Positions 1 through 40,333 of a stretch of DNA of 40,333 nucleotides are shown piece by piece. A program made the position numbers and the translations under genes. Within the stretch, counting starts at the first letter, position 1. The number at the start of each line of letters is the position of its first letter. Source of the DNA: a virus. The stretch spans positions 1-40,333 of the IMG/VR virus record IMGVR_UViG_3300050126_000021. The stretch is one strand, 5' to 3'. The notes below the pieces were generated by a model. The model was not told where the DNA came from, did no database searches, and saw only the letters and a program-made list of their open reading frames with translations.

Positions 1-127
1 TATTTCAACTGGGTTCGGATTTCGTTCTTCTCGATCTGCTGTGGTTCAATGATGATGCTGTCGGGGATGCCCCAAAAGTTCTCATCATCTTGGTTGAAGA
101 TCAGCGGATAGACAGGGAGCCGGCCGT
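1..127. repeat. Left copy of an exact 127-bp terminal duplication (identical to 40207-40333)
   Basis: Base-by-base reading shows positions 1-127 equal 40207-40333. The repeat lies inside an open reading frame. Confidence 0.95.
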
Positions 128-968
128 TTCTCTGTAGCTTGTCCTCAGCCTCGAAGGCAGGCGCTTGAGGTGCCTGTGTTTTCGCATTCAGCCCGTAGGG
201 GAATAAGACGAACACGATACCGGCTTTCTTGTCTCTGATCTCCCAGGTGACAACCCCATCCATCCGGCGGCGGTCGTTTAGCTTGACGATCTGTGTCCCG
301 CCGACGCCCTTGACGCCATCTTGTAGCTCGTCAGTGTGAGCGAACCGGGGGTCTTTTATGATGTCGTTCTTAGGCCGAGTTGTCTCGTAGCAGACCCAGC
401 GAGCACTGTCGATGTCAGTGCACCAAGCTGGCAAGACTAGCTGGTTAGGATGCGCGCACAGGAGCCAGGGCTGGTCCTTCCGCACAAGGCTGTTGTATTC
501 GACTTTGAGCTGCCGCCGGCGACTGCCTACGTCTGGTCCTTCGGTGGTGATTGGTGCTGGGGTTGGCGTGAACTCTGCGCCGAAGCCGCGCCGGACGAAG
601 CCGGTGCCGAACATCGTGGCATGAAGAACCATCCGCTTCATCTGCCCCTTAACGCCCATGATGTCGATTAGGTTGTTGTCCATCCGCTCGATAAGCTTCG
701 CTAGCAACAACTGCTCCATCCCTGGCTTCGTAGTGCTGACGCTGATGCTTGGGTTGCGGAAGTAGGTGCGTGGGACTAGGCTGCGGATGGCCTTGAAGTA
801 GATGTTGCTGGGCAAGCAGCCTGCATCAAACTCACCGCGACCCCAGCGCCGCCAAGTCGGCCAGCGATCCTCCAGAGCCATCTTCTTGCGCCACTCCTTG
901 CCCTTCTGGACCTGCTCGATCCACCAGGACACATCAATGCTGCCGTTGCTGCGATAGCCCTCAGGCAT
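1..968 (-). CDS. Portal protein, N-terminal part. The ORF runs off the left edge and continues in frame at 40206..39426.
   Basis: ATG at 968 follows AAGGA. The minus frame is open down to base 1 and matches track ORF 39426..40214 across the duplicated end. The joined product is about 582 aa and sits between terminase and scaffold/capsid genes. Confidence 0.75.
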   Translation of the reverse strand, partial: MPEGYRSNGSIDVSWWIEQVQKGKEWRKKMALEDRWPTWRRWGRGEFDAGCLPSNIYFKAIRSLVPRTYFRNPSISVSTTKPGMEQLLLAKLIERMDNNLIDIMGVKGQMKRMVLHATMFGTGFVRRGFGAEFTPTPAPITTEGPDVGSRRRQLKVEYNSLVRKDQPWLLCAHPNQLVLPAWCTDIDSARWVCYETTRPKNDIIKDPRFAHTDELQDGVKGVGGTQIVKLNDRRRMDGVVTWEIRDKKAGIVFVLFPYGLNAKTQAPQAPAFEAEDKLQRNGRLPVYPLIFNQDDENFWGIPDSIIIEPQQIEKNEIRTQLK

Positions 969-981
969 TATTGCTGTCCTT

Positions 982-2268
982 TCACAACCAGCCCCATTCT
1001 TTTAGCTGGGCCATGTCCTTGTTCACCCGCTCGCCGATGTCTGTCCGGTATTGTTTGCCGGCTACGTTTATCTTGTCAAGCAGTCTGTACACTCGCCGCC
1101 GAGCTTCGTAGGTGTAGTCGGTGGAGCGCTCACTGCCTTCGCGGACTGATCCGATGGCAGTTGCTTTCAGCAACACCCCGTCACCGGCGGCGGTCCTGTA
1201 GCCGTCGTCGTCGCGATAGATGTCAGTAAGGAACAGGTGCGGGAGAGTGCTGTCATTTATGCCGGTGACAGGCTCTCCATGGGTGTCCTTGTCAGGCTTT
1301 CTCGCCGGCCACGGCGGGACGCTGAGCCGGACAGCGATCATTGTGTCATCTGTCAGCTTGACCTGTCTCTCCGCTCCGGTGGCGATATCCCATAAGAAGT
1401 CTCCAGCTGGCTCCTCAAGCCCTTCAATAAGCGCCTCCACTGCGTCATATCCCATCCGCGATGTTGCTTCAAGAGCGTAAGCTGTATCGGGTGTGACGAT
1501 ACAGTTGACATCAAGCGGTCCACGGTAGGAGATGTGAGCGAGGAAGCCGGCGAGTTTAGCAACGGTTTCCTTGACCAGAGTATCACCGCCATTAGCGTTC
1601 ACTACCACGTTGCCCATGCAGCCGACTGTCTGGCCCAGGTTCCCCGCCAGGAACTTCTTCTCCTCGAACGTGTGGTTGAACGGGGTCAGGAACCTCCGTC
1701 CGTTGAACCATCCCTCGGTGGACACCTCTATGCCACTCACAACTCGCTGGAGAATGCCAGTCGAGTCGGGGGAGAGTTGCTTCAAGCTGCGCTGCCACAG
1801 GGTCTGGTCTTTCACCACCATTGTCTTGTTGGTCGAGATGTTGCCGTTGGGCTTGATTACCCAGCCTGTTTGCCATTCTAGATTTCCTATGATCTTGTCT
1901 GCCTCGGCGGTTGAGGAGAAGTCGTGTGTTTCGGGGATGGCTAGTCCGGCAGTGGTGAACAGGCGCATCCCTGCGGAGCGATCAAGCTCGATCTTGTCAA
2001 GGATAGGTGAGCAGCCAAGAACAGGCTTGTTGAGCTTGGCGATGTCTGGCGCGAGGCGGGCAAGGCCGACGCAATCGATGATGATTAGATCAGCTTGTCG
2101 GGCGGCAGAGAGCCAGTCTATTGGCCTGCCGCAGATGCCTTCAAGTGCGCGCGAGAAGCGCTCGTCAGCAACCCAAACATCTACTTGATTACCTTCTAGC
2201 TGCAAGCGCTGCGCGACCCCGAGGCCGTCACCTTCCTTGCCCATGACGAGGATGCGGCGACTTGTCAC
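982..2268 (-). CDS. PurD-like (glycinamide ribonucleotide synthetase-like) ATP-grasp enzyme
   Basis: Colinear by-eye similarity to PurD in these blocks: RILVMGKEGDG, ELDRS..LF...GL.IPE, GWVIKPNG, EEKKFLAGNLGQTVGCMG, YRGPLDVNC, GDGVLLKATAIG, YRTDIG. The likely start is GTG 2268, which overlaps the TerL stop as GTGA. The alternative start is ATG 2244. Confidence 0.8.
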   Translation of the reverse strand: MTSRRILVMGKEGDGLGVAQRLQLEGNQVDVWVADERFSRALEGICGRPIDWLSAARQADLIIIDCVGLARLAPDIAKLNKPVLGCSPILDKIELDRSAGMRLFTTAGLAIPETHDFSSTAEADKIIGNLEWQTGWVIKPNGNISTNKTMVVKDQTLWQRSLKQLSPDSTGILQRVVSGIEVSTEGWFNGRRFLTPFNHTFEEKKFLAGNLGQTVGCMGNVVVNANGGDTLVKETVAKLAGFLAHISYRGPLDVNCIVTPDTAYALEATSRMGYDAVEALIEGLEEPAGDFLWDIATGAERQVKLTDDTMIAVRLSVPPWPARKPDKDTHGEPVTGINDSTLPHLFLTDIYRDDDGYRTAAGDGVLLKATAIGSVREGSERSTDYTYEARRRVYRLLDKINVAGKQYRTDIGERVNKDMAQLKEWGWL

Positions 2269-3860
2269 GAGAACTTCTCTGCAATCCCGTAGCGGGTGCT
2301 GCGCTTTTTGGTTCCTTCGAAGATGTATTCCCACGAAAATGGGTTGTCGCTTGGAGTGTTCTCGTTGACAGCGGGTGGCTGGGCTGTGGCGATCGTTGCT
2401 CGCTCAACACAGATTAGCGCATGTAGTGCAGCGAATACTCGGTCGTCGAAGCAGCCCGCGTCAGCCTCGTACTTGCCGGTTTTGCTTTCAACAAAGGTGT
2501 CCAGTTCGGAGCGAAGGGTTTCGCTGTGGATGGTGTATTCGCTGGATAGCAGCCGCCTGCCGGTTCCGAGCAACAATCCCCGAGTTGTTTCGCTTGTGTA
2601 GGTTCCGAAGTTGTTGAGCTGGCTGAGGATGACTTGTGATGGTGGTTGACCGGAAGTGGTGCCGCGATGCAGGCGGTCGAGGGGGTAGGAGCCAACAAGA
2701 ACGCTGATTGTGGTAAGGCCGTGATTGTTGCGCTCTGGATTGATGTAGGCCCAGTTGAAGCGCCGGCCTAGGCCATGAGCGATGTGGCCTAGCTCGTCAG
2801 GTGCGATGTCGTTCGCGACCCATTCGGCTACTTGTTCCCTAGTATCCAGGCAGAATATCTGGATGACACTGTTGTCTCGGCCGATCCCGCCGCCGACATC
2901 GATACCGGCAACATAACCATACTCGTGGCGAGGGTGGCCCTCCAGGCACCACAGCGCCTTGCTCTCCTGCACCCAGCGAGCTACTCGCTCGTGCTTTACG
3001 ACAGGGAAGAAGCTAAAGCCGGTGGACTGGAAGCATTCATCGAAGGTACGAGGATAGTTCTCTTTGAACTTGATCAAGTCTCCATCGTAGTCGGTGAAGA
3101 TGCGCTCCCGCCTCCAGGCGAGTTGCTGCGGAGACACGCCGATGTCGAACAGCTCGGGTTCTTCTAGATCAGGATCAAGCGTCTCCACAATTCTCTCAGC
3201 CTGTTCCTGGTTGAGAGATATGGCGCAAGTGTCGAGCCCGACCCAGGAGTAGAAGAATAGCTTGAAGCCGCTTCCGTTGCGGGCTCGGACTGCTTGGCGG
3301 TGAAACCAGTTGCCGCGGCCGTTGCCAGTGGACTCGACAGTGATCTCTCCAAGCTCGGCGGCAGGGAACAATCCGCTGACTGTGTTCTCTGCGTCTGCAT
3401 AGAAAGCTGCCTCGCTGAGATGGAGATCGGTGATCGTGTCGCCTCGGCCGAAGTTGCGGCTGCCGGCGGTGCCGATCCAGAAGGTGCTGCCAGTTTCTTG
3501 GAATGAGAGCGCCTTCATATTGTCTGTGCCGATGCTTGGCCGCTTGACGCCTGGAGGGAGGCGAAGGTTGTTGACGATGAAGCGGGCGCGCTGTAGGAGA
3601 CGGGCTGTAGCGTCGGCCTCTGCACTGACAATGACGCAGCGCCGGTTCTGTTCGCCCAGGCACTTTGCCACGTAGCGGCCGATGACTAGCGTGCTGATCC
3701 CGGCGTGCTGGCGGATTTTAGTTACAAGGTTCCGCCGCGACCAGTTCGCATCTAGATCAGCCTGCTGCTCGTTCAGCTTAAAGTCGATCGCCGCCCCGAC
3801 ACGATCTACTACGCGGAAGGTATTCTCGATGACAAGGCGGTAGGGCGAGGGATGGAGCAT
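2265..3860 (-). CDS. terL: Terminase large subunit
   Basis: 531 aa with a KIRQHAGIST Walker-A-like block and DLHLSEAAF. Also has VESTGNGRGNWF, ENYPRTFDECF, nuclease-type GIDVGGG..DNSV and a C-terminal FDDRVFAAL. Confidence 0.9.
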   Translation of the reverse strand: MLHPSPYRLVIENTFRVVDRVGAAIDFKLNEQQADLDANWSRRNLVTKIRQHAGISTLVIGRYVAKCLGEQNRRCVIVSAEADATARLLQRARFIVNNLRLPPGVKRPSIGTDNMKALSFQETGSTFWIGTAGSRNFGRGDTITDLHLSEAAFYADAENTVSGLFPAAELGEITVESTGNGRGNWFHRQAVRARNGSGFKLFFYSWVGLDTCAISLNQEQAERIVETLDPDLEEPELFDIGVSPQQLAWRRERIFTDYDGDLIKFKENYPRTFDECFQSTGFSFFPVVKHERVARWVQESKALWCLEGHPRHEYGYVAGIDVGGGIGRDNSVIQIFCLDTREQVAEWVANDIAPDELGHIAHGLGRRFNWAYINPERNNHGLTTISVLVGSYPLDRLHRGTTSGQPPSQVILSQLNNFGTYTSETTRGLLLGTGRRLLSSEYTIHSETLRSELDTFVESKTGKYEADAGCFDDRVFAALHALICVERATIATAQPPAVNENTPSDNPFSWEYIFEGTKKRSTRYGIAEKFS

Positions 3861-3869
3861 TCGGGCTAG

Positions 3870-4217
3870 CTATCCCCAGGCTTCGATAGTGACATAGCAG
3901 CTTGAGGCGCAGATTAAGCTGAGCGTGTCGGCTGTGTTGGGAGCGACTAGCAAGGTCTGACCGCCGACCGGGAAGCTGGCACTGCCGTTTGTCACAGTTC
4001 CGCTTGGTACTGCTGCGTTGCCGTTGAAGTTGCCATAGGTAGGGATCACCGTCGGCGTCAGTCGGAAGAAGGTGCAGCTAGCCGGGAGGGTGTAGTTGGC
4101 GGGCGTTCCTGAGCTTAGGCTGACAACATCAACCCATGTTGGGGCGATGAGCATGTTGTCTACGGGGAAGCCTGTCCGCAGTGGCTGAGCTAGGCGACCG
4201 ACTACTGGAGTTGCCAT
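3870..4217 (-). CDS. Hypothetical beta-rich protein
   Basis: 115-aa ORF packed 10 nt upstream of terL. No signal peptide seen and no family recognised. Confidence 0.55.
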   Translation of the reverse strand: MATPVVGRLAQPLRTGFPVDNMLIAPTWVDVVSLSSGTPANYTLPASCTFFRLTPTVIPTYGNFNGNAAVPSGTVTNGSASFPVGGQTLLVAPNTADTLSLICASSCYVTIEAWG

Positions 4218-4227
4218 TGTGGTTCTC

Positions 4228-5001
4228 CTAGGGCCAACGTGCTGTTATGATAATAATTCCGGCGGCACCAGCGCCACCGGCATAGCCGCTTGCTCCAGCC
4301 GTACCGGCTGAGCCTGCTGCCCCTAGCGAATAACTGTAGGTGGCGGATAGCGATGAGATCATTACTTCAGCGCAAGCTCCCGCACCGCCGCCGCCACCGC
4401 CATAGGTAGTTGAGCCCACGCCAGCTCCACCAGAGCCGCCTGCGCCTGTATTTGGTATGCCAGCAGCACCCGCGCTGGCAGTTGTCGTCATTGGCCCCGC
4501 TCCACCGATACACGATCCCGCGCCTAACCCTCCGGATGTACCGCTCGTTACAACATTAGCATTCGTATCTGACCCGGTAGCGCCGTTCCAGCCAACAGCC
4601 GGCGACCCTGAAAGGGTGCCGCCTGCGCCGCCCGTCCCTAGCGTAGAGCCTGTGCCTTCTACTCCACCCGTTCCGCCTCCAGCGGTATAGCTGCCAAAGC
4701 TAGTATTGCCGCCATTACCGCCAGCGCTTCCGCCAGAAGTGCCACTCCCACCGCCGCCGCCACCTCCGCCAATAAATTCAACTTCAAGCGATGCAGGAAG
4801 AACGCTATTGCAGAGTGGAGTGGTGTACGTGCCAGTGCCTGAGGTGTATACTGTCCGTTGCGGCAGACATGGCACAATTTGCGATGACGGTATCCTTCGG
4901 TTGAGGTGTCCGTCCGGTGACGAGCTTAGAAAGTCTGCCTGAGCTGTAGCAGAGCAAGTTGAGAGTATTGCCCCAACAAGGAGCCAGTTGCACCACTTCA
5001 T
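4228..5001 (-). CDS. Exported glycine-rich-domain protein
   Basis: Sec-type signal peptide MKWCNWLLVGAILSTCSATAQA. The core YTSGTGTYTTP..ASLEVEFIGGGGGGGGSG and long G/A/S/T runs resemble the glycine-rich domain seen in phage fibre-like proteins. Confidence 0.7.
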   Translation of the reverse strand: MKWCNWLLVGAILSTCSATAQADFLSSSPDGHLNRRIPSSQIVPCLPQRTVYTSGTGTYTTPLCNSVLPASLEVEFIGGGGGGGGSGTSGGSAGGNGGNTSFGSYTAGGGTGGVEGTGSTLGTGGAGGTLSGSPAVGWNGATGSDTNANVVTSGTSGGLGAGSCIGGAGPMTTTASAGAAGIPNTGAGGSGGAGVGSTTYGGGGGGAGACAEVMISSLSATYSYSLGAAGSAGTAGASGYAGGAGAAGIIIITARWP

Positions 5002-5011
5002 TAGTCGGCTC

Positions 5012-5506
5012 CTAGTAGTCGTGACAGATTGCGACTATGTTGATCAGGTCGGTGCTGGTGATGGAGCTAGCGAAGGTGGCCTGGAGGGTGTCGCCGCTGG
5101 CCAGGATGAGGTAGGGGTTGCCGTCGCTGTCGAGTGGGAGGCCGGGCCAGTTGACGGCGCTCATTAGGTTCTGCGCCGGGGTGCCGCTGGCAAAGCCGGC
5201 ACTCTCGACCGAGGTTATCGCCATGCCGCCGTAGCGGACAGTCGAGCTGACGAGCTGCACGGTCAGGAGGTGGGTGGCGCTGGCGTCATTGTTGGTAGAC
5301 CAGAGTGCCTTGCAGATGCTGCCATTGGTGCCCCCGGTGTAGATGGTCTTGTAGGTGCCTGCACTGTCGGTTCCTTGAAGGAACTGGACAGTGCCGCGAT
5401 TAGGGGTTTGCGGGGTGACGTAGCTGTTCGGGCTGACAGCCGCCAGAGCAACTTGGGTGTGCAGAAGTGCTGCAATGCTAGCAGCAGCGAGCAGGCGTTT
5501 GAGCAT
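5012..5506 (-). CDS. Exported hypothetical protein
   Basis: ATG 5506 lies 7 nt after GGAGG. Signal peptide MLKRLLAAASIAALLHTQVALA. The start overlaps the upstream stop as TGATG. Confidence 0.65.
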   Translation of the reverse strand: MLKRLLAAASIAALLHTQVALAAVSPNSYVTPQTPNRGTVQFLQGTDSAGTYKTIYTGGTNGSICKALWSTNNDASATHLLTVQLVSSTVRYGGMAITSVESAGFASGTPAQNLMSAVNWPGLPLDSDGNPYLILASGDTLQATFASSITSTDLINIVAICHDY

Positions 5507-5661
5507 CACAAACCTCCAAAGTTGACGCCGGCGAGGGCGGTACTGGCACGGTTGCGGGCGGTAGTGTCGGATGTCGGAACGAATTGAGCCTGAGCAGGTG
5601 GGTCGCAGTAGTGCAACAGCCAGATGGTCAGGAGTGCTGTTACTAGGAACCACCCTCTCAT
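5506..5661 (-). CDS. Small exported protein ending in NFGGL
   Basis: ATG 5661 follows GGAGGG. The 51-aa product has signal peptide MRGWFLVTALLTIWLLHYCDPPAQA and C-terminus AGVNFGGL. Confidence 0.5.
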   Translation of the reverse strand: MRGWFLVTALLTIWLLHYCDPPAQAQFVPTSDTTARNRASTALAGVNFGGL

Positions 5662-5662
5662 C

Positions 5663-6013
5663 TCACAGCCCTCCGAAGTTTCCAACAGCGTTGATGGCAA
5701 TGTAGCGAACATGGAGTGTCGTGTTGCTGTTGGTGGAGTAGAACTCGCTTCCTAGGCTGGCGGCGATCGGGACGGCTGTTGAGTTGGTGAGGTTGGCGAT
5801 AAAGGTCATTGCACTTATTGCTGCTAGCTGGGTGACAGATAGCGAGCCGCCTAGATTGCTGAATGCGGGCTGTTTGCAGGTAGCGTTGCTTGGATAACCG
5901 TAGGCGTTGAGCCATTGGTTAGTTGGGCAGGTGCTGCTCTGCGACCACGCAGCGACAGCTACTAGTCCTAGAACTGCAACTGCGAAGCAGGTTATGGCAG
6001 CGAGGCGGCGCAT
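5663..6013 (-). CDS. Exported hypothetical protein ending in NFGGL
   Basis: 116 aa with signal peptide MRRLAAITCFAVAVLGLVAVAA. Several N-x-S/T motifs are present. The C-terminus is AVGNFGGL. Confidence 0.65.
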   Translation of the reverse strand: MRRLAAITCFAVAVLGLVAVAAWSQSSTCPTNQWLNAYGYPSNATCKQPAFSNLGGSLSVTQLAAISAMTFIANLTNSTAVPIAASLGSEFYSTNSNTTLHVRYIAINAVGNFGGL

Positions 6014-6019
6014 TGGCGG

Positions 6020-6361
6020 CTAGAATAGTGCAACGACGGGGAGGACCATGCCGACTACCTGAGCTGCGATCTGGACCGCGTTAAGGACGCTGGAGAGCCA
6101 GGCAGGAGTGCTGGCTGTGGTTGTGGCAGGGGTCGTGCCGGCGGCGAGCTGAGAGCAGAAGGCCGCGCCATAGGTGGCGATCTGGCTGACGGCCGCCGGA
6201 GCAGTTGAGGCTGTAGCGGCTGCAAGGATTGGGGCTGCGGTTGAGCAGGACTGTTGAAGGCTGGCGACAGTGGAGGCCGTCACACTGGCCACAGTTGCCG
6301 GGGTTGTGCTGGAACAGCCGACAAGGCCGAGCAGGGCGATAGAGGTGAGGAGCTTCTTCAT
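6020..6361 (-). CDS. Lipoprotein with a C-terminal transmembrane helix (unimolecular-spanin-like architecture)
   Basis: MKKLLTSIALLGLVGC carries an L-V-G-C lipobox. The middle is Ala/Thr/Ser-rich. The hydrophobic C-terminus is IAAQVVGMVLPVVALF. Confidence 0.65.
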   Translation of the reverse strand: MKKLLTSIALLGLVGCSSTTPATVASVTASTVASLQQSCSTAAPILAAATASTAPAAVSQIATYGAAFCSQLAAGTTPATTTASTPAWLSSVLNAVQIAAQVVGMVLPVVALF

Positions 6362-6372
6362 GGCAGGATGTC

Positions 6373-6702
6373 CTATGATGCAGGGGTTGGGTCAGATGGA
6401 AGATGCAGCCAGGCGCCAAGGAAGTAGGTGAGGATCATTTGCTCGGCGGCGGCGACTGCGGGGGAGGTGTCGATGTGAAAGTAGGCCAGGATCGCGGAGG
6501 CAATCACGACACCTGCGGCAGCAAGGCCAGCCGAAGTTCCTGTGACGTGGACCGGAGAACTGGTTGAAACGGATTGGTAGGTTGTCGTTGTGCCGGCGGG
6601 AGAAGTTTCCTTTGTCGTAGTGGTGCTTGGAGCGCCAGGCGACGGCGGGAGAAGGCTGGGCTGTTGGGACAGGTCTCGGCCAAGGATGCTGCTGTCTGTC
6701 AT
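6373..6702 (-). CDS. Membrane protein (holin candidate)
   Basis: 109 aa with an S/T/P-rich N-terminus. One clear hydrophobic helix, GLAAAGVVIASAILAYF, and a weaker one, MILTYFLGAWL. ATGA-type overlap with the upstream gene. Confidence 0.55.
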   Translation of the reverse strand: MTDSSILGRDLSQQPSLLPPSPGAPSTTTTKETSPAGTTTTYQSVSTSSPVHVTGTSAGLAAAGVVIASAILAYFHIDTSPAVAAAEQMILTYFLGAWLHLPSDPTPAS

Positions 6703-7031
6703 CTGTTGTGCGCCTCAATTTGGTTGGCGTGAAAGACTTGCTGGAAAGTCTGCATGCCGAGATAGCCGAGGATTGCTAGGAGGATCGCGATCAACATTCC
6801 GCGTTGCCACCAGAGGTTCTTGATATTCTGCTCGTGTTGTTCATTGCGGGCTTCCGTGATGTTATCTAGCTTCTCGTACAGTCGGCGGATGCCCTCCCGA
6901 ACTCGCTTGATCTCGCGCTTGGTCTCCCGGCGGACTTCCAGACAGTCTCGTAGGTGATGCTCGAACTGTGTCTCTATCGCTAGGGATCGAGCTGTCACGT
7001 CGGCTTGGTGCTGCGTCACTCCTTCCGGCAT
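6699..7031 (-). CDS. Coiled-coil protein with a C-terminal transmembrane anchor
   Basis: ATG 7031 lies 9 nt after AAGGAG. A charged helical N-terminal region is followed by GMLIAILLAILGYLGM. Confidence 0.65.
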   Translation of the reverse strand: MPEGVTQHQADVTARSLAIETQFEHHLRDCLEVRRETKREIKRVREGIRRLYEKLDNITEARNEQHEQNIKNLWWQRGMLIAILLAILGYLGMQTFQQVFHANQIEAHNR

Positions 7032-7560
7032 GAGGCAGGTCTCCTTGCTCGATGTTCACGTTGACGGTGAGGTTGGTCTGGAGCATTGCCGCAACTACGG
7101 CTTCGGCTGTCAGCGTGCCGTTTGCTTCCTCGGACTTACCATAAGCACCGAAGCCGGCAGCCTTGAAGAACTGCTCGCTGGCACGGAGAGCTACGTTGTT
7201 GTCTCGCATGTCATTGAGACCGCGCCTTAGGGCTGCCACGGCGAGCGGCTTCATGCTGATGAACTCGTCGTCAGCTTCCTTCAACCTCTCGGAGCGCCGG
7301 GCGATGTAGCGAGGATTGTTGCGGATCATCGACACTCGCTGCGGCGTCATGCCGAGCTTGCCTCCGATGTCAGCTGCTGTTAGTCCGCGCAGGTCGAGTG
7401 TCAGGATCATCTCCCAACGAGTGCTGATCGGGCGACCGTTGAGAGTGTTACCTACTGGCGGCCTTGGGTTGTTTGCTAGAAACCGAGCAGAGTTGTCTGG
7501 TCGCTGCTTCTGCTCATGTCTAGCGTCGAACAGCTCGCGCAGCTCACTTACCACTGACAA
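6862..7560 (-). CDS. HTH protein, putative terminase small subunit or late regulator
   Basis: HTH-like LRGLTAADIGGKLGMTPQRVSMIRNNP, then the helical block AVAALRRGLNDMRDNNVALRASEQFFKAAGFG, which is typical of small terminases. The start is TTG 7560 or GTG 7554, after AAGGAG. The last ~170 nt overlap the next gene in another frame. Confidence 0.5.
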   Translation of the reverse strand: MSVVSELRELFDARHEQKQRPDNSARFLANNPRPPVGNTLNGRPISTRWEMILTLDLRGLTAADIGGKLGMTPQRVSMIRNNPRYIARRSERLKEADDEFISMKPLAVAALRRGLNDMRDNNVALRASEQFFKAAGFGAYGKSEEANGTLTAEAVVAAMLQTNLTVNVNIEQGDLPHAGRSDAAPSRRDSSIPSDRDTVRASPTRLSGSPPGDQARDQASSGGHPPTVREAR

Positions 7561-7729
7561 GTTCCGGCTCCTTGATAGCAGGTTCCCGCGTGGCTTGCTC
7601 GGCGATCTGACGGGCAAGGTCCGGGCGCAGCCTGCCGAAATCGCTGTCGAGTAGGCGGGCAAGGAGCCTGTCGGTGGCGTTGTTGCCGATGGCCGGGCGC
7701 TGATCCATGCAGGTAATATAGGCTGTCAA
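7544..7729 (-). CDS. Small hypothetical protein, first ORF of the long late operon
   Basis: Track ORF starts at TTG 7729, with an in-frame ATG at 7708. The helical charged sequence looks protein-like. Confidence 0.4.
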   Translation of the reverse strand: MTAYITCMDQRPAIGNNATDRLLARLLDSDFGRLRPDLARQIAEQATREPAIKEPELVSGK

Positions 7730-7743
7730 GGGGGAAGTGTCTA
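7715..7743 (-). promoter_or_regulatory. Candidate sigma70-like promoter for the late arm
   Basis: On the minus strand, TAGACA (7743-7738), a 17-nt spacer, then TATATT (7720-7715). The ATG at 7708 would sit at about the predicted transcript start. Confidence 0.3.
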
Positions 7744-7776
7744 GTGTGGTGGTGGCCGGTGCGAGGCCAGGGCGAA

Positions 7777-7790
7777 GTGATTACATTATC
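7777..7790 (+). promoter_or_regulatory. Copy A of the conserved intergenic motif GTGATTACATTATC
   Basis: The core TGATTACATTAT also occurs at 12643-12654 (+) and 38909-38920 (-). All three copies are intergenic. Confidence 0.6.
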
Positions 7791-7826
7791 GCTACAACCA
7801 GGTGTAGGTGCCAGTTGAAGTTAGAA

Positions 7827-7847
7827 ATATATATATACCCCTAGGGG
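7827..7847. repeat. (AT)5A run directly abutting the 10-bp palindrome CCCCTAGGGG
   Basis: Read directly from the sequence. It is the only long AT run I noticed, in an otherwise GC-rich window. Confidence 0.8.
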
Positions 7848-7914
7848 GTCTCCACCCCCGGCATAGCAGCTAACCAGCTCACCCGAAGGCAAGCTGGCTG
7901 CTGTCGCTGGTGAG

Positions 7915-8127
7915 TTAGCTAGATGGGGCTAGCCGCTGACTGGGCGGCGTCGAGTTGGCTAGGACCCACAGCTGTTCCAACACCACCTCCTCAATAACGT
8001 GGACAGCTGCCATAAGCTCGGCACTGTCCACCTCGATACCGGTGAGGAGGAGTAGAACATCGTTAAGCTGTAAAAGTACCGGATTGATAGCTTGCCTGAT
8101 ACTCTCACGATCCTTGGCACTGAACAT
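7915..8127 (-). CDS. Small hypothetical protein
   Basis: ATG 8127 lies 6 nt after AGGAG. The 70-aa helical-looking product overlaps ORF 7959..8303 in another frame. Confidence 0.4.
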   Translation of the reverse strand: MFSAKDRESIRQAINPVLLQLNDVLLLLTGIEVDSAELMAAVHVIEEVVLEQLWVLANSTPPSQRLAPSS

Positions 8128-8303
8128 GGATTGCTCCTAGTCCAGCAAGGCACCCTGCGCTCGCGCCATGCGAGACGCATTGCCTCGCCGATGTAGGTCC
8201 GTGCTGATCCGCCGAAACGCAGTGCGCCACACCGAGCGAGGTGCCAGGAGCGGAGCATGAGTTGCGAGAGACCAGAACGAGCCATCACCTGTCTGTAGCT
8301 CAT
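7959..8303 (-). CDS. Possible small HTH protein (only the first ~55 codons look protein-like)
   Basis: MSYRQVMARSGLSQLMLRSW resembles an HTH. The C-terminal half overlaps 7915..8127 and looks like out-of-frame sequence. No clear SD. Confidence 0.25.
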   Translation of the reverse strand: MSYRQVMARSGLSQLMLRSWHLARCGALRFGGSARTYIGEAMRLAWRERRVPCWTRSNPCSVPRIVRVSGKLSIRYFYSLTMFYSSSPVSRWTVPSLWQLSTLLRRWCWNSCGS

Positions 8304-8355
8304 GTCGCTGCGCCGGTCAACAGCAAATCGACGCAGGTTTCACCGGAGCTACGAG

Positions 8356-8379
8356 ATCACCGCATCACCGCATCACCAC
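8356..8379. repeat. Tandem 8-mer ATCACCGC x3 (third copy ATCACCAC)
   Basis: Read directly from the divergent intergenic hub. Confidence 0.8.
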
Positions 8380-8436
8380 GGGTGCTAGGGGGTGTTCTAT
8401 ATTTGGGTACGCCGTCAAGAGGGTTGTACCTCTCTC

Positions 8437-8480
8437 TCCTGTAGATAGCCCCAGACCACAAACCAGTCCTGTAGATAGCC
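8437..8480. repeat. Two copies of TCCTGTAGATAGCC with a 30-bp period
   Basis: Exact 14-mers at 8437-8450 and 8467-8480. Candidate iteron or operator. Confidence 0.8.
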
Positions 8481-8492
8481 AACTGCTCCAGA

Positions 8493-8503
8493 GCCACTAG
8501 TGA
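8493..8503. promoter_or_regulatory. GCCACTAGTGA site 1 (contains the palindrome CACTAGTG)
   Basis: An exact 11-mer is repeated at 8571-8581. Confidence 0.5.
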
Positions 8504-8570
8504 CGAGGTGATGTGGTGGTTGGGGCGAGGGTGGCGGGATCGGGCATGGGGCAGGAGTTGAGCATTGTGC

Positions 8571-8589
8571 GCCACTAGTGATTTAGTGG
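8571..8589. promoter_or_regulatory. GCCACTAGTGA site 2, extended by the inverted half-site TAGTGG
   Basis: CCACTAGTGATTTAGTGG sits immediately upstream of the candidate -35 of the rightward promoter. Confidence 0.5.
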
Positions 8590-8619
8590 TTGCACGCGGG
8601 CGCGGGCGCGGAGTATAAG
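8590..8619 (+). promoter_or_regulatory. Candidate rightward (early) promoter
   Basis: TTGCAC (8590-8595), an 18-nt spacer, then TATAAG (8614-8619), about 28 nt before the first plus-strand ATG. The -35 is weak. Confidence 0.3.
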
Positions 8620-8632
8620 TAGTGTGTGTTTA

Positions 8633-8657
8633 GCCAGGAGGAAGGAATGGACTACAC
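8633..8657 (+). repeat. 25-nt translation-initiation cassette GCCAGGAGGAAGGAATGGACTACAC, copy 1
   Basis: Exact second copy at 9467-9491. The leader GTGTGTGTTTAG (8622-8633) is also repeated at 9318-9329. Confidence 0.9.
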
Positions 8658-8916
8658 AAGCCGAGGCGCGCGACTCTTGCAACGAGTAACCGCCGAGTGT
8701 CGAGCACGTGGCTGTATCACCGTTGAAGAGGTGACGATGCGGGTGCTGAAAATCTCCCTTACTTCTGGCTTGCCTGCCGAGCCTCTCCCGCTGACTAATC
8801 AATTGCTTGACGCCATTGCCGCGTACAACGGTGGGATGAGCGTCTCTGAAGTTCACGCAGCGCTCATTGGCGGGAAGACGATCTACACAAGTTTCAACCG
8901 CTATGTGTTGGAGTGA
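8647..8916 (+). CDS. Hypothetical early protein
   Basis: ATG 8647 follows AGGAGGAAGGA. 89 aa. No family recognised. Confidence 0.6.
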   Translation: MDYTSRGARLLQRVTAECRARGCITVEEVTMRVLKISLTSGLPAEPLPLTNQLLDAIAAYNGGMSVSEVHAALIGGKTIYTSFNRYVLE

Positions 8917-9005
8917 GTGGAAGAACCAATGAGCGCACCTATCACAGCCACCTACCTCGATCCCTATGCTGGCACGCCAGCACGCGCGCTAAAAGGAGCA
9001 TGAAA

Positions 9006-9311
9006 ATGACCATCATCCTCGGCCAATTTGACGGGCAATACCGCCAAGACGAAATCGACGCGATGAACGCCAAGGTCGCCGAAGTTCTCGAAGCGCATAA
9101 CTTTGCAAAGGTCGATCTTTCCGACCGCGAGCGCGCCGAAATCGTCCGAGCGGTCGAAGGCGAAGTTTCCGGCAATTACGATCCGAACATTGGCTGGTCG
9201 GGTGTCGTCGAATTGATGCCCGCAAAGTGGGGCCGCTTCCTCGCCAGCCGTCGCGCACATCATCGACTGACGTTTTACGATCCGCGCCGCTGGCCAACGG
9301 CGCGGCGGTAA
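9006..9311 (+). CDS. Hypothetical early protein
   Basis: ATG 9006 lies 7 nt after AAGGAG (alternative ATG 9000). About 101 aa. Confidence 0.55.
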   Translation: MTIILGQFDGQYRQDEIDAMNAKVAEVLEAHNFAKVDLSDRERAEIVRAVEGEVSGNYDPNIGWSGVVELMPAKWGRFLASRRAHHRLTFYDPRRWPTARR

Positions 9312-9339
9312 AGCTATGTGTGTGTTTAGGAGGGAGATC

Positions 9340-9732
9340 ATGACGAAGCAAAATTGGCTCAATAAGCAGCTTGATCACGCTCATACGGTGGTGCAGTCGT
9401 GGAGTTCCTGGAAACGGGAGACGATCAAGTCGCAGATCGCCGACGTCAGCGGCGCGGCGGTAAACCGCCAGGAGGAAGGAATGGACTACACGATCCACGT
9501 CAACAGCGAAAGCCCGCTTGAGCGCAAGCGAACCTATATCGAAATCCTTCCTTGCATTGGTGTCGTCGAGTGCGTCATCGAACAAAGCATCTACAAAGTG
9601 TTTCAGCAACGCTATGAGCCGACTAAACTCATAATCTTCTCTCTCTCACCGGATGATGCTGAAACACTCGCCAGGCAACTTCTTGACCACGCACGCCAAG
9701 CGCGGTTAATAACTCCAAACAAACAGAGGTGA
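9340..9732 (+). CDS. Hypothetical early protein with an internal SD+ATG cassette
   Basis: ATG 9340 follows AGGAGGGAG. An in-frame copy of the 25-nt cassette places a second potential start at 9481. Confidence 0.6.
   Translation: MTKQNWLNKQLDHAHTVVQSWSSWKRETIKSQIADVSGAAVNRQEEGMDYTIHVNSESPLERKRTYIEILPCIGVVECVIEQSIYKVFQQRYEPTKLIIFSLSPDDAETLARQLLDHARQARLITPNKQR
9467..9491 (+). repeat. 25-nt translation-initiation cassette, copy 2 (inside the CDS)
   Basis: Identical to 8633-8657. Confidence 0.9.
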
Positions 9733-9736
9733 TGAG

Positions 9737-9922
9737 ATGCACTGCGACGAATGCGAGATACTGGCAATCAATGGCGTAGCCTGCCACGAGCATGGCTGTC
9801 CTCACAGCAAAGATCGCTGGGACGGTGAGCAATGGATCGCACAGCGGCGATGCTTCGCTTGCGGCTGCACGGTAGACCGAGATGATCCTTGTTGTAGCCA
9901 GGAGGTAGAAGATGACATCTAG
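9737..9922 (+). CDS. Small Cys-rich (zinc-binding-like) protein
   Basis: 61 aa with CxxC, Cx4C, CxxCxC and CC motifs and an acidic tail. Confidence 0.55.
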   Translation: MHCDECEILAINGVACHEHGCPHSKDRWDGEQWIAQRRCFACGCTVDRDDPCCSQEVEDDI

Positions 9923-10229
9923 ACCGCTTTTTGAAAAGCGCCATTTTGAATGGCTAGCTGATTGGTGTGGGATGCAGGAACGTGATGCAAGGCGCGATTA
10001 CAGCAACGCACCTATTATGTTATCCATCTCCAGCGCTAAACAGGCGGACAAGCTGGTACAGGATATGGTGAAGTATCTTTACAGCACTAACCCCAACTTC
10101 TCCCGTACGCAATTCTTGAACCGTGCTGCACAGGTTGCCAGCGGCGAGCGAGTCTGTGCACGCCCAGGAGAGAGCTACTTTCGTCGCGAGCGCAAAGTCG
10201 AGGTAGGAGAATGCCAGTCGATTTGCTAA
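9912..10229 (+). CDS. Hypothetical protein
   Basis: 105-aa ORF whose start overlaps the upstream gene end. Confidence 0.55.
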   Translation: MTSRPLFEKRHFEWLADWCGMQERDARRDYSNAPIMLSISSAKQADKLVQDMVKYLYSTNPNFSRTQFLNRAAQVASGERVCARPGESYFRRERKVEVGECQSIC

Positions 10230-10238
10230 TCAGCATCG

Positions 10239-10277
10239 CCGCTGTAGGTTGGTGCCTGTTTAGCAGCGGGTGCTTTT
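10239..10277 (+). terminator. Weak candidate intrinsic terminator
   Basis: CCGCTG (10239-10244) pairs with CAGCGG (10264-10269), followed by TTTT at 10274-10277. The loop is long. Confidence 0.25.
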
Positions 10278-10346
10278 GTAGCTTGTACCTACAACCCTTG
10301 CAACGAAACTGGTCTGCGAGATTGCGGACGCTAAGGAGAGATTGAA

Positions 10347-10649
10347 ATGTCCAAAATCAACATCAGCGATCAAAAGGAGCGTGCGGTTCTGGTGACTACC
10401 GTCCATCGCGGGGTATTCTTCGGTTATGCCACCGAAACGGATGGCGATACCATCAAGCTTCGGCGCGCTCGCAATTGTGTCTATTGGCCGGCCGAGAATC
10501 ATGGCTTCCTTGGCCTCGCTGCTGAAGGCCCCAAAAAAGGTGCGCGAGTCGGCCCGGCTGCGGATATTGAGCTTCGCAATATCACTTGCGTAGCCGAATG
10601 CTCAGCCGCTGCGATCGACGCATGGGAAGCTGGGCTATGGTCGCGATAA
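10347..10649 (+). CDS. Hypothetical protein
   Basis: ATG 10347 follows AAGGAGAG. 100 aa. No family recognised. Confidence 0.6.
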   Translation: MSKINISDQKERAVLVTTVHRGVFFGYATETDGDTIKLRRARNCVYWPAENHGFLGLAAEGPKKGARVGPAADIELRNITCVAECSAAAIDAWEAGLWSR

Positions 10650-10888
10650 TTCGAGGCGACGGCTATGGCTCCAGCTTCGGCGACGGCGACGGCTCCGGCT
10701 ATGGCGATGACTATGGCTCCGGCTACGGCGATGGCTCCGGCTACGGCGATGGCAACGGCGATGGCTACGGCAACGGCTCCGGCTGTGGCTCCGGCTACGG
10801 CGACGGCGACGGCTACGGCTACGGCTCCGGCTACGGCTCCGGCTACGGCGACGGCTCCGGCAACGGCTCCTCTCAAGATATCGTTTGA
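10637..10888 (+). CDS. (Gly-X)n repeat protein, with X mostly Tyr/Asp/Ser/Asn
   Basis: ATG 10637 overlaps the upstream gene end. After MVAIIR, almost every second codon is GGC. The protein is acidic with no basic residue after the N-terminus. Confidence 0.5.
   Translation: MVAIIRGDGYGSSFGDGDGSGYGDDYGSGYGDGSGYGDGNGDGYGNGSGCGSGYGDGDGYGYGSGYGSGYGDGSGNGSSQDIV
10655..10870. repeat. About 216 bp of degenerate 6-nt (GGC-NNN) tandem repeat
   Basis: Read directly. Three track ORFs on both strands run through it, as expected of a low-complexity repeat. Confidence 0.9.
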
Positions 10889-10900
10889 AAAGGGAAAATC

Positions 10901-11128
10901 ATGTCCAAAACCACCCGAATCGCTGCCGCAGCGGTTGGCGAGCTCTTGAACCGTGGCGAGGTCGCGCTCGTCCAATGGTTACTGGGCCAGGACAACTCTA
11001 GGATCACTAGAGCCTTCCTCCTAGCCGAATGGGAGAATATGTGGCAGGGCAGGTCAGTCTATCTCGCCATGCTGCATCAGTGCCACGAAGATGTAGAGAG
11101 GTCGATACGATGCTCCCTGATGAGATAA
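10901..11128 (+). CDS. Hypothetical protein
   Basis: 75-aa ORF. ATG follows AAGGGAAAA. Confidence 0.5.
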   Translation: MSKTTRIAAAAVGELLNRGEVALVQWLLGQDNSRITRAFLLAEWENMWQGRSVYLAMLHQCHEDVERSIRCSLMR

Positions 11129-11195
11129 GCCTAATCTGGCTCGCCTACTTTCTAATCGCCTGCTGGGCAATCTATGGCATATGGAGAAACACACG

Positions 11196-11498
11196 ATGAC
11201 AGACGATGCGACGCCGCGAGAGACAACTAGTACCAACTGGCGCAAGCCAACAGCGGGTGAACTGCTGTCTTTGCAAATAATAGCCGGGAGCCTAACAGTC
11301 ATGGCAGCCGAAATCGCCGGCATGACTGACGCTGACATCATCGTGATCGGCCTTGAAATGGCCGCTATGGCAATCAACGCCGGGCAATTTGATCCTGCCC
11401 AAGCAGACTTGCTTGCGGGCCAGTTCCTCACAGAACGGATTGTCAGCTACAGCAAGGCAGCCGCCGAGCAGGCTGCGAAGAAACAGGAGAAGGAATGA
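11196..11498 (+). CDS. Hypothetical protein
   Basis: ATG 11196 lies 8 nt after GGAGA (track start 11181 lacks an SD). About 100 aa. Confidence 0.55.
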   Translation: MTDDATPRETTSTNWRKPTAGELLSLQIIAGSLTVMAAEIAGMTDADIIVIGLEMAAMAINAGQFDPAQADLLAGQFLTERIVSYSKAAAEQAAKKQEKE

Positions 11499-11851
11499 TG
11501 TCTAGCACCACCACCCGCGCGCCGCGCTCCGATGCCCGACGCGACTATCGCCAGTTCCCGGCCGCCTACACGCTGCTCCTCGAACAGTTCGAGGCCACCG
11601 GCAAGCCGATCCGGCTGGAGATGAACACTCTAAAGGATGCCAAGGCAGCTCGCCGGGACTTCTACAGGTTCAAAGGCTTTCTAATGCGCGCGGTTGATGA
11701 TGATCACGATGAGTATGCAAAGGAACTGGTCGCCATCTTCAACAAGTGCAGCGTCCGACTTGAGGGCACCGCACCGGGCCAAGTTCCCGCGATGATCCTT
11801 GACCGCAATCCGCTCGTTCGAGCGGTAGAGGCCCTTGCAGCTACAAACTAA
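11495..11851 (+). CDS. Hypothetical protein
   Basis: 118 aa with an ATGA start/stop overlap with the upstream gene. Confidence 0.6.
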   Translation: MMSSTTTRAPRSDARRDYRQFPAAYTLLLEQFEATGKPIRLEMNTLKDAKAARRDFYRFKGFLMRAVDDDHDEYAKELVAIFNKCSVRLEGTAPGQVPAMILDRNPLVRAVEALAATN

Positions 11852-11938
11852 TTCAGCTACACTCCCTCCCCGGCCAGCGATCCATGCGGCACTCGCTGGT
11901 CCGTCTACCCACCACCTCGCCGCTTGAAGGAATCAGCC

Positions 11939-12499
11939 ATGCCTAAGATCAAAGCCGCGTCCGTCAGTGTCAAAGACGGCAACCCCGTGTTCTCCATCTT
12001 CGGCCCGCCTGTGGACAACAAACAGGCCGTAGTCGGCGAACACGTTGCCGACATGACTGCCATCGCCGAGAAGCAGCCTGCCTTGTATAAGCACTGCGCC
12101 GCCGTCGGCTTCGCCGCCCTAGCACAACAGCGCTACACGGCCAAACAAGGCGACAAGCGGCCCGACGTGGTTGTGGAGGTGAACAGGCTACACGAGCTGA
12201 TGCGCGCCGGGACCTGGACACCCGGCAGGATGGCCGGTGAGAAGCAACCCTCGCCGCTGGTCGAGGCGATGGCCGAGCTGTCTGGAGTACCGATACACGT
12301 TATCGAGGAGCGGATGAAAGACAAGAGCATCTTTAGCAAGTCCAAGGTCGCCGAGCTGCGTTACGATCCGACGATTGCTGCCAAGGTGGCCGAGATCAAC
12401 AAGAAGCGCGCTGAGGCGCAGGCGGCAGCGGCTAAGGCTGCCGGGAAGGGCCAGGCGAAGCGGGTCGATCTTGGATCGCTGTTCGGGCAAGCGGCTTAG
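11939..12499 (+). CDS. Hypothetical protein
   Basis: ATG 11939 lies 7 nt after GAAGGA. 186 aa with a Lys/Ala-rich C-terminus. Confidence 0.6.
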   Translation: MPKIKAASVSVKDGNPVFSIFGPPVDNKQAVVGEHVADMTAIAEKQPALYKHCAAVGFAALAQQRYTAKQGDKRPDVVVEVNRLHELMRAGTWTPGRMAGEKQPSPLVEAMAELSGVPIHVIEERMKDKSIFSKSKVAELRYDPTIAAKVAEINKKRAEAQAAAAKAAGKGQAKRVDLGSLFGQAA

Positions 12500-12642
12500 C
12501 GCCGGGGCTAGCGCGACGTGAGCGCGGGGCGGCATTGGTCCCACTGGGCCGGTGCTGCCCTTCGTGCGTCAGCGGCCACCGCAGGCGGTCTAGCGGCCAT
12601 CGAGGGTGTGACACTTTGACACAGGGACGCCTCGCCCAAATC

Positions 12643-12655
12643 TGATTACATTATC
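12643..12655 (+). promoter_or_regulatory. Copy B of the conserved motif TGATTACATTATC
   Basis: Lies in the 185-nt gap, 30 nt upstream of ATG 12685. Preceded by the direct repeat TGACAC-tt-TGACAC. Confidence 0.6.
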
Positions 12656-12684
12656 CCTCTCGACCTCCCCTCGGAGCCTCGCGC

Positions 12685-13017
12685 ATGGCTGACGGTCTGG
12701 ACATCCTGCTAAGCCAAGTCAGCAACCGATCTGCCGACATCCAGCGCGCCGAACGCGCCAACCAAACGGCAGCTATCCTAGCAGGCCAAAAGCAAGCCAA
12801 GCCAGAAGCTATCGTGCTGGTAATCACTGTAGCCACCTGTCAGTGCGGCAGAGTACATCGCCTCCCCAACCCGGCAATCCTAGTCCGCTACGGTGACAAG
12901 TCACAACACCAGAACAGCATTCATCATCGCCGCCAGTCGCTAGAGCACTTCATGCTCCTGCCGCACGAGAAAAAGGAGCTGTTGATCGACATTGCATTCT
13001 GCGAGGATTGTTTCTGA
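12685..13017 (+). CDS. Hypothetical protein with a CxC...CxxC zinc-ribbon-like pattern
   Basis: 110 aa containing TCQCG ... FCEDCF. Confidence 0.6.
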   Translation: MADGLDILLSQVSNRSADIQRAERANQTAAILAGQKQAKPEAIVLVITVATCQCGRVHRLPNPAILVRYGDKSQHQNSIHHRRQSLEHFMLLPHEKKELLIDIAFCEDCF

Positions 13018-13322
13018 TGTCAGCAATGGCATTTACCAGAGGCCAGTTCTCGATCTATCTCTCCAAGCTGCGCGGTCATGCAGCATCAGCAAGAGGAACC
13101 AGCAACATGACAGTAGCTCTACAACAACTCACCGACGCAATCACGGCCAACACGAATGCTGTGAATGGGCTTGTCGCCGCGTTGAGCAAGGTCGCTTCCA
13201 CCGGGACACCGGACAGCGCACTTACTCCGCTGATATCCCAGGTCGAGGAGTCAACGGCGGCCCTGAGTGCCGCCACGGCAGCGCTTGATCCAGAGACCCA
13301 GGCGATGTCCGCCAGCGCCTAA
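13017..13322 (+). CDS. Hypothetical Ala/Thr-rich helical protein
   Basis: ATG 13017 overlaps the upstream stop as TGATG. Alternative ATG at 13107. Confidence 0.5.
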   Translation: MSAMAFTRGQFSIYLSKLRGHAASARGTSNMTVALQQLTDAITANTNAVNGLVAALSKVASTGTPDSALTPLISQVEESTAALSAATAALDPETQAMSASA

Positions 13323-13522
13323 TGGCCCAACGTGCTCGTCCTGACGGCCGCAAGTCGGCAGACACTGAGGTGATCACGCTTCGCCTTGGCGCGTCGCGTG
13401 TGCATGAGGTGAAGCTGCTACTTGTTGATCCTGCTACCGGCAGGATGCCTTATGGTGCTTGGGGTCGAGCACTGGACGAAGCGTTGGAGCTGTGGCTGGA
13501 GAGAAGGAAGATTGCGGCATGA
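13322..13522 (+). CDS. Small protein, possibly ribbon-helix-helix-like
   Basis: TAATG overlap with the upstream gene. A beta-strand-like VITLRLG is followed by helices. The fold call is a guess. Confidence 0.45.
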   Translation: MAQRARPDGRKSADTEVITLRLGASRVHEVKLLLVDPATGRMPYGAWGRALDEALELWLERRKIAA

Positions 13523-13758
13523 CCGTAACTGACAGTGACATAGACACTCAAATCGCTCTACAAGACTTTCGCCAGCGGGTGTTGAACAGGCAACCTATCC
13601 AGGCGCACGAGTATCGAGCGATAATGAACCAGCTACAGCGGAATGTCGCTAGTCGGGCTGCGGCGATGTCATCGGCTAGCAGGAAAGCTAAAAAGGCTAC
13701 CAGCGCCGAGTCAGCGAAGCCGGTCAACTTACTAGAATTGTTCGGGCCGAAGTCGTGA
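13519..13758 (+). CDS. Hypothetical protein
   Basis: ATGA overlap at 13519. 79 aa. Confidence 0.55.
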   Translation: MTVTDSDIDTQIALQDFRQRVLNRQPIQAHEYRAIMNQLQRNVASRAAAMSSASRKAKKATSAESAKPVNLLELFGPKS

Positions 13759-13786
13759 GACGTGCACAGATTGACATCACGCTAAC

Positions 13787-15088
13787 ATGAACGATCCAGC
13801 CACCAACGAGCTGCTAGACAAACTAGCAACCGTCGTGCAGGAGCACAATAATCCTGCTCCGCGCCAGCTCACTAGAGCTGAACAAGCTGCCAAGACCAGC
13901 CAACAAACCACGTCAGAGCTGCCTACTCAAGCAGGTCCTCTCGGCATCCGGTTTGACTTTAACGAAGGCTGCCGCATCTACCTGCCGACCCTCGCTGAAG
14001 GCTTCTATCGTGTCCGCATCCGTGACCTGGATACAGGAAACACGTTGATCGACACGGGAGATTACAAAGGCGGCTGGGTGCGATCCTCTCGCCTCTACTA
14101 CTCTCGCTTCTGCATTGAGATCAAGGTGGGCGAGGAAGGCAGCAGTGACGGAAAGACCCTGATCCTGCGCCATGACTACGATCCGACAGGCAGAGACATC
14201 CTTATCAATCTCCCTCCTGGCACCCTCGGCGACAGCATCGGCTGGTTCAGCTACGTGCCACAGTGGCTAGTTGAGCATCCAGGGTCAAAGCTAACCTGCC
14301 GCATCCAGCGTCGCATGATCCCGTTGTTCTCTCCAGGCTATCCAGATATCACCTTCCTCCCGTGCGAGGAATCGCTAGACGCCTCCAAGGGCTACTATGC
14401 GACCTATCACCTCGGCCTGTTTTACAAAGACACCGAACATGTCTGCGCGCCATGTGATCACCGTCTAGTAGGGTTACATCGCACCGCAGCCTACATCTTA
14501 GGTCTCGACCCTCTAGAACACCGGCCACGCATCCAGCCGGACTTTAAAGGTCGTCCAATCGAACAACCCTACGTCTGTATCGCCACCCAAGCCACAACTC
14601 AGCCGAAGTATTGGAACAATCCAACAGGCTGGATAGAGCTGATTGCCTGGCTAAAGGAGCAAGGCTACCGTGTCATCTGCATCGATGCAGTGAAGGCTCA
14701 TGGTGACGGTACTCACTACAACACTATCCCTTGGGGCTGTGAGGACCAGACCGGAGATCGCCCGCTCATAGAGCGAGTGCGCTGGTTGCGACATGCAGAG
14801 TTCTTTGTCGGCCTTAGTAGTGGGCTATCATGGCTTGCTTGGGCTGCCGGGTGTCCTGTTGTCCTCATCAGTGGCTTCACGCATCCAATCAATGAGTTCT
14901 ACACGCCCCACCGTGTTATAAACTACCACACCTGCAACTCCTGCTGGAACGACAGCCGGCATGATTTCGACAACAACGATTTCCTGTGGTGCCCCCGCCA
15001 CGCAGGAACAAGTCGCCAGTTCGAATGCACCCGGCTGATCACTACAGACCTAGTGAAGCGAGTTATCCAGCCACTGCTGAAACACTAA
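13787..15088 (+). CDS. TibC/Aah-family (autotransporter-type) protein O-heptosyltransferase homolog
   Basis: Near full-length block similarity recalled from TibC/Aah. Shared blocks include PTQAGP, FDFNEG, GTLGDSIGWFSY and QPYVCIATQATTQPKYWNNPTGW. Also IPWGCEDQTG..PLIERV.WL.HAEFFVGLSSGLSWLAWAAGCPVVLISGF, EFYTP.RV.N, a C-x2-C-x15-C-x11-C cluster and FECTRLIT. Confidence 0.8.
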   Translation: MNDPATNELLDKLATVVQEHNNPAPRQLTRAEQAAKTSQQTTSELPTQAGPLGIRFDFNEGCRIYLPTLAEGFYRVRIRDLDTGNTLIDTGDYKGGWVRSSRLYYSRFCIEIKVGEEGSSDGKTLILRHDYDPTGRDILINLPPGTLGDSIGWFSYVPQWLVEHPGSKLTCRIQRRMIPLFSPGYPDITFLPCEESLDASKGYYATYHLGLFYKDTEHVCAPCDHRLVGLHRTAAYILGLDPLEHRPRIQPDFKGRPIEQPYVCIATQATTQPKYWNNPTGWIELIAWLKEQGYRVICIDAVKAHGDGTHYNTIPWGCEDQTGDRPLIERVRWLRHAEFFVGLSSGLSWLAWAAGCPVVLISGFTHPINEFYTPHRVINYHTCNSCWNDSRHDFDNNDFLWCPRHAGTSRQFECTRLITTDLVKRVIQPLLKH

Positions 15089-15102
15089 CTGAGGGGCCTC
15101 CC

Positions 15103-16101
15103 TTGGACCTAGAGCAATTCCCTTTCCCTGCCACTATCGACAATACTATGCGAGAAGAATGGTGGAAATGCCGCCACAGCTTCTTTCGCCGTCATATCCA
15201 GGGACTTCAACACATCCCGCTTGGTGCTCCAGGCGAGCAGCCGCCGGATGTAAACATCCATCTCCATTTCGGCGGGGCACTTGCGCGGGGGCTAGAGATC
15301 ACTCGCAAGTCTTGGACGCAGGACGGCAAGTCTAACGATCAAGCAATGCAGGATGGCGCAGAGGCACTTATCACCGCCTGGGGCGAAGCGATCCTGCCGC
15401 CGCCAACCACGCGCAACGAGGAGAACAAAACCCTCCAGTCCTGCCTCCTAGCCCATCAAGCCTACTTCCGAGAGTGGCCCCTAGACGATCCGATGCAGAA
15501 GGTGGCTACCGCAGAGGGACAAGCCATCGTCGAGTTCAGCGGCGCGCTTCCCATACCTGGATGCTACCATCCTGTCACCAAGGAACAGCTACTCTACTCC
15601 GGTCGTTTTGATGGAATGCTCGACCGTGGCAAGCTGTGGGGGCTGGACGACAAAACAACTGGGAGCCAAGTATCATCCTCAGCATGGCGGGCCCAGTGGC
15701 AATTGAATGGACAGTTCACCGGCTACTGCTGGCTGGCTCAAGGCTACGGCTTCAGAGTCAGCGACTTCTTGGTCCATGGGATACAAATTCTCAAAACAGA
15801 TATAAGGCTTGCAGAGGTATTGTGCCCTCGGCCGGCCTGGATGGTGGAACAGTGGCTGGGTCAGCTACAGGCTGATGTCAAGCAGATGATTGTGGCTTAT
15901 GAAGTGTTTATACTAGGTCTAGAAGTAGATGGCTTCATACCATCGCATCCTTTCGCTCAAGCCCTCGGTCATGCCTGCGTCAGCTTCAACCAGCCCTGCC
16001 AATACCTGACTGACCTGTGCGGCCAGCCTAATCCTGACGACTGGCTTGACAGGTTCCGAGTTGAGCGCTGGAACCCTTTGCGGAGGAAGGTAGATGAATA
16101 A
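15103..16101 (+). CDS. PD-(D/E)XK (RecB/Cas4-like) exonuclease
   Basis: Contains GRFDGML ... LWGLDDKTTG ... QLNGQFTGYCW (D, D-x-K and Q-x3-Y motifs). The start is TTG 15103, 6 nt after GAGGGG, or ATG 15148. Confidence 0.7.
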   Translation: MDLEQFPFPATIDNTMREEWWKCRHSFFRRHIQGLQHIPLGAPGEQPPDVNIHLHFGGALARGLEITRKSWTQDGKSNDQAMQDGAEALITAWGEAILPPPTTRNEENKTLQSCLLAHQAYFREWPLDDPMQKVATAEGQAIVEFSGALPIPGCYHPVTKEQLLYSGRFDGMLDRGKLWGLDDKTTGSQVSSSAWRAQWQLNGQFTGYCWLAQGYGFRVSDFLVHGIQILKTDIRLAEVLCPRPAWMVEQWLGQLQADVKQMIVAYEVFILGLEVDGFIPSHPFAQALGHACVSFNQPCQYLTDLCGQPNPDDWLDRFRVERWNPLRRKVDE

Positions 16102-16257
16102 GGAAGAACCAGACAGCGGAGAGGAAATAACTCTAGAGGTGTGGGAAGGTCAGAATAGCCCAAGGTCTCTAGGAGCCTTCTTGATAGGAGAGTGGGTCAG
16201 AGAGCAGCATCCGCAGAAGCTGTCGGTAAAAATTGTCTGGATCGAAGGATTCTCAAC

Positions 16258-17067
16258 ATGAAGTCCAACGTCCTCCTGATGGGCGAGATCGGCAGCGGCA
16301 AGACACGCTCACTGCTCACCCTACTGCCAGAGTTCTCCGACCCGCACACAGGGCAGGTGCTGAAAGGCGCTGGCCTGGAAACCTTCGTTATCGCAATGGA
16401 GCCTGGATACGAGGCAGTGTTCGGCAGCAATGGCTGTGAGCAAGGCCTTCACGTCCATTACATCGCACCCGCCGTAGTTAGCTGGGGTACAATCAGGAAG
16501 TACGTGGGACTGCTCAGCCAGAAGAGCTTGGACGAGGTTCTAAAGATGACAGACCCCGGCAAGGCACAATACACCCAGTTCATGGAGGTTTTTAACTGCT
16601 GCGCTGACTTCAAATGCGACACTTGCGGTCGTAGCTTTGGCGACATTAGCGAGTGGGATGCCACAAGAGCCATCTGCCTCGACGGCCTCACCTCCCTCTC
16701 CAGTGTCGCCATGCACGCAGTAGTCGGCGGCAAGCCGATCCGCACCTTCCCTGAGTACGGTGCTTGCATGGAGTTCATTGAGGCATTCTTCAAGCTCTAC
16801 TGGGGCAACACCAAATGCACTGCCGTCTGCCTCGCCCACATTGACAGAGAGAAGAACCCGACAAGTGGCTTATCCACTGTCACTGTGCACACCTGGGGAC
16901 AGAAGCTAGCTCCACGGCTAGTAAAAATCCCTGACGAGGTAATCATCGCACAGCACGAAGATGGCCACTACACATGGTCAACTCTCGACAGCGACATGGT
17001 GCTCAAGCGCCGCCGACTGCCGGAAAGTCCAGACCTCAAGCCAACATTCGTTCAGCTATTCACCTAG
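16258..17067 (+). CDS. AAA_24/Sak4-like RecA-fold ATPase
   Basis: ATG 16258 lies 8 nt after GAAGGA. Walker A is LLMGEIGSGKT and Walker-B-like is AICLDGLTSL. Size and context are typical of this family. Confidence 0.65.
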   Translation: MKSNVLLMGEIGSGKTRSLLTLLPEFSDPHTGQVLKGAGLETFVIAMEPGYEAVFGSNGCEQGLHVHYIAPAVVSWGTIRKYVGLLSQKSLDEVLKMTDPGKAQYTQFMEVFNCCADFKCDTCGRSFGDISEWDATRAICLDGLTSLSSVAMHAVVGGKPIRTFPEYGACMEFIEAFFKLYWGNTKCTAVCLAHIDREKNPTSGLSTVTVHTWGQKLAPRLVKIPDEVIIAQHEDGHYTWSTLDSDMVLKRRRLPESPDLKPTFVQLFT

Positions 17068-17076
17068 GAGCCACCA

Positions 17077-17547
17077 ATGGGCATCAATCCAACAGCCTTC
17101 CGCCACGCGATCATTCGTCCGGTGTTACTGCATCTTGAAGAACATGCAGGCATCTCGCACACTCCAGCAGCGGAGGACTTGCTGATGATCACCGCTGCGC
17201 TGGAAAGCTCGCTAGGCTCCTTCCTGCCTGTCTATGGCATGACTGATGCGATGATAGGTGAGCTGGATGACAGCTTCATCACACCCAGCCCACGCTTCAA
17301 GCCGGCAGTAGCTGGGCTGCTCGCCAGCACGATCCCGCTTCGCCTTCAATGCATGTGGAACCTCTACGCGGCCACGGCCACAGCTCGGCTCTGGTACTAC
17401 CGCGTCAAGTCTCCGTTGCCAGACGGAGACAATCTCCGCGATCTGCTTCAATACTACGAAACCAATTTCACTGGCCAGTCAACTAGCGACCTCCGTTGGA
17501 ACCAAGCATTGCAGCTAACCGACTTGATAGGAGATCATCATGCCTAG
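17077..17547 (+). CDS. Hypothetical protein adjacent to the endolysin
   Basis: 156 aa, no TM segment. Its stop overlaps the endolysin start. Confidence 0.55.
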   Translation: MGINPTAFRHAIIRPVLLHLEEHAGISHTPAAEDLLMITAALESSLGSFLPVYGMTDAMIGELDDSFITPSPRFKPAVAGLLASTIPLRLQCMWNLYAATATARLWYYRVKSPLPDGDNLRDLLQYYETNFTGQSTSDLRWNQALQLTDLIGDHHA

Positions 17548-18241
17548 CAAAGGCTTCGACACAGACACGCCACTGACCCAGGCGGCTATCACCGCAGCTA
17601 AGTCAGCAGGATACATCGCCGCCGGACGCTATCTCAAGAACCTGACACCAGCAGAAGTAGCTCTCTGCTCCAAGAACCAGTTCGGCCTGTGGCTAATCTT
17701 TGAAGGTGAAGGGAGTCAAGAGACCTTCCAAGAGGGCAATCAACGCGGAAAGGCTGACGGAGCTACCGCCTACCAACAGGCAAAAGCTCTCGGCGTCCCG
17801 CCCGGCTGCACGATCTTCTTCGCTGTGGACTATGACGCGCTAGCTGGCGACATAGCTAAAATCACAGACTACGCCACCGGCTTCGTCAGCAACCTCGGAG
17901 AATACAAGTACGGTGTCTACGGCGACGGAACTGTGCTAAGCTCTCTACCCGACGCTCCAGGCTACGTAGCCGGCGCTGATGGTTGGGATGGCACAGAAGC
18001 CTATCTAGCCACCGGCAAGGCAGCTCTGATCCAGCACGCCACGGTCGAGCTAGCCGGGATCAGCATGGACCCAGTAGACATCATCAAAACAGACGTGCTG
18101 TGGGTTCCTGAGGCGTCAGCCACCACTACACCAATCCCAACCGCCGCGCAGCTTCAGGCAGCGCTAGGCATCTCCACCGATGGCATTTGGGGTCCACAAT
18201 CCCAAGCAGCTCTGGCCTCCTACTATGCCAAGCAAGATTAA
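17540..18241 (+). CDS. Endolysin: DUF1906/Rv2525c-like glycoside-hydrolase-like domain plus a C-terminal peptidoglycan-binding repeat
   Basis: GFDTDTPLT..AGYIAAGRYL, LWLIFEG and IFFAVDYD match the DUF1906 pattern. The C-terminal LQAALGISTDGIWGPQSQAALASYY matches PG_binding_1. Confidence 0.7.
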   Translation: MPSKGFDTDTPLTQAAITAAKSAGYIAAGRYLKNLTPAEVALCSKNQFGLWLIFEGEGSQETFQEGNQRGKADGATAYQQAKALGVPPGCTIFFAVDYDALAGDIAKITDYATGFVSNLGEYKYGVYGDGTVLSSLPDAPGYVAGADGWDGTEAYLATGKAALIQHATVELAGISMDPVDIIKTDVLWVPEASATTTPIPTAAQLQAALGISTDGIWGPQSQAALASYYAKQD

Positions 18242-18389
18242 TCCTGAGCTACTACAGGATGAGATAAATCGTCCTGGCTGTAGAAACCCTCTACGCAGAA
18301 ACATCTACCAGCGCACGCGCACTGGAGCGCTTCACTGTACACCGGGGAAGGTAGTAGAGTTCGATCCCCCAAGCCGCACGACGACTGTG

Positions 18390-18430
18390 CAACCACCACA
18401 ACCACCACAACCACCACAACCACCACAACC
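18390..18430. repeat. 9-bp tandem repeat CAACCACCA x4.5
   Basis: Read directly. Ends 15 nt before ATG 18445. Confidence 0.9.
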
Positions 18431-18444
18431 AAAGGAACCAACCA

Positions 18445-18969
18445 ATGCCTAGCCCGTTCGACTTCAGCAGCTTTATGACCGACACTACCTACGATGCCAC
18501 CAAGATTGACTACAAGTGGCACAATGTCCCCGAGGGTGGCTACATGGCCCAGCTCAAGGAGTTCGCCCGCAGTGCCGAACAGGACGTGGACAAGTGGAAC
18601 GGTCGCCACGTCATCACTGCTGACGTGATGTGGATCATCCAGGACGAAAACCTCAAGTCCGAGCTGAACCTGACGGAGATCACCGTCAGGCAATCCTTGA
18701 TCGTCGAGCGAGCTGGCCCTGGCGGACCGATCGATTGGGGCACTAACAAGAACATGGGCCTCAAGAACCTCATGCTCGCCACCGACACCAACAAGAACAA
18801 GAACTGGAACTTCGGCCACCTGCTCAACCAGGTCGCCTGGGTCACGGTGAAGAACCTGCCCTCCAAGGCACCCGGCGCAGACCCTGAGGTGTTGTACAGC
18901 AACATCACGAAGGTCGAACCTCTCGCGGCCGGTCGGGCTGCTTATGAGGCCAAGCAGAAAGCGGCCTGA
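18445..18969 (+). CDS. DUF669-like protein (putative ssDNA-binding partner of the Sak4-type ATPase)
   Basis: 174 aa with N-terminal FDFS...VPEGGYMAQLKEF, as in DUF669 proteins. Sits in a recombination-module context. Confidence 0.5.
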   Translation: MPSPFDFSSFMTDTTYDATKIDYKWHNVPEGGYMAQLKEFARSAEQDVDKWNGRHVITADVMWIIQDENLKSELNLTEITVRQSLIVERAGPGGPIDWGTNKNMGLKNLMLATDTNKNKNWNFGHLLNQVAWVTVKNLPSKAPGADPEVLYSNITKVEPLAAGRAAYEAKQKAA

Positions 18970-18975
18970 TCGCTT

Positions 18976-19097
18976 GGGACAAGACGGAGAGTGTCCCTCC
19001 TATAACAACCCCGTCAGGCTGTGGGAGCTTGTCTTTCTCAGCTCCGCGACAGCCACCCTAAAGCTCTTCTACAGCGGGGAGCCTTGCAAACTCCCCG
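18976..19097 (+). other. Three consecutive GC-rich stem-loops in a 154-nt gap
   Basis: GGGACA/TGTCCC (18976-18997), GGAGCT/AGCTCC (19024-19045) and CGGGGAG/CTCCCCG (19075-19097). None has a U-tract. Confidence 0.4.
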
Positions 19098-19123
19098 TCA
19101 TAGAGTGACTGGAGGATCAAGAG

Positions 19124-19558
19124 ATGGCAGATTTAATCTACAGGTGTCCACGCTGTGGAGAAAGTTTCGTTAGGGAGAGCGGGTTGCAATATCACATAGA
19201 TCATCTCTGTGTAGAGGAGATAGGCATCTCTAAGAAACCAACCGCAGAAACTATCTGCCTGGAGGCTGCCAAGCTGGTCGGCGGTGATCGTCAAGTCCCT
19301 CACGGCGACAAGACAATCAACTTCCAGAACACCGCCGACGTCTGGAACGCGATACTTCGTGCCAAGGCCCGGAGAGAGGGTTATGTAGGTGGCCTGCAAG
19401 TAGAGCTAGACGCTCTCGACGTAGGCAACATGTTGGAAGCCTTCAAGATCGCCCGGCGCTACAGTGGAGTCTACAATCCAGACGACTACATCGACGGTGC
19501 AGGTTACGCAGGATGCGCAGGAGAGATTGCTGCGCAGGCGGATACTAAAGATGCCTAG
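19124..19558 (+). CDS. C2H2-type zinc-finger plus DUF6378-like domain protein
   Basis: CPRCG...H...H lies at the N-terminus. GGDRQVPHGDKTINF...VW....L...DVGNML.AFKI.R...DDYIDGAGYA resembles DUF6378. Confidence 0.55.
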   Translation: MADLIYRCPRCGESFVRESGLQYHIDHLCVEEIGISKKPTAETICLEAAKLVGGDRQVPHGDKTINFQNTADVWNAILRAKARREGYVGGLQVELDALDVGNMLEAFKIARRYSGVYNPDDYIDGAGYAGCAGEIAAQADTKDA

Positions 19559-19781
19559 ACACGCAATCGATCTGCGCGGGCAGCAATTCGGCCGGCTTCG
19601 CGTCATCCGACGCAGCTACTTCCCTTCTCGCCACAGGGAAATATACTGGTACTGCAAGTGCACCTGCGGGAAACTCACTCATGTTATAGGACGAGAGCTG
19701 CGCCGGGGACGTACAAAGAGCTGCGGCTGTCTACAACGTGAGTGCGCTGCTGCGGTTGGTCGTGCTAGGAAGAAAGCATGA
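19551..19781 (+). CDS. Small zinc-ribbon protein
   Basis: ATG 19551 overlaps the upstream stop. Contains GQQFGRLRVI...YWYCKCTCG...SCGCL. Confidence 0.55.
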   Translation: MPRHAIDLRGQQFGRLRVIRRSYFPSRHREIYWYCKCTCGKLTHVIGRELRRGRTKSCGCLQRECAAAVGRARKKA

Positions 19782-21481
19782 CACGCTGGATTGAAAGCGG
19801 CGATCCACGCTCCCCGGTTTGGATCATCGCCGAGGCTCCAGGCGAGGATGAAATCCGCCAGGGCCGTCCGCTTGTCGGACAGAGTGGACAAGAGCTTGAC
19901 CGCTGCCTGCGTGATGCTGGCTGGCCTCCAGATTTCCAGTTCTTTCGTACCAACATCTGCCATCAGCGCCCGCCATCCTACCAGAACAAGTATGGAAAGT
20001 GGATACATAATGATATTGAGCAATTCTTCGTCAGTCGTGCGGAAGCTAAAAGGTCCGATGTACGAGAACTACTTGGTAGGTTTCCACTTGATCCTGTCAC
20101 AGAAGGAATTGATCGACTTAGCAACCATCTTCAACACTTCCGGCCTACACTCATTATCGCTCTCGGAGGAATTTCGCTGTGGGCGTTGGGCGGTAAGGAA
20201 GGTATCCTTAAATGGAGAGGAAGTATTCTCTCTACGGAGAGTGGGATCAAAGCCATCTCCACCCTCCACCCCGCCGACATCCTCTACCAGTGGCAGCACC
20301 GGCCACTTCTAGTCCAAGACCTTCGCCGGGCGCTGCGGGAGAGCAAGTATTCCGAGATCAGGAGACCAACATGGAATTTCGTGATCGCTCCTACTATCGC
20401 TGATCTTCGAGACTGGCTGTTACCGTGTATCGAGCGCAGACAGCCACTGGTATGCGACACGGAAGGATGGGGAGTGGTAGACTGCGTTGGTTTCGCCGCC
20501 AACAGCAAAGATGCCATCTGCGTACCATTTGTCCGCGAAGCTGGACAGCTCACAACCTATTTCACGCCGGGCGATGCCGAGCAGGCAATGAGCCTGTGTA
20601 CCGCGGCCCTGCGCCAGTGTCCCGTAACGTTTCACAACGCCACCTGGGACTGTCAAGTAATCGCCCGCCGCTGGGGAATGCTGCCGAACCTAACTGATGA
20701 CACAATGGTAATGCAACACGCCTTGTTCCCCGGACTACTTGGCGGAAAGATTGATCCGACTACTGGGACAGTTGAGAAGAAAGGTTCTTCCCTCAGTCTC
20801 TCCTTCATCGCCTCAATGTATTGTGAATACTACTCTTACTGGAAAGATGACGGACGAGTACGCGGTGATAATTACGACGATGACACATACTGGAAATATA
20901 ACTGTGAGGATTGTGTACGCACATACGAGTGTAGAGAGGTTCTTACAGAGGCTCTTAGAAGTGCCGGCCTGGAGGAGCAATACAGGTTTCTGATGTCCTT
21001 GTTTGCTCCAGTCCTGTCAATGATGTTCCGAGGAATGCGCCTGGACAGGGAGCGTGTTAAAGACATCAAGAACAGCATTGTCAAACAGCGAGCTGATCAA
21101 CAACAATGGCTAGACACCGCTGTAGGCTTCCCGCTCAACGTCGGCAGTGCGCCTCAGGTCCACAGCTTGTTCTACGACGACTTGCGGCAGCAGAAAGTTC
21201 TCCACCGCTCAACCCGCAAGCCTAGTGTTGACGACACCGCGCTTGAGACCATCGCGCGCCGTCAACCTCTGCTACTGCCACTCTGCCGCACAATCCAGAA
21301 CATCCGCTCCCTCAACACCAATGAGCGGAATTTCGTGGCGGCTGCGGAGAAGGCTAAAGACCGCCTCTACACCTGCTTAAACATCACCGGCGCAGAAACA
21401 TTCCGTTTCAGCTCAAACGAGACTGCGTTCGGCGAGGGATGTAATCTACAGAACCTCACCAGACCACCGGAGGATCAATGA
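19778..21481 (+). CDS. DNA polymerase A part 1: UDG-like domain, 3'-5' exonuclease and N-terminal polymerase region
   Basis: UDG motifs are IIAEAPGEDE..GRPLVGQSG and LHPADIL. Exonuclease motifs are LVCDTEG, FHNATWDCQV and YNCEDC. The ORF ends just after the TG..RFSS....NLQNL block. Confidence 0.85.
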   Translation: MTRWIESGDPRSPVWIIAEAPGEDEIRQGRPLVGQSGQELDRCLRDAGWPPDFQFFRTNICHQRPPSYQNKYGKWIHNDIEQFFVSRAEAKRSDVRELLGRFPLDPVTEGIDRLSNHLQHFRPTLIIALGGISLWALGGKEGILKWRGSILSTESGIKAISTLHPADILYQWQHRPLLVQDLRRALRESKYSEIRRPTWNFVIAPTIADLRDWLLPCIERRQPLVCDTEGWGVVDCVGFAANSKDAICVPFVREAGQLTTYFTPGDAEQAMSLCTAALRQCPVTFHNATWDCQVIARRWGMLPNLTDDTMVMQHALFPGLLGGKIDPTTGTVEKKGSSLSLSFIASMYCEYYSYWKDDGRVRGDNYDDDTYWKYNCEDCVRTYECREVLTEALRSAGLEEQYRFLMSLFAPVLSMMFRGMRLDRERVKDIKNSIVKQRADQQQWLDTAVGFPLNVGSAPQVHSLFYDDLRQQKVLHRSTRKPSVDDTALETIARRQPLLLPLCRTIQNIRSLNTNERNFVAAAEKAKDRLYTCLNITGAETFRFSSNETAFGEGCNLQNLTRPPEDQ

Positions 21482-21678
21482 CTGCCATCAAAGATGCAGC
21501 TTTCCTAACCGACTGGGCAAGCAAAATAGCCATCAATCGACGCAGTAGCTTGCCGCTCCGTGTGGTCCGGTACATTGAAGCAATTCAGCACATGGACCAT
21601 GAGCAGCTTTGCCTGTTTCTTGCCCTGGCCCTAATCATCGGGCATTTCGAGCTGCCACCGTTTCCAGATGAGGAATAG
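21478..21678 (+). CDS. Hypothetical protein (between the polymerase halves)
   Basis: 66 aa with an ATGA overlap with polymerase part 1. Confidence 0.5.
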   Translation: MTAIKDAAFLTDWASKIAINRRSSLPLRVVRYIEAIQHMDHEQLCLFLALALIIGHFELPPFPDEE

Positions 21679-21724
21679 GAGTAAGCCAAAATGGTGCGAT
21701 ATCCCATCTACAAGGAGACAATCG

Positions 21725-22045
21725 ATGCCCCCTGAGAACCTTCCCTTTCTAGGCGCTACCAACGACGACATGATCCAGGTGCGAGACAGTCAGAGACGCC
21801 TGCTCGGTGCGATCCCGGCTGATCGCGTACCGGCGGATGCGTATAGCTACATCGATGCTGAGGGGAAAGCTTACCCTCTCCGCCTAGCCGGGCTGACCTG
21901 CATCGAGATCACAGAGCCGGTAGAGTTTGATCCTGCCAACTTCCCCGGCTTCGTGTTCTATGCCAATGGGCCAACGCTGGGCCAGCTCAAAGCCGAGGCA
22001 CAACTTATCCGGCCGGATGATCCTGACATCGGCAAAGCACCATGA
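21725..22045 (+). CDS. Hypothetical protein (between the polymerase halves)
   Basis: ATG 21725 lies 6 nt after AAGGAGA. 106 aa. Confidence 0.55.
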   Translation: MPPENLPFLGATNDDMIQVRDSQRRLLGAIPADRVPADAYSYIDAEGKAYPLRLAGLTCIEITEPVEFDPANFPGFVFYANGPTLGQLKAEAQLIRPDDPDIGKAP

Positions 22046-22239
22046 GCGGATCATTTGCCGGCTTCAAGTCTCGCAAGGGCGAGGAACTTCGGCTGGATGC
22101 TTCCCAGCTAAATCAGCGTATCGACATCATCCGGAGAAACGGGACGGTGGTGTTCAGTGTACATGAGGAGGAAGCACGCAACCTAGTTCTAGCCTTGAAG
22201 CTACACTTCGAATACAACTGCTGGGAGTGGCCGACGTGA
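22042..22239 (+). CDS. Hypothetical protein (between the polymerase halves)
   Basis: 65 aa with an ATGA overlap. Confidence 0.5.
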   Translation: MSGSFAGFKSRKGEELRLDASQLNQRIDIIRRNGTVVFSVHEEEARNLVLALKLHFEYNCWEWPT

Positions 22240-22844
22240 GCATCTTGATCATTGACACCGAGACAACTGGTGTAAACCCTCGCGAGGCGAGGATAGTTCA
22301 ACTGGCAGCCTATCACATGGGCGATGGTCCAGCATGGCCTTTTCTCGGGCAGCTCAATGAGATCATCCGGCCACAGGGCTTTATGATCCCCGAGGAGGCC
22401 ACAGCCATCCACGGGATAGATCAAGACACAGCCCTTCGCAAAGGCCGTCCACTCGCCAGCGTGCTTGATCAGCTCCATGCGCTAGCAGTCGAAGCCTTCT
22501 CCGACAATCTCGACCCCTGGCTGGTCGCGCACAATCTCAACTACGACTTCGCCGTACTCTGTCACGAGTTCGAGCGGATAGGTGCTTCCTCCTACGCCCT
22601 GACACGTCTCTTTCCCATGTGCACAATGCAAGCAATGACCCGGAGATGTAATCTCCCCGGCAAGTACCCCGGAAAGCCAAAGTGGCCTAAGCTACAGGAA
22701 GCCTACACGTTTTGCTTCCCCGAAGGGTACACCAGCACAGACATTGCTCAGGCCCACACTGCAATGGGAGATGTGCTCAAGTGCCGAGATATCTACAAAC
22801 ACGGCTGGGAGCAAGGATGGTGGGGTAGCAAGGTAGGACAGTAA
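22227..22844 (+). CDS. DnaQ/epsilon-like DEDDh 3'-5' exonuclease
   Basis: ExoI is LIIDTETTG, ExoII is HNLNYDFAVL and ExoIII is HTAMGDVLKCRDI. Starts at GTG. Confidence 0.8.
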   Translation: MADVSILIIDTETTGVNPREARIVQLAAYHMGDGPAWPFLGQLNEIIRPQGFMIPEEATAIHGIDQDTALRKGRPLASVLDQLHALAVEAFSDNLDPWLVAHNLNYDFAVLCHEFERIGASSYALTRLFPMCTMQAMTRRCNLPGKYPGKPKWPKLQEAYTFCFPEGYTSTDIAQAHTAMGDVLKCRDIYKHGWEQGWWGSKVGQ

Positions 22845-22847
22845 CCT

Positions 22848-23702
22848 GTGCCACTACCAGACCCTTATACTCTCTCCCCGCCTAACATCCGGGCAATGCT
22901 TGTGCCTGATCCGGGCTATTGCTTTGCTGAGGTGGACCTGAGTGGTGCCGACGCACAGGTAGTCGCCTGGGAAGCAGGCGCGGAGAATTTGAAGCGTAAG
23001 CTACAAGCAAGCTACGATCTACATACAGAGAATGCTTATCACATCTATGGTCGAGATATCTCGCATCCTCGCCACACTCTCCATGTCAACGGGATGACCT
23101 TCCGAGACAACGCAAAACGTGCTGTGCATGCAGCTAACTATGCTGTCAGCTACCGAACGCTGGCGCAGAGCACAAGCATCACCGAGGCCAGAGCTACCGC
23201 CTTTCTTAACTGGTGGGCCAAAACAGAAAACCCCGCAATCGGCGAGTGGCATGAGAAAACAGAATACACTCTTCGCAGTCGCAGGATGCCAGTCATCCGA
23301 AACGCCTGGGGGTTTCGAAAGACATACACTGAGCGCTACAGCCCACAGCTACTACATCAAGCTCTAGCCTGGATCGCGCAATCAACAGTCGGGGTGACGA
23401 TCAACAAGATTATGTGTAAGATTGATTGTTGCTTGGACCTGTTAGGGCAGCCTAGATGCGGAAAGTGTCTGGTCTGCCGGCTCCAGAGCCAAGGAAGATT
23501 TAACGACCTGCAACTGCAACTTCAAATCCACGACAGCGTGTTGATGCAGATACGGCTAGATTGTTGCGGGGAACTGTTCCCTCTCGTACTTGAAGCCGCC
23601 AAAGTATCGATCCCTTACGCTGATCCGCTAGTAATTCCCTGTGAACTTAAATGGTCCCCTGTTGACTTTAGCTCGATGGAGAAGTGGGATGACAGCAAGT
23701 AA
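22848..23702 (+). CDS. DNA polymerase A part 2 (motifs A, B and C)
   Basis: Motif A is VDLSGADAQVVAW, motif B is RDNAKRAVHAANYAVSY and motif C is QIHDSVL. GTG start 4 nt after the upstream stop. Confidence 0.85.
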   Translation: MPLPDPYTLSPPNIRAMLVPDPGYCFAEVDLSGADAQVVAWEAGAENLKRKLQASYDLHTENAYHIYGRDISHPRHTLHVNGMTFRDNAKRAVHAANYAVSYRTLAQSTSITEARATAFLNWWAKTENPAIGEWHEKTEYTLRSRRMPVIRNAWGFRKTYTERYSPQLLHQALAWIAQSTVGVTINKIMCKIDCCLDLLGQPRCGKCLVCRLQSQGRFNDLQLQLQIHDSVLMQIRLDCCGELFPLVLEAAKVSIPYADPLVIPCELKWSPVDFSSMEKWDDSK

Positions 23703-23967
23703 ACCTAGCGCAGCTGCTCTCGCGGCAGAATGGGACCCGCGTCCGGGAGATGCGGTTATGCCGAAACGTGGTGTTCATAAAGGCCAAATCGGTATGCTTC
23801 ATATGCCGTGGGGACCGCCTGCAGGTTATTGTCGCGTTCAGTTTGGCTCTGACGGACCCTGGCAGGTTTACAAATTACGAAACCTGATTCCTGCAACCAA
23901 AGCCGAAATCAAGGCGCAAGGAAAAGATGGAGTCGGTGGTTTGCGAGGTTTCGATGCACCTCGTTAG
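23689..23967 (+). CDS. Hypothetical protein
   Basis: ATG 23689 overlaps the polymerase end. 92 aa. Confidence 0.5.
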   Translation: MTASKPSAAALAAEWDPRPGDAVMPKRGVHKGQIGMLHMPWGPPAGYCRVQFGSDGPWQVYKLRNLIPATKAEIKAQGKDGVGGLRGFDAPR

Positions 23968-23994
23968 CCAACCCCCTAGATACCCCTACCTGAT

Positions 23995-24005
23995 CCCCCC
24001 CCCCC
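23995..24005. repeat. C11 homopolymer in a C-rich, G-poor intergenic stretch
   Basis: Counted directly across the line break 23995-24005. Confidence 0.9.
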
Positions 24006-24029
24006 TGAAATAGAGCTATCATCACCATA

Positions 24030-25307
24030 ATGCCTCGTCATCACAAAGACTGGATACATGCCTATGTGGACAAGATGGCTCCGCGTAGTGAAGCACCTAG
24101 ACGCTACCTCTACTGGTCCGCTGTGGCTGCTGTTGGGGGTGCTCTGCGCCGCCGCTGCTATATCGATATGGTCACTTTCAAGTGGCATCCTAACTGGTTC
24201 ATCATTCTTGTTGGCCCTCCCGGCCTAGTAAAGAAATCCACAACAATCGACGTAGCGATGGGATTGCTGCGGAAGGTTCCAGGCGTCAACTTCGGATCAG
24301 ACATCAACACATGGGAAGGTTTCATTGACGAGATTGAATACGCCAAAGACGCCTTCGCCGTAGGTGATATCAGCGAGAATATCATGGAGCAGAACTACGA
24401 GATGACTTCTGCTATCACACTCAGCATCAGCGAGTGGGGGATGTTTCTTGATCCGAAGAACTTGACAATGATCAACGTGTTGACTGATTTGTGGGACTGC
24501 AAGGACACGGCCTTGACAAAGAACACGAAAACGCAGGGGCGGAATGTTGTGACAGCTCCTTATCTGAACATGGTCGCCGGAACTACGCCGAAGTGGATGG
24601 GAGACAACTTCCGCTTTGTGGGCTGGGGCTTTAGTGCCCGGTGTATCTTTCTGCACTGCGACAAGGCTGAGAGAAGCATTGCGTTTCCTGATCAGTTGTG
24701 GGGAGATGAAGCCGGGACATGGAGGGACAGTTTCATTGAGGACTTGTGTGATATTTCTACCCTACAGGGACCAATGGAACTTGCCCCCGACGCTCGCGCA
24801 TTCGCCTCAGAGTGGTATCAAGCAAACCAGGAGCGGATCACCGCATTCTCACAACATCCTAATGCTGATCCCTGGGTGGCAGAGTATCTTGCCAGGAAGC
24901 AAACACATATAATGAAGCTTTGCATCTGTCTGAGCGCCGCCCGGCGAACCAGTCGCCTGATCACCCTCTCCGACATGCGCGAGGCGACAGATGAATGCAA
25001 CAGGATTGAAGATGAACTAACCAAAGTATTCGGCTCCAAACGCAATGTTAGCAGGATTGCCGAGCTAAACCAAGATGTATGGAACGGTCTCTACAACGGG
25101 ATCGTGAAGTCAGGCGGTGAGATCACCTACAGGCAAGGAATGCGCTTCTGCTTCGGCTTCATGTCGCGTGGAGAGGCTGTTGCCCTGATAGATCAGCTTA
25201 TAGAGATGCAATACCTCAGCAAGCACGTTGATCCGACACCGGGAAACACTGTCACAGTGCTAAGGCTAGGTGCGCACTTCCAGAACGGAGAGAAGCAAGA
25301 CGCCTAG
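24030..25307 (+). CDS. P-loop NTPase, DUF3987-like (putative replicative helicase or primase-associated protein)
   Basis: Walker-A-like ILVGPPGLVKKST follows an N-terminal region laid out like DUF3987 proteins. It is the only helicase-like candidate in the genome. Confidence 0.45.
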   Translation: MPRHHKDWIHAYVDKMAPRSEAPRRYLYWSAVAAVGGALRRRCYIDMVTFKWHPNWFIILVGPPGLVKKSTTIDVAMGLLRKVPGVNFGSDINTWEGFIDEIEYAKDAFAVGDISENIMEQNYEMTSAITLSISEWGMFLDPKNLTMINVLTDLWDCKDTALTKNTKTQGRNVVTAPYLNMVAGTTPKWMGDNFRFVGWGFSARCIFLHCDKAERSIAFPDQLWGDEAGTWRDSFIEDLCDISTLQGPMELAPDARAFASEWYQANQERITAFSQHPNADPWVAEYLARKQTHIMKLCICLSAARRTSRLITLSDMREATDECNRIEDELTKVFGSKRNVSRIAELNQDVWNGLYNGIVKSGGEITYRQGMRFCFGFMSRGEAVALIDQLIEMQYLSKHVDPTPGNTVTVLRLGAHFQNGEKQDA

Positions 25308-27832
25308 AAGGGGCTAGCCTCTCCTGCATACTCTTGTGCAGCTTCCCGCCCAGCGGCTAGCCCATAGGCTCTATACTTAGTCTCAATCGACTTGATCAGC
25401 CCTTCAAGCTGGGGGCTGTCACTGCGCATCTTCCCTGCTGCTCGGACAAGCGGCAAGATCGCTGGCACCCGCGCCATGTTGTTTATTGCGGTAAACAAGG
25501 CATGACTTGCATAAGGGGCTATAATCATCCCGCCGCCAAGCGCCATCCGCTCAAGCCTTCCATGCATCGCACCTTGTATAATCTCCTCAGCTCCTACAAA
25601 TGGCAACCACGAGCGAGTGCCCGCAAACCAGGTCCGATGCTTCTCCGGAGTCATCGCAACTCGGTCAGCAATCTTCGCCCAGCCAAGCATGTTCTCCACA
25701 CCATCCCGATCGAACAAGGTTTGCAGGCTTTCTTGGTTCTCTCTCAACCACCCAACCGCCTTCGCAATGCTGAAAGGCTTCCCAGGCTCTTGTCCCTTGT
25801 TAAGCATCTGAAAGATAGCCATCCCCTTCATGTCCTCTCTGCCGCGAGGACCGACTGCTCTAGCGAGAGTTTGGAGCTTGATAGTATCCCCTCCCTCAAT
25901 CGTCTTGATCACCCTGTCGAAGAACATCGCCGGAGTGATGGTTTTTTCAAGTTGGGCGGGATTAGCACTGCCAAATATCTCTCTCAGCGGACCTAAGTTC
26001 TCAGCATAGAACTTGTTCGCTTGATCCGCTCGACGCAAGAATACTTCTACTGTCATGCCCATACTAGCTGCTTCCCCGGCAGCGGCAGTCATCAGTCCTT
26101 CTTTGATCCTGGTTAGCTGATATACTGCTGCGCTATCCTTTACAGCTTGGCGCAAGCCACGATTTACAGCAGTTAGGGCAGCGCTGAACTTGCTGGGCGA
26201 GATGGGATCAGGGGCATAAGGAGGCGGTTTGTCAGGTGGCGGCGGTATGCGTCCACTGTCAATATCTCTTCTAAGTATCGCATCCTTGTACAGCGTTGGC
26301 ACACCTGTTGCGTACTGTTTCTCCCAGTCGTCTCTCTCTTTCTGATATGCCTTTATCTCCTGCTCACTTCCTGCCCTCGCGGCATCCTCATCTCGAAGCC
26401 CAAGCTCCTCATATACCCTGTTCGCATATGTTTTAGCTTGCGGAGCTACAGCAACACCGTTGACCCTGCTCTCGTTCGCGTAACCAGACACGACACCTCT
26501 AAGGATGTCACTATCAAAGCCTTCAAATGCTCTACCAGCGAGGTTCCTGGCTCCATAGTTTCGGTTGTTCTGCGCCCACAAGCCTTTAGTGTAGGTAAGA
26601 AAGTTAGCCAGGGGCTGAGCTGTGTTCCTGCCAACAGCCTGCACACTGTCCTGTAATGTCTTTAGGAATGTATTGTAGGTTCCTTTGTCAGCCAGACGCT
26701 TAGCAGCCCAAGATGCAGAATTACCTACAATTCTCCCCACCTCCCCTCCAATCGCACCGAACACACCTTCAAGCACCCGGCTTGTGTTCTCAGGATCAGA
26801 GTTGTAAGTAGTCGCTCCTAGTGCTGCTCCACCAGCCGCAGGCAGTAATGCTCTACTTACCAGAGATAGCGCCTTCGGTATAACTAGAGCAGGTGTTATC
26901 GGACCAAGGAACCTAGCAGCTGCTAGTAGCCCTGCACCAGTTCCAACAGCCTCGCCGATCGTCGCAATGACAGGATGATCCCTCAACAACTGCGCGTTGC
27001 CATATTTCTCCTCCAGCTCATTCACACCCTGAGTGAATTGTGCCGCAGCTTCCGGCGCTGTCATCTCTAGCCCAACTTGCACCGGCCCGAGGACGAGATT
27101 TTGCAACCCTCTCCGCGCGCCTTGTACTAGCGCACCTGCCTGCTCTGCAAATTCTGGCGTGACTGCTCTGACCTGATCTTCATCTGTGCGCATCCCGAAG
27201 CGTATGGCCTCAGTGTCAGGTGGCTCCTCTACAGGCTTTCTCGCCGGCGCGAGCTGTAGCGCTTCATCCACGTCTATTCGACGCTTGGCTGTCAGCAGGC
27301 CCTGCGCAGGTGTGTCGATAAGTCCAGCCCTGCCAAGCACACTAGGGACATACTTCTTCGTCTCCTCCGGTAGTGCACCTTTCCCGCTATCCGGCCTTCC
27401 CGCAGCAATCCACGCGTCCACCTTGCCAGGGCCAGCATTGTATGCAGCCAGTGCATCATTCCAGCTCCCGTATTTATCGTATAGCTGGCCTAGAAATCTT
27501 GTCCCGCCTTCTCTGTTCTGTCCTTCGTTGTCTATGTCAACCCTCAATTCCTTCGCTGTGTCAGGCATTAGCCCCATGACACCTTTAGCACCTTTCGGGC
27601 TAATAGTATCTTGCTTCCCCCCGCTCTCTACCATCTCAACACCATGAGCTACCAGCGGGAGCGCATCACGATCTGCCCTTGGCTTTGTACTAGGGACAGG
27701 AGCATCTGGTTGAGTAACTGGCGCAAGAGTTGTTGTGGCTGCTGCTAGCGCGCTCGGGTCTGCCGTGGCCGGCAATGGTCCGCCAACCATGCCTACAGCT
27801 TGATCAACACTTATCCGGGGGCTACTGCCCAT
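25304..27832 (-). CDS. Internal virion/ejection protein with an N-terminal lytic transglycosylase (SLT) domain
   Basis: VESGG...GAKGVMGLMPDTA...GG.RFL..LY....W..ALAAYNAGPGKV. 842 aa and last gene of the late arm. Confidence 0.8.
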   Translation of the reverse strand: MGSSPRISVDQAVGMVGGPLPATADPSALAAATTTLAPVTQPDAPVPSTKPRADRDALPLVAHGVEMVESGGKQDTISPKGAKGVMGLMPDTAKELRVDIDNEGQNREGGTRFLGQLYDKYGSWNDALAAYNAGPGKVDAWIAAGRPDSGKGALPEETKKYVPSVLGRAGLIDTPAQGLLTAKRRIDVDEALQLAPARKPVEEPPDTEAIRFGMRTDEDQVRAVTPEFAEQAGALVQGARRGLQNLVLGPVQVGLEMTAPEAAAQFTQGVNELEEKYGNAQLLRDHPVIATIGEAVGTGAGLLAAARFLGPITPALVIPKALSLVSRALLPAAGGAALGATTYNSDPENTSRVLEGVFGAIGGEVGRIVGNSASWAAKRLADKGTYNTFLKTLQDSVQAVGRNTAQPLANFLTYTKGLWAQNNRNYGARNLAGRAFEGFDSDILRGVVSGYANESRVNGVAVAPQAKTYANRVYEELGLRDEDAARAGSEQEIKAYQKERDDWEKQYATGVPTLYKDAILRRDIDSGRIPPPPDKPPPYAPDPISPSKFSAALTAVNRGLRQAVKDSAAVYQLTRIKEGLMTAAAGEAASMGMTVEVFLRRADQANKFYAENLGPLREIFGSANPAQLEKTITPAMFFDRVIKTIEGGDTIKLQTLARAVGPRGREDMKGMAIFQMLNKGQEPGKPFSIAKAVGWLRENQESLQTLFDRDGVENMLGWAKIADRVAMTPEKHRTWFAGTRSWLPFVGAEEIIQGAMHGRLERMALGGGMIIAPYASHALFTAINNMARVPAILPLVRAAGKMRSDSPQLEGLIKSIETKYRAYGLAAGREAAQEYAGEASPF

Positions 27833-29264
27833 TGGCCGCCCGCACTCGCATCTCAGCTAGTTGCTGCTCCGGTGTCCTGCCAGTTCTCCTCGCAGCCGCG
27901 ATCAGGTCTGCCCCAGTGATACATACGTTCCCAACTTCATAATCCTTCTGTCCCTCGACAACAGGCTTCAATGTCTTTGGATCGACTTGGTTCCCTTGAT
28001 AGAGCACCACACTATTCCCTCCAGCGCTAATATAGCTTTCCAGCGAGCCAACCCTAGCCTTCACCGCCTGCCATTTCGTGATCGCATCGTCTAGCGGTTT
28101 TATGTTCTGTCCGCCGACAAGGCCGTCCTTGGCAGTCTGTAGCCCAGCAAGCTGCTGATCAGCTACAGCATTTGTTGCGATGATATTAGCCAGCGGCGAA
28201 CGGGCCAGTCCTGGTGTCACGTCCCTCGCAAGGCTAACTCTACCCTCCGCAAAGAACCCGCCGCCGCTAGTCGCTTTCTGGCTGATTGCTTGTAGCTGGT
28301 TCTCGTACATTGCTAATGTATTCGGATCGCCTGTCCCGAAGCCATGCTTCTCTAGCCAAGCCTTCAACGGCGCACCTGTCAGCGTCCCGCTAGCATCACC
28401 AGACCGCTCCAGAGCATCGAGAAAGTTTGATGTTGACGTTGCCAGCTCGCTCGCTGTAGTCGCCTGCGCTATCTGTGGCTGCGGAGTCTGTTGTGGCTTG
28501 TTGACCTGGATGTTAGCGCTTTCCTTAGCCGCGTCAACCCTAGCCTGGTTCTGCTGTATCTCGTTGATCTTCGTCAGATAGGCTTTTGACCCTCCAGTCC
28601 GAAAGGCTGCGATAGCCTGAGCCTGTTGCGTTGGGTCAGTGATACCTTGCGCTGCGAGTTGAGCGACAATCCCTTTTTGATCACCAGTAATCAGAGAGTT
28701 CGCTGCGTCAAGCTGGCTCTGTAGTAGAGCGTTCTCCTTGCTCTTGCCTGTAGCCTCCTCAGCAGTCAGTCCAGTTTGAGCTTGGATTAAAGGTGCGCGA
28801 GTAGCTTCCGTCGCAGTCTGTGCTCCGAGCAATGCTGGCTTCGCGGCTTCCGTCGTTGTCTCAGCTGCAGTCAGCGCATTTCTCGCTGCGTTTCCGGCTA
28901 GCTGGGACTGTAACAGCGGCACAGCATAAGGTGATGTTGCCTCGGCTGTTGTGTTAGCGATATTTCGCCCCCTGGCCTGCTGCTGCACATTCTCTGTCTC
29001 CGCTCCGGCTCCCGCGATATTCTGCGCCAGTAGATCAGCCTTGAGCTTGTTCGTGTAGCTAGTAACTCCTGCCGCGCCGAACTTGGCCTGGATAACTTGT
29101 AGCTTCTGCTGCGGAGAAATGCTCTGATCCGCGGTGATGTCTGCTACGCCCTGATCTACCTTTGACTGGGCGATTGCGCCAGCTAGTTGTCCGGCAACGC
29201 CGCCTAGCCCCAGACCAAGATCGCCCCAGCGAGTGTCTTTCTGTAGGTTGATAACCGCCATCAC
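27822..29264 (-). CDS. Internal virion/ejection protein (Ala/Gln-rich, helical)
   Basis: 480 aa. Function inferred from position and composition only. Confidence 0.5.
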   Translation of the reverse strand: MMAVINLQKDTRWGDLGLGLGGVAGQLAGAIAQSKVDQGVADITADQSISPQQKLQVIQAKFGAAGVTSYTNKLKADLLAQNIAGAGAETENVQQQARGRNIANTTAEATSPYAVPLLQSQLAGNAARNALTAAETTTEAAKPALLGAQTATEATRAPLIQAQTGLTAEEATGKSKENALLQSQLDAANSLITGDQKGIVAQLAAQGITDPTQQAQAIAAFRTGGSKAYLTKINEIQQNQARVDAAKESANIQVNKPQQTPQPQIAQATTASELATSTSNFLDALERSGDASGTLTGAPLKAWLEKHGFGTGDPNTLAMYENQLQAISQKATSGGGFFAEGRVSLARDVTPGLARSPLANIIATNAVADQQLAGLQTAKDGLVGGQNIKPLDDAITKWQAVKARVGSLESYISAGGNSVVLYQGNQVDPKTLKPVVEGQKDYEVGNVCITGADLIAAARRTGRTPEQQLAEMRVRAANGQ

Positions 29265-30595
29265 AGCGCCTCAAGTGCAGCTAGTGCGTAGTTGACGGCC
29301 TTGTAGCCGCTTGGCATGGTTACGACTGCGCGAGGTGATACTTGCTCAACCTCATCAGCCATCAACCCTATTCGCGGGGTCGGATCGCCCTTGTAGCGGA
29401 ACAAGTAGACTGGTAGCTCGTTATCCAGCTCGCCAACCCGCACAATACCTTCTTTCAGTCTGCGATCTGAGGCGGTGGCGGTAGGATTGTACCCCAATGC
29501 TTGTGCAAGTATGTTAGAGGCCCCTGTGTTTCCTGCCAGCCCAGTCAACAGCCCCTGCAACAGACCAGTCGAGCCTTGCTGCGCGACTGTGTTTGTTTGC
29601 TGCGTCGGCGTGGTTCCAAAACCGGCCAGGAGTTGCAGGAGAGTGTTGTACTGGGTATTCTCCCCAGTGATCTGTTGCTGAGCAGTCGCCTGCGGCACAG
29701 AACCGGCGTTCAGAAGCTGCGTCAAGATTGACGTAGTGTCCGCCGTAGGCTCCTCAGCCGCAGTGATAGTTGATGGTGTCAGCCCGAGGGCTGTCAGCAC
29801 GTCACCCTCACCGGCCTGGGTAGAGGCTACGTTGGTCTGGCCTGTGGAAAGCAAGGAGGCTAGATTAGCTAGAGTAACCTGGTTGCTTGCACTCTGGTTT
29901 CCGGCATTTGTGGTAAGCGCGGCTTGTAGGTTAGCTAGATTAGTGCTCAACCCAGCCGTCTGGTTTGCTTCAGCGGCTTGCAAGTTAGCGGTCTGATTAG
30001 CTTCCTGTCCGGCGAGCGCGTACTGTGATCCTGTCCCAGCGAGTGTAGTGTTAAGATTACTCTCTGCTAGCGCGTCTGCAAGCTGTGTGTCGCTACTGTA
30101 AGCTCCACCCGCCGATCGGCCTGCGCCACCGCTTAGGGCAGGCGCGACGGTTTGCAGAAAGTTGCTTGTTACTGGGTCAACAACTCCCTGGATGAATGCC
30201 GGCAGGGTACCTACCTGCTGCGCACTAACCGTTGAAGGTGCCCCGGCTTGGGGGGTTGAGCTGATAAGTGTTGGCGTAGCTGAAGGGGCGCTGATCTGCG
30301 GTGCTGTATAGCCAAACGCCTGTTGTAGCGCTGTCAGGGCATTGTTTGCGGTCGTGGTTGCGTTGCCGGGGACCGCGGCTCCTTGTGCAATAGTCCCCAG
30401 TCCGCCTAGAGCGGAAGTCTGCAAAGAGCTGAGTGGCGCAGCGAACGTCCCTCCGCTAGCTGCACTCTCTCCAGCCGGCACCCCGCCGCTCGTCAACAGA
30501 CTTGCCAACAGCGCCTGTATCCCACTCTGCGTGCTGTTTGTAGTCGAGGCAGTAGTGCTACTTGTCGAAGGCTGGGAGCCGAATAGGAAGGACAT
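29261..30595 (-). CDS. S/T/A/Q/N-rich virion protein with a C-terminal S74-type intramolecular chaperone domain
   Basis: C-terminus is SDRRLKEGI...LPVYLFRYKGD...RIGLMADEVEQV.P. The first ~370 aa have very few charged residues. Confidence 0.7.
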   Translation of the reverse strand: MSFLFGSQPSTSSTTASTTNSTQSGIQALLASLLTSGGVPAGESAASGGTFAAPLSSLQTSALGGLGTIAQGAAVPGNATTTANNALTALQQAFGYTAPQISAPSATPTLISSTPQAGAPSTVSAQQVGTLPAFIQGVVDPVTSNFLQTVAPALSGGAGRSAGGAYSSDTQLADALAESNLNTTLAGTGSQYALAGQEANQTANLQAAEANQTAGLSTNLANLQAALTTNAGNQSASNQVTLANLASLLSTGQTNVASTQAGEGDVLTALGLTPSTITAAEEPTADTTSILTQLLNAGSVPQATAQQQITGENTQYNTLLQLLAGFGTTPTQQTNTVAQQGSTGLLQGLLTGLAGNTGASNILAQALGYNPTATASDRRLKEGIVRVGELDNELPVYLFRYKGDPTPRIGLMADEVEQVSPRAVVTMPSGYKAVNYALAALEAL

Positions 30596-30596
30596 T

Positions 30597-31127
30597 CTAC
30601 TGATCCCTTCGCAGGCCGAGGATTACGAGATCATACAGCCCAGGCGCGACAACGCTCATTCTTGTCCTTGTGACATCATCAGGCTGCCAGCCCCGCACGA
30701 TAGCCTTTACTAGCCTGCCCTCATGCTCGAAGCCGAGTTGCCTGGCCAGTCTCACAGCTGCCCTGTTGTCGCTAGGGATAATCGCCCACAGCTTGAGCAG
30801 CGCGCGATCAGTAAATGCTCGTCCGATCGCGTACTGGATGAACCTCTTCGCGATGATCCCTCGAAAGTTAGCGTGAAAGCCAGTATGGATTTCGGCTGCG
30901 ATAGTTGTCCGCTGCACCAGTTGCACATACCCGATGATAGTGTCGGCATAGCAGCAGGCGAGTGTCCAGGTGTGGCTATGGGCAAGATGGGCCTCGATCT
31001 GCATTGCTTCTGGCGGTGGTGCGCCGGCATCAGAGGCAGACCAGTAGATTTCCGGCTGGCGCATGAATGCAGCCATGCTAGAGATGTCGAAGTTCTCGAT
31101 AGCTTGGAAGCCTTGCGCCGGTGCCAT
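30597..31127 (-). CDS. GNAT-family N-acetyltransferase
   Basis: IGYVQL......AEIH.GF...FRG.IAKRFI.YAIGRAF......KLWA.I...N.AA.RLARQLGFEHEG matches the RimJ/RimL-like pattern. Confidence 0.75.
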   Translation of the reverse strand: MAPAQGFQAIENFDISSMAAFMRQPEIYWSASDAGAPPPEAMQIEAHLAHSHTWTLACCYADTIIGYVQLVQRTTIAAEIHTGFHANFRGIIAKRFIQYAIGRAFTDRALLKLWAIIPSDNRAAVRLARQLGFEHEGRLVKAIVRGWQPDDVTRTRMSVVAPGLYDLVILGLRRDQ

Positions 31128-31164
31128 GCTTAAGTGTCCCGTACAATCAATCTGTTGTCAAGCA

Positions 31165-33024
31165 TCACCACTCCGACTCCTTGAGGAACCAGCTCTCTAG
31201 CCAGTTGAACACAAACTCAGGATCAGTCCCGCTAAGTTGAAACCTTATGTATGGAGCGACTACAGGATTATCGTCACCGCCCATTGTTAGGATTTGTAGG
31301 CTGTAGCCTGTGCCGAAGTTGAAAGTGCCTGCTGTTTCCCACGTCTGGCCTCCGTCGATGCTGAACTCGCACAGGACAGCATTCCCCTTGCCATAGACAC
31401 GCACGCTGTCGAAGCGCTGCATCTCATTCCCAGGGCCGATGTCCTTGGTCTGGAAGCTCCAAGCGATCGCGGTTCCGTTGTCGGTCTGCGCGCTGTAGTC
31501 ATATACATAGACACCGCCAGCCTCTGCATCACACAGCACAATGCTAGCTACGTTGGCTAGAAATATCCGGCTGTCCCACTGTGCCACCTGTTCTGCCCAT
31601 GTCCCAGACGCACTTTCCCAGGTTGTAGTGCTCACCGGCAGGAACGGGTTAGCGCTCACAAAGCTGTTGGCGAACAGCCGTATCGCCCAAGAGTTTTTCT
31701 CTAGGCTGTTGCGGAGCATCTTGTTCGGATAGGTGGCAGTCTTGCCGGCAGGATAGAAGACCCACACTTCATCATAATCCGGCACGTACTGCTCGAACAG
31801 CATAGCCTTGTAAGAAGCGTTCAAATCGCCAATGGCGGAGAGGAAGTTGACATAGATGTTGTCCCCCACTCCCTGTAGATCATATCCGCCACTGTATTGG
31901 TAGATGTTACCTTGGCCGACGAATTGCTGCTCGGCTCCAATTTCTGCAACACCTCCAGCAGAGGACAGACCTTCACCGTAGACGGTGTATTCCCAAAACA
32001 TCGTCTCGTCGAGCAGGCCAAGGTAGGTGCCACGCATGATGGTAGTGTCACGATAGACAATGAGATATGGTCCAACGATGGTTGCCGCTTGGATGAAGTC
32101 CTCAGTGTCGAGCTGGTCGTAGATAGCTGCAATCGACGCGCCACTGTCGCCTCCGGGCGTCCATGATGTTGGATTGCCTAGGTCGCTCATCCTGATCCGC
32201 TGCGGGAGCGCAACACCGGCCTCGACTGTGTTGAACAAGAACAAGCTCTCGTGGAACACTAGCATGTACTGGCATGTCGTGCCTGTGGGTAGATCACTCT
32301 GTCCCTCACCGACAAGTGACCAGAAATATGTCCCGTCGAAGTAGAAGATCGGATCGATGTTGTTAGTTACAATAGTCCACGCCTTAGCGCTCATTGTGAC
32401 GACGATAACTTGCTGGAGTAGGTTCCCGTGCAGCGTAGCGCCTAGGCAGATGTTGCTAGTGTCCGGCACCGTTCGGCCAGCAGGGATTGCCGGGGTGAAG
32501 GCTACTGAGTCACCATTGATCCCAGTGACAGTGACAGGCAGCTGACTCCCATCGTCCAGCGGCAACCCCAGCACCCCGCCGACTTCAACGCCTGTAGTGC
32601 TGGAGAGGACAACTGTTTCACCGCCACTAGCCACGAGCTGAGTGTTAGATAGATACTCTCCCCAAGGAGCGATCTGCCATTGGTTCAGTGCCTGGTCGAG
32701 CAGGTAGACTGTAGCTGTTGTAACCAGTAGCTCACTACTCGTCCCATTTGGGTTGTAGACCTGGAACATGGTCTGCGGCGAGCCGAGATAGACGCCAGTG
32801 ATCGTGCTGCCAAAAGGGACGTAGCCTGTGTCTGGCTGTAGCTGGCCCGCGATCAAGGCCATGTTGATGATTGAGGGTGACTCGTTGTCGTTGAGATCGA
32901 CTGCTGCTTTGTCTGTAACCATTCCACCATCAAGGCGAGGGATGCGTACCTTTTGATAGTCCTCCCGCTGCGCTAGCTGCGCAGTAGTCCGGGCATCTGT
33001 CTCAACCTCTCTAGTCCGCGCCAC
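31165..33024 (-). CDS. Large tail protein (nozzle/tail-tubular-B-like by size and position)
   Basis: 619 aa and beta-rich. No motif-level identification. Confidence 0.45.
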   Translation of the reverse strand: MARTREVETDARTTAQLAQREDYQKVRIPRLDGGMVTDKAAVDLNDNESPSIINMALIAGQLQPDTGYVPFGSTITGVYLGSPQTMFQVYNPNGTSSELLVTTATVYLLDQALNQWQIAPWGEYLSNTQLVASGGETVVLSSTTGVEVGGVLGLPLDDGSQLPVTVTGINGDSVAFTPAIPAGRTVPDTSNICLGATLHGNLLQQVIVVTMSAKAWTIVTNNIDPIFYFDGTYFWSLVGEGQSDLPTGTTCQYMLVFHESLFLFNTVEAGVALPQRIRMSDLGNPTSWTPGGDSGASIAAIYDQLDTEDFIQAATIVGPYLIVYRDTTIMRGTYLGLLDETMFWEYTVYGEGLSSAGGVAEIGAEQQFVGQGNIYQYSGGYDLQGVGDNIYVNFLSAIGDLNASYKAMLFEQYVPDYDEVWVFYPAGKTATYPNKMLRNSLEKNSWAIRLFANSFVSANPFLPVSTTTWESASGTWAEQVAQWDSRIFLANVASIVLCDAEAGGVYVYDYSAQTDNGTAIAWSFQTKDIGPGNEMQRFDSVRVYGKGNAVLCEFSIDGGQTWETAGTFNFGTGYSLQILTMGGDDNPVVAPYIRFQLSGTDPEFVFNWLESWFLKESEW

Positions 33025-33278
33025 TAGACATCATCTCCAGCCGCGTTGACCCATTTGGTGGTGCTGGTACTGAGATACCAGACTGGGTATCCCAGCGTTG
33101 TGTCGAAGAAGAATTGTCCTGTCGTGAGATTGGCAGTAGGCCGAGCTGTGGAGGGGCCGAAGTCAGGATTATTCCACACCGCCGCGATCATCTGATACAT
33201 TCGCTGGACGGACACTACCAGACCCAAGAAGGCTGGCGGGTCTGCTGCGAGTGGCAAGCTCGGCGCTAGCTTTGGCAT
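33024..33278 (-). CDS. Small tail-associated protein
   Basis: GQFFFDTTLGYPVWYLS....WVNAAG resembles a motif common in phage fibre/spike proteins. ATG 33278 follows GAGAGGA (track start 33296). Confidence 0.5.
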   Translation of the reverse strand: MPKLAPSLPLAADPPAFLGLVVSVQRMYQMIAAVWNNPDFGPSTARPTANLTTGQFFFDTTLGYPVWYLSTSTTKWVNAAGDDV

Positions 33279-33564
33279 CGTTGGCATTCCTCTCATGGAG
33301 GGTTAGTGCTAGCGCGCGGACGTTGCTAGTGAAGCCTAGAGCCGCATCTCGGGCCTCTTGGCTGCTCACTGCCCCGGTGTTAGCAGCCTTAACGACGGCG
33401 CTAAGATAGTCCGGTAGCTGTGTCCAGGCGCAGCTCTTGACAACCTTTGTCTCACCCTTATCATTGATGTAGACGCCTTCCCACCAACAGGGGCAGTAGC
33501 GCCGGGCGGCGGGATCAGATGTCTGCGGGCACTCGGCGTTGATCAGAGAGCATTTGCCTGTCAT
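33169..33564 (-). CDS. Cys-containing hypothetical protein
   Basis: 131 aa with an ATGA-type junction with the upstream fibre gene. The last ~37 codons overlap the next gene in another frame. Confidence 0.5.
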   Translation of the reverse strand: MTGKCSLINAECPQTSDPAARRYCPCWWEGVYINDKGETKVVKSCAWTQLPDYLSAVVKAANTGAVSSQEARDAALGFTSNVRALALTLHERNANDAKASAELATRSRPASLLGSGSVRPANVSDDRGGVE

Positions 33565-34460
33565 TAGTTCTTCTTTGCTAACACGCAGTTGATGTACGAA
33601 GGACGCCAGGATGCGTCATTGCTGAACGTTGAATTGGCAGTAGACGAGGCGCTAGGAGAGCTAGCAGTGGAGGTCGCGCTAGACGAAGCGCTGCTGCTTA
33701 GGTTGAGACTGAGGCTGCCTGACCAAGAGTGTGAGTGTGGGTTTCCACTGCCGGAGGTGCTGAAACCAGTGCTTCCTGCCACAGCAAAGACGCTACTGCC
33801 AGAACCGCCTTGCGCTGCGGCGGAGCTGTTTGCTAGTGGTAGAGTAACGCTGAGCGAAGGGGTTTCTGATACCTGGAGACTGTGGCCGGCCACAGTGCCA
33901 GAGACGGAGGAACCATTGTCGCTGGTGGAGACTGAGGTGTTGACAGTTGTGCTGACGCTGGGAGCATTGACATTAGTGTTGACGCTAGTGTTGATCGTTA
34001 CTCCGCTAATCGACCAGCTTCCGCCGCTTCCGCCGCCGGTGCTGTTGACGATCCTGAGCATCACGTCGTTGATGTTCTGTTGCGTCCAGCCGGCTGGCGG
34101 CCCAGCTTGGTAGAAGGGCAACGTGGTCCCGCTTGGAAAGGCTTCTACAGTTCCGGTGGAGGTGAGCTGGACCTGGTTTCCTTCGCTGTCGAGGTAGAAT
34201 AGTTCTGTGTTGCTGCCGACAACTTGCGTGAACACGCAGCCATCTGTTCCGCTAGGTGTGCCTGGTACTCCACTGGCGGCCATGAGAGTGACCTGGAGAT
34301 GCTTCCCGTTGTCGTCAGCATCGCCCCAGGAGTGATCGATGTTAGCGCGCTCTCGGATGTTTGTTTTGAGGTCACGTATCCGGCCCGCGCCCAGGTTGAT
34401 GTTCTCGTTGTCAGCCGGGAGACCTTCGTAGGCTGTGTTCCAGGTATCTTCGAAGGCCAT
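33564..34460 (-). CDS. Tail fibre protein with tail-collar-like C-terminal features
   Basis: The N-terminus (AGRIRDLKTNIRER..IDHSW) is typical of short fibres. S/T/N-rich repeats are followed by HSHSW and a terminal WRPSYINCVLAKK. Confidence 0.7.
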   Translation of the reverse strand: MAFEDTWNTAYEGLPADNENINLGAGRIRDLKTNIRERANIDHSWGDADDNGKHLQVTLMAASGVPGTPSGTDGCVFTQVVGSNTELFYLDSEGNQVQLTSTGTVEAFPSGTTLPFYQAGPPAGWTQQNINDVMLRIVNSTGGGSGGSWSISGVTINTSVNTNVNAPSVSTTVNTSVSTSDNGSSVSGTVAGHSLQVSETPSLSVTLPLANSSAAAQGGSGSSVFAVAGSTGFSTSGSGNPHSHSWSGSLSLNLSSSASSSATSTASSPSASSTANSTFSNDASWRPSYINCVLAKKN

Positions 34461-34597
34461 TAGAGGTACTTCTTGATGATTGACGCAGCACCTTCGCGCG
34501 AGCCGAGCTTAGGAGAACCGGGCGGCTTTGGCCCTTTCAACTTAACTGGCTTCAAGCCCTTCGGCTTCTTCGGCTTGGGAATGTGTATGGTTGCCAT
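34460..34597 (-). CDS. Unlisted 45-aa Lys/Pro-rich basic protein
   Basis: My translation is MATIHIPKPKKPKGLKPVKLKGPKPPGSPKLGSREGAASIIKKYL. It fills the gap exactly, with TAGATG upstream and TAATG downstream. Confidence 0.5.
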   Translation of the reverse strand: MATIHIPKPKKPKGLKPVKLKGPKPPGSPKLGSREGAASIIKKYL

Positions 34598-34993
34598 CTA
34601 AGCTACCAGTGAGAATGCAGTGCCGTTCCATTCTAGGGTGACGCTGCCGTTGGGAATGTTTAAGGTGAAGGTCGCCGACGTGCCGTTGCCGGTGTTGATG
34701 AGGTTCCCGTTGCCATTCAGCGTGATCGGGTTGTTGTTAGCATTGTCGCTGGTGTCAATCACCGTCCAGCGTTGACCGGCGACGAGGTTAGCAGTTGTGG
34801 GCAACAGCAATGTCACATCCCCTGGCGCATCGACGTAGACTGATTGGAAGGTGCCAGTTAGTGTGGGGAGTTGAGTAGTTCCAGCAGCCGTGATCGTCAG
34901 CGTGTTCTGGAGCACAACTGCGGTTCCTTCCGTCAGCTCGTACCATTGCAGCGGGCCGACAAGATCGACGAGGGGGCTTGGCAGGTCGGCCAT
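34598..34993 (-). CDS. Small beta-rich fibre-associated protein
   Basis: 131 aa. GQRWTVIDTSDNANNNPITLNGNG.LI and VTLEWNG..F resemble small proteins found in phage fibre clusters. Confidence 0.55.
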   Translation of the reverse strand: MADLPSPLVDLVGPLQWYELTEGTAVVLQNTLTITAAGTTQLPTLTGTFQSVYVDAPGDVTLLLPTTANLVAGQRWTVIDTSDNANNNPITLNGNGNLINTGNGTSATFTLNIPNGSVTLEWNGTAFSLVA

Positions 34994-35721
34994 TAGCCGG
35001 GCGCTCTGGTGACAAGCGGATCAGCCCAGTACGGGCCTTGTGTGACCCCGCCTAGCGCTGGCACATCTCTACTCACCTCAATATCCGGCCGCGTGTCGTC
35101 CTTGTCAATTGCTTCGTCAAGCTGCTCTTTCGACAGTGCCTCAAAGTAAGCTGCCCGGTCAGGGCGACCAAGGGTTTTGAAGAAATAGGCTAGGCTGTAG
35201 CTAATCAGTAAGTCGTCCTTGTTCTCAAAATCACTTGTCTGGCTTTGCGCCCCTACGACAAATGGCGTTGCGAAGGTGGTGAAGGAGAGTTGGGCGGTGA
35301 ATGGCAGGAAGGGCGCGGGGACCATGACGATGATGTTGCCCCATCGCTTGTAGACAATCGGCCATCCTGCCGGCACCCATTCTGGAGCCGGATAATGGCT
35401 GTCGAACCAGCGCCAGGGCTTCTCGATCACCTTCCGCGACTGGCCCATCGAGCTGAGGTTGCTGCTCGTGTCGAGACAGACGAAGCTGTGGATGGTTTTA
35501 GTTCGTGGCGGCGGGATCATATACTTGTCCAGCGCCGGGTTGCTGGTGAAGGACATGGCGGCGAAGCTGACTGTAGCCATCTCGCTAAAATCATAAGCGC
35601 GGCCGATGCGGGATTGTGCTAGGTTCAGCACATTAACGATACGTGCAGTTGAGATGTCCTGCCGGTTGCCTAGCCCGGCGCTTATCTCTGTCTCGAACTC
35701 TGCAAGAGTAAGGACACCCAT
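34993..35721 (-). CDS. Virion protein (adaptor/tail-tubular-A-like by position)
   Basis: ATG 35721 lies just after the upstream stop. 242 aa. Function inferred from position only. Confidence 0.5.
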   Translation of the reverse strand: MGVLTLAEFETEISAGLGNRQDISTARIVNVLNLAQSRIGRAYDFSEMATVSFAAMSFTSNPALDKYMIPPPRTKTIHSFVCLDTSSNLSSMGQSRKVIEKPWRWFDSHYPAPEWVPAGWPIVYKRWGNIIVMVPAPFLPFTAQLSFTTFATPFVVGAQSQTSDFENKDDLLISYSLAYFFKTLGRPDRAAYFEALSKEQLDEAIDKDDTRPDIEVSRDVPALGGVTQGPYWADPLVTRAPG

Positions 35722-35728
35722 TCGACCA

Positions 35729-36349
35729 TCAGCCCATCTGCCCCACGGCGATGAAGTCAAAGGTGCCAACGTTGGTTGAGTTGGGGACTTCGGTAAGGGC
35801 TGCGGCAGAGTTGGAGCTGGCGGTGTAGGCGGCTCGTGGCAGGCTCTCGACGCCTGGGGCTGCCCCAGAGGTGAAAGTGATGCTGAGCACGTCGCTTACC
35901 TCGCGCGGGATGATGATATCCTTGCCGCTGAGGTTTGGCGTGGTGTACCCGCCGCGGTTGAGAGTGATGCTTGAATAGGTTCCTCCGCTGATAACGACTT
36001 CATCTGGTACGGTAGCGGTGTGTTGGAAGGTGACGCTGGTAGCGCTGGTTAGCGCCACGGCAGAACCTGCGGCGGCTAGAGCAATGTTTGCCGTCAGTGC
36101 TGCGGTCTGATAAGCACGGAAGCACTGGTTTGTGTCGTCCCACTTGATCACATAACCGTTGCTGCTAAGTCCGTTCGGGATAACTCGCAGCAAGCCGCCG
36201 GTGGCGAAGTAGCCGAGCAGGGTGCTAAAGGCTACCTTGGTCTGTGAGTAGGACGACAGATTGATCGTCCCTTGGATGATCCCGAAGGGCGACGTGCCGA
36301 TCCGATTGGTTTTTAGCGGATCGAGGGTGGCAGTGAGGGTGTCAGCCAT
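35729..36349 (-). CDS. Hypothetical virion protein
   Basis: 206 aa in the head-tail block. Confidence 0.55.
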   Translation of the reverse strand: MADTLTATLDPLKTNRIGTSPFGIIQGTINLSSYSQTKVAFSTLLGYFATGGLLRVIPNGLSSNGYVIKWDDTNQCFRAYQTAALTANIALAAAGSAVALTSATSVTFQHTATVPDEVVISGGTYSSITLNRGGYTTPNLSGKDIIIPREVSDVLSITFTSGAAPGVESLPRAAYTASSNSAAALTEVPNSTNVGTFDFIAVGQMG

Positions 36350-36361
36350 CTCGGCCTCTGG

Positions 36362-36856
36362 CTAGAAGGGGAAGGCGAGCGCTACAACCGGCGCAGAGGT
36401 GGTGCTGCTGTCCACGAGCCAGCCGACGATCTGACAGGGAGCGCTGGTGGCGGCGTTGAGAGTTTTTGAGGTGGCTCCGCTGACAGTGAGCGGCACCCCG
36501 ACAGCAGTGCTTCCGCCGATGACCTGATCCAGCGTGGCGACTCCCTTGATCTGGAGCCAGCCGTAGTAAGGTCCGCCTGTGGCGCTGACGGTGGCTTGCA
36601 CAACTCCGGCTCCAAGGTTGGTGTTCACCACGTCGACAAGCTGTAGCATGTCGTCGGTTGCGTTTCCGGAAGCGTTGACGTAGCAGGCCACGTCGCCAGC
36701 AGCCAGGGCGGCTGTCACCTGCCCGGTCGTGCTTGCGCCGAACTGCACGTACTTGTAGACGTGGTTCTGATCCGACCTGATCGCCCCAAGCGGCTCCTTG
36801 GCGGTGATGTCGATATCGGTTAGCTGCGTCGTGAATGCGACAATCGGTGAGGACAT
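36362..36856 (-). CDS. Putative head decoration or accessory capsid protein
   Basis: 164 aa immediately downstream of the major capsid gene. Gly/Ala/Val/Thr-rich and beta-like. Confidence 0.45.
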   Translation of the reverse strand: MSSPIVAFTTQLTDIDITAKEPLGAIRSDQNHVYKYVQFGASTTGQVTAALAAGDVACYVNASGNATDDMLQLVDVVNTNLGAGVVQATVSATGGPYYGWLQIKGVATLDQVIGGSTAVGVPLTVSGATSKTLNAATSAPCQIVGWLVDSSTTSAPVVALAFPF

Positions 36857-36866
36857 AGTGGCTCCT

Positions 36867-37847
36867 TTACGGTGTGTTGATGGTACTCAGCACCCCTAGC
36901 ACGCGGCGGCGATTGGTGAGGAAGGAGCAGAACGTGGTGATCTGAGCTGCGCGGTCGTTGACCTGCTGCGGGATCGGCTTCCACTCGGTCATGTCGAAGA
37001 AGAAGGCCGGATCGTAGACGAACTCGATGAATTTGGTATTGAGGAAGTACATGCGGGCGGTGATGCTGGGGGACCAGACCATCGGGATGCGCTTGTAGGA
37101 CTGGCTATCGAACCCGGCATCTGCCAGCTTGCGGTCGGTGAAGCGGAGCGCGGGGAGCACTGTGTCCTCGTAGTACTCATAGCTCGACATGTCGCTGAGG
37201 ATGATGTCTGGCGCATCCATCTTGCGGTTGTTCATGCAGAGGTTGAGCAGGTGGCGCATCTTGTTGACGCCGTTGACCGCGAATGACAGGCCGGTCATGT
37301 CGATCGCCTGATTTTGCCACCAGGTATAGACGCTGGGATCGATGCCGCCGGCGTTGTAGGTGCTGCTGGCAACGTTGGCGAAGTCGGGGACGAGGAATTG
37401 TAGCCCGTCGATTGCGTTGCTAGCTGCGCCTGCGCCTGCGGCTAGCTGAGTCTCTAGTGTTGAGACTAGACTGTCCTCGGTGTTGTCGAGCTTCTGGTTC
37501 ACCCAGTCGAGGATTTTCTCGCTTCCGCTGTTTTGCTGATCATCGACCCCGAAGCGGAGGATGTTGGCGACGAGCTGCCGCCAATAGTATTGGCCGACGG
37601 TGAGGAACTTGTAGTCGTTCATGGCTACGGTTCCGCCGCGGGTCAACCACTGCACGGTGCTGTTCTGTGCGTAGGCAAGGTTTACCTCGATCAGTCTCCC
37701 GCCGCGCTCTGGCCTGATCTTGCCTTTATCGCGTAGGAAGTACCAGAACGGCGCGGCTGTGAAGATGTTGTCTCCGACCCCTGGCAACCGCTTCTGCCAA
37801 GTAGTAGTGTAGAGATCGTCGAGGGCTACCGTGACGCTGTTGACCAT
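36867..37847 (-). CDS. Major capsid protein
   Basis: 326 aa, immediately after the scaffold gene. The C-terminal pattern IPMVWSP...MYFLN..FIEFVYDP.FFFDMTEWKPIP is typical of HK97-fold podovirus coat proteins. Confidence 0.75.
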   Translation of the reverse strand: MVNSVTVALDDLYTTTWQKRLPGVGDNIFTAAPFWYFLRDKGKIRPERGGRLIEVNLAYAQNSTVQWLTRGGTVAMNDYKFLTVGQYYWRQLVANILRFGVDDQQNSGSEKILDWVNQKLDNTEDSLVSTLETQLAAGAGAASNAIDGLQFLVPDFANVASSTYNAGGIDPSVYTWWQNQAIDMTGLSFAVNGVNKMRHLLNLCMNNRKMDAPDIILSDMSSYEYYEDTVLPALRFTDRKLADAGFDSQSYKRIPMVWSPSITARMYFLNTKFIEFVYDPAFFFDMTEWKPIPQQVNDRAAQITTFCSFLTNRRRVLGVLSTINTP

Positions 37848-37858
37848 TGCTTAGCTCC

Positions 37859-38629
37859 TTACAGGTCGCGTAGTGCACGAAGGACGCCAGAGTGACGCGC
37901 TTCTACTTCGCGACCGGCTTCGCGTGCGGCGGTGGATTTGTCGAGGATGGTGGGCTTGTCGCCGTCGTTGGAGCTGAACCCGTTGGAGAAGGCGAAGGGT
38001 TTCGGCTTCTCGACTGGCGGGTTGTATTTCAGCTCCAGCGTGCGGGCCTTCTCGGGGTTGTGGACCTTGGCGAGCAGATAGATGTCCTCAATCGGCATGT
38101 GTTGACCGTACTGGGTGCCGGCGATGGCTAGCATCTCGTCCTTCCAGTCGGTCAGGTCTTTGTGCTGGCCTTTGAGGCGATCAACCTCGCGCTTCCCCTC
38201 CTGCGCGCTAGTGTTGGTTTCCAGGCTGACCAGCTTCTCGGTGAAGGGGACGAGAGCTTCCTTGATCGCGTTGGCGATCAAGTCGTTGGTGTGACCGTGA
38301 AGCCACTCGACTACTTGACCGTTGGTCATCTCGTCGAAGTTGGGCGGCGGCTCTGGCTCTGGAGCAGGCGGCTTGCTGGCATCACGGACAACATGCGTCA
38401 GGCCGTCGAGCTTCGGGCCGAGTGCGTCGGCTACGCCCTTGTTGATCCTGGCTGGTAGATCGTCCAGGCTCTTGGTGAATGCGCCCCAGTCGATAGCGGC
38501 TGCTCCATTGCCAGCATTCCCCGCTCCGCCAGGGGAAGCCTCTCCCCCGTCGCCGCTGCTAGCAAGGAGCAGCCTTTGCTGAAAGGCTGGTTGGTAGGGT
38601 GAAAGGATTGTGCTGCTTCGGAGCGTCAT
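37859..38629 (-). CDS. Scaffolding protein
   Basis: 256 aa, charged and helical with Pro/Ala-rich linkers. Lies directly upstream of the capsid gene. Confidence 0.6.
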   Translation of the reverse strand: MTLRSSTILSPYQPAFQQRLLLASSGDGGEASPGGAGNAGNGAAAIDWGAFTKSLDDLPARINKGVADALGPKLDGLTHVVRDASKPPAPEPEPPPNFDEMTNGQVVEWLHGHTNDLIANAIKEALVPFTEKLVSLETNTSAQEGKREVDRLKGQHKDLTDWKDEMLAIAGTQYGQHMPIEDIYLLAKVHNPEKARTLELKYNPPVEKPKPFAFSNGFSSNDGDKPTILDKSTAAREAGREVEARHSGVLRALRDL

Positions 38630-38865
38630 GCTGCTCTCCTACGGCGTGGTGGTGTCGCTGGGCTGGCTGGCGGTTGTTCTGCCTCGCGGGCTGCTCTCGC
38701 TTCTACCTGGGCTATCTGGATAGCCTTGTAGATGTTCGAGAGGTTGTGTTCGATGGCGTTGGGAGTGATCTTGCCGACTGGCGAGAAGGTGCAGACAGGG
38801 TATGGGACGCCGCCTGTCTCTATGAACTTGATGGTCATCTCGCCGCAGGATTGGATGTCTGTCAT
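38626..38865 (-). CDS. Small hypothetical protein
   Basis: 79 aa with an ATGA overlap with the scaffold gene. First ORF downstream of motif copy C. Confidence 0.5.
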   Translation of the reverse strand: MTDIQSCGEMTIKFIETGGVPYPVCTFSPVGKITPNAIEHNLSNIYKAIQIAQVEARAAREAEQPPASPATPPRRRRAA

Positions 38866-38907
38866 GGCTTAAGGTGCCGGTTGAAGGGGGTTGATGTCAA
38901 GAGGATA

Positions 38908-38920
38908 ATAATGTAATCAC
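38908..38920 (-). promoter_or_regulatory. Copy C of the conserved motif GTGATTACATTAT
   Basis: Reverse complement of ATAATGTAATCAC. Lies in the 64-nt gap upstream of the scaffold/capsid block. Confidence 0.6.
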
Positions 38921-38929
38921 TGGCCAGGA

Positions 38930-39232
38930 TCACACCCATCTATCAGGACCGCTCTTGAAGATCAAGCTGTCTTGCAGGTACTTGCTGTACAGGCCGCGCT
39001 TGTCTGCTTCTTGGCGCAGGACTTCTGGAGAGCTGATCGGTGGGGTTGGTTCCCAGGGATGGTACATGTGCTCGAAGACCTTCTCTCCGAAGAACTGGAG
39101 TGCTGGCTTCTGGATCGGCCGGGACATATCTCTGGCGCGATCTTCCGCGCACAAGTCGCAGGGCTGGTCGGTGAGATGATTGCAGTTCGGCCGATCCGTC
39201 CTGCGGATGCGGATGCGCCACGGTCGGCTCAT
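38930..39232 (-). CDS. Hypothetical protein
   Basis: ATG 39232 forms an ATGA overlap with the upstream stop (track start 39262). 100 aa. Confidence 0.5.
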   Translation of the reverse strand: MSRPWRIRIRRTDRPNCNHLTDQPCDLCAEDRARDMSRPIQKPALQFFGEKVFEHMYHPWEPTPPISSPEVLRQEADKRGLYSKYLQDSLIFKSGPDRWV

Positions 39233-39426
39233 GCTGGAAGTTCCTCTGCTGTGAGATGCCACCTGTCGCTTAGGTCTCGCGCCGGGTGCATCTTGTTGTG
39301 CTTGCGGTAGGCAGTGTGAGAGATGTCGATCTGCTTCTGCGCGGCTTCGAGGGTGTCATAGGTTTTGTAGGTGCCAAGCGGACCTTGGCGCTTCCTTCCT
39401 TCAAAGGCGACAAGCTGGTATGGCAT
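39229..39426 (-). CDS. Small hypothetical protein
   Basis: ATG 39426 overlaps the portal stop as TGATG. 65 aa. Confidence 0.5.
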   Translation of the reverse strand: MPYQLVAFEGRKRQGPLGTYKTYDTLEAAQKQIDISHTAYRKHNKMHPARDLSDRWHLTAEELPA

Positions 39427-40333
39427 CACGCTACTCGCGGCGGCTGTGGCTGGGGAACGAGCTGAGGCTTCTGCCGGTGCATGTCGTGGAGATGCTTCGC
39501 GGCTTCTGCAAGCTGCATCGGGTTTTGTTGCGTGGTTTGCATGGCGGGGTTGGAGAGGAGCATGTCGGCTTCAAAGCCGTAGACTTGTGACAGGGTGAAC
39601 TCTGTAAGAGCGCGAGGATCGATGTTAGGATCTCCTTGCAGCTCTTTCCGCATCACCACTGCCTTTTGCTCGCGGTATTCGCGGGTCAGGGGGACGTTGC
39701 TGTCTGGATCGACCTTGATATCATAACGCCCGTTCTTGAGCAGGTCTGGCTGGAACTTGATCCAGATTGGCACACCGCCAGGGCCAGCGATGTCGAGGAC
39801 CATGCTCTCATCCCAGTACTCAGCAATGTCGTCGTTCATGTCCTCGATGAAGCTGACAAGCAAGTCTGCGCAAGCATCCCGGCGCTCGTCTATTCTGATC
39901 TGGGTTGCCTGGTTGACAATGTTGGCTTCTGTGGCACTGCGATCTGCGCTGCCAGGGGCGAACTCGCCGAACTGGTTGACGCCCAGGCCAAGGATTTCCT
40001 CTACCTCTTTGTCAACAAGAGCTTCCATTTCGACAAGCCCGGAAGGTAGCGGGATCGGCTCTATAGGCCGAACGGAGTTGATACCGTTAGCGCCAGTGAC
40101 TTGCACAGCCACGTTCACGTTGTCATCAGCCAGGAGCTTCGATAGCTCATCTGGAGAGATGGAACCTTTCTCGTAGAGTAGTTTCAACAACATAATCCGG
40201 CGATGGTATTTCAACTGGGTTCGGATTTCGTTCTTCTCGATCTGCTGTGGTTCAATGATGATGCTGTCGGGGATGCCCCAAAAGTTCTCATCATCTTGGT
40301 TGAAGATCAGCGGATAGACAGGGAGCCGGCCGT
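39426..40333 (-). CDS. Portal protein, C-terminal part (continuation of 968..1; the last 127 nt duplicate the left end)
   Basis: The frame is open from the right edge. The track 'start' at 40214 is an internal TTG (Leu) of ...EIRTQLKYHRR... Confidence 0.75.
   Translation of the reverse strand, partial: GRLPVYPLIFNQDDENFWGIPDSIIIEPQQIEKNEIRTQLKYHRRIMLLKLLYEKGSISPDELSKLLADDNVNVAVQVTGANGINSVRPIEPIPLPSGLVEMEALVDKEVEEILGLGVNQFGEFAPGSADRSATEANIVNQATQIRIDERRDACADLLVSFIEDMNDDIAEYWDESMVLDIAGPGGVPIWIKFQPDLLKNGRYDIKVDPDSNVPLTREYREQKAVVMRKELQGDPNIDPRALTEFTLSQVYGFEADMLLSNPAMQTTQQNPMQLAEAAKHLHDMHRQKPQLVPQPQPPRVA
40207..40333. repeat. Right copy of the 127-bp terminal duplication
   Basis: Identical to 1-127. 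Confidence 0.95.

Follow-up and report, generated by a model that had tools for sequence, protein, structure and literature searches.

The gene of interest lies on the minus strand at positions 982-2268 of the window, by which we mean the whole 40,333-nucleotide stretch of viral DNA that was analyzed. It is a PurD-derived ATP-grasp gene of 428 codons, with a GTG start and a TGA stop at 984-982. An earlier note made from the sequence alone had placed an open reading frame here without stating its strand; our analysis confirmed the frame and assigned it to the minus strand. Read from stop to stop, the frame stays open as far upstream as 2334. The GTG at 2268-2266 was taken as the start because it agrees with the N-termini of 46 homologues (M-R/K-I-L...), and the resulting protein is MTSRRILVMGKEGDG. 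As the earlier note had suggested, this GTG overlaps the stop codon of terL (TGA, 2267-2265), the two forming the tetranucleotide GTGA at 2265-2268 on the minus strand. The terL gene itself (2265-3860, minus strand) encodes a large terminase subunit of 531 amino acids that matches phrog_2 (E 4.4e-17).

On its other side the gene is followed by the portal gene, whose ATG at 968 is 14 nt downstream of the ATP-grasp stop. The 5′ part of this gene (amino acids 1-322) occupies 1-968 and the 3′ part (amino acids 323-582) occupies 39426-40206, both on the minus strand. Since bases 1-127 are repeated identically as bases 40207-40333, the contig is circular, and the portal gene joined across the junction is complete at 582 amino acids. 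Taken alone, the window portal matches portal models weakly (phrog_1216, E 5e-5); among 28 portal orthologues, 16 match the Pfam model SU10_portal and 12 match P22_portal. From terL to portal, the coding strand showed no terminator-like site. Together with the terL overlap, this agrees with the expectation that the protein is made along with the packaging proteins, and on sequence grounds the gene is co-transcribed with terL and very probably translationally coupled to it. The late proteins of this phage also include a putative scaffold of 256 amino acids, the capsid protein, an adaptor, a nozzle, and proteins of 480 and 842 amino acids. Among the window ORFs scanned, no other purine gene was found, as had been claimed.

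A survey of related phages showed that the terL/ATP-grasp/portal order is widespread. Of 68 portal-anchored loci, 66 have a family gene in the slot that separates terL from portal, and the arrangement of terL, slot gene, portal and, further on, major capsid protein (MCP) persists down to 34-40% identity. Among 61 distinct related loci, the terL stop runs into the ATP-grasp start in 34, and no more than 30 nt separate the two in 15 more; this is the usual family geometry, so the overlap is not peculiar to this phage. In most loci the portal start follows the ATP-grasp stop by 0-30 nt. In homologues that are 29-37% identical, the gene closes the late operon or comes after the nozzle and tail-fiber genes. 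The terL-portal junction had been described as normally invariant, and this did not hold: in MW202489 three other genes occupy it, and in ppBjS10J-1 no gene separates terL from portal. The three slot genes of MW202489 were considered as remote ATP-grasp homologues, and testing showed that they are not homologous. The junction is thus a site of variable cargo among these Mx8/P22-like podoviruses. The ATP-grasp gene is no one-off insertion, since nearly all members of a large uncultured clade have it among their late genes.

At 50% identity the family forms at least 833 clusters, and it is phage-only. The contigs that carry it come from soil and freshwater samples. No member was found in cultured phages, and a tblastn search of 50,697 phage records returned four weak matches, the best being an unannotated ORF in the uncultured MW202796. 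A scan of 185,579 GTDB species genomes yielded seven loci, all on contigs of metagenome-assembled genomes (MAGs), several of which also encode phage terL, portal or capsid; no informative cellular operon context for homologues emerged from that scan. No description of the family was found in literature searches on ATP-grasp or PurD proteins in connection with terminase, portal, capsid or inteins. We also looked in the family loci for a hint of a partner, either as a conserved small ORF or as a fused domain, and found none. Small ORFs between the ATP-grasp and portal genes are sporadic and are common only to a few near-identical or closely related loci. For that reason, a graspetide- or RiPP-like ligase with an adjacent precursor peptide was rejected. 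Longer homologues contain only inteins or unassigned tails. A functional link to the GNAT acetyltransferase encoded at 30597-31127 was likewise rejected, since the nozzle-GNAT gene pair also occurs in ppBjS10J-1 and MW202489, both of which lack the ATP-grasp gene. No GNAT gene lies near the ATP-grasp gene in the loci, and a direct locus search gave only one close relative.

The earlier note had proposed that the protein follows PurD block by block, and this likeness extends over all four domains (N, B, A and C) in profile searches, in an AlphaFold model and in Foldseek comparisons. The possibility that ATP-grasp models would fail to recognize the protein was not borne out: the NCBIfam model for purD, TIGR00877, matches residues 92-415 with E 3e-14. 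That match scores 52.7 bits, below the equivalog cut-off of 288 bits, and Pfam GARS_C scores 22.4 bits, under its cut-off of 34.8; no match to Pfam GARS_A or GARS_N was reported. A profile of the family matches PurD chains in the PDB with E-values down to 7e-20. The AlphaFold model (pLDDT 93.6) has the four-domain N-B-A-C fold of PurD, and Foldseek ranks 1-15 are all PurD (E 1e-27 to 1e-23, TM 0.70-0.79, 15-19% identity), followed by biotin carboxylase, PylC, PurK and PurT at E 1e-18 to 1e-16. The window protein is therefore a true PurD relative, with similarity far beyond chance. JGI names it, and many of its homologues, phosphoribosylamine--glycine ligase. No PHROG family matches it, and no full-length match was found among BFVD viral structures, where the best TM is only 0.44. 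Membership of the RimK/TTL clade was not supported by any Pfam or NCBIfam match, and viral RimK/TTL-like models reach a TM of only 0.34-0.37.

Alignment with PurD also allowed the protein to be mapped. By HMM alignment to PDB entry 5vev, the N domain, which binds the acceptor in PurD, covers approximately amino acids 1-104 (1957-2268, minus strand, as for all features below). The B or lid domain (approximately amino acids 105-170; 1759-1956) carries K139, which aligns with K143 of Aquifex aeolicus PurD, and this domain is missing entirely from the lid-less family members. The A domain, or ATP-grasp core (approximately amino acids 171-300; 1369-1758), contains in the residue map from the PurD alignment Q174, E181, E202, K204, a G-x-x-x-G-C217-M-G loop, D253, N255, E267, T269, R271, Y274 and D275. 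Two motifs stand out in it. NHTFEEKKF (amino acids 198-206; 1651-1677) is the counterpart of the PurD xxSQDHKRL segment, its E202 and K204 aligning with PurD D212 and K214, and it is substituted or missing in the catalytically dead variants. LEATSRMGYDA (amino acids 266-276; 1441-1473) corresponds to PurD LEFNxRxGDPE; it keeps the Mg ligand (E267) and the carboxylate/acyl-phosphate arginine (R271), and has T269, Y274 and A276 in place of Asn, Asp and Glu. The C domain (approximately amino acids 301-428; 985-1368) carries PPWP, GDGVLLKATA and KQYRTDIG and ends in a family-specific C-terminal helix whose last residues are LKEWGWL.

Much of the catalytic apparatus of PurD is recognizable in this alignment. 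The A. aeolicus residues E100, K103, K143, E185 and E192 pair with E94, R97, K139, Q174 and E181, and D212, K214, E283 and R287 pair with E202, K204, E267 and R271. Based on the roles assigned to these positions in PurD (PMC8880213), the retained ATP/Mg and carboxylate/acyl-phosphate residues are R97, K139, Q174, E181, E202, K204, E267 and R271. Conservation was assessed in an alignment of 113 sequences, consisting of 112 cluster representatives and the window protein. K139, E181, E202, K204, E267 and R271 are each conserved in 88-94% of these sequences (91% for R271), and R97, K139, Q174 and E181 are each conserved in 88-93%. The combination of K139, E202, K204, E267 and R271 is intact in 100 of the 113, which are 27-46% identical to the window protein. 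Other positions have changed. The Asn of the Mg-binding E-x-N is T269 in the window (Thr in 82% and Ser in 8% of the family), the B-loop GLAAGK of PurD is not retained, and the family-invariant D253 and N255 lie at the site of the extra Mg ligand of PurT. The first two of these changes make catalytic competence uncertain.

The acceptor site, in contrast, has been rebuilt. The PurD motif GGREHA aligns with EGDGLG, so that Arg becomes D14 and Glu becomes G15; at the Arg position, Asp is found in 70% and Glu in 10% of the 113 sequences. In human GARS these residues, Arg13 and Glu14, are proposed ligands of phosphoribosylamine and the acyl-phosphate, and the short GPEAPL helix (human residues 75-80) caps the sulfate/phosphate site (PMC2978367). 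In the 5vev alignment this helix is a PurD insertion relative to the family profile and is absent after G68 of the window protein; D65 is conserved. PurD GGRVL becomes GDGVL in the family, with loss of the Arg (human Arg385) and no basic residue at T359-L367, although the register here is ambiguous by two positions. Two of the four glycine ligands (PMC8880213, PMC2978367) are also gone, D290 being replaced by Y274 and E292 by A276; the change of D212 to E202 is conservative and R287 is kept as R271. Every phosphoribosylamine-binding element examined is thus replaced or deleted. Comparison of the PurD substrate residues had been recommended earlier as a way of recognizing an ordinary metabolic purD, and since these residues are not conserved, that identity does not apply. 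Judged from these residues, the window protein is not a GAR synthetase and would be unable to do PurD's job. The acceptor pocket is predicted to be acidic (D14, D65, D363), a reading taken from alignment to PurD structures and not from inspected coordinates.

Variation within the family bears on its function. In five homologues, inteins or LAGLIDADG insertions occur exactly at NTG|C217 and LEAT|S270. Among 65 complete and distinct slot proteins, 51 are intact, five are lid-less and dead, and nine are full-length but dead. About 22% (14/65) therefore lack catalytic residues or the whole lid domain. All 14 are intact ORFs with conserved non-catalytic regions, and the dead and lid-less forms retain the N domain, the core surfaces and the C-terminal helix. 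That so many dead proteins are still conserved indicates that the family also has a catalysis-independent role. Taken by itself, the earlier suggestion of an amide-forming ligase made late is consequently incomplete for a family with these dead members, although the window copy keeps the catalytic residues. The gene can also be lost. The slot of one locus, L137, lacks it, yet the capsid proteins of L137 and of L136, where the gene is present, are 92.5% identical. Because the gene is absent despite such similarity, it is not indispensable for virion building, and its role is most likely accessory, not essential.

Taken together, these observations lead us to propose, with a probability of about 45%, that the gene is a phage-specific offshoot of PurD that has left purine metabolism, has settled in the late operon, and encodes an amide ligase acting on a macromolecule of the virion module. 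In the window copy, MgATP would be bound under the B-domain lid. A small, probably amino acid-like carboxylate, held by R271, E202 and K204, would then be phosphorylated, and the acyl group would pass to an amine in the remodeled pocket between the N and C domains. The presence of D14, D65 and D363 in place of the phosphate-binding arginines of PurD suggests that this amine would be neutral or cationic, such as a lysine side chain. The partner would belong to the head-assembly, packaging or virion set, and may be bound in all lineages and covalently modified only in the catalytic ones. We consider a macromolecular partner most likely because the N domain, the surfaces of the core and the C-terminal helix persist in the dead and lid-less forms; a protein-substrate step is favored on the argument that a dead small-molecule enzyme would not be retained. 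A more specific version can be offered tentatively, as a possibility that we would not bet on. The family would be an integral but optional part of the head/portal module in a very large clade of uncultured podoviruses, switching over evolutionary time between an active ATP-dependent amide ligase and a lid-less pseudoenzyme. The active form would covalently acylate a lysine on one of the portal, capsid or ejection proteins, or would instead be an effector that the virion delivers into the host.

The loss of the gene from L137, like the existence of dead variants, might equally point to a function directed at the host and not at the virion. The protein might be made late in order to be loaded in the head, or bound close to the portal or to internal proteins, and then leave with the ejected DNA. 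At the start of the next infection it would act on a host target, by ligation in the catalytic lineages and only by binding in the dead ones. We regard such a packaged effector as rather unlikely, though several observations are consistent with it. The gene always lies within late structural operons, and in a remoter clade it directly follows an ORF of 1000-1560 amino acids at the end of the operon, the usual place in podoviruses for the genes of internal or ejection proteins. It is also dispensable for an almost identical virion module, and its active and dead forms occur side by side, as in viral pseudoenzymes; the vFGARAT tegument proteins of gammaherpesviruses provide a precedent (PMC5691659, PMC5811070). 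However, searches for known head-targeting domains, MuF-like ones among them, gave nothing, and the giant neighboring ORFs, candidate ejection proteins by their position, had no domain matches. The opposite emphasis, in which the PurD fold is a purely non-catalytic assembly or packaging factor, associating with portal or terminase in a structural or chaperone-like way, would account for the persistence of lid-less and dead variants that conserve the N domain and C-terminal helix, and for the short distance to the portal start. Under such a reading the conserved "catalytic" residues would serve nucleotide binding or regulation at most. But the five-residue set shared by 100 of 113 diverse sequences points to chemistry, the inteins sit in catalytic loops, and L137 argues against an obligatory assembly role, and we doubt this explanation strongly.

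The remaining explanations give the enzyme a substrate outside the set of virion proteins. A late small-molecule ligase would couple a small acid, for instance an amino acid, with a free amine, which might be that of a polyamine, of an amino sugar or of a nucleotide-linked compound. Packaging or lysis would require the product, perhaps as a DNA counter-ion or as a cell-wall or precursor analogue. All structural neighbors (PurD, PurK, PurT, biotin carboxylase, PylC and Ddl) use small molecules, the retained R271 and E202 fit an amino acid-type carboxylate, and the predicted acidic pocket would fit a polyamine-like amine. This is nevertheless unlikely, as conserved slot proteins that are dead or lid-less in about 22% of cases are hard to explain for a metabolic enzyme, partner biosynthetic genes are absent from the genome, and the tight, conserved linkage to terL and portal is unexpected for a metabolite pathway. 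A ligase that places an acyl or aminoacyl group on a modified base during or just before packaging would suit a gene adjoining the packaging genes, and phages have repurposed purine-pathway paralogues for DNA chemistry, as with PurZ. We consider this very improbable: base-modification genes (hydroxymethylase, kinase, aminotransferase) were not found in the window, an acidic acceptor pocket would be unfavorable for DNA, and dead variants are retained. Finally, the JGI product name and the PurD fold would suit a divergent but working GAR synthetase that boosts host purine synthesis, an ordinary auxiliary metabolic gene. We give this little credence, and the least of any reading, given the score of 52.7 bits against a cut-off of 288, the loss of R13/E14 of GGREHA, the phosphate-capping helix, the GGRVL Arg and both acidic residues of GDPE, the absence of purF and other purine genes, the late-gene setting and the dead variants within the family. 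At 37 °C phosphoribosylamine decays with a half-life of 5 s, and PurF is believed to pass it on directly (PMC2978367).

The annotation of this family has practical consequences. Because annotation pipelines label this family of at least 833 clusters purD, virome studies could include the gene among purine auxiliary metabolic genes, and the residue-level comparison indicates that it is not one. Enzyme folds rarely become a fixed part of the terL-portal core of a phage lineage, and this is one such case. Its occurrence in nearly every slot, the inteins in catalytic loops and the repeated conversion to pseudoenzymes together mark a functionally important late function. If the more specific version of our proposal is true, this would be the first ATP-grasp post-translational modification system of a tailed phage, or the first PurD-derived virion effector, to be described. 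The series from active to dead to lid-less forms provides a natural set for studying how viruses repurpose metabolic enzymes, and recombinant protein would be sufficient to look for a new phage protein modification or a virion-borne effector.

Among known systems, PurD (EC 6.3.4.13; PDB 2yw2, 2ys6, 1gso and 2qk4) is the closest, sharing with the window protein the N-B-A-C architecture (TM 0.70-0.79), the ATP-binding Lys and Glu, the Mg-binding Glu, the carboxylate Arg, the D212-K214 equivalents and the C-terminal YRxDIG. Unlike PurD, the window family has the additional invariant residues D65, D253, N255, Y274 and C217 and a further helix at its C-terminus; it occurs only in phages, is encoded in late operons without purine partners, and includes dead and lid-less members. 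PurK, PurT, biotin carboxylase, PylC and D-Ala-D-Ala ligase share the expected chemistry, in which a carboxylate and ATP give an acyl-phosphate that is attacked by an amine. These enzymes are clearly further from the window protein than PurD is, the Foldseek E-values differing by about ten orders of magnitude, and none is known to be encoded in a virion module. PylC, which takes ranks 18 and 24 for the window model, shows that the ε-amine of lysine can be an acceptor.

Viruses have adapted other enzymes of these kinds. Phage PurZ is a PurA paralogue with altered substrate specificity that serves in making 2-aminoadenine DNA. Its substrate is still a nucleotide, and it is encoded among replication and nucleotide genes, whereas the window gene is late and has lost all the nucleotide-sugar-phosphate ligands. 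LUZ24-like and related phages carry a cassette of ATP-grasp, amidoligase and glutamine amidotransferase genes, in which the ATP-grasp protein is predicted to act as a peptide or amide ligase (PMC3890496). This ATP-grasp protein is also phage-encoded, but it lies among early or replication genes and, unlike the window protein, is RimK-like, approximately 290 amino acids long and accompanied by partner enzymes. The vFGARAT proteins of the gammaherpesvirus tegument (ORF75, BNRF1) offer a parallel of another kind, as captured homologues of a purine enzyme that are made late, have a non-metabolic role and include pseudoenzyme forms (PMC5691659, PMC5811070). Their ancestor was PurL and not PurD, and they belong to another virus realm, so the resemblance is analogy and not homology. 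Virion incorporation is established for vFGARAT; for the window family, late-operon position is the sole indication of the same fate. In contrast to vFGARAT, the window copy has a complete catalytic set.

The PurD-like ATP-grasp ORF lies on the minus strand between the genes for the large terminase (terL) and the portal, and runs from a GTG start at 2268-2266 to 982 (MTSRRILVMGKEGDG, 428 aa) within a stop-to-stop frame of 2334 to 982. An earlier note on this DNA had placed the ORF there and had proposed a probable GTG start overlapping the terL stop; both points are borne out. All 46 aligned homologues begin with M-(R/K)-I-L a few residues ahead of a conserved KEGDGLG loop, and because these N-termini agree, the GTG at 2268-2266 was taken as the start. 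An internal ATG would cut off the first beta-strand, while the upstream GTG at 2334 would give a 70-nt overlap with terL. At GTGA (2268-2265), the start codon shares bases with the TGA stop of terL (3860 to 2265, minus strand; 531 aa; phrog_2, E 4e-17). The portal gene (minus strand, 582 aa in total) starts at an ATG at 968, 14 nt past the stop of the PurD-like gene, and no terminator-like site was found on the coding strand from terL to portal. It reaches the window end and continues to 39426. Bases 1-127 are an exact repeat of 40207-40333 (127 bp); the assembly is therefore circular, or circularly permuted, with a length of 40,206 bp, and the portal gene crosses the junction. By itself, the window's portal protein is a weak portal match (phrog_1216, E 5e-5); Pfam assigns 16 of 28 orthologues to SU10_portal and 12 to P22_portal.

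The similarity of the product to PurD is real. NCBIfam purD matches residues 92-415 at E 3e-14, and a profile of 47 family members matches PDB PurD chains at E values down to 7e-20. An AlphaFold model built on the family alignment (pLDDT 93.6, pTM 0.91) was used in Foldseek, where ranks 1-15 were all PurD, from 11 organisms (E 1e-27 to 1e-23, TM 0.70-0.79, 15-19% identity); biotin carboxylase, PylC, PurK and PurT came next at E 1e-18 to 1e-16. The PurD-like call made from the sequence alone is thus upheld by profile and structure. Nevertheless, the protein is not a GAR synthetase: it scores 52.7 bits on NCBIfam purD against an equivalog cut-off of 288. As the earlier note had remarked, the phage has no other purine-biosynthesis gene; none turned up among the window ORFs scanned.

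The family was aligned to PurD (A. aeolicus numbering for kept residues; residue roles from PMC8880213 and PMC2978367). PurD E100 (Mg/ATP site), K103 (ATP), K143 (ATP), E192 (ATP), D212 (glycine ligand), K214 (ATP/Mg), E283 (Mg ligand) and R287 (glycine carboxylate/acyl-phosphate) are kept as E94, R97, K139, E181, E202, K204, E267 and R271 of the window protein, respectively. Elements of the phosphoribosylamine site are replaced or absent. GGREHA, whose Arg and Glu (human R13, E14) are proposed phosphoribosylamine/acyl-phosphate ligands, has become EGDGLG (R to D14, E to G15); the GPEAPL helix (human 75-80), a proposed phosphate-site cap, is missing; and the conserved acceptor-site Arg of GGRVL (human R385) is lost (GDGVL). 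The D and E of GDPE, proposed glycine amino-group ligands, are changed to Y274 and A276, the Mg-liganding Asn of E-x-N is T269, and the B-loop over ATP, GLAAGK in PurD, reads GNISTxKT. D65, D253, N255, Y274, D275 and C217 are newly conserved. Judging from this alignment, basic acceptor-site residues of PurD appear to have been swapped for acidic or neutral ones, and the window copy appears to combine a complete ATP/acyl-phosphate apparatus with a rebuilt acceptor site. An ordinary purine AMG (functional PurD) fails five residue-level tests and a context test. We consider it established that the product is a phage-specific, PurD-derived ATP-grasp protein and not a purine enzyme.

A word-indexed search returned 575 relatives; the best 120 of these are 47-100% identical. 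Many come from contigs 40-46 kb long, and JGI labels many of the proteins phosphoribosylamine--glycine ligase. An exhaustive profile search gave at least 833 clusters (50% identity) at E 1e-30 or better, a threshold unreachable for any PDB PurD (best, 74.5 bits). The 50,697 GenBank phage records held only four weak matches, the best being an ORF in the uncultured MW202796. This ORF (MW202796.1 42137-43441, or 9001-10305 of our locus L082) is a full-length homologue (26.5% identity, 99% coverage) with no CDS annotated in the GenBank record. BFVD contained no full-length structural match, and one genome per species from 185,579 species yielded seven loci, all on MAG contigs, several of which also bear phage terL, portal or capsid genes. 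This family forms a large new branch of the PurD lineage that occurs only in phages. No description of it was found in the literature searched, and it carries the wrong name, purD, in public annotation.

With the PurD-like gene as bait, the order terL, PurD-like gene, portal and, further on, major capsid protein was kept in IMG/VR loci down to 34-40% identity, and conservation of the PurD-like protein typically equals or exceeds that of terL and portal (at locus L009, identity to the window is 51% for terL, 62% for the PurD-like protein, 54% for portal and 79% for capsid protein). With portal as bait, the gene occupied the terL-portal slot at 66 of the 68 loci with at least 1.5 kb upstream, some of which are duplicates from different samples. 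Its start overlaps the terL stop at 34 of 61 distinct loci, with a gap within 30 nt at 15 more, and its spacing to portal is 0-30 nt in most loci. Small ORFs are occasionally inserted at the slot, and are common only to a handful of loci that are near-identical or closely related to each other. The gene is established as a near-universal late gene. Homologues of 29-37% identity share the genome architecture, with a late operon converging on DUF3987 and UDG-PolA genes, and there the gene either closes the late set, behind an ORF of 1000-1560 aa, or follows nozzle and tail fibre; in MW202796 it stands at the end of the structural operon. Late-module placement is therefore constant, whereas the exact slot is not. 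The 1000-1560-aa ORFs, directly upstream of the homologue in L068, L069, L070, L073, L075, L076 and L080 and mostly at the late-operon end, gave no Pfam match, and PHROG matches (weak, to DNA methyltransferase families) only in L069; they may be internal or ejection proteins.

The window phage belongs to a P22/Mx8-like group. It has an SU10-type adaptor and nozzle, and its capsid protein is at most 30% identical to those of Mx8, Mx9, the Bradyrhizobium phage ppBjS10J-1 and BUCT555. The terL-portal junction of ppBjS10J-1 is empty, and that of the distant relative MW202489 (MW202489.1 2598-5561, L092) holds three unrelated genes, one annotated as a PhoD-like phosphatase, so the junction is a cargo site in the wider group. 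The earlier interpretation is upheld in part: it stands as to PurD ancestry and the lack of a second purine gene, but not as to a normally invariant junction.

Among 65 complete, distinct slot proteins, 51 retain K139, E202, K204, E267 and R271; nine are near full length and have lost the E202/K204 segment, E267, R271, PPWP and YRxD; and five lack the whole B (lid) domain and the catalytic set. Lid-less forms also account for 15 of the best 150 cluster representatives. The lid-less variants at loci L119, L120, L135, L152 and L060 and in cluster representatives P0129, P0134, P0149, P0171 and P0193 (about 340-375 aa) have a short linker in place of the B domain and substituted catalytic residues; where genomic context is known, the gene still lies between terL and portal. 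The dead forms are intact ORFs that retain the N domain (KxGxGLGxAxRLxxEGHxV), EGWFNG..PF, GYRGP, EGLxEPxxDFL and the C-terminal helix, and are therefore selected for something besides catalysis. The catalytic set is complete in 100 of 113 aligned sequences of normal length, so catalysis matters in most lineages, the window's included. Intein/LAGLIDADG insertions occur in five homologues of 747-880 aa, four (P0244, P0256, P0266 and L079:5995-8634) between LE(x)T and (S/C/T)RxGY at the S270 position and one (P0245) between NTG and C217. Both sites are catalytic loops, and no report of inteins in such a phage gene was found in the literature searched. With its core-like slot, inteins and enzyme-to-pseudoenzyme transitions, the evolution of this family is unusual. 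L136 and L137, loci from one IMG/VR sample (3300012964), have collinear structural modules (capsid protein 92.5%, terL 78%, portal 76% identity); L136 carries an intact PurD-like gene, whereas L137 has none between terL and portal; the L137 contig spans only 12 kb, so the gene may have been relocated. An extra 379-aa ORF lies upstream of terL in L137. The role of the gene is probably accessory.

Elsewhere in the window, 13787-15088 (plus strand) encodes a TibC-like N-terminal domain with a family-9 (GT9) heptosyltransferase domain. The TibC-like/GT9 family includes protein (autotransporter) heptosyltransferases, and this product might glycosylate virion or host proteins. A GNAT acetyltransferase gene (30597-31127, minus strand) directly follows the nozzle/'stabilization' protein gene (31165-33024). 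By annotation or position, this order also occurs in MW202489 and ppBjS10J-1, which have no PurD-like gene in the regions examined, and in MW202796; the pairing is kept across the wider group with or without the PurD-like gene. A family A DNA polymerase is split across 19778-23702 (plus strand). Its N-terminal PolA part carries a fused UDG-like domain (19778-21481), and its C-terminal part (22848-23702) comes after a separate gene for an RNase T-type exonuclease (22227-22844). About 3 kb upstream of terL (within 3870-7662, minus strand) holds genes that encode membrane proteins, lipoproteins and proteins with signal peptides, including a secreted glycine-rich protein of 257 aa (4228-5001). Further upstream, a helix-turn-helix-like segment in ORF 6862-7662 (minus strand) might belong to a small terminase. 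None of these genes, this ORF included, gave a family match. No tie could be made between the PurD-like gene and the heptosyltransferase, the GNAT, the split PolA or this membrane/secreted gene run.

We predict that the PurD-like protein would join a small carboxylate, probably of amino-acid type, to an amine that is neutral or cationic. Since dead forms are kept in the slot, its partner is more likely a virion or packaging macromolecule than a metabolite. We tentatively favor, with a probability of about 45%, a protein that would bind such a macromolecule in all lineages and covalently modify it only in the catalytic ones; its target could be a head, portal or ejection protein altered within the producing cell, and the late-operon placement fits such a role. 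That placement also fits an effector that would be packaged and would act in the next host, a role that we consider rather unlikely, and for which the gammaherpesvirus vFGARAT tegument proteins would be the nearest conceptual precedent.

Follow-up and report, generated by a model that had tools for sequence, protein, structure and literature searches.

Phage T7 arranges its late genes in the order 17 (fibre), 17.5 (holin), 18 (TerS), 18.5/18.7 (Rz/Rz1-type spanins) and 19 (TerL), whilst its endolysin, the gp3.5 amidase, is encoded far away among the early and middle genes. Other phages encode envelope-targeted proteins beside their tail-fibre or lysis genes, as for T5 Llp, phi80/N15 Cor, lambda Lom and Bor, and P2 Z/fun. 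Several of these shut off the receptor that the phage itself uses or keep other phages out; each is a lone small lipoprotein or beta-barrel, in most cases expressed early or from a prophage. Unimolecular spanins (u-spanins) of the T1 gp11 type are defined by an N-terminal lipobox and a C-terminal TM helix, and 0 of the 58 catalogued have periplasmic cysteines (Kongari et al., 2018, PMC6139136).

The window, by which we mean the whole stretch of 40,333 nt analyzed (IMG/VR record IMGVR_UViG_3300050126_000021), begins and ends with the same 127 nt, showing that the genome is complete and circularly closed (40.2 kb). It is that of a podovirus whose gene layout is in part T7-like, with genes for a major capsid protein (MCP), an SU10 adaptor and an internal virion protein of 842 aa that contains a transglycosylase domain; the DNA polymerase and primase genes are on the other strand. 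An earlier note on this DNA had described an island of eight small genes at 3870-7031, and this was borne out in coordinates and strand (genes g1 to g8; Table 1), with exactly these genes called by an independent gene caller in another assembly of the same genome. The genes are tightly packed (spacing of -4 to +11 nt) and AGGAG/GGAGG Shine-Dalgarno sites precede most of them. Codon-usage log-likelihood was highest in the annotated frame for every island gene, no convincing terminator was found inside the island, and promoter-like sites cluster at 7715-7854, just upstream of the HTH gene. We divide the island into three parts: lysis-type genes g1 to g3, a predicted exported fibre-like cassette g4 to g7, and a cytoplasmic, fibre-associated g8.

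Table 1. Genes of the island and related features of the window, with predicted properties.
Feature	Coordinates	Strand	Description
HTH protein (putative TerS)	6862..7545	-	start codon uncertain; heads late operon
g1	6699..7031	-	110 aa, tail-anchored coiled coil
g2	6373..6702	-	109 aa, S/T/P-rich membrane protein
g3	6020..6361	-	113 aa, predicted lipoprotein with C-terminal TM helix
g4	5663..6013	-	116 aa, predicted exported mini-fibre
g5	5506..5661	-	51 aa, predicted exported peptide
g6	5012..5506	-	164 aa, from internal ATG of a 213-aa ORF; predicted exported single-jellyroll protein
g7	4228..5001	-	257 aa, predicted exported glycine-rich-domain protein
g8	3870..4217	-	115 aa, predicted cytoplasmic beta-rich protein
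TerL	2265..3860	-	phrog_2, E 4.4e-17
Endolysin candidate	17540..18241	+	PF08924, E 2e-23
Probable canonical tail fibre	33564..34460	-	no signal peptide predicted; N-terminal match to L001

The island had been thought to split a putative TerS gene from terL, two genes said to be normally adjacent. That premise is unsafe, as T7 has Rz/Rz1-type spanin genes in the same gap. The TerL assignment stood, on its PHROG match; the protein is 61% identical to the TerL of the relative L001 and shares no more than 30% identity with that of any deposited phage. The TerS identity is less secure: the sole detectable domain of the HTH protein is a LuxR/FixJ-type HTH (PDB profile E 1.4e-3), family searches gave no match to terminase families, and we keep the TerS label, which comes from this HTH, as putative. 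The protein is conserved in relatives, namely L001 (39% identity) and L005, and the conserved part of its gene ends at ~7031, the last 170 nt overlapping g1 in another frame.

Comparison with related phages, proposed in the earlier note as a check for an indel, identified the block as a replaceable cassette. L001 (MCP 72% identical to that of the window) retains g1 and g8 alone, with different exported proteins in the rest of the interval; in L005 the interval is occupied by tailspike-like genes whose products have no signal peptide. In this clade the stretch behind the HTH gene serves as a slot for variable host-envelope genes.

Signal peptides, TM helices and lipoboxes were predicted by our own heuristic, based on Kyte-Doolittle and von Heijne-type rules. 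This gave n-h-c signal peptides with cleavage sites AWS↓Q in g4, AQA↓Q in g5, ALA↓A in g6 and AQA↓D in g7. Among 59 genes scored, the consecutive genes g3 to g7 were the only credible signal-peptide or lipoprotein genes, and the chance of five such genes falling consecutively is ~55/C(59,5) = 1e-5. A low-complexity ORF at 10586-10888 was also flagged, but was doubtful and was set aside. Across the g6 family the sequence of the signal peptide varies, whereas conservation sets in exactly at the AxA cleavage site (ALA↓AVTPNS); signal-like N-termini are present in 115 of 117 homologues. Because the signal varies and conservation begins at the cleavage site, the family alignment points to real export of g6 from the cytoplasm through its Sec signal; for g4, g5 and g7 export is predicted from the heuristic and by analogy with g6. 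Carrying such signals, the fibre-like proteins of g4 to g7 would leave the cytoplasm, where virions are built. The view that seven of the eight proteins are membrane-bound or exported therefore holds for the predicted features of g1 to g7, and g8, described as soluble, indeed had no hydrophobic segment, signal peptide or TM helix by the same rules.

The suggestion that part of the island is a lysis cassette agrees with our analysis of g1 to g3. The g1 protein has a charged N-terminal coiled coil and a TM helix at 78-97. Its homologue in L001 also directly follows the HTH gene (35% identity), and both L024 and L031 have tail-anchored coiled-coil proteins of this architecture (144 and 191 aa, respectively) in their lysis cassettes, making g1 a candidate holin or antiholin-type lysis regulator. 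The start of g2 overlaps the stop of g1 (ATGA); its product has an S/T/P-rich N-terminal half and hydrophobic segments at 53-78 and ~82-100, which would form one or two TM helices. No match to g1 or g2 was found in family searches (Pfam, PHROG and PADLOC among them), nor any g2 homologue among the fetched relative loci, and g2 is a weak holin candidate. Holins typically have a basic C-terminal tail, which g2 is without. The g3 protein has a lipobox (LVG↓C, with Ser at +2), a predicted periplasmic, Ala/Thr/Ser-rich linker of ~72 aa and a C-terminal TM helix at 89-113. This architecture fits the u-spanin definition and makes g3 a candidate unimolecular spanin; it matched no PHROG family and was the only credible lipoprotein candidate in a six-frame lipobox scan of the complete genome.

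The endolysin candidate combines a glycoside-hydrolase-like domain of the Rv2525c type with a C-terminal segment resembling a peptidoglycan-binding motif. Its remote position, with no holin or spanin gene adjoining it among the neighbours inspected, was counted in favour of g1 to g3 as part of the lysis system. In L037, genes for a protein with two TM helices, a lipoprotein and a further TM protein stand immediately before those for its g8 homologue and exported fibres. We infer that g1 to g3 form the membrane half of a lysis system. Against this, g3 lies away from the endolysin and the topology of g1 is opposite to that of an i-spanin. Other small TM proteins, encoded at 7915-8127, 11029-11199 and 21478-21678, could be the holin instead.

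The four secreted proteins of the earlier note kept their predicted export and lost their anonymity, as g6 and g7 belong to a tail-fibre-like cassette and g4 contains a tail-fibre repeat. The g6 family comprises at least 377 homologous clusters at 60-77% identity, matches no Pfam or PHROG family, and was absent from the 50,697 deposited phage records searched. Residues C65 and C161 are at least 90% conserved in the family, and the neighbours of g6 in cassette contexts are Cys-rich. Structure prediction, which the earlier note had recommended, gave confident models for both g6 and g7 (AF2 pLDDT 92 and 90), with folds resembling phage virion and fibre domains. The g6 model is a jellyroll, like phage cement, minor-tail and fibre-tip domains and Ena subunits, these matches being generic for jellyrolls (TM 0.35-0.5).

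In 9/9 contexts the cassette had the same order: an exported fibre ending in GG[LIV], a g6-like protein, and a further exported protein in which a short motif at the N-terminus precedes a distal domain that varies between cassettes and in g7 is glycine-rich. The backbones include a P2-like myovirus, a GTA-like siphovirus, and P22-like and other podoviruses, and g6 followed by a glycine-rich protein is also found in L031 and L028. Pectate-lyase-like and GH54-like domains occur among the exported neighbours. At the junction of fibre and g6, GGAGG is always located inside Gly codons, and the GG[LIV] codons carry the g6 Shine-Dalgarno site; the shared C-terminus may be only a by-product of this embedded sequence. 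Judged by gene order and sequence families, g4 to g7 appear as a miniature of a mobile, widespread and previously undescribed phage cassette, of which g6 is the conserved core.

After its signal peptide, g4 contains a loop with two cysteines and a single tail-fibre repeat (QPAFSNLGGSLSVTQL), and it ends in NFGGL. In L037, a 544-aa exported fibre has an internal repeat to which g4 residues 27-71 are 47% identical, and a 107-aa protein of L033 shares the architecture of g4 and likewise ends in NFGGL. The g5 gene, likewise recognized by the independent caller, encodes a signal peptide and a 26-aa mature part again ending in NFGGL. Its stop overlaps the g6 start, and it is probably a remnant or second copy of a fibre 3' end carrying the g6 Shine-Dalgarno site. 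With g4 lacking a homologue and g5 tiny, both may be decaying remnants.

In g7 the signal peptide is followed by a short motif (SSSPDGHLNRR) and then, over residues ~47-257, by a glycine-rich domain like that of Gly_rich_2 tail fibres. Homologues align over the whole domain (34-49% identity), and most have fibre-like N-termini without a signal peptide; signal peptides were predicted in 20 of 117 aligned g7-type sequences, g7 included. From these alignments, the signal peptide of g7 seems to stand where a virion-attachment end would be. The g8 protein has homologues in L001 (57% identity), L022 (61%) and L037 (50%), each beside fibre or tail genes, and its family has ~80 representative clusters; it is a conserved clade gene accompanying fibre genes, outside the exported set. 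The probable canonical tail fibre (Table 1) showed a typical fibre pattern, its N-terminal 140 aa being 51% identical to L001 and its C-terminus divergent. As it was without a signal peptide by our heuristic, it is a probable receptor-binding protein that the virion has independently of the island.

Taken as a whole, we read the island as lysis-type genes g1 to g3, an exported non-virion fibre-like cassette g4 to g7, and g8, a reading to which we give about an even chance. In this scheme g3, with an N-terminal lipid anchor and a C-terminal inner-membrane helix, would connect the two membranes in the manner of a u-spanin, the role of holin or antiholin would fall to g1, g2 or both, and the soluble endolysin would be supplied from its distant locus among the replication genes. 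The products of g4/g5, g6 and g7 would be exported, cleaved, disulfide-bonded and assembled in the periplasm into a complex of a g4/g5 mini-fibre, a g6 jellyroll connector and a distal binding protein, g7. For this cassette we favour an envelope-directed, receptor-binding function. As an accessory to the main receptor-binding protein, the complex would remain outside the virion, which has its own probable fibre, and would act on envelope glycans or receptors of the infected cell by receptor masking, by exclusion, or by blocking re-adsorption of progeny to debris. Superinfection exclusion or envelope remodelling by secreted proteins, raised in the earlier note, is a reasonable idea. Two observations weigh on the other side: in a diderm cell a Sec signal takes a protein no further than the periplasm whilst most phage receptors face outwards, and g4 to g7 lie in a late operon whilst classical exclusion genes are early or prophage-expressed.

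Of the other explanations, the one that survives best, though we consider it unlikely, is that the products of g4 to g7 are true fibres of the virion whose maturation takes place beyond the cytoplasm. They would form a segmented fibre in the periplasm, made of a proximal piece, g6 as connector and a glycine-rich tip, and this fibre would attach to completed particles only at lysis, once the compartments are merged by holin, endolysin and spanin. The cassette is always found among tail or fibre genes, in a late operon with structural genes, and is itself a module of shaft repeats, small connector and distal binding domain; the conserved cysteines of g6 and its Cys-rich neighbours fit maturation of this kind. 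Cytoplasmic g8, kept beside exported and non-exported fibre genes alike, could be a docking adaptor, the tailspike-like genes of L005 occupy the same interval, and fibre attachment in T4 assembly is late and spontaneous. However, the glycine-rich domain evidently folds unexported in most homologues (97/117 have no signal peptide), mature g7 has ~25 residues before the domain and no recognizable virion-attachment domain, and the window, L033, L034 and L028 each encode, alongside the cassette, fibres that have no signal peptide. Post-lysis docking would also compete with rapid dilution, and we know of no precedent among tailed phages for fibres maturing outside the cytoplasm.

It is improbable that most of the island is debris left by evolution at a recombination hot spot, with g6 and g7 as a hitch-hiking mobile cassette that does not matter to this phage, and g4 and g5 as truncated pieces of what was once a long fibre gene. 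Such an origin would suit g4, which beyond its repeat had no other match among 5.8 billion proteins, g5, with 51 aa repeating the NFGGL-stop junction, and g6, whose GC3 of 0.79 (0.6-0.7 elsewhere) hints at recent transfer, as well as the entirely different genes in the slot of the closest relative. Yet the ORFs are intact, with ribosome-binding sites and phage codon bias in frame, purifying selection on g6 is strong across hundreds of phages, an unrelated myovirus encodes a short exported protein that is similar and also ends in NFGGL, and a 40-kb lytic genome rarely retains 1.8 kb of junk.

Less probable again is that the whole island is one extended lysis cassette, in which g4 to g7 would be periplasmic effectors or regulators such as outer-membrane or polysaccharide disruptors or antiholin-like sensors. 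The cassette directly adjoins canonical lysis genes in L024, L026, L027, L031 and L034, and follows g1 to g3 in the window; T4 RI, described in PMC8385771 as an exported lysis regulator with a cleavable signal peptide, is a precedent. This adjacency is nevertheless expected, as fibre and lysis genes neighbour each other at many late-operon ends, and L033 has its cassette flanked by baseplate and fibre genes, with lysis genes absent from the vicinity. The g6 and g7 folds are also of fibre or virion type, not enzyme or holin-binding. That the signal peptides are start-codon artefacts or chance hydrophobic N-termini of ordinary cytoplasmic tail-fibre proteins is highly improbable, since, for all that the signals were called by heuristic rules and most g7-type proteins have none, four consecutive canonical n-h-c/AxA signals stand behind good ribosome-binding sites, the N-terminal 20-25 residues of the g6 family vary freely with signal character kept, and every cassette neighbour in the nine contexts has the same character.

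On our preferred reading, of lysis-type genes beside an exported non-virion cassette, the locus resembles T7 as a podovirus genome of ~40 kb with putative membrane lysis genes between the small and large terminase genes, and with its endolysin candidate likewise remote. It differs in that the gap in T7 contains only two small genes and the T7 spanin consists of two components in an embedded arrangement, whereas the window has eight genes there and a single u-spanin-like protein. Nothing in T7 corresponds to the exported fibre-like cassette, and the comparison revealed no sequence similarity. The g3 protein is of similar size to T1 gp11 (113 against 133 aa), with a linker long enough to span the periplasm, but differs from u-spanins in its two periplasmic cysteines, low-complexity Ala/Thr/Ser linker, lack of an adjacent endolysin and lack of a family match. 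Compared with Llp, Cor, Lom, Bor and Z/fun, with which no sequence similarity was found, the window has a multi-gene, late-operon, fibre-like cassette that is spread across morphotypes and matched no PADLOC, Pfam or PHROG family.

The order of shaft, small protein and glycine-rich distal protein recalls T4 gp34-37 and T2/S16 gp37-gp38, and fibres of jellyroll subunits are known from the Bacillus Ena appendages, whose subunits, like phage cement proteins, g6 weakly matches. No sequence homology to these systems was found, and in contrast to them all components of the cassette carry predicted signal peptides. The g7 domain aligns end to end with fibre-like proteins, some of which carry PF21722 (Gly_rich_2), and its nearest solved structures are the cyanophage Pam3 fibre (7ypx/7yfw) and the Bxb1 tail tip (chain Q, 9d93), both weak matches (E ~6e-3, TM 0.2-0.4). 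Where it departs from the Gly_rich_2 fibres, g7 falls below the Pfam threshold, and a predicted Sec signal peptide takes the place of their virion-attachment N-terminus.

The eight minus-strand genes of the island (g1 to g8, 3870-7031) agreed in coordinates, lengths and protein features with the earlier note, which had described a run of mostly membrane or exported proteins splitting a putative TerS gene from TerL. The genes are spaced by -4 to +11 nt, most are preceded by AGGAG or GGAGG ribosome-binding sites, and all score best in their annotated frame by the phage's own codon usage. No convincing terminator was found inside the island, and the promoter-like sites are grouped ahead of the HTH gene. 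Signal peptides were called by our own simple n-h-c/AxA rule, applied to 59 genes, which flagged the consecutive genes g3 to g7 and one doubtful low-complexity repeat ORF that was set aside; by our own calculation, the chance of five signal-type genes falling consecutively is about 1e-5. By this heuristic, g4 to g7 have the charged n-region, hydrophobic h-region and small residues at -3 and -1 of Sec/SPase I substrates. No meaningful match to g1 to g8 came from Pfam, PHROGs, NCBIfam or PADLOC. DNA repeats within the island were limited to short, chance-level matches, the NFGGL-stop junction repeat being too short to score. GC skew is raised at 5-7 kb, which would fit the Ala/Thr/Ser/Pro-rich proteins encoded there. 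The GC3 of g6 is 0.79, against 0.58-0.70 in other genes measured (g7, 0.48), a deviation that may reflect recent horizontal acquisition of the cassette formed by g4 to g7.

Homologues of g6 were found in at least 377 clusters (90%-identity clusters), 60-77% identical to g6, all of about 162 aa, none with a Pfam domain, and on contigs of up to 95 kb. It has no family in Pfam, PHROG or NCBIfam, and protein searches of 50,697 deposited phage records found no g6 homologue, the g7 and g8 searches being likewise empty. Its conservation exceeds that of the terminase in the closest relative found. Across the alignments, the N-terminal 20-25 residues are free to vary yet keep signal-peptide character, and conservation starts exactly at ALA|AVTPNS; a signal-bearing N-terminus was flagged in 115 of the 117 family members. 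A freely varying segment, with conservation setting in at the AxA site, is strong evolutionary evidence that the signal peptide of g6 is cleaved. Such a segment is demonstrated for g6 only; from their sequences, g4, g5 and g7 are predicted to be exported, g4 and g5 having no homologues for the conservation test. Cysteines C65 and C161 of g6 are at least 90% conserved. In its AF2 model (pLDDT 92) the signal helix is followed by a single jellyroll, which in the PDB is weakly like phage cement proteins and Ena spore-appendage subunits; among predicted viral structures it is like small virion, minor-tail and fibre-tip domains. A g6 profile search of PDB sequences gave no match. The jellyroll matches are generic and the fibre matches of g7 weak; both are suggestive rather than diagnostic.

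Residues 47-257 of g7 align end to end with homologues at 34-49% identity (E 1e-21 to 1e-31). Most of these have fibre-type N-termini and several carry PF21722 Gly_rich_2, one homologue scoring 25.5 bits against a cut-off of 24.3; g7 itself had no Pfam match at E up to 0.1 and falls short of the PF21722 gathering threshold. Signal peptides occur in 20 of 117 aligned g7-type sequences, g7 included. The nearest solved structures to the g7 model (pLDDT 90) are exclusively phage fibre proteins, weakly matched (Bxb1 tail tip, Pam3 fibre), and its profile reached PDB sequences only at E ~0.1, to Pam3 fibres. A search of 5.8 billion proteins with g4 returned only g4 itself, and an IMG/VR scan added no loci. 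Residues 27-71 of g4 nevertheless match a repeat within an exported 544-aa fibre of locus L037 (47% identity), and its plan of signal peptide, two-Cys loop and NFGGL end is shared by a 107-aa protein of the myovirus L033. The mature peptide of g5 is 26 residues long and ends in the same NFGGL-stop junction. These features indicate that the window holds a minimal version of the cassette; at 1.8 kb and four genes it is the smallest known, and handy for cloning.

Loci of other phages were fetched for comparison. In L001, whose TerL and major capsid protein are 61% and 72% identical, the HTH gene and homologues of g1 (35%) and g8 (57%) are kept, and g8 is followed by three large, different proteins, all with export signals. 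An internal MKKLTRRSVIASAAAA start in the largest looks, on our own reading, like a Tat signal. L037 encodes a two-TM protein, a lipoprotein and a TM protein, then g8 (50% identical) and exported proteins of 544, 310 and 880 aa. In L005 (TerL 41% identical) the interval holds a small beta protein, a coiled-coil protein and tailspike-like proteins without signal peptides. The g8 homologue of L022 (61%) immediately precedes a protein with matches to PHROG tail-protein families (best E 2e-13) and a 510-aa protein that looks like a beta-helix tailspike. This gene content indicates that g1 and g8 are genes of the clade, that g2 to g7 are a replaceable cassette, and that the slot is used for host-interaction genes.

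The cassette was compared across nine contexts (the window, L024, L026, L027 twice, L028, L031, L033 and L034). In all nine, the product of the gene upstream is a protein of 51 to 1254 aa that bears a signal peptide and tail-fibre repeats and ends GG(L/I/V), and the g6-like gene begins within 0-3 nt of the upstream stop codon. The next gene also encodes a signal-bearing protein, directly adjacent in 8/9 and about 440 nt downstream in L026. The GGAGG Shine-Dalgarno of the g6-like gene always lies within the two last Gly codons of the upstream fibre, implying translational coupling; this embedded site alone may explain the shared C-terminus. After predicted cleavage, the downstream proteins often start with a motif like [ST]xP[DG][SG]R[PM][RHK][PA]G (g7 SSSPDGHLNRR, L033 TPDSRMRAG, L034 GPGSRPHAG, L028 MPDQRPKAG), which may be a docking peptide. 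The distal parts of these proteins are variable domains, which in the window, L031 and L028 are glycine-rich.

The backbones carrying the cassette include a P2-like myovirus with Baseplate_J and PAAR (L033), a GTA-like siphovirus (L027), a P22-like podovirus (L034) and other podoviruses. A fibre without a signal peptide coexists with it in L033, L034, L028 and the window, indicating that the cassette is accessory to the main fibre. Literature searches of limited coverage, in which absence is not proof, were made on exported tail-fibre-like phage proteins and on PF21722 and found no description; the exported fibre-like cassette and the g6 core family appear undescribed. A small protein of L028 (14147-14437) has a weak Pfam match to a PEP-CTERM sorting signal, its VPEP motif preceding a TM helix and a basic tail; its presence on a cassette contig hints that the hosts have exosortase systems.

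Features of the window and of the comparison loci
Feature	Locus	Position	Strand	Detail
TerL	window	2265-3860	-	phrog_2, E 4e-17
Major capsid protein	window, late operon		-	phrog_9953, E 3e-40
Portal gene	window, across genome junction		-	
842-aa internal virion protein	window, end of late operon		-	transglycosylase domain
Endolysin candidate	window	17540-18241	+	Rv2525c-type glycoside-hydrolase-like domain, E 2e-23
Probable canonical fibre	window	33564-34460		conserved N-terminal domain
GG-codon Shine-Dalgarno junctions	window	5506, 5661		
GG-codon Shine-Dalgarno junction	L024	8001		
GG-codon Shine-Dalgarno junction	L026	8001		
GG-codon Shine-Dalgarno junctions	L027	10001, 14264		
GG-codon Shine-Dalgarno junction	L028	10001		
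N-motif carrier	window, g7	residues 23-40		
N-motif carriers	L033	10515-11612, 9220-9999		
N-motif carrier	L034	8458-8988		
N-motif carrier	L028	10541-12712		
N-motif carrier	L027	10497-14261		
Exported protein	L001			698 aa, fibre-repeat
Exported protein	L001			320 aa, GH54-like segment (E 7e-9)
Exported protein	L001			837-aa ORF

The first 127 nt of the window (1-127) are identical to the last (40207-40333), an assembler overlap which indicates a circularly closed, complete genome of ~40.2 kb (about 40,206 bp). A second public assembly holds the same genome, and the automatic caller there predicts the same eight island genes. On the minus strand, a late operon extends from ~7.6 kb through the genome junction as far as 25.3 kb, in the order HTH gene, island, TerL, PurD-like ATP-grasp, portal, major capsid protein, SU10-type adaptor and virion proteins. 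The PurD-like ligase gene (982-2268, minus strand; TIGR00877, E 3.6e-14) lies between TerL and portal, is kept at the same place in L001 (~11.7-12.9 kb) and L005 (11604-12770), and is unusual content for a packaging/head module. Early and replication genes, including a split DNA polymerase, primase and exonuclease, occupy the plus strand at 8.6-25.3 kb. The polymerase is in two genes (19778-21481 and 22848-23702, plus strand), both matching phrog_17, with small ORFs and a 3'-5' exonuclease gene (22227-22844) between them. Low-complexity repeats at 10499-10975 are GDGYG-type on the plus strand and AVAVAG-type on the minus, and any ORF there is putative. A 433-aa protein (13787-15088, plus strand) combines a TibC N-terminal domain (E 1.2e-16) with a glycosyltransferase family 9 domain (E 4.8e-9). 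TibC-type heptosyltransferases glycosylate autotransporter adhesins in the cytoplasm, before export, and this relative of theirs could modify the Ser/Thr-rich exported island proteins or virion fibres; no such glycosyltransferase was found in the other cassette loci, of which ~10 kb each side was covered.

Among the 50,697 deposited phage records none had DNA-level similarity to the window, and none has a TerL more than 30% identical to its own. TerL relatives in genomes share no more than 34% identity and come from scattered phyla, which points to no particular host. A PRD1-like membrane-containing virion was rejected, as the capsid, portal, adaptor and terminase genes are all caudoviral. A moron block of a temperate phage was also rejected: Pfam matches of 42 other ORFs include no integrase or recombinase family, and the island genes sit within the late operon.

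The HTH protein is conserved in L001 and L005, where its gene again opens this operon and a variable block always separates it from TerL. A LuxR/FixJ-type helix-turn-helix is all that can be recognised in the protein (E 1.4e-3 against the DNA-binding domain of FixJ), and no TerS family was matched in Pfam, PHROGs or NCBIfam. By exclusion it is the best TerS candidate; it could equally be a late regulator. The HTH ORF runs 170 nt into g1 in another frame (6862-7031, minus strand), its overlapping tail being unconserved and Ser/Pro/Arg/Asp-rich and its conserved part stopping exactly at the g1 ribosome-binding site; the overlap is ~100 nt in L001 and almost none in L005. The T7 record has the order fibre (17), holin (17.5), TerS (18), Rz/Rz1-type spanins (18.5/18.7) and TerL (19), so even if the HTH gene encodes TerS, its separation from TerL is not exceptional. 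The interpretation in the earlier note is borne out in part, and two points of it need qualification: the premise that terminase genes are normally adjacent, given the T7 spanins, and the TerS label, given that the only match is to a LuxR/FixJ-type HTH. T7-type layouts should be checked before genes found between terminase genes are called anomalous.

From their architecture and context, g1 to g3 are probably lysis membrane proteins. The candidate lipoprotein g3 begins with the signal MKKLLTSIALLGLVG|CSS (lipobox LVG|C, Ser at +2), and a six-frame scan found no other credible lipobox ORF in the complete genome. Its TM segment (89-113, Kyte-Doolittle mean 2.1) lies at the extreme C-terminus, behind a low-complexity linker of ~72 residues. 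A u-spanin is defined by a lipobox N-terminus and a C-terminal TM domain (PMC6139136), and g3 has both; however, its periplasmic part contains Cys39 and Cys69, whereas the periplasmic domains of the 58 catalogued u-spanins are mainly beta and without cysteines (PMC6139136). We judge the chances that g3 is the spanin to be evenly balanced. Membrane proteins g1 and g2, which adjoin it, both have TM segments and neither matches any family. The tail-anchored coiled coil g1 has architectural twins in the lysis cassettes of L024 and L031; against a lysis role, its topology is opposite to that of an i-spanin. An IMG/VR scan for g1 relatives added no loci. The C-terminus of g2 is acidic or neutral, not that of a typical holin, and further small TM proteins encoded outside the island could be the holin instead; specific roles for g1 and g2 are held with less confidence than that of g3. 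The suggestion that part of the island may be a lysis cassette gains support from g1 to g3, which look like lysis genes, with the g3 cysteines, its low-complexity linker and the atypical g1 and g2 counting against it.

The only endolysin candidate lies 11 kb from g3 on the other strand, among replication genes and with no holin or spanin gene beside it; its C-terminal segment looks, on our reading, like a peptidoglycan-binding motif. An endolysin apart from the spanin-type genes mirrors the split arrangement of T7, and the lysis-type part of the island is made up of known kinds of gene in T7-like placement. At 33-767 of L037 there are a 65-aa two-TM protein, a 116-aa lipoprotein and a 62-aa protein with an N-terminal TM helix. 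The lipoprotein has the lipobox LAAC and two Cys, is Ala/Ser/Thr-rich like g3 and has no C-terminal TM helix, suggesting that g3 might correspond to a two-component pair fused into one protein.

Proteins of the tail-fibre type are taken to fold, and to be joined to virions, inside the cytoplasm. The fibre-like proteins of this cassette carry export signals; the cassette is mobile, conserved, placed in the late operon and found alongside an ordinary fibre. Our favoured reading, held with something short of even confidence, is that its products would assemble in the periplasm as a receptor-binding complex acting on the envelope of the infected cell. It could mask or intercept receptors or polysaccharides, mediate exclusion or limit re-adsorption of progeny. 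The exported neighbours with pectate-lyase-like and GH54-like domains fit such an action, as does the occurrence of most g7-type domains without a signal peptide.

The main alternative, which we consider unlikely, is that g4 to g7 belong to the virion as fibres, maturing in the oxidising periplasm and docking when the cell lyses; in g7 and g4 a signal peptide takes the place of the N-terminal domain that would attach a virion fibre to the tail. A lesser alternative makes the exported proteins periplasmic lysis effectors, in keeping with the lysis-type genes beside them and less so with the fibre or virion-type folds of g6 and g7. Decaying remnants, as the very short g5 might suggest, and spurious signal peptides, as a simple rule might produce, are also lesser readings, set against the intact frames of the island and the conserved cleavage boundary of g6. 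Beyond the envelope-directed reading that we favour, it is conceivable, if improbable, that across all three morphotypes many uncultured tailed phages have an additional fibre system assembled outside the cytoplasm. Its parts, an exported shaft protein, a highly conserved exported jellyroll connector of the g6 family and an exported distal binding protein, would come together in the periplasm, perhaps by terminal-peptide docking as in pilus or Ena subunits, and the fibre would either arm virions at lysis or decorate the infected cell. Phage morphogenesis or host manipulation of this kind, if true, is not known to have been described.

A tail-fibre-type cassette bearing export signals recurs in hundreds of metagenomic phages across morphotypes, and working out its role would assign a function to a large block of viral dark matter. 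It would also bring into view a new side of the way in which phages handle the envelope, be it receptor masking, exclusion, release or periplasmic fibre maturation. Phages often place exported receptor-blocking genes beside their fibre genes, as with Llp, Cor, Lom and Z/fun, a habit that also fits the favoured envelope-directed reading of the cassette.

What the first reader, a model, noticed from the sequence alone, without database searches (positions are those of the whole stretch)
13787..15088. Orphan TibC/Aah-type protein O-heptosyltransferase in a lytic-looking phage
- The 433-aa ORF matches the bacterial autotransporter heptosyltransferase family along almost its whole length.
- Shared blocks include GTLGD.IGWF.Y, QPYVCIATQ.T.Q.KYWNN..GW and GL.SGLSWLAWA..CPVVLISGF.
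- The C-terminal four-Cys cluster C-x2-C-x15-C-x11-C is followed by FECTRLIT.
- In bacteria these enzymes use ADP-heptose in the cytoplasm to decorate Ser residues of beta-helical adhesins encoded next door.
- This genome has no autotransporter, and the gene sits among early/middle genes.
- Possible substrates are the phage's own S/T/N/G-rich proteins: fibre 33564..34460, the charge-poor protein 29261..30595 and the exported proteins 4228..6013. Host surface adhesins are another option.
- It could also divert ADP-heptose from LPS core synthesis.
Basis: partly seen in the sequence, partly recalled or inferred. Interest (0 to 1): 0.8.

Follow-up and report, generated by a model that had tools for sequence, protein, structure and literature searches.

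The report
Orphan protein heptosyltransferase in a podophage
A complete 40-kb tailed phage carries an intact bacterial-type enzyme that attaches heptose sugars to serines of proteins, but not the giant adhesin such enzymes normally decorate, so its target, perhaps the phage's own particle, is still unknown.

Summary
ORF 13787..15088 (433 aa) is a full-length TibC/Aah-type autotransporter heptosyltransferase (BAHT). It scores 548 bits on TIGR04414 (cutoff 200) and only 13-21 bits on LPS heptosyltransferase models. Its AF2 model matches TibC at TM 0.85-0.87. The catalytic Asp, the four sugar-binding residues and the four iron-finger Cys are all intact.

The window is a complete, circularly closed 40,206-bp podovirus with no AIDA-like acceptor gene. 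The gene is a clean lineage-specific insertion: about 17 related phage contigs keep the flanking genes but lack it. Its codon usage matches the phage. It is a long branch, about 60% identical to bacterial homologues that are about 73% identical to each other. Uniquely among 120 homologues, its dodecamer-forming "thumb" tip is polar (T309-H310).

Phage-borne enzymes of this family are not rare: at least 211 IMG/VR stretches, many beside tail genes.

Best reading: an active, trans-acting O-heptosyltransferase running on host ADP-heptose. I favour phage-encoded, probably virion, proteins as acceptors (about 0.4) over host beta-helical adhesins (about 0.3). The acceptor is not shown. I rate it a new variant of a known kind, of moderate interest.

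The parts
13787..15088 (+). BAHT (TibC/Aah-type protein O-heptosyltransferase) ORF, 433 aa
   Evidence: TIGR04414 scores 548 bits against a cutoff of 200. TibC in the PDB matches at E about 1e-113. The AF2 model has pLDDT 80.6 and matches 4RAP at TM 0.85-0.87, E=8e-45.
13787..13915 (+). N-terminal extension (residues 1-43), not present in TibC
   Evidence: It lies outside the profile and PDB alignment and has low pLDDT. Bacterial homologues carry variable extensions of similar length.
13934..14122 (+). N-terminal beta-barrel domain (TibC_1st), residues 50-112
   Evidence: PF21129 scores 60.9 bits. The AF2 model shows strands 55-130. Translation checked.
14219..14233 (+). GTLGD motif containing the catalytic base D149 (TibC D110)
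   Evidence: Alignment to 4RAP and 4RB4; 4RB4 is the D110A mutant. D is invariant in 119 bacterial and 56 viral homologues. The role of D110 comes from PMC4358343.
14546..14890 (+). GT9-type C-lobe with sugar-binding residues T270, K274, R330 and W349, and the donor-selectivity residue S344
   Evidence: PF01075 scores 36 bits. The residues map to TibC T226, K230, R286, W305 and P300. Ser at this position is the AAH state, which tolerates both ADP-D,D- and ADP-L,D-heptose.
14702..14722 (+). Beta-hairpin 'thumb' tip, GDG-T309-H310-Y311-N; polar instead of the hydrophobic pair
   Evidence: All 119 nearest homologues have L/I/Y/M/V at the first position, V/I/L/M/T at the second (T in 3 of 119), then W in 116. 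'TH' occurs once among 120 sequences. TibC F265D and V266D mutants are dimers and inactive on TibA. AF2 pLDDT is below 50 for residues 303-312.
14933..15028 (+). Iron-finger, C383-x2-C386-x15-C402-x11-C414
   Evidence: The four Cys map to TibC C339, C342, C358 and C370. They are invariant in all 56 viral sequences and in 118-119 of 119 bacterial ones. Translation checked.
13519..13758 (+). Upstream flanking gene (79-99 aa), conserved in sister phages
   Evidence: tblastn finds homologues in L005, L024, L007, L018 and L020. The L190 gene call starts at the position equivalent to 13519.
15103..16101 (+). Downstream flanking gene (332 aa, unknown function, followed by a Sak4-like gene); start TTG 15103 with GAGGGG at 15091-15096
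   Evidence: Homologues occur in 17 related viral loci. The L190 gene call matches. Sequence. In the closest relative, L005, the two flanking genes are separated by only 66 nt.
32593..32655 (-). Weak candidate acceptor site YLSNTQLVASGGETVVLSSTT in the tail nozzle protein (31165..33024)
   Evidence: This is the second-highest-scoring window (17.4) for a PSSM built from 2,275 S/T-GG windows of cognate partner proteins, and the best-supported one: 0 of 200 shuffles reach it. AF2 (pLDDT 88) places S133-G134-G135 in a loop between strands. The fold is a podovirus nozzle. Caveat: SGG at this turn also occurs in 2 of 25 homologues.
35954..36016 (-). Weak candidate acceptor site ATVPDEVVISGGTYSSITLNR in the 206-aa protein encoded just before the SU10-type adaptor gene
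   Evidence: PSSM score 13.1, p=0.005 against shuffles. The motif is conserved in relative L187 as LIVSGGTLTGVTV.
33564..34460 (-).
   Evidence: 18% Ser. It has no AIDA-like site above shuffles (score 5.8, p=0.44). It is conserved at 55% and 42% in relatives L187 and L188. No Pfam, PHROG or PDB hit.
4228..5001 (-).
   Evidence: It has a signal-peptide-like N-terminus and is 54% S/T/N/G. Its PSSM score of 18.8 is composition-driven (p=0.045). No homologue was found in the relatives examined.

Best explanation
The ORF encodes a catalytically competent protein O-heptosyltransferase of the TibC/Aah (BAHT) type. A proteobacterial gene was captured and then fixed as a lineage-specific cargo gene in the early/middle operon of a complete, apparently virulent 40.2-kb podovirus.

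**Proposed mechanism**
1. The enzyme is made in the host cytoplasm before or during late gene expression.
2. It uses the host's ADP-glycero-manno-heptose. The phage has no heptose pathway, and Ser344 predicts tolerance of both epimers.
3. D149 acts as the catalytic base and transfers heptose onto serine hydroxyls in short beta-strand/turn/beta-strand elements.
4. No AIDA-like partner is encoded anywhere in the genome, so it must act in trans.

**Acceptor (inferred, not shown)**
- I commit to phage-encoded proteins as the most likely acceptors, above all virion components. Candidates are single SGG turns in the tail nozzle and in the protein encoded just before the adaptor gene.
- The enzyme would have been re-tuned for them, possibly working as a back-to-back dimer rather than the canonical dodecamer, because the hydrophobic thumb tip that builds the ring is replaced by Thr-His.

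**Status of each step**
- Shown: family, fold, intact active-site, donor-site and Fe-site residues, orphan status, insertion, compositional match to the phage, long branch.
- Inferred: activity, donor, oligomeric state, acceptor.
For: **Enzyme identity**
- TIGR04414 scores 548 bits against a cutoff of 200; LPS heptosyltransferase models score 13-21 bits.
- TibC in the PDB matches at E about 1e-113.
- Foldseek gives TM 0.85-0.87 to 4RAP/4RB4, against 0.53-0.58 for WaaC, WaaF and another GT9 structure.

**Intact residues**
- D149, T270, K274, R330, W349, the four Cys and F412 are all present, and Ser344 is AAH-like.
- 145 of 157 positions that are at least 95% conserved in homologues are retained.

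**Resident, selected phage gene**
- Its GC (0.553), GC3 (0.627) and codon usage are the closest of all genes to the phage's pooled usage. The nearest bacterial genes have GC 0.65-0.67 and GC3 0.87.
- An independent assembly is 100% identical.

**Lineage-specific insertion**
- About 17 related viral contigs keep the flanking genes without it.
- In L005 the flanking genes are 66 nt apart.

**Orphan**
- The genome is complete and circular.
- No phage ORF resembles any of 60 cognate partner proteins.
- No PHROG or Pfam AIDA-type hit.

**Signs of re-tuning**
- It is about 60% identical to 119 homologues that are about 73% identical to each other.
- The thumb tip T309-H310-Y311 is unique among 120 sequences.
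- TibC F265D and V266D mutants give dimers.

**Phage precedent for structural targets**
- The large viral TIGR04414 clade sits next to tail sheath and tail tube genes and collagen-like giant proteins, and also lacks the canonical thumb.
- In L029 the BAHT follows an AIDA-like protein beside a weak tail-fibre-like hit.
- In Mel-JY01 the TibC domain lies next to a 'structural protein'.

**Candidate sites**
- for the PSSM scores, for the nozzle loop.
Against: - No acceptor is demonstrated.
- The two candidate SGG sites are single motifs. One is conserved in a relative of unknown BAHT status. The nozzle SGG also occurs in 2 of 25 homologues.
- Neither candidate is a right-handed beta-helix; the nozzle is a beta-propeller-type fold.
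- The gene lies in the early/middle unit, on the opposite strand from the structural genes.
- The iron-finger, which TibC uses to bind the TibA beta-helix, is almost identical to that of bacterial homologues. That argues for an AIDA-like, and therefore host-encoded, acceptor.
- Sister phages manage without the gene.
- If the host LPS lacks heptose, donor supply is uncertain.
- By analogy with the TibC thumb mutants, the polar thumb tip could instead mean reduced activity.
Confidence: 0.4

Rival explanations
1. The enzyme keeps its ancestral specificity and heptosylates host-encoded AIDA-like beta-helical surface proteins, the giant adhesins that sit next to its closest bacterial homologues. 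During infection this would alter the cell surface, for example by masking or modifying a receptor to limit superinfection or loss of progeny on debris, or by stabilising an adhesin.
For: - The nearest homologues (53-61% identity) come from soil and peat Alphaproteobacteria, Paraburkholderia, Trinickia and Methylococcales.
- They lie beside giant Gly/Ser-rich proteins with SGG repeats in 37 of 58 loci, nearly always on the same strand.
- The iron-finger and acceptor-side motifs are almost identical to those homologues.
- The phage encodes no such protein.
- Placement among early/middle genes fits a host-directed function.
Against: - The benefit to a virulent phage with a short cycle is unclear.
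- A host with such adhesins usually has its own BAHT, which would make the phage copy redundant.
- The long branch, the 12 changes at otherwise at least 95%-conserved positions, and the loss of the hydrophobic thumb tip needed for TibA heptosylation argue against unchanged function.
- The host is unknown.
Confidence: 0.3
2. The enzyme targets some other host protein as a takeover or counter-defence modification, or it mainly drains ADP-heptose and so alters the LPS core.
For: - The gene sits in the early/middle operon beside recombination and replication genes.
- Phages are known to modify host proteins post-translationally (my own knowledge, for example the T4 ADP-ribosyltransferases).
- TibC modifies short synthetic peptides, so a non-beta-helix acceptor is conceivable.
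Against: - No candidate target is known and there is no precedent for BAHT enzymes acting on cytoplasmic proteins.
- GT-B transferases need an acceptor, so a pure donor sink would be inefficient.
- The full acceptor-binding architecture (beta-barrel and iron finger) is conserved, which a simple sink would not need.
- None of this is testable with these tools.
Confidence: 0.12
3. The gene is a neutral or decaying passenger (a moron with no current function), or it encodes an enzyme crippled by the thumb change.
For: - It is present in only one sampled lineage: about 17 relatives lack it and no homologue above 61% identity exists among 5.8 billion clustered proteins.
- The polar thumb tip sits at the positions where Asp substitutions (F265D, V266D) abolish TibA heptosylation by TibC.
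Against: - The 433-codon ORF is intact, with every tested catalytic, donor-binding and Fe-binding residue present and 92% of highly conserved positions retained.
- Its codon usage is the best match to the phage among all genes, implying long residence under selection.
- A 40-kb virulent podovirus rarely keeps 1.3 kb of dead weight (inference).
Confidence: 0.1

Closest known systems
TibC of enterotoxigenic E. coli H10407 (PDB 4RAP, 4RB4; Yao et al. 2014, PMC4358343)
   Same: - About 50% identical over residues 41-430.
- Same domain order: beta-barrel, GT-B catalytic domain, thumb, iron-finger.
- Catalytic D110, sugar-binding T226, K230, R286 and W305, and Fe ligands C339, C342, C358 and C370 are all conserved.
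- The AF2 model superposes at TM 0.85-0.87.
   Different: - The thumb tip F265-V266-W267 is T309-H310-Y311.
- The donor-selectivity residue P300 is Ser344.
- A 43-residue N-terminal extension is present.
- No tibA-like gene is adjacent.
- The gene is carried by a phage rather than a virulence island.
AAH/Aah, the AIDA-I heptosyltransferase of diffusely adhering E. coli
   Same: - Same family (the TIGR04414 model is named for Aah and TibC).
- It shares Ser at the stereoselectivity position (AAH S294 = S344). In AAH this allows use of ADP-L,D-heptose as well as ADP-D,D-heptose.
   Different: - AAH is encoded directly upstream of its substrate AIDA-I (established knowledge).
- The window enzyme has no partner gene, and its thumb tip is polar.
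BAHT plus giant AIDA-like repeat protein pairs of soil Alphaproteobacteria and Burkholderiaceae (e.g. Bradyrhizobium sp. LMG 9283, Stellaceae and Acetobacteraceae MAGs, Paraburkholderia)
   Same: - These are the closest sequences (53-61% identity).
- They share the N-terminal extension style and a near-identical iron-finger.
- Ser at the selectivity site in 114 of 119.
   Different: - They sit beside 600-3,700-aa SGG-repeat proteins.
- The two nearest bacterial genes checked have GC3 of about 0.87, against 0.63 here.
- They are about 73% identical to each other but only about 60% identical to the phage enzyme.
- All keep the hydrophobic thumb tip.
Phage-borne TIGR04414 enzymes in IMG/VR and INPHARED (e.g. 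the 1,226-aa fusion protein of Microcystis phage Mel-JY01; the tail-sheath-adjacent ~400-aa proteins of apparently T4-like phage contigs; L027, L029 and L031)
   Same: - All are viral carriers of the same family, and 10 of 10 tested pass the curated cutoff.
- D, K, W and the four Cys are invariant.
- The distant clade also has a non-canonical thumb.
- L031 is likewise an orphan among non-structural genes.
   Different: - The big viral clade is only 30-37% identical, lies in structural modules and is often fused to GT4 or FkbM domains.
- L027, L028 and L029 keep an adjacent AIDA-like partner.
- The window gene is an independent capture of the proteobacterial type.
LPS core heptosyltransferases WaaC, WaaF and WaaQ (GT9)
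   Same: - Same GT-B/GT9 C-lobe and the same ADP-heptose donor.
   Different: - Only 13-21 bits on their models.
- TM 0.53-0.58 and 12-17% identity.
- They lack the beta-barrel, thumb and iron-finger.
- Their acceptor is lipid A-Kdo rather than protein.
Virion glycosylation by mycobacteriophage-encoded glycosyltransferases (Freeman et al. 2023, from my own knowledge; alluded to in PMC11256854)
   Same: - It is a precedent for a phage enzyme glycosylating its own capsid or tail proteins in the host cytoplasm. This is the functional analogy behind the favoured explanation.
   Different: - Unrelated glycosyltransferase families and sugars.
- Those genes lie next to the structural genes.
- Glycosylation is experimentally shown there and not here.

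Membership tests
BAHT (TibC/Aah autotransporter O-heptosyltransferase, TIGR04414) | Full-length match to the family profile above its curated cutoff | tested here: met
   547.9 bits against a cutoff of 200, E=1.1e-164, profile positions 2-372 of 374.
BAHT (TibC/Aah autotransporter O-heptosyltransferase, TIGR04414) | N-terminal flattened beta-barrel domain preceding the GT-B catalytic domain | tested here: met
   PF21129 TibC_1st scores 60.9 bits over residues 50-112. The AF2 model shows strands 55-130 at pLDDT above 90.
BAHT (TibC/Aah autotransporter O-heptosyltransferase, TIGR04414) | Catalytic base Asp (TibC D110) and ADP-heptose-binding residues (T226, K230, R286, W305) | tested here: met
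   D149, T270, K274, R330 and W349 are all present.
BAHT (TibC/Aah autotransporter O-heptosyltransferase, TIGR04414) | 1Fe-0S iron-finger with four Cys ligands | tested here: met
   C383, C386, C402 and C414 with spacing 2/15/11 align to TibC C339, C342, C358 and C370. Metal binding itself is not testable here.
BAHT (TibC/Aah autotransporter O-heptosyltransferase, TIGR04414) | Overall fold closest to TibC rather than to other GT9 or GT-B enzymes | tested here: met
   Foldseek gives 4RAP/4RB4 at E 8e-45 to 3e-37 and TM 0.84-0.87. The next best are WaaF, WaaC and another GT9 structure at E 3e-10 to 2e-6 and TM 0.53-0.58.
   A thumb of normal length is present, but its tip is T309-H310 followed by Y311 in place of W. 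All 119 nearest homologues have L/I/Y/M/V at the first position and V/I/L/M/T at the second, T in 3 of 119. F265D and V266D abolish the dodecamer and TibA heptosylation.
BAHT (TibC/Aah autotransporter O-heptosyltransferase, TIGR04414) | Ring-shaped dodecameric assembly | not testable with these tools
   Only monomer prediction is available, and the thumb (residues 303-312) has pLDDT below 50.
BAHT (TibC/Aah autotransporter O-heptosyltransferase, TIGR04414) | ADP-heptose-dependent O-heptosylation of Ser in strand-loop-strand acceptors | not testable with these tools
   Requires biochemistry. Only the residue-level prerequisites were checked.
Canonical BAHT system (enzyme plus adjacent beta-helical autotransporter or AIDA-like acceptor) | Cognate AIDA-like repeat or autotransporter gene next to, or at least in the same genome as, the enzyme | tested here: not met
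   The genome is complete. blastp and phmmer of 53 ORFs against 60 partner proteins gave no hit, the best being E=0.029 at about 6 bits with filters off. No AIDA-type Pfam or PHROG hit. In bacteria, 37 of 58 loci have the partner within three genes either side.
LPS core heptosyltransferases (WaaC/WaaF/WaaQ, GT9) | Match to the equivalog models above their cutoffs | tested here: not met
   13.1-21 bits against cutoffs of 185-467. Foldseek gives about 14-17% identity and TM 0.53-0.56.
Phage structural-module TIGR04414 clade (beside tail sheath/tube genes; often GT4/FkbM fusions) | Close sequence relationship and placement in the structural gene cluster | tested here: not met
   Only 30-37% identical to that clade, against 58-64% to bacterial-type sequences. 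The gene lies in the replication-side operon.

The most novel reading that the evidence does not exclude
A virulent podovirus has captured a bacterial adhesin heptosyltransferase and re-tuned it, through a polar thumb and accelerated divergence, into a dimeric trans-acting enzyme that O-heptosylates its own virion proteins. This would be the first case of virus-directed protein heptosylation. More broadly, TIGR04414-type enzymes, found in at least 211 IMG/VR stretches and many of them beside tail sheath and tube genes, would form a widespread and unstudied phage particle-glycosylation system.
Probability: 0.3. Interest if true: 0.7.

Novelty: new variant of a known kind. Interest (0 to 1): 0.45.

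Why it matters
- BAHT enzymes are known only as partners of bacterial adhesins, and protein heptosylation has not been described for any virus in the literature I could search.
- An intact, codon-adapted orphan copy in a small virulent phage implies a target other than the textbook one: phage particle proteins or host surface proteins.
- Either answer would add a new post-translational tool to phage biology, bearing on particle stability, receptor binding, immune or defence evasion, or surface remodelling.
- The natural Thr-His thumb variant tests whether the dodecamer ring is needed for activity.
- The enzyme is small and soluble and would use the ADP-heptose that E. coli makes, so the question can be tested directly by co-expression and mass spectrometry.
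- The wider finding that the family is common in phage structural modules gives the question scope beyond this one genome.

Tried and rejected
- **Known phage:** DNA searches of the gene and of a 20-kb stretch against 50,697 phage records found nothing. tblastn found only four records at 28-33% identity.
- **Single-sequence IMG/VR scan:** nothing found. The alignment-based scan was needed.
- **Contigs of phage-like size (36-45 kb) among the top hits:** P0026 and P0054, whose longest contigs are 37.6 and 45.0 kb (the place read for P0054 is 40.5 kb), are bacterial loci with giant repeat proteins.
- **Hidden AIDA-like partner in the phage:** blastp, default phmmer and phmmer --max were all negative.
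the fibre 33564..34460 and the protein 29261..30595 have no acceptor-like site above shuffled controls. The fibre has no PDB, Pfam or PHROG match.
- **Nozzle SGG turn as a co-varying signature:** rejected as strong evidence, because 2 of 25 homologues also have SGG there.
- **Promoter and terminator scan around the gene:** hit counts equal those in shuffled sequence, so it is uninformative.
- **Recent transfer or assembly chimera:** rejected by composition and by the identical independent contig.
- **Heptose-donor pathway or lysogeny genes in the phage:** none found in the ORFs scanned.
- **DNA glycosylation:** considered and set aside. The protein keeps the protein-acceptor architecture, and the phage shows no hypermodified-base pathway in the scanned ORFs.
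- **Literature:** searches for phage-encoded BAHT returned nothing relevant.
Full report
**1. The observation**

ORF 13787..15088 (+) is a 433-codon reading frame running from ATG to TAA.
- Against NCBIfam it hits the equivalog model TIGR04414, "autotransporter strand-loop-strand O-heptosyltransferase" (Aah/TibC). E is 1.1e-164 and the score is 547.9 bits against a cutoff of 200, over profile positions 2-372 of 374.
- The LPS heptosyltransferase models (heptosyltransferase I, RfaQ, RfaC) reach only 13-21 bits against cutoffs of 185-467.
- Pfam sees the TibC N-terminal domain plus Glyco_transf_9.
- The only solved relatives are the two TibC entries 4RAP and 4RB4, at E about 1e-113 over residues 41-430.
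- An AF2 model built from 54 homologues (pLDDT 80.6, pTM 0.80) matches TibC chains at TM 0.84-0.87 and E down to 8e-45. WaaF, WaaC and another GT9 structure follow at TM 0.53-0.58.
- The quoted sequence blocks and the C-x2-C-x15-C-x11-C spacing are exact. The fourth Cys lies inside FECTRLIT rather than before it.

**2. Residue-level check against the TibC paper (PMC4358343)**

- The catalytic base D110 maps to D149.
- The sugar-binding residues T226, K230, R286 and W305 map to T270, K274, R330 and W349.
- The Fe ligands C339, C342, C358 and C370 map to C383, C386, C402 and C414. F368 maps to F412.
- The D, K, R and W positions are invariant in the 119 closest database homologues; T270 is Thr in 105 and Ser in 14, and the four Cys are Cys in 118-119. 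D, K, W and the four Cys are also invariant in 56 non-redundant viral homologues.
- The stereoselectivity position (Pro300 in TibC, Ser294 in AAH) is Ser344. In the paper's swap experiments, Ser allows both ADP-D,D- and ADP-L,D-heptose.

One tested feature departs from the family.
- The tip of the beta-hairpin thumb is F265-V266-W267 in TibC. In all 119 homologues it is L/I/Y/M/V, then V/I/L/M/T (T in 3 of 119), then W in 116.
- Here it is T309-H310-Y311, the only "TH" among 120 sequences.
- TibC F265D and V266D mutants elute as dimers and no longer heptosylate TibA.
- The AF2 monomer is uninformative for this hairpin, with pLDDT below 50 for residues 303-312.

**3. The genome**

- The first and last 127 nt of the window are identical. 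The contig is therefore a closed genome of 40,206 bp, and the portal gene spans the junction.
- It encodes:
  - a split family-A DNA polymerase, a DnaQ-like exonuclease and a primase;
  - a Sak4-like protein;
  - an Rv2525c-type endolysin;
  - the large terminase, the major capsid protein and an SU10-type adaptor;
  - a T7 gp12-like nozzle, an internal virion protein with a transglycosylase domain, and a fibre with a Peptidase_S74 chaperone.
- No integrase, repressor or heptose-pathway enzyme was found among the ORFs scanned.
- There is no DNA match to any of 50,697 phage records. Protein-level relatives are 25-35% identical 40-45-kb podoviruses.
- Two convergent transcription units meet near position 25.3 kb. 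The BAHT gene lies about 5 kb into the rightward non-structural unit.

**4. Origin and residence of the gene**

- Nineteen IMG/VR contigs carry a DNA polymerase related to this phage's; the 18 closest are 46-64% identical.
- About 17 loci retain the neighbours in the order 13322-13459--15103-Sak4. None has a BAHT.
- In the closest relative (L005), the two flanking genes are 66 nt apart. In the window, the 1,302-nt ORF sits between them with 28-nt and 14-nt spacers.
- The gene's GC (0.553), GC3 (0.627) and codon usage are the closest of all genes to the phage's pooled usage. The nearest bacterial genes have GC 0.65-0.67 and GC3 0.87.
- A Logan assembly of SRR35930653 is 100% identical over 7,588 bp spanning both junctions.
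- The nearest proteins among 5.8 billion clusters are 53-61% identical. They come from soil and peat Alphaproteobacteria (Bradyrhizobium, Xanthobacteraceae, Stellaceae, Acetobacteraceae, Rhodopila, Roseiarcus), Paraburkholderia, Trinickia and Methylococcales.
- In the conserved core, the phage enzyme is 58-64% identical to each of the 119 homologues, while they average 73% among themselves.
- 145 of 157 positions that are at least 95% conserved are retained. The 12 changes include W311Y in the thumb, H396N in the iron-finger and S269A next to T270.
- I read this as an old capture kept under purifying selection on catalysis, with accelerated change elsewhere.

**5. The missing partner**

- The closest bacterial genes lie directly beside 600-3,700-aa Gly/Ser-rich proteins built from AIDA-like repeats of the form "V-S-S-G-G-x-A-S-G-T-x-I".
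- By homology, 37 of 58 loci have such a protein within three genes either side, nearly always on the same strand.
- No phage ORF resembles any of 60 such partners. blastp gave a best E of 0.012, default phmmer gave nothing, and phmmer with filters off gave a best E of 0.029 at about 6 bits.
- The enzyme is therefore a true orphan in a complete genome.

**6. Acceptor candidates**

- I built a PSSM from 2,275 S/T-GG-centred windows of the partner proteins and scored every phage ORF against 200 shuffles of itself.
- Three ORFs stand out:
  - the nozzle, with YLSNTQLVASGGETVVLSSTT (score 17.4; 0 of 200 shuffles reach it);
  - the 206-aa protein encoded just before the adaptor gene, with ATVPDEVVISGGTYSSITLNR (score 13.1; p=0.005);
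  - the Gly-rich exported protein 4228..5001 (score 18.8; p=0.045; composition-driven).
- In a confident AF2 model of the nozzle (pLDDT 88), S133-G134-G135 forms a loop between strands.
- The protein is a beta-propeller-type nozzle, not a beta-helix.
- SGG occurs at the same turn in 2 of 25 homologues. The other motif is conserved in a relative of unknown BAHT status.
- These are leads, not evidence.

**7. BAHT-family genes in other phages**

- An alignment-based scan of IMG/VR found 211 stretches encoding relatives. Ten of ten representatives pass the TIGR04414 cutoff at 317-626 bits.
- A large clade at 30-37% identity, with about 400-aa stand-alone forms or 700-1,500-aa fusions to GT4 or FkbM domains, is embedded in structural modules. 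Its conserved neighbours are a tail-sheath-like protein (37 loci), a tail-tube-like protein (33 loci) and collagen-like GTSG-repeat giants (33 loci); I assigned the sheath and tube by inspecting the cluster sequences, not by a profile search. This clade has a divergent or shortened thumb.
- In Microcystis phage Mel-JY01, the TibC-like domain ends a 1,226-aa protein next to a "structural protein".
- The viral genes closest to the window keep a partner:
  - L027 (56% identity) has a BAHT, a 442-aa AIDA-like protein and a LysR-like regulator (recognised from its sequence only, not scanned) inserted between two baseplate genes of a prophage.
  - L029 (47% identity) is a temperate phage with a DGR reverse transcriptase, in which the BAHT follows a 683-aa AIDA-like protein (phrog_21473) beside a weak tail-fibre-like hit.
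- L031 (44% identity) is another orphan, lying among non-structural genes just ahead of the large terminase and a probable portal gene.
- Full-text searches found no paper on phage-encoded BAHTs.

**8. Interpretation**

- Shown: family, fold, intact active, donor and metal sites, orphan status, clean lineage-specific insertion, compositional match to the phage, long branch, polar thumb tip.
- Inferred: the enzyme is active, draws on host ADP-heptose and acts in trans.

For the acceptor I weigh two readings.
- In favour of phage-encoded, probably virion, proteins (about 0.4):
  - the accelerated, site-specific divergence;
  - the loss of the ring-forming contact that is needed for long beta-helix substrates;
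  - the association of viral homologues with structural modules;
  - the precedent of virion glycosylation in mycobacteriophages (my own knowledge).
- In favour of host AIDA-like adhesins (about 0.3):
  - the near-identical iron-finger;
  - the ancestral pairing with such adhesins;
  - the absence of any convincing phage beta-helix;
  - the early/middle placement of the gene.
- Other host targets or ADP-heptose diversion (about 0.12) and a functionless passenger (about 0.1) are less likely.

**9. Verdict**

- The specific substrate list is unsupported, and the rarity is overstated.
- The enzyme is a clear sequence and structure member of the BAHT family. It fails two features of the canonical system, the adjacent acceptor and the hydrophobic thumb tip, so I file it as a new variant of a known kind.
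- Interest is moderate (0.45). The function is open and readily testable, but the protein family, its chemistry and even its presence in viral contigs are not new.

Noticed in passing
window 1..127 and 40207..40333: The first and last 127 nt are identical, so the contig is a closed (circular or terminally redundant) genome of 40,206 bp. The portal gene (about 580 aa, minus strand) spans the junction (39429..40206 plus 1..~1000).
   Followed up: yes
window 982..2334 (-): A 450-aa ATP-grasp-like protein (weak GARS_C hit only) sits between the large terminase and portal genes. It is conserved at 65% in relative L188. Its function in a packaging module is unexplained.
   Followed up: partly
window 30597..31127 (-): A GNAT acetyltransferase lies inside the tail module, between the S74-chaperone fibre and the nozzle. 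It is conserved at 51% in relative L187, and may be a second protein-modifying enzyme of this phage group.
   Followed up: partly
window 4228..6702 (-): A block of five small, low-charge proteins (signal peptides or a transmembrane segment; lipobox LVGCSS at 6020..6361; a Gly-run protein at 4228..5001) lies between the putative small-terminase-like gene and the large terminase. The block is absent at this position in L188 and partly present in L025, so it looks like a variable cargo region.
   Followed up: partly
window 19778..23702 (+): The family-A DNA polymerase is split into two ORFs (19778..21481 and 22848..23702). Between them lie a small ORF and a DnaQ/RNase_T-type exonuclease (22227..22844).
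   Followed up: no
window 10665..10949 (+): This ORF encodes an Ala/Thr/Pro/Met low-complexity repeat (ATAPAMAMTMAPATAMAPATAM...). It may not be a real gene and was not examined.
   Followed up: no
L034-L106 (IMG/VR loci), e.g. L039:3248-4450, L065:3022-4218: A large clade of TIGR04414-passing enzymes lies in phage structural modules, immediately upstream of tail-sheath-like and tail-tube-like genes (recognised by inspection of the sequences). They often sit beside FkbM or GT4 domains and collagen-like GTSG-repeat giant proteins. This looks like an undescribed phage glycosylation module.
   Followed up: partly
L029:7909-11251 and 13950-15074: A temperate phage contig (with an integrase) has an AIDA-like 683-aa protein (phrog_21473) directly followed by a BAHT. 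They lie next to a Hoc-like Ig protein and a DGR reverse transcriptase.
   Followed up: partly
L027:3649-9535: In this prophage, a LysR-like regulator (recognised from its sequence only, not scanned), a BAHT and a 442-aa AIDA-like repeat protein are inserted between the baseplate assembly (V-like) and baseplate wedge (W/gp25-like) genes. This looks like a moron-type enzyme-plus-substrate cassette.
   Followed up: partly
L026:4750-8430 (Microcystis phage Mel-JY01, PP395634): The deposited annotation 'methyltransferase FkbM' covers a 1,226-aa multidomain protein whose C-terminal 360 residues are a TIGR04414-passing TibC-like domain (317 bits). A 'cytidylyltransferase like protein' lies 3 kb downstream and might activate a sugar.
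   Followed up: partly
L001:2-6031: The giant AIDA-like repeat protein beside the closest bacterial BAHT ends in what looks like a Hint/intein-like domain ('CFLAGTRI...'), recognised by eye only. The equivalent L002 locus carries a type I secretion system (ABC transporter, HlyD-like, OEP). These acceptors may therefore not be classical autotransporters.
   Followed up: no
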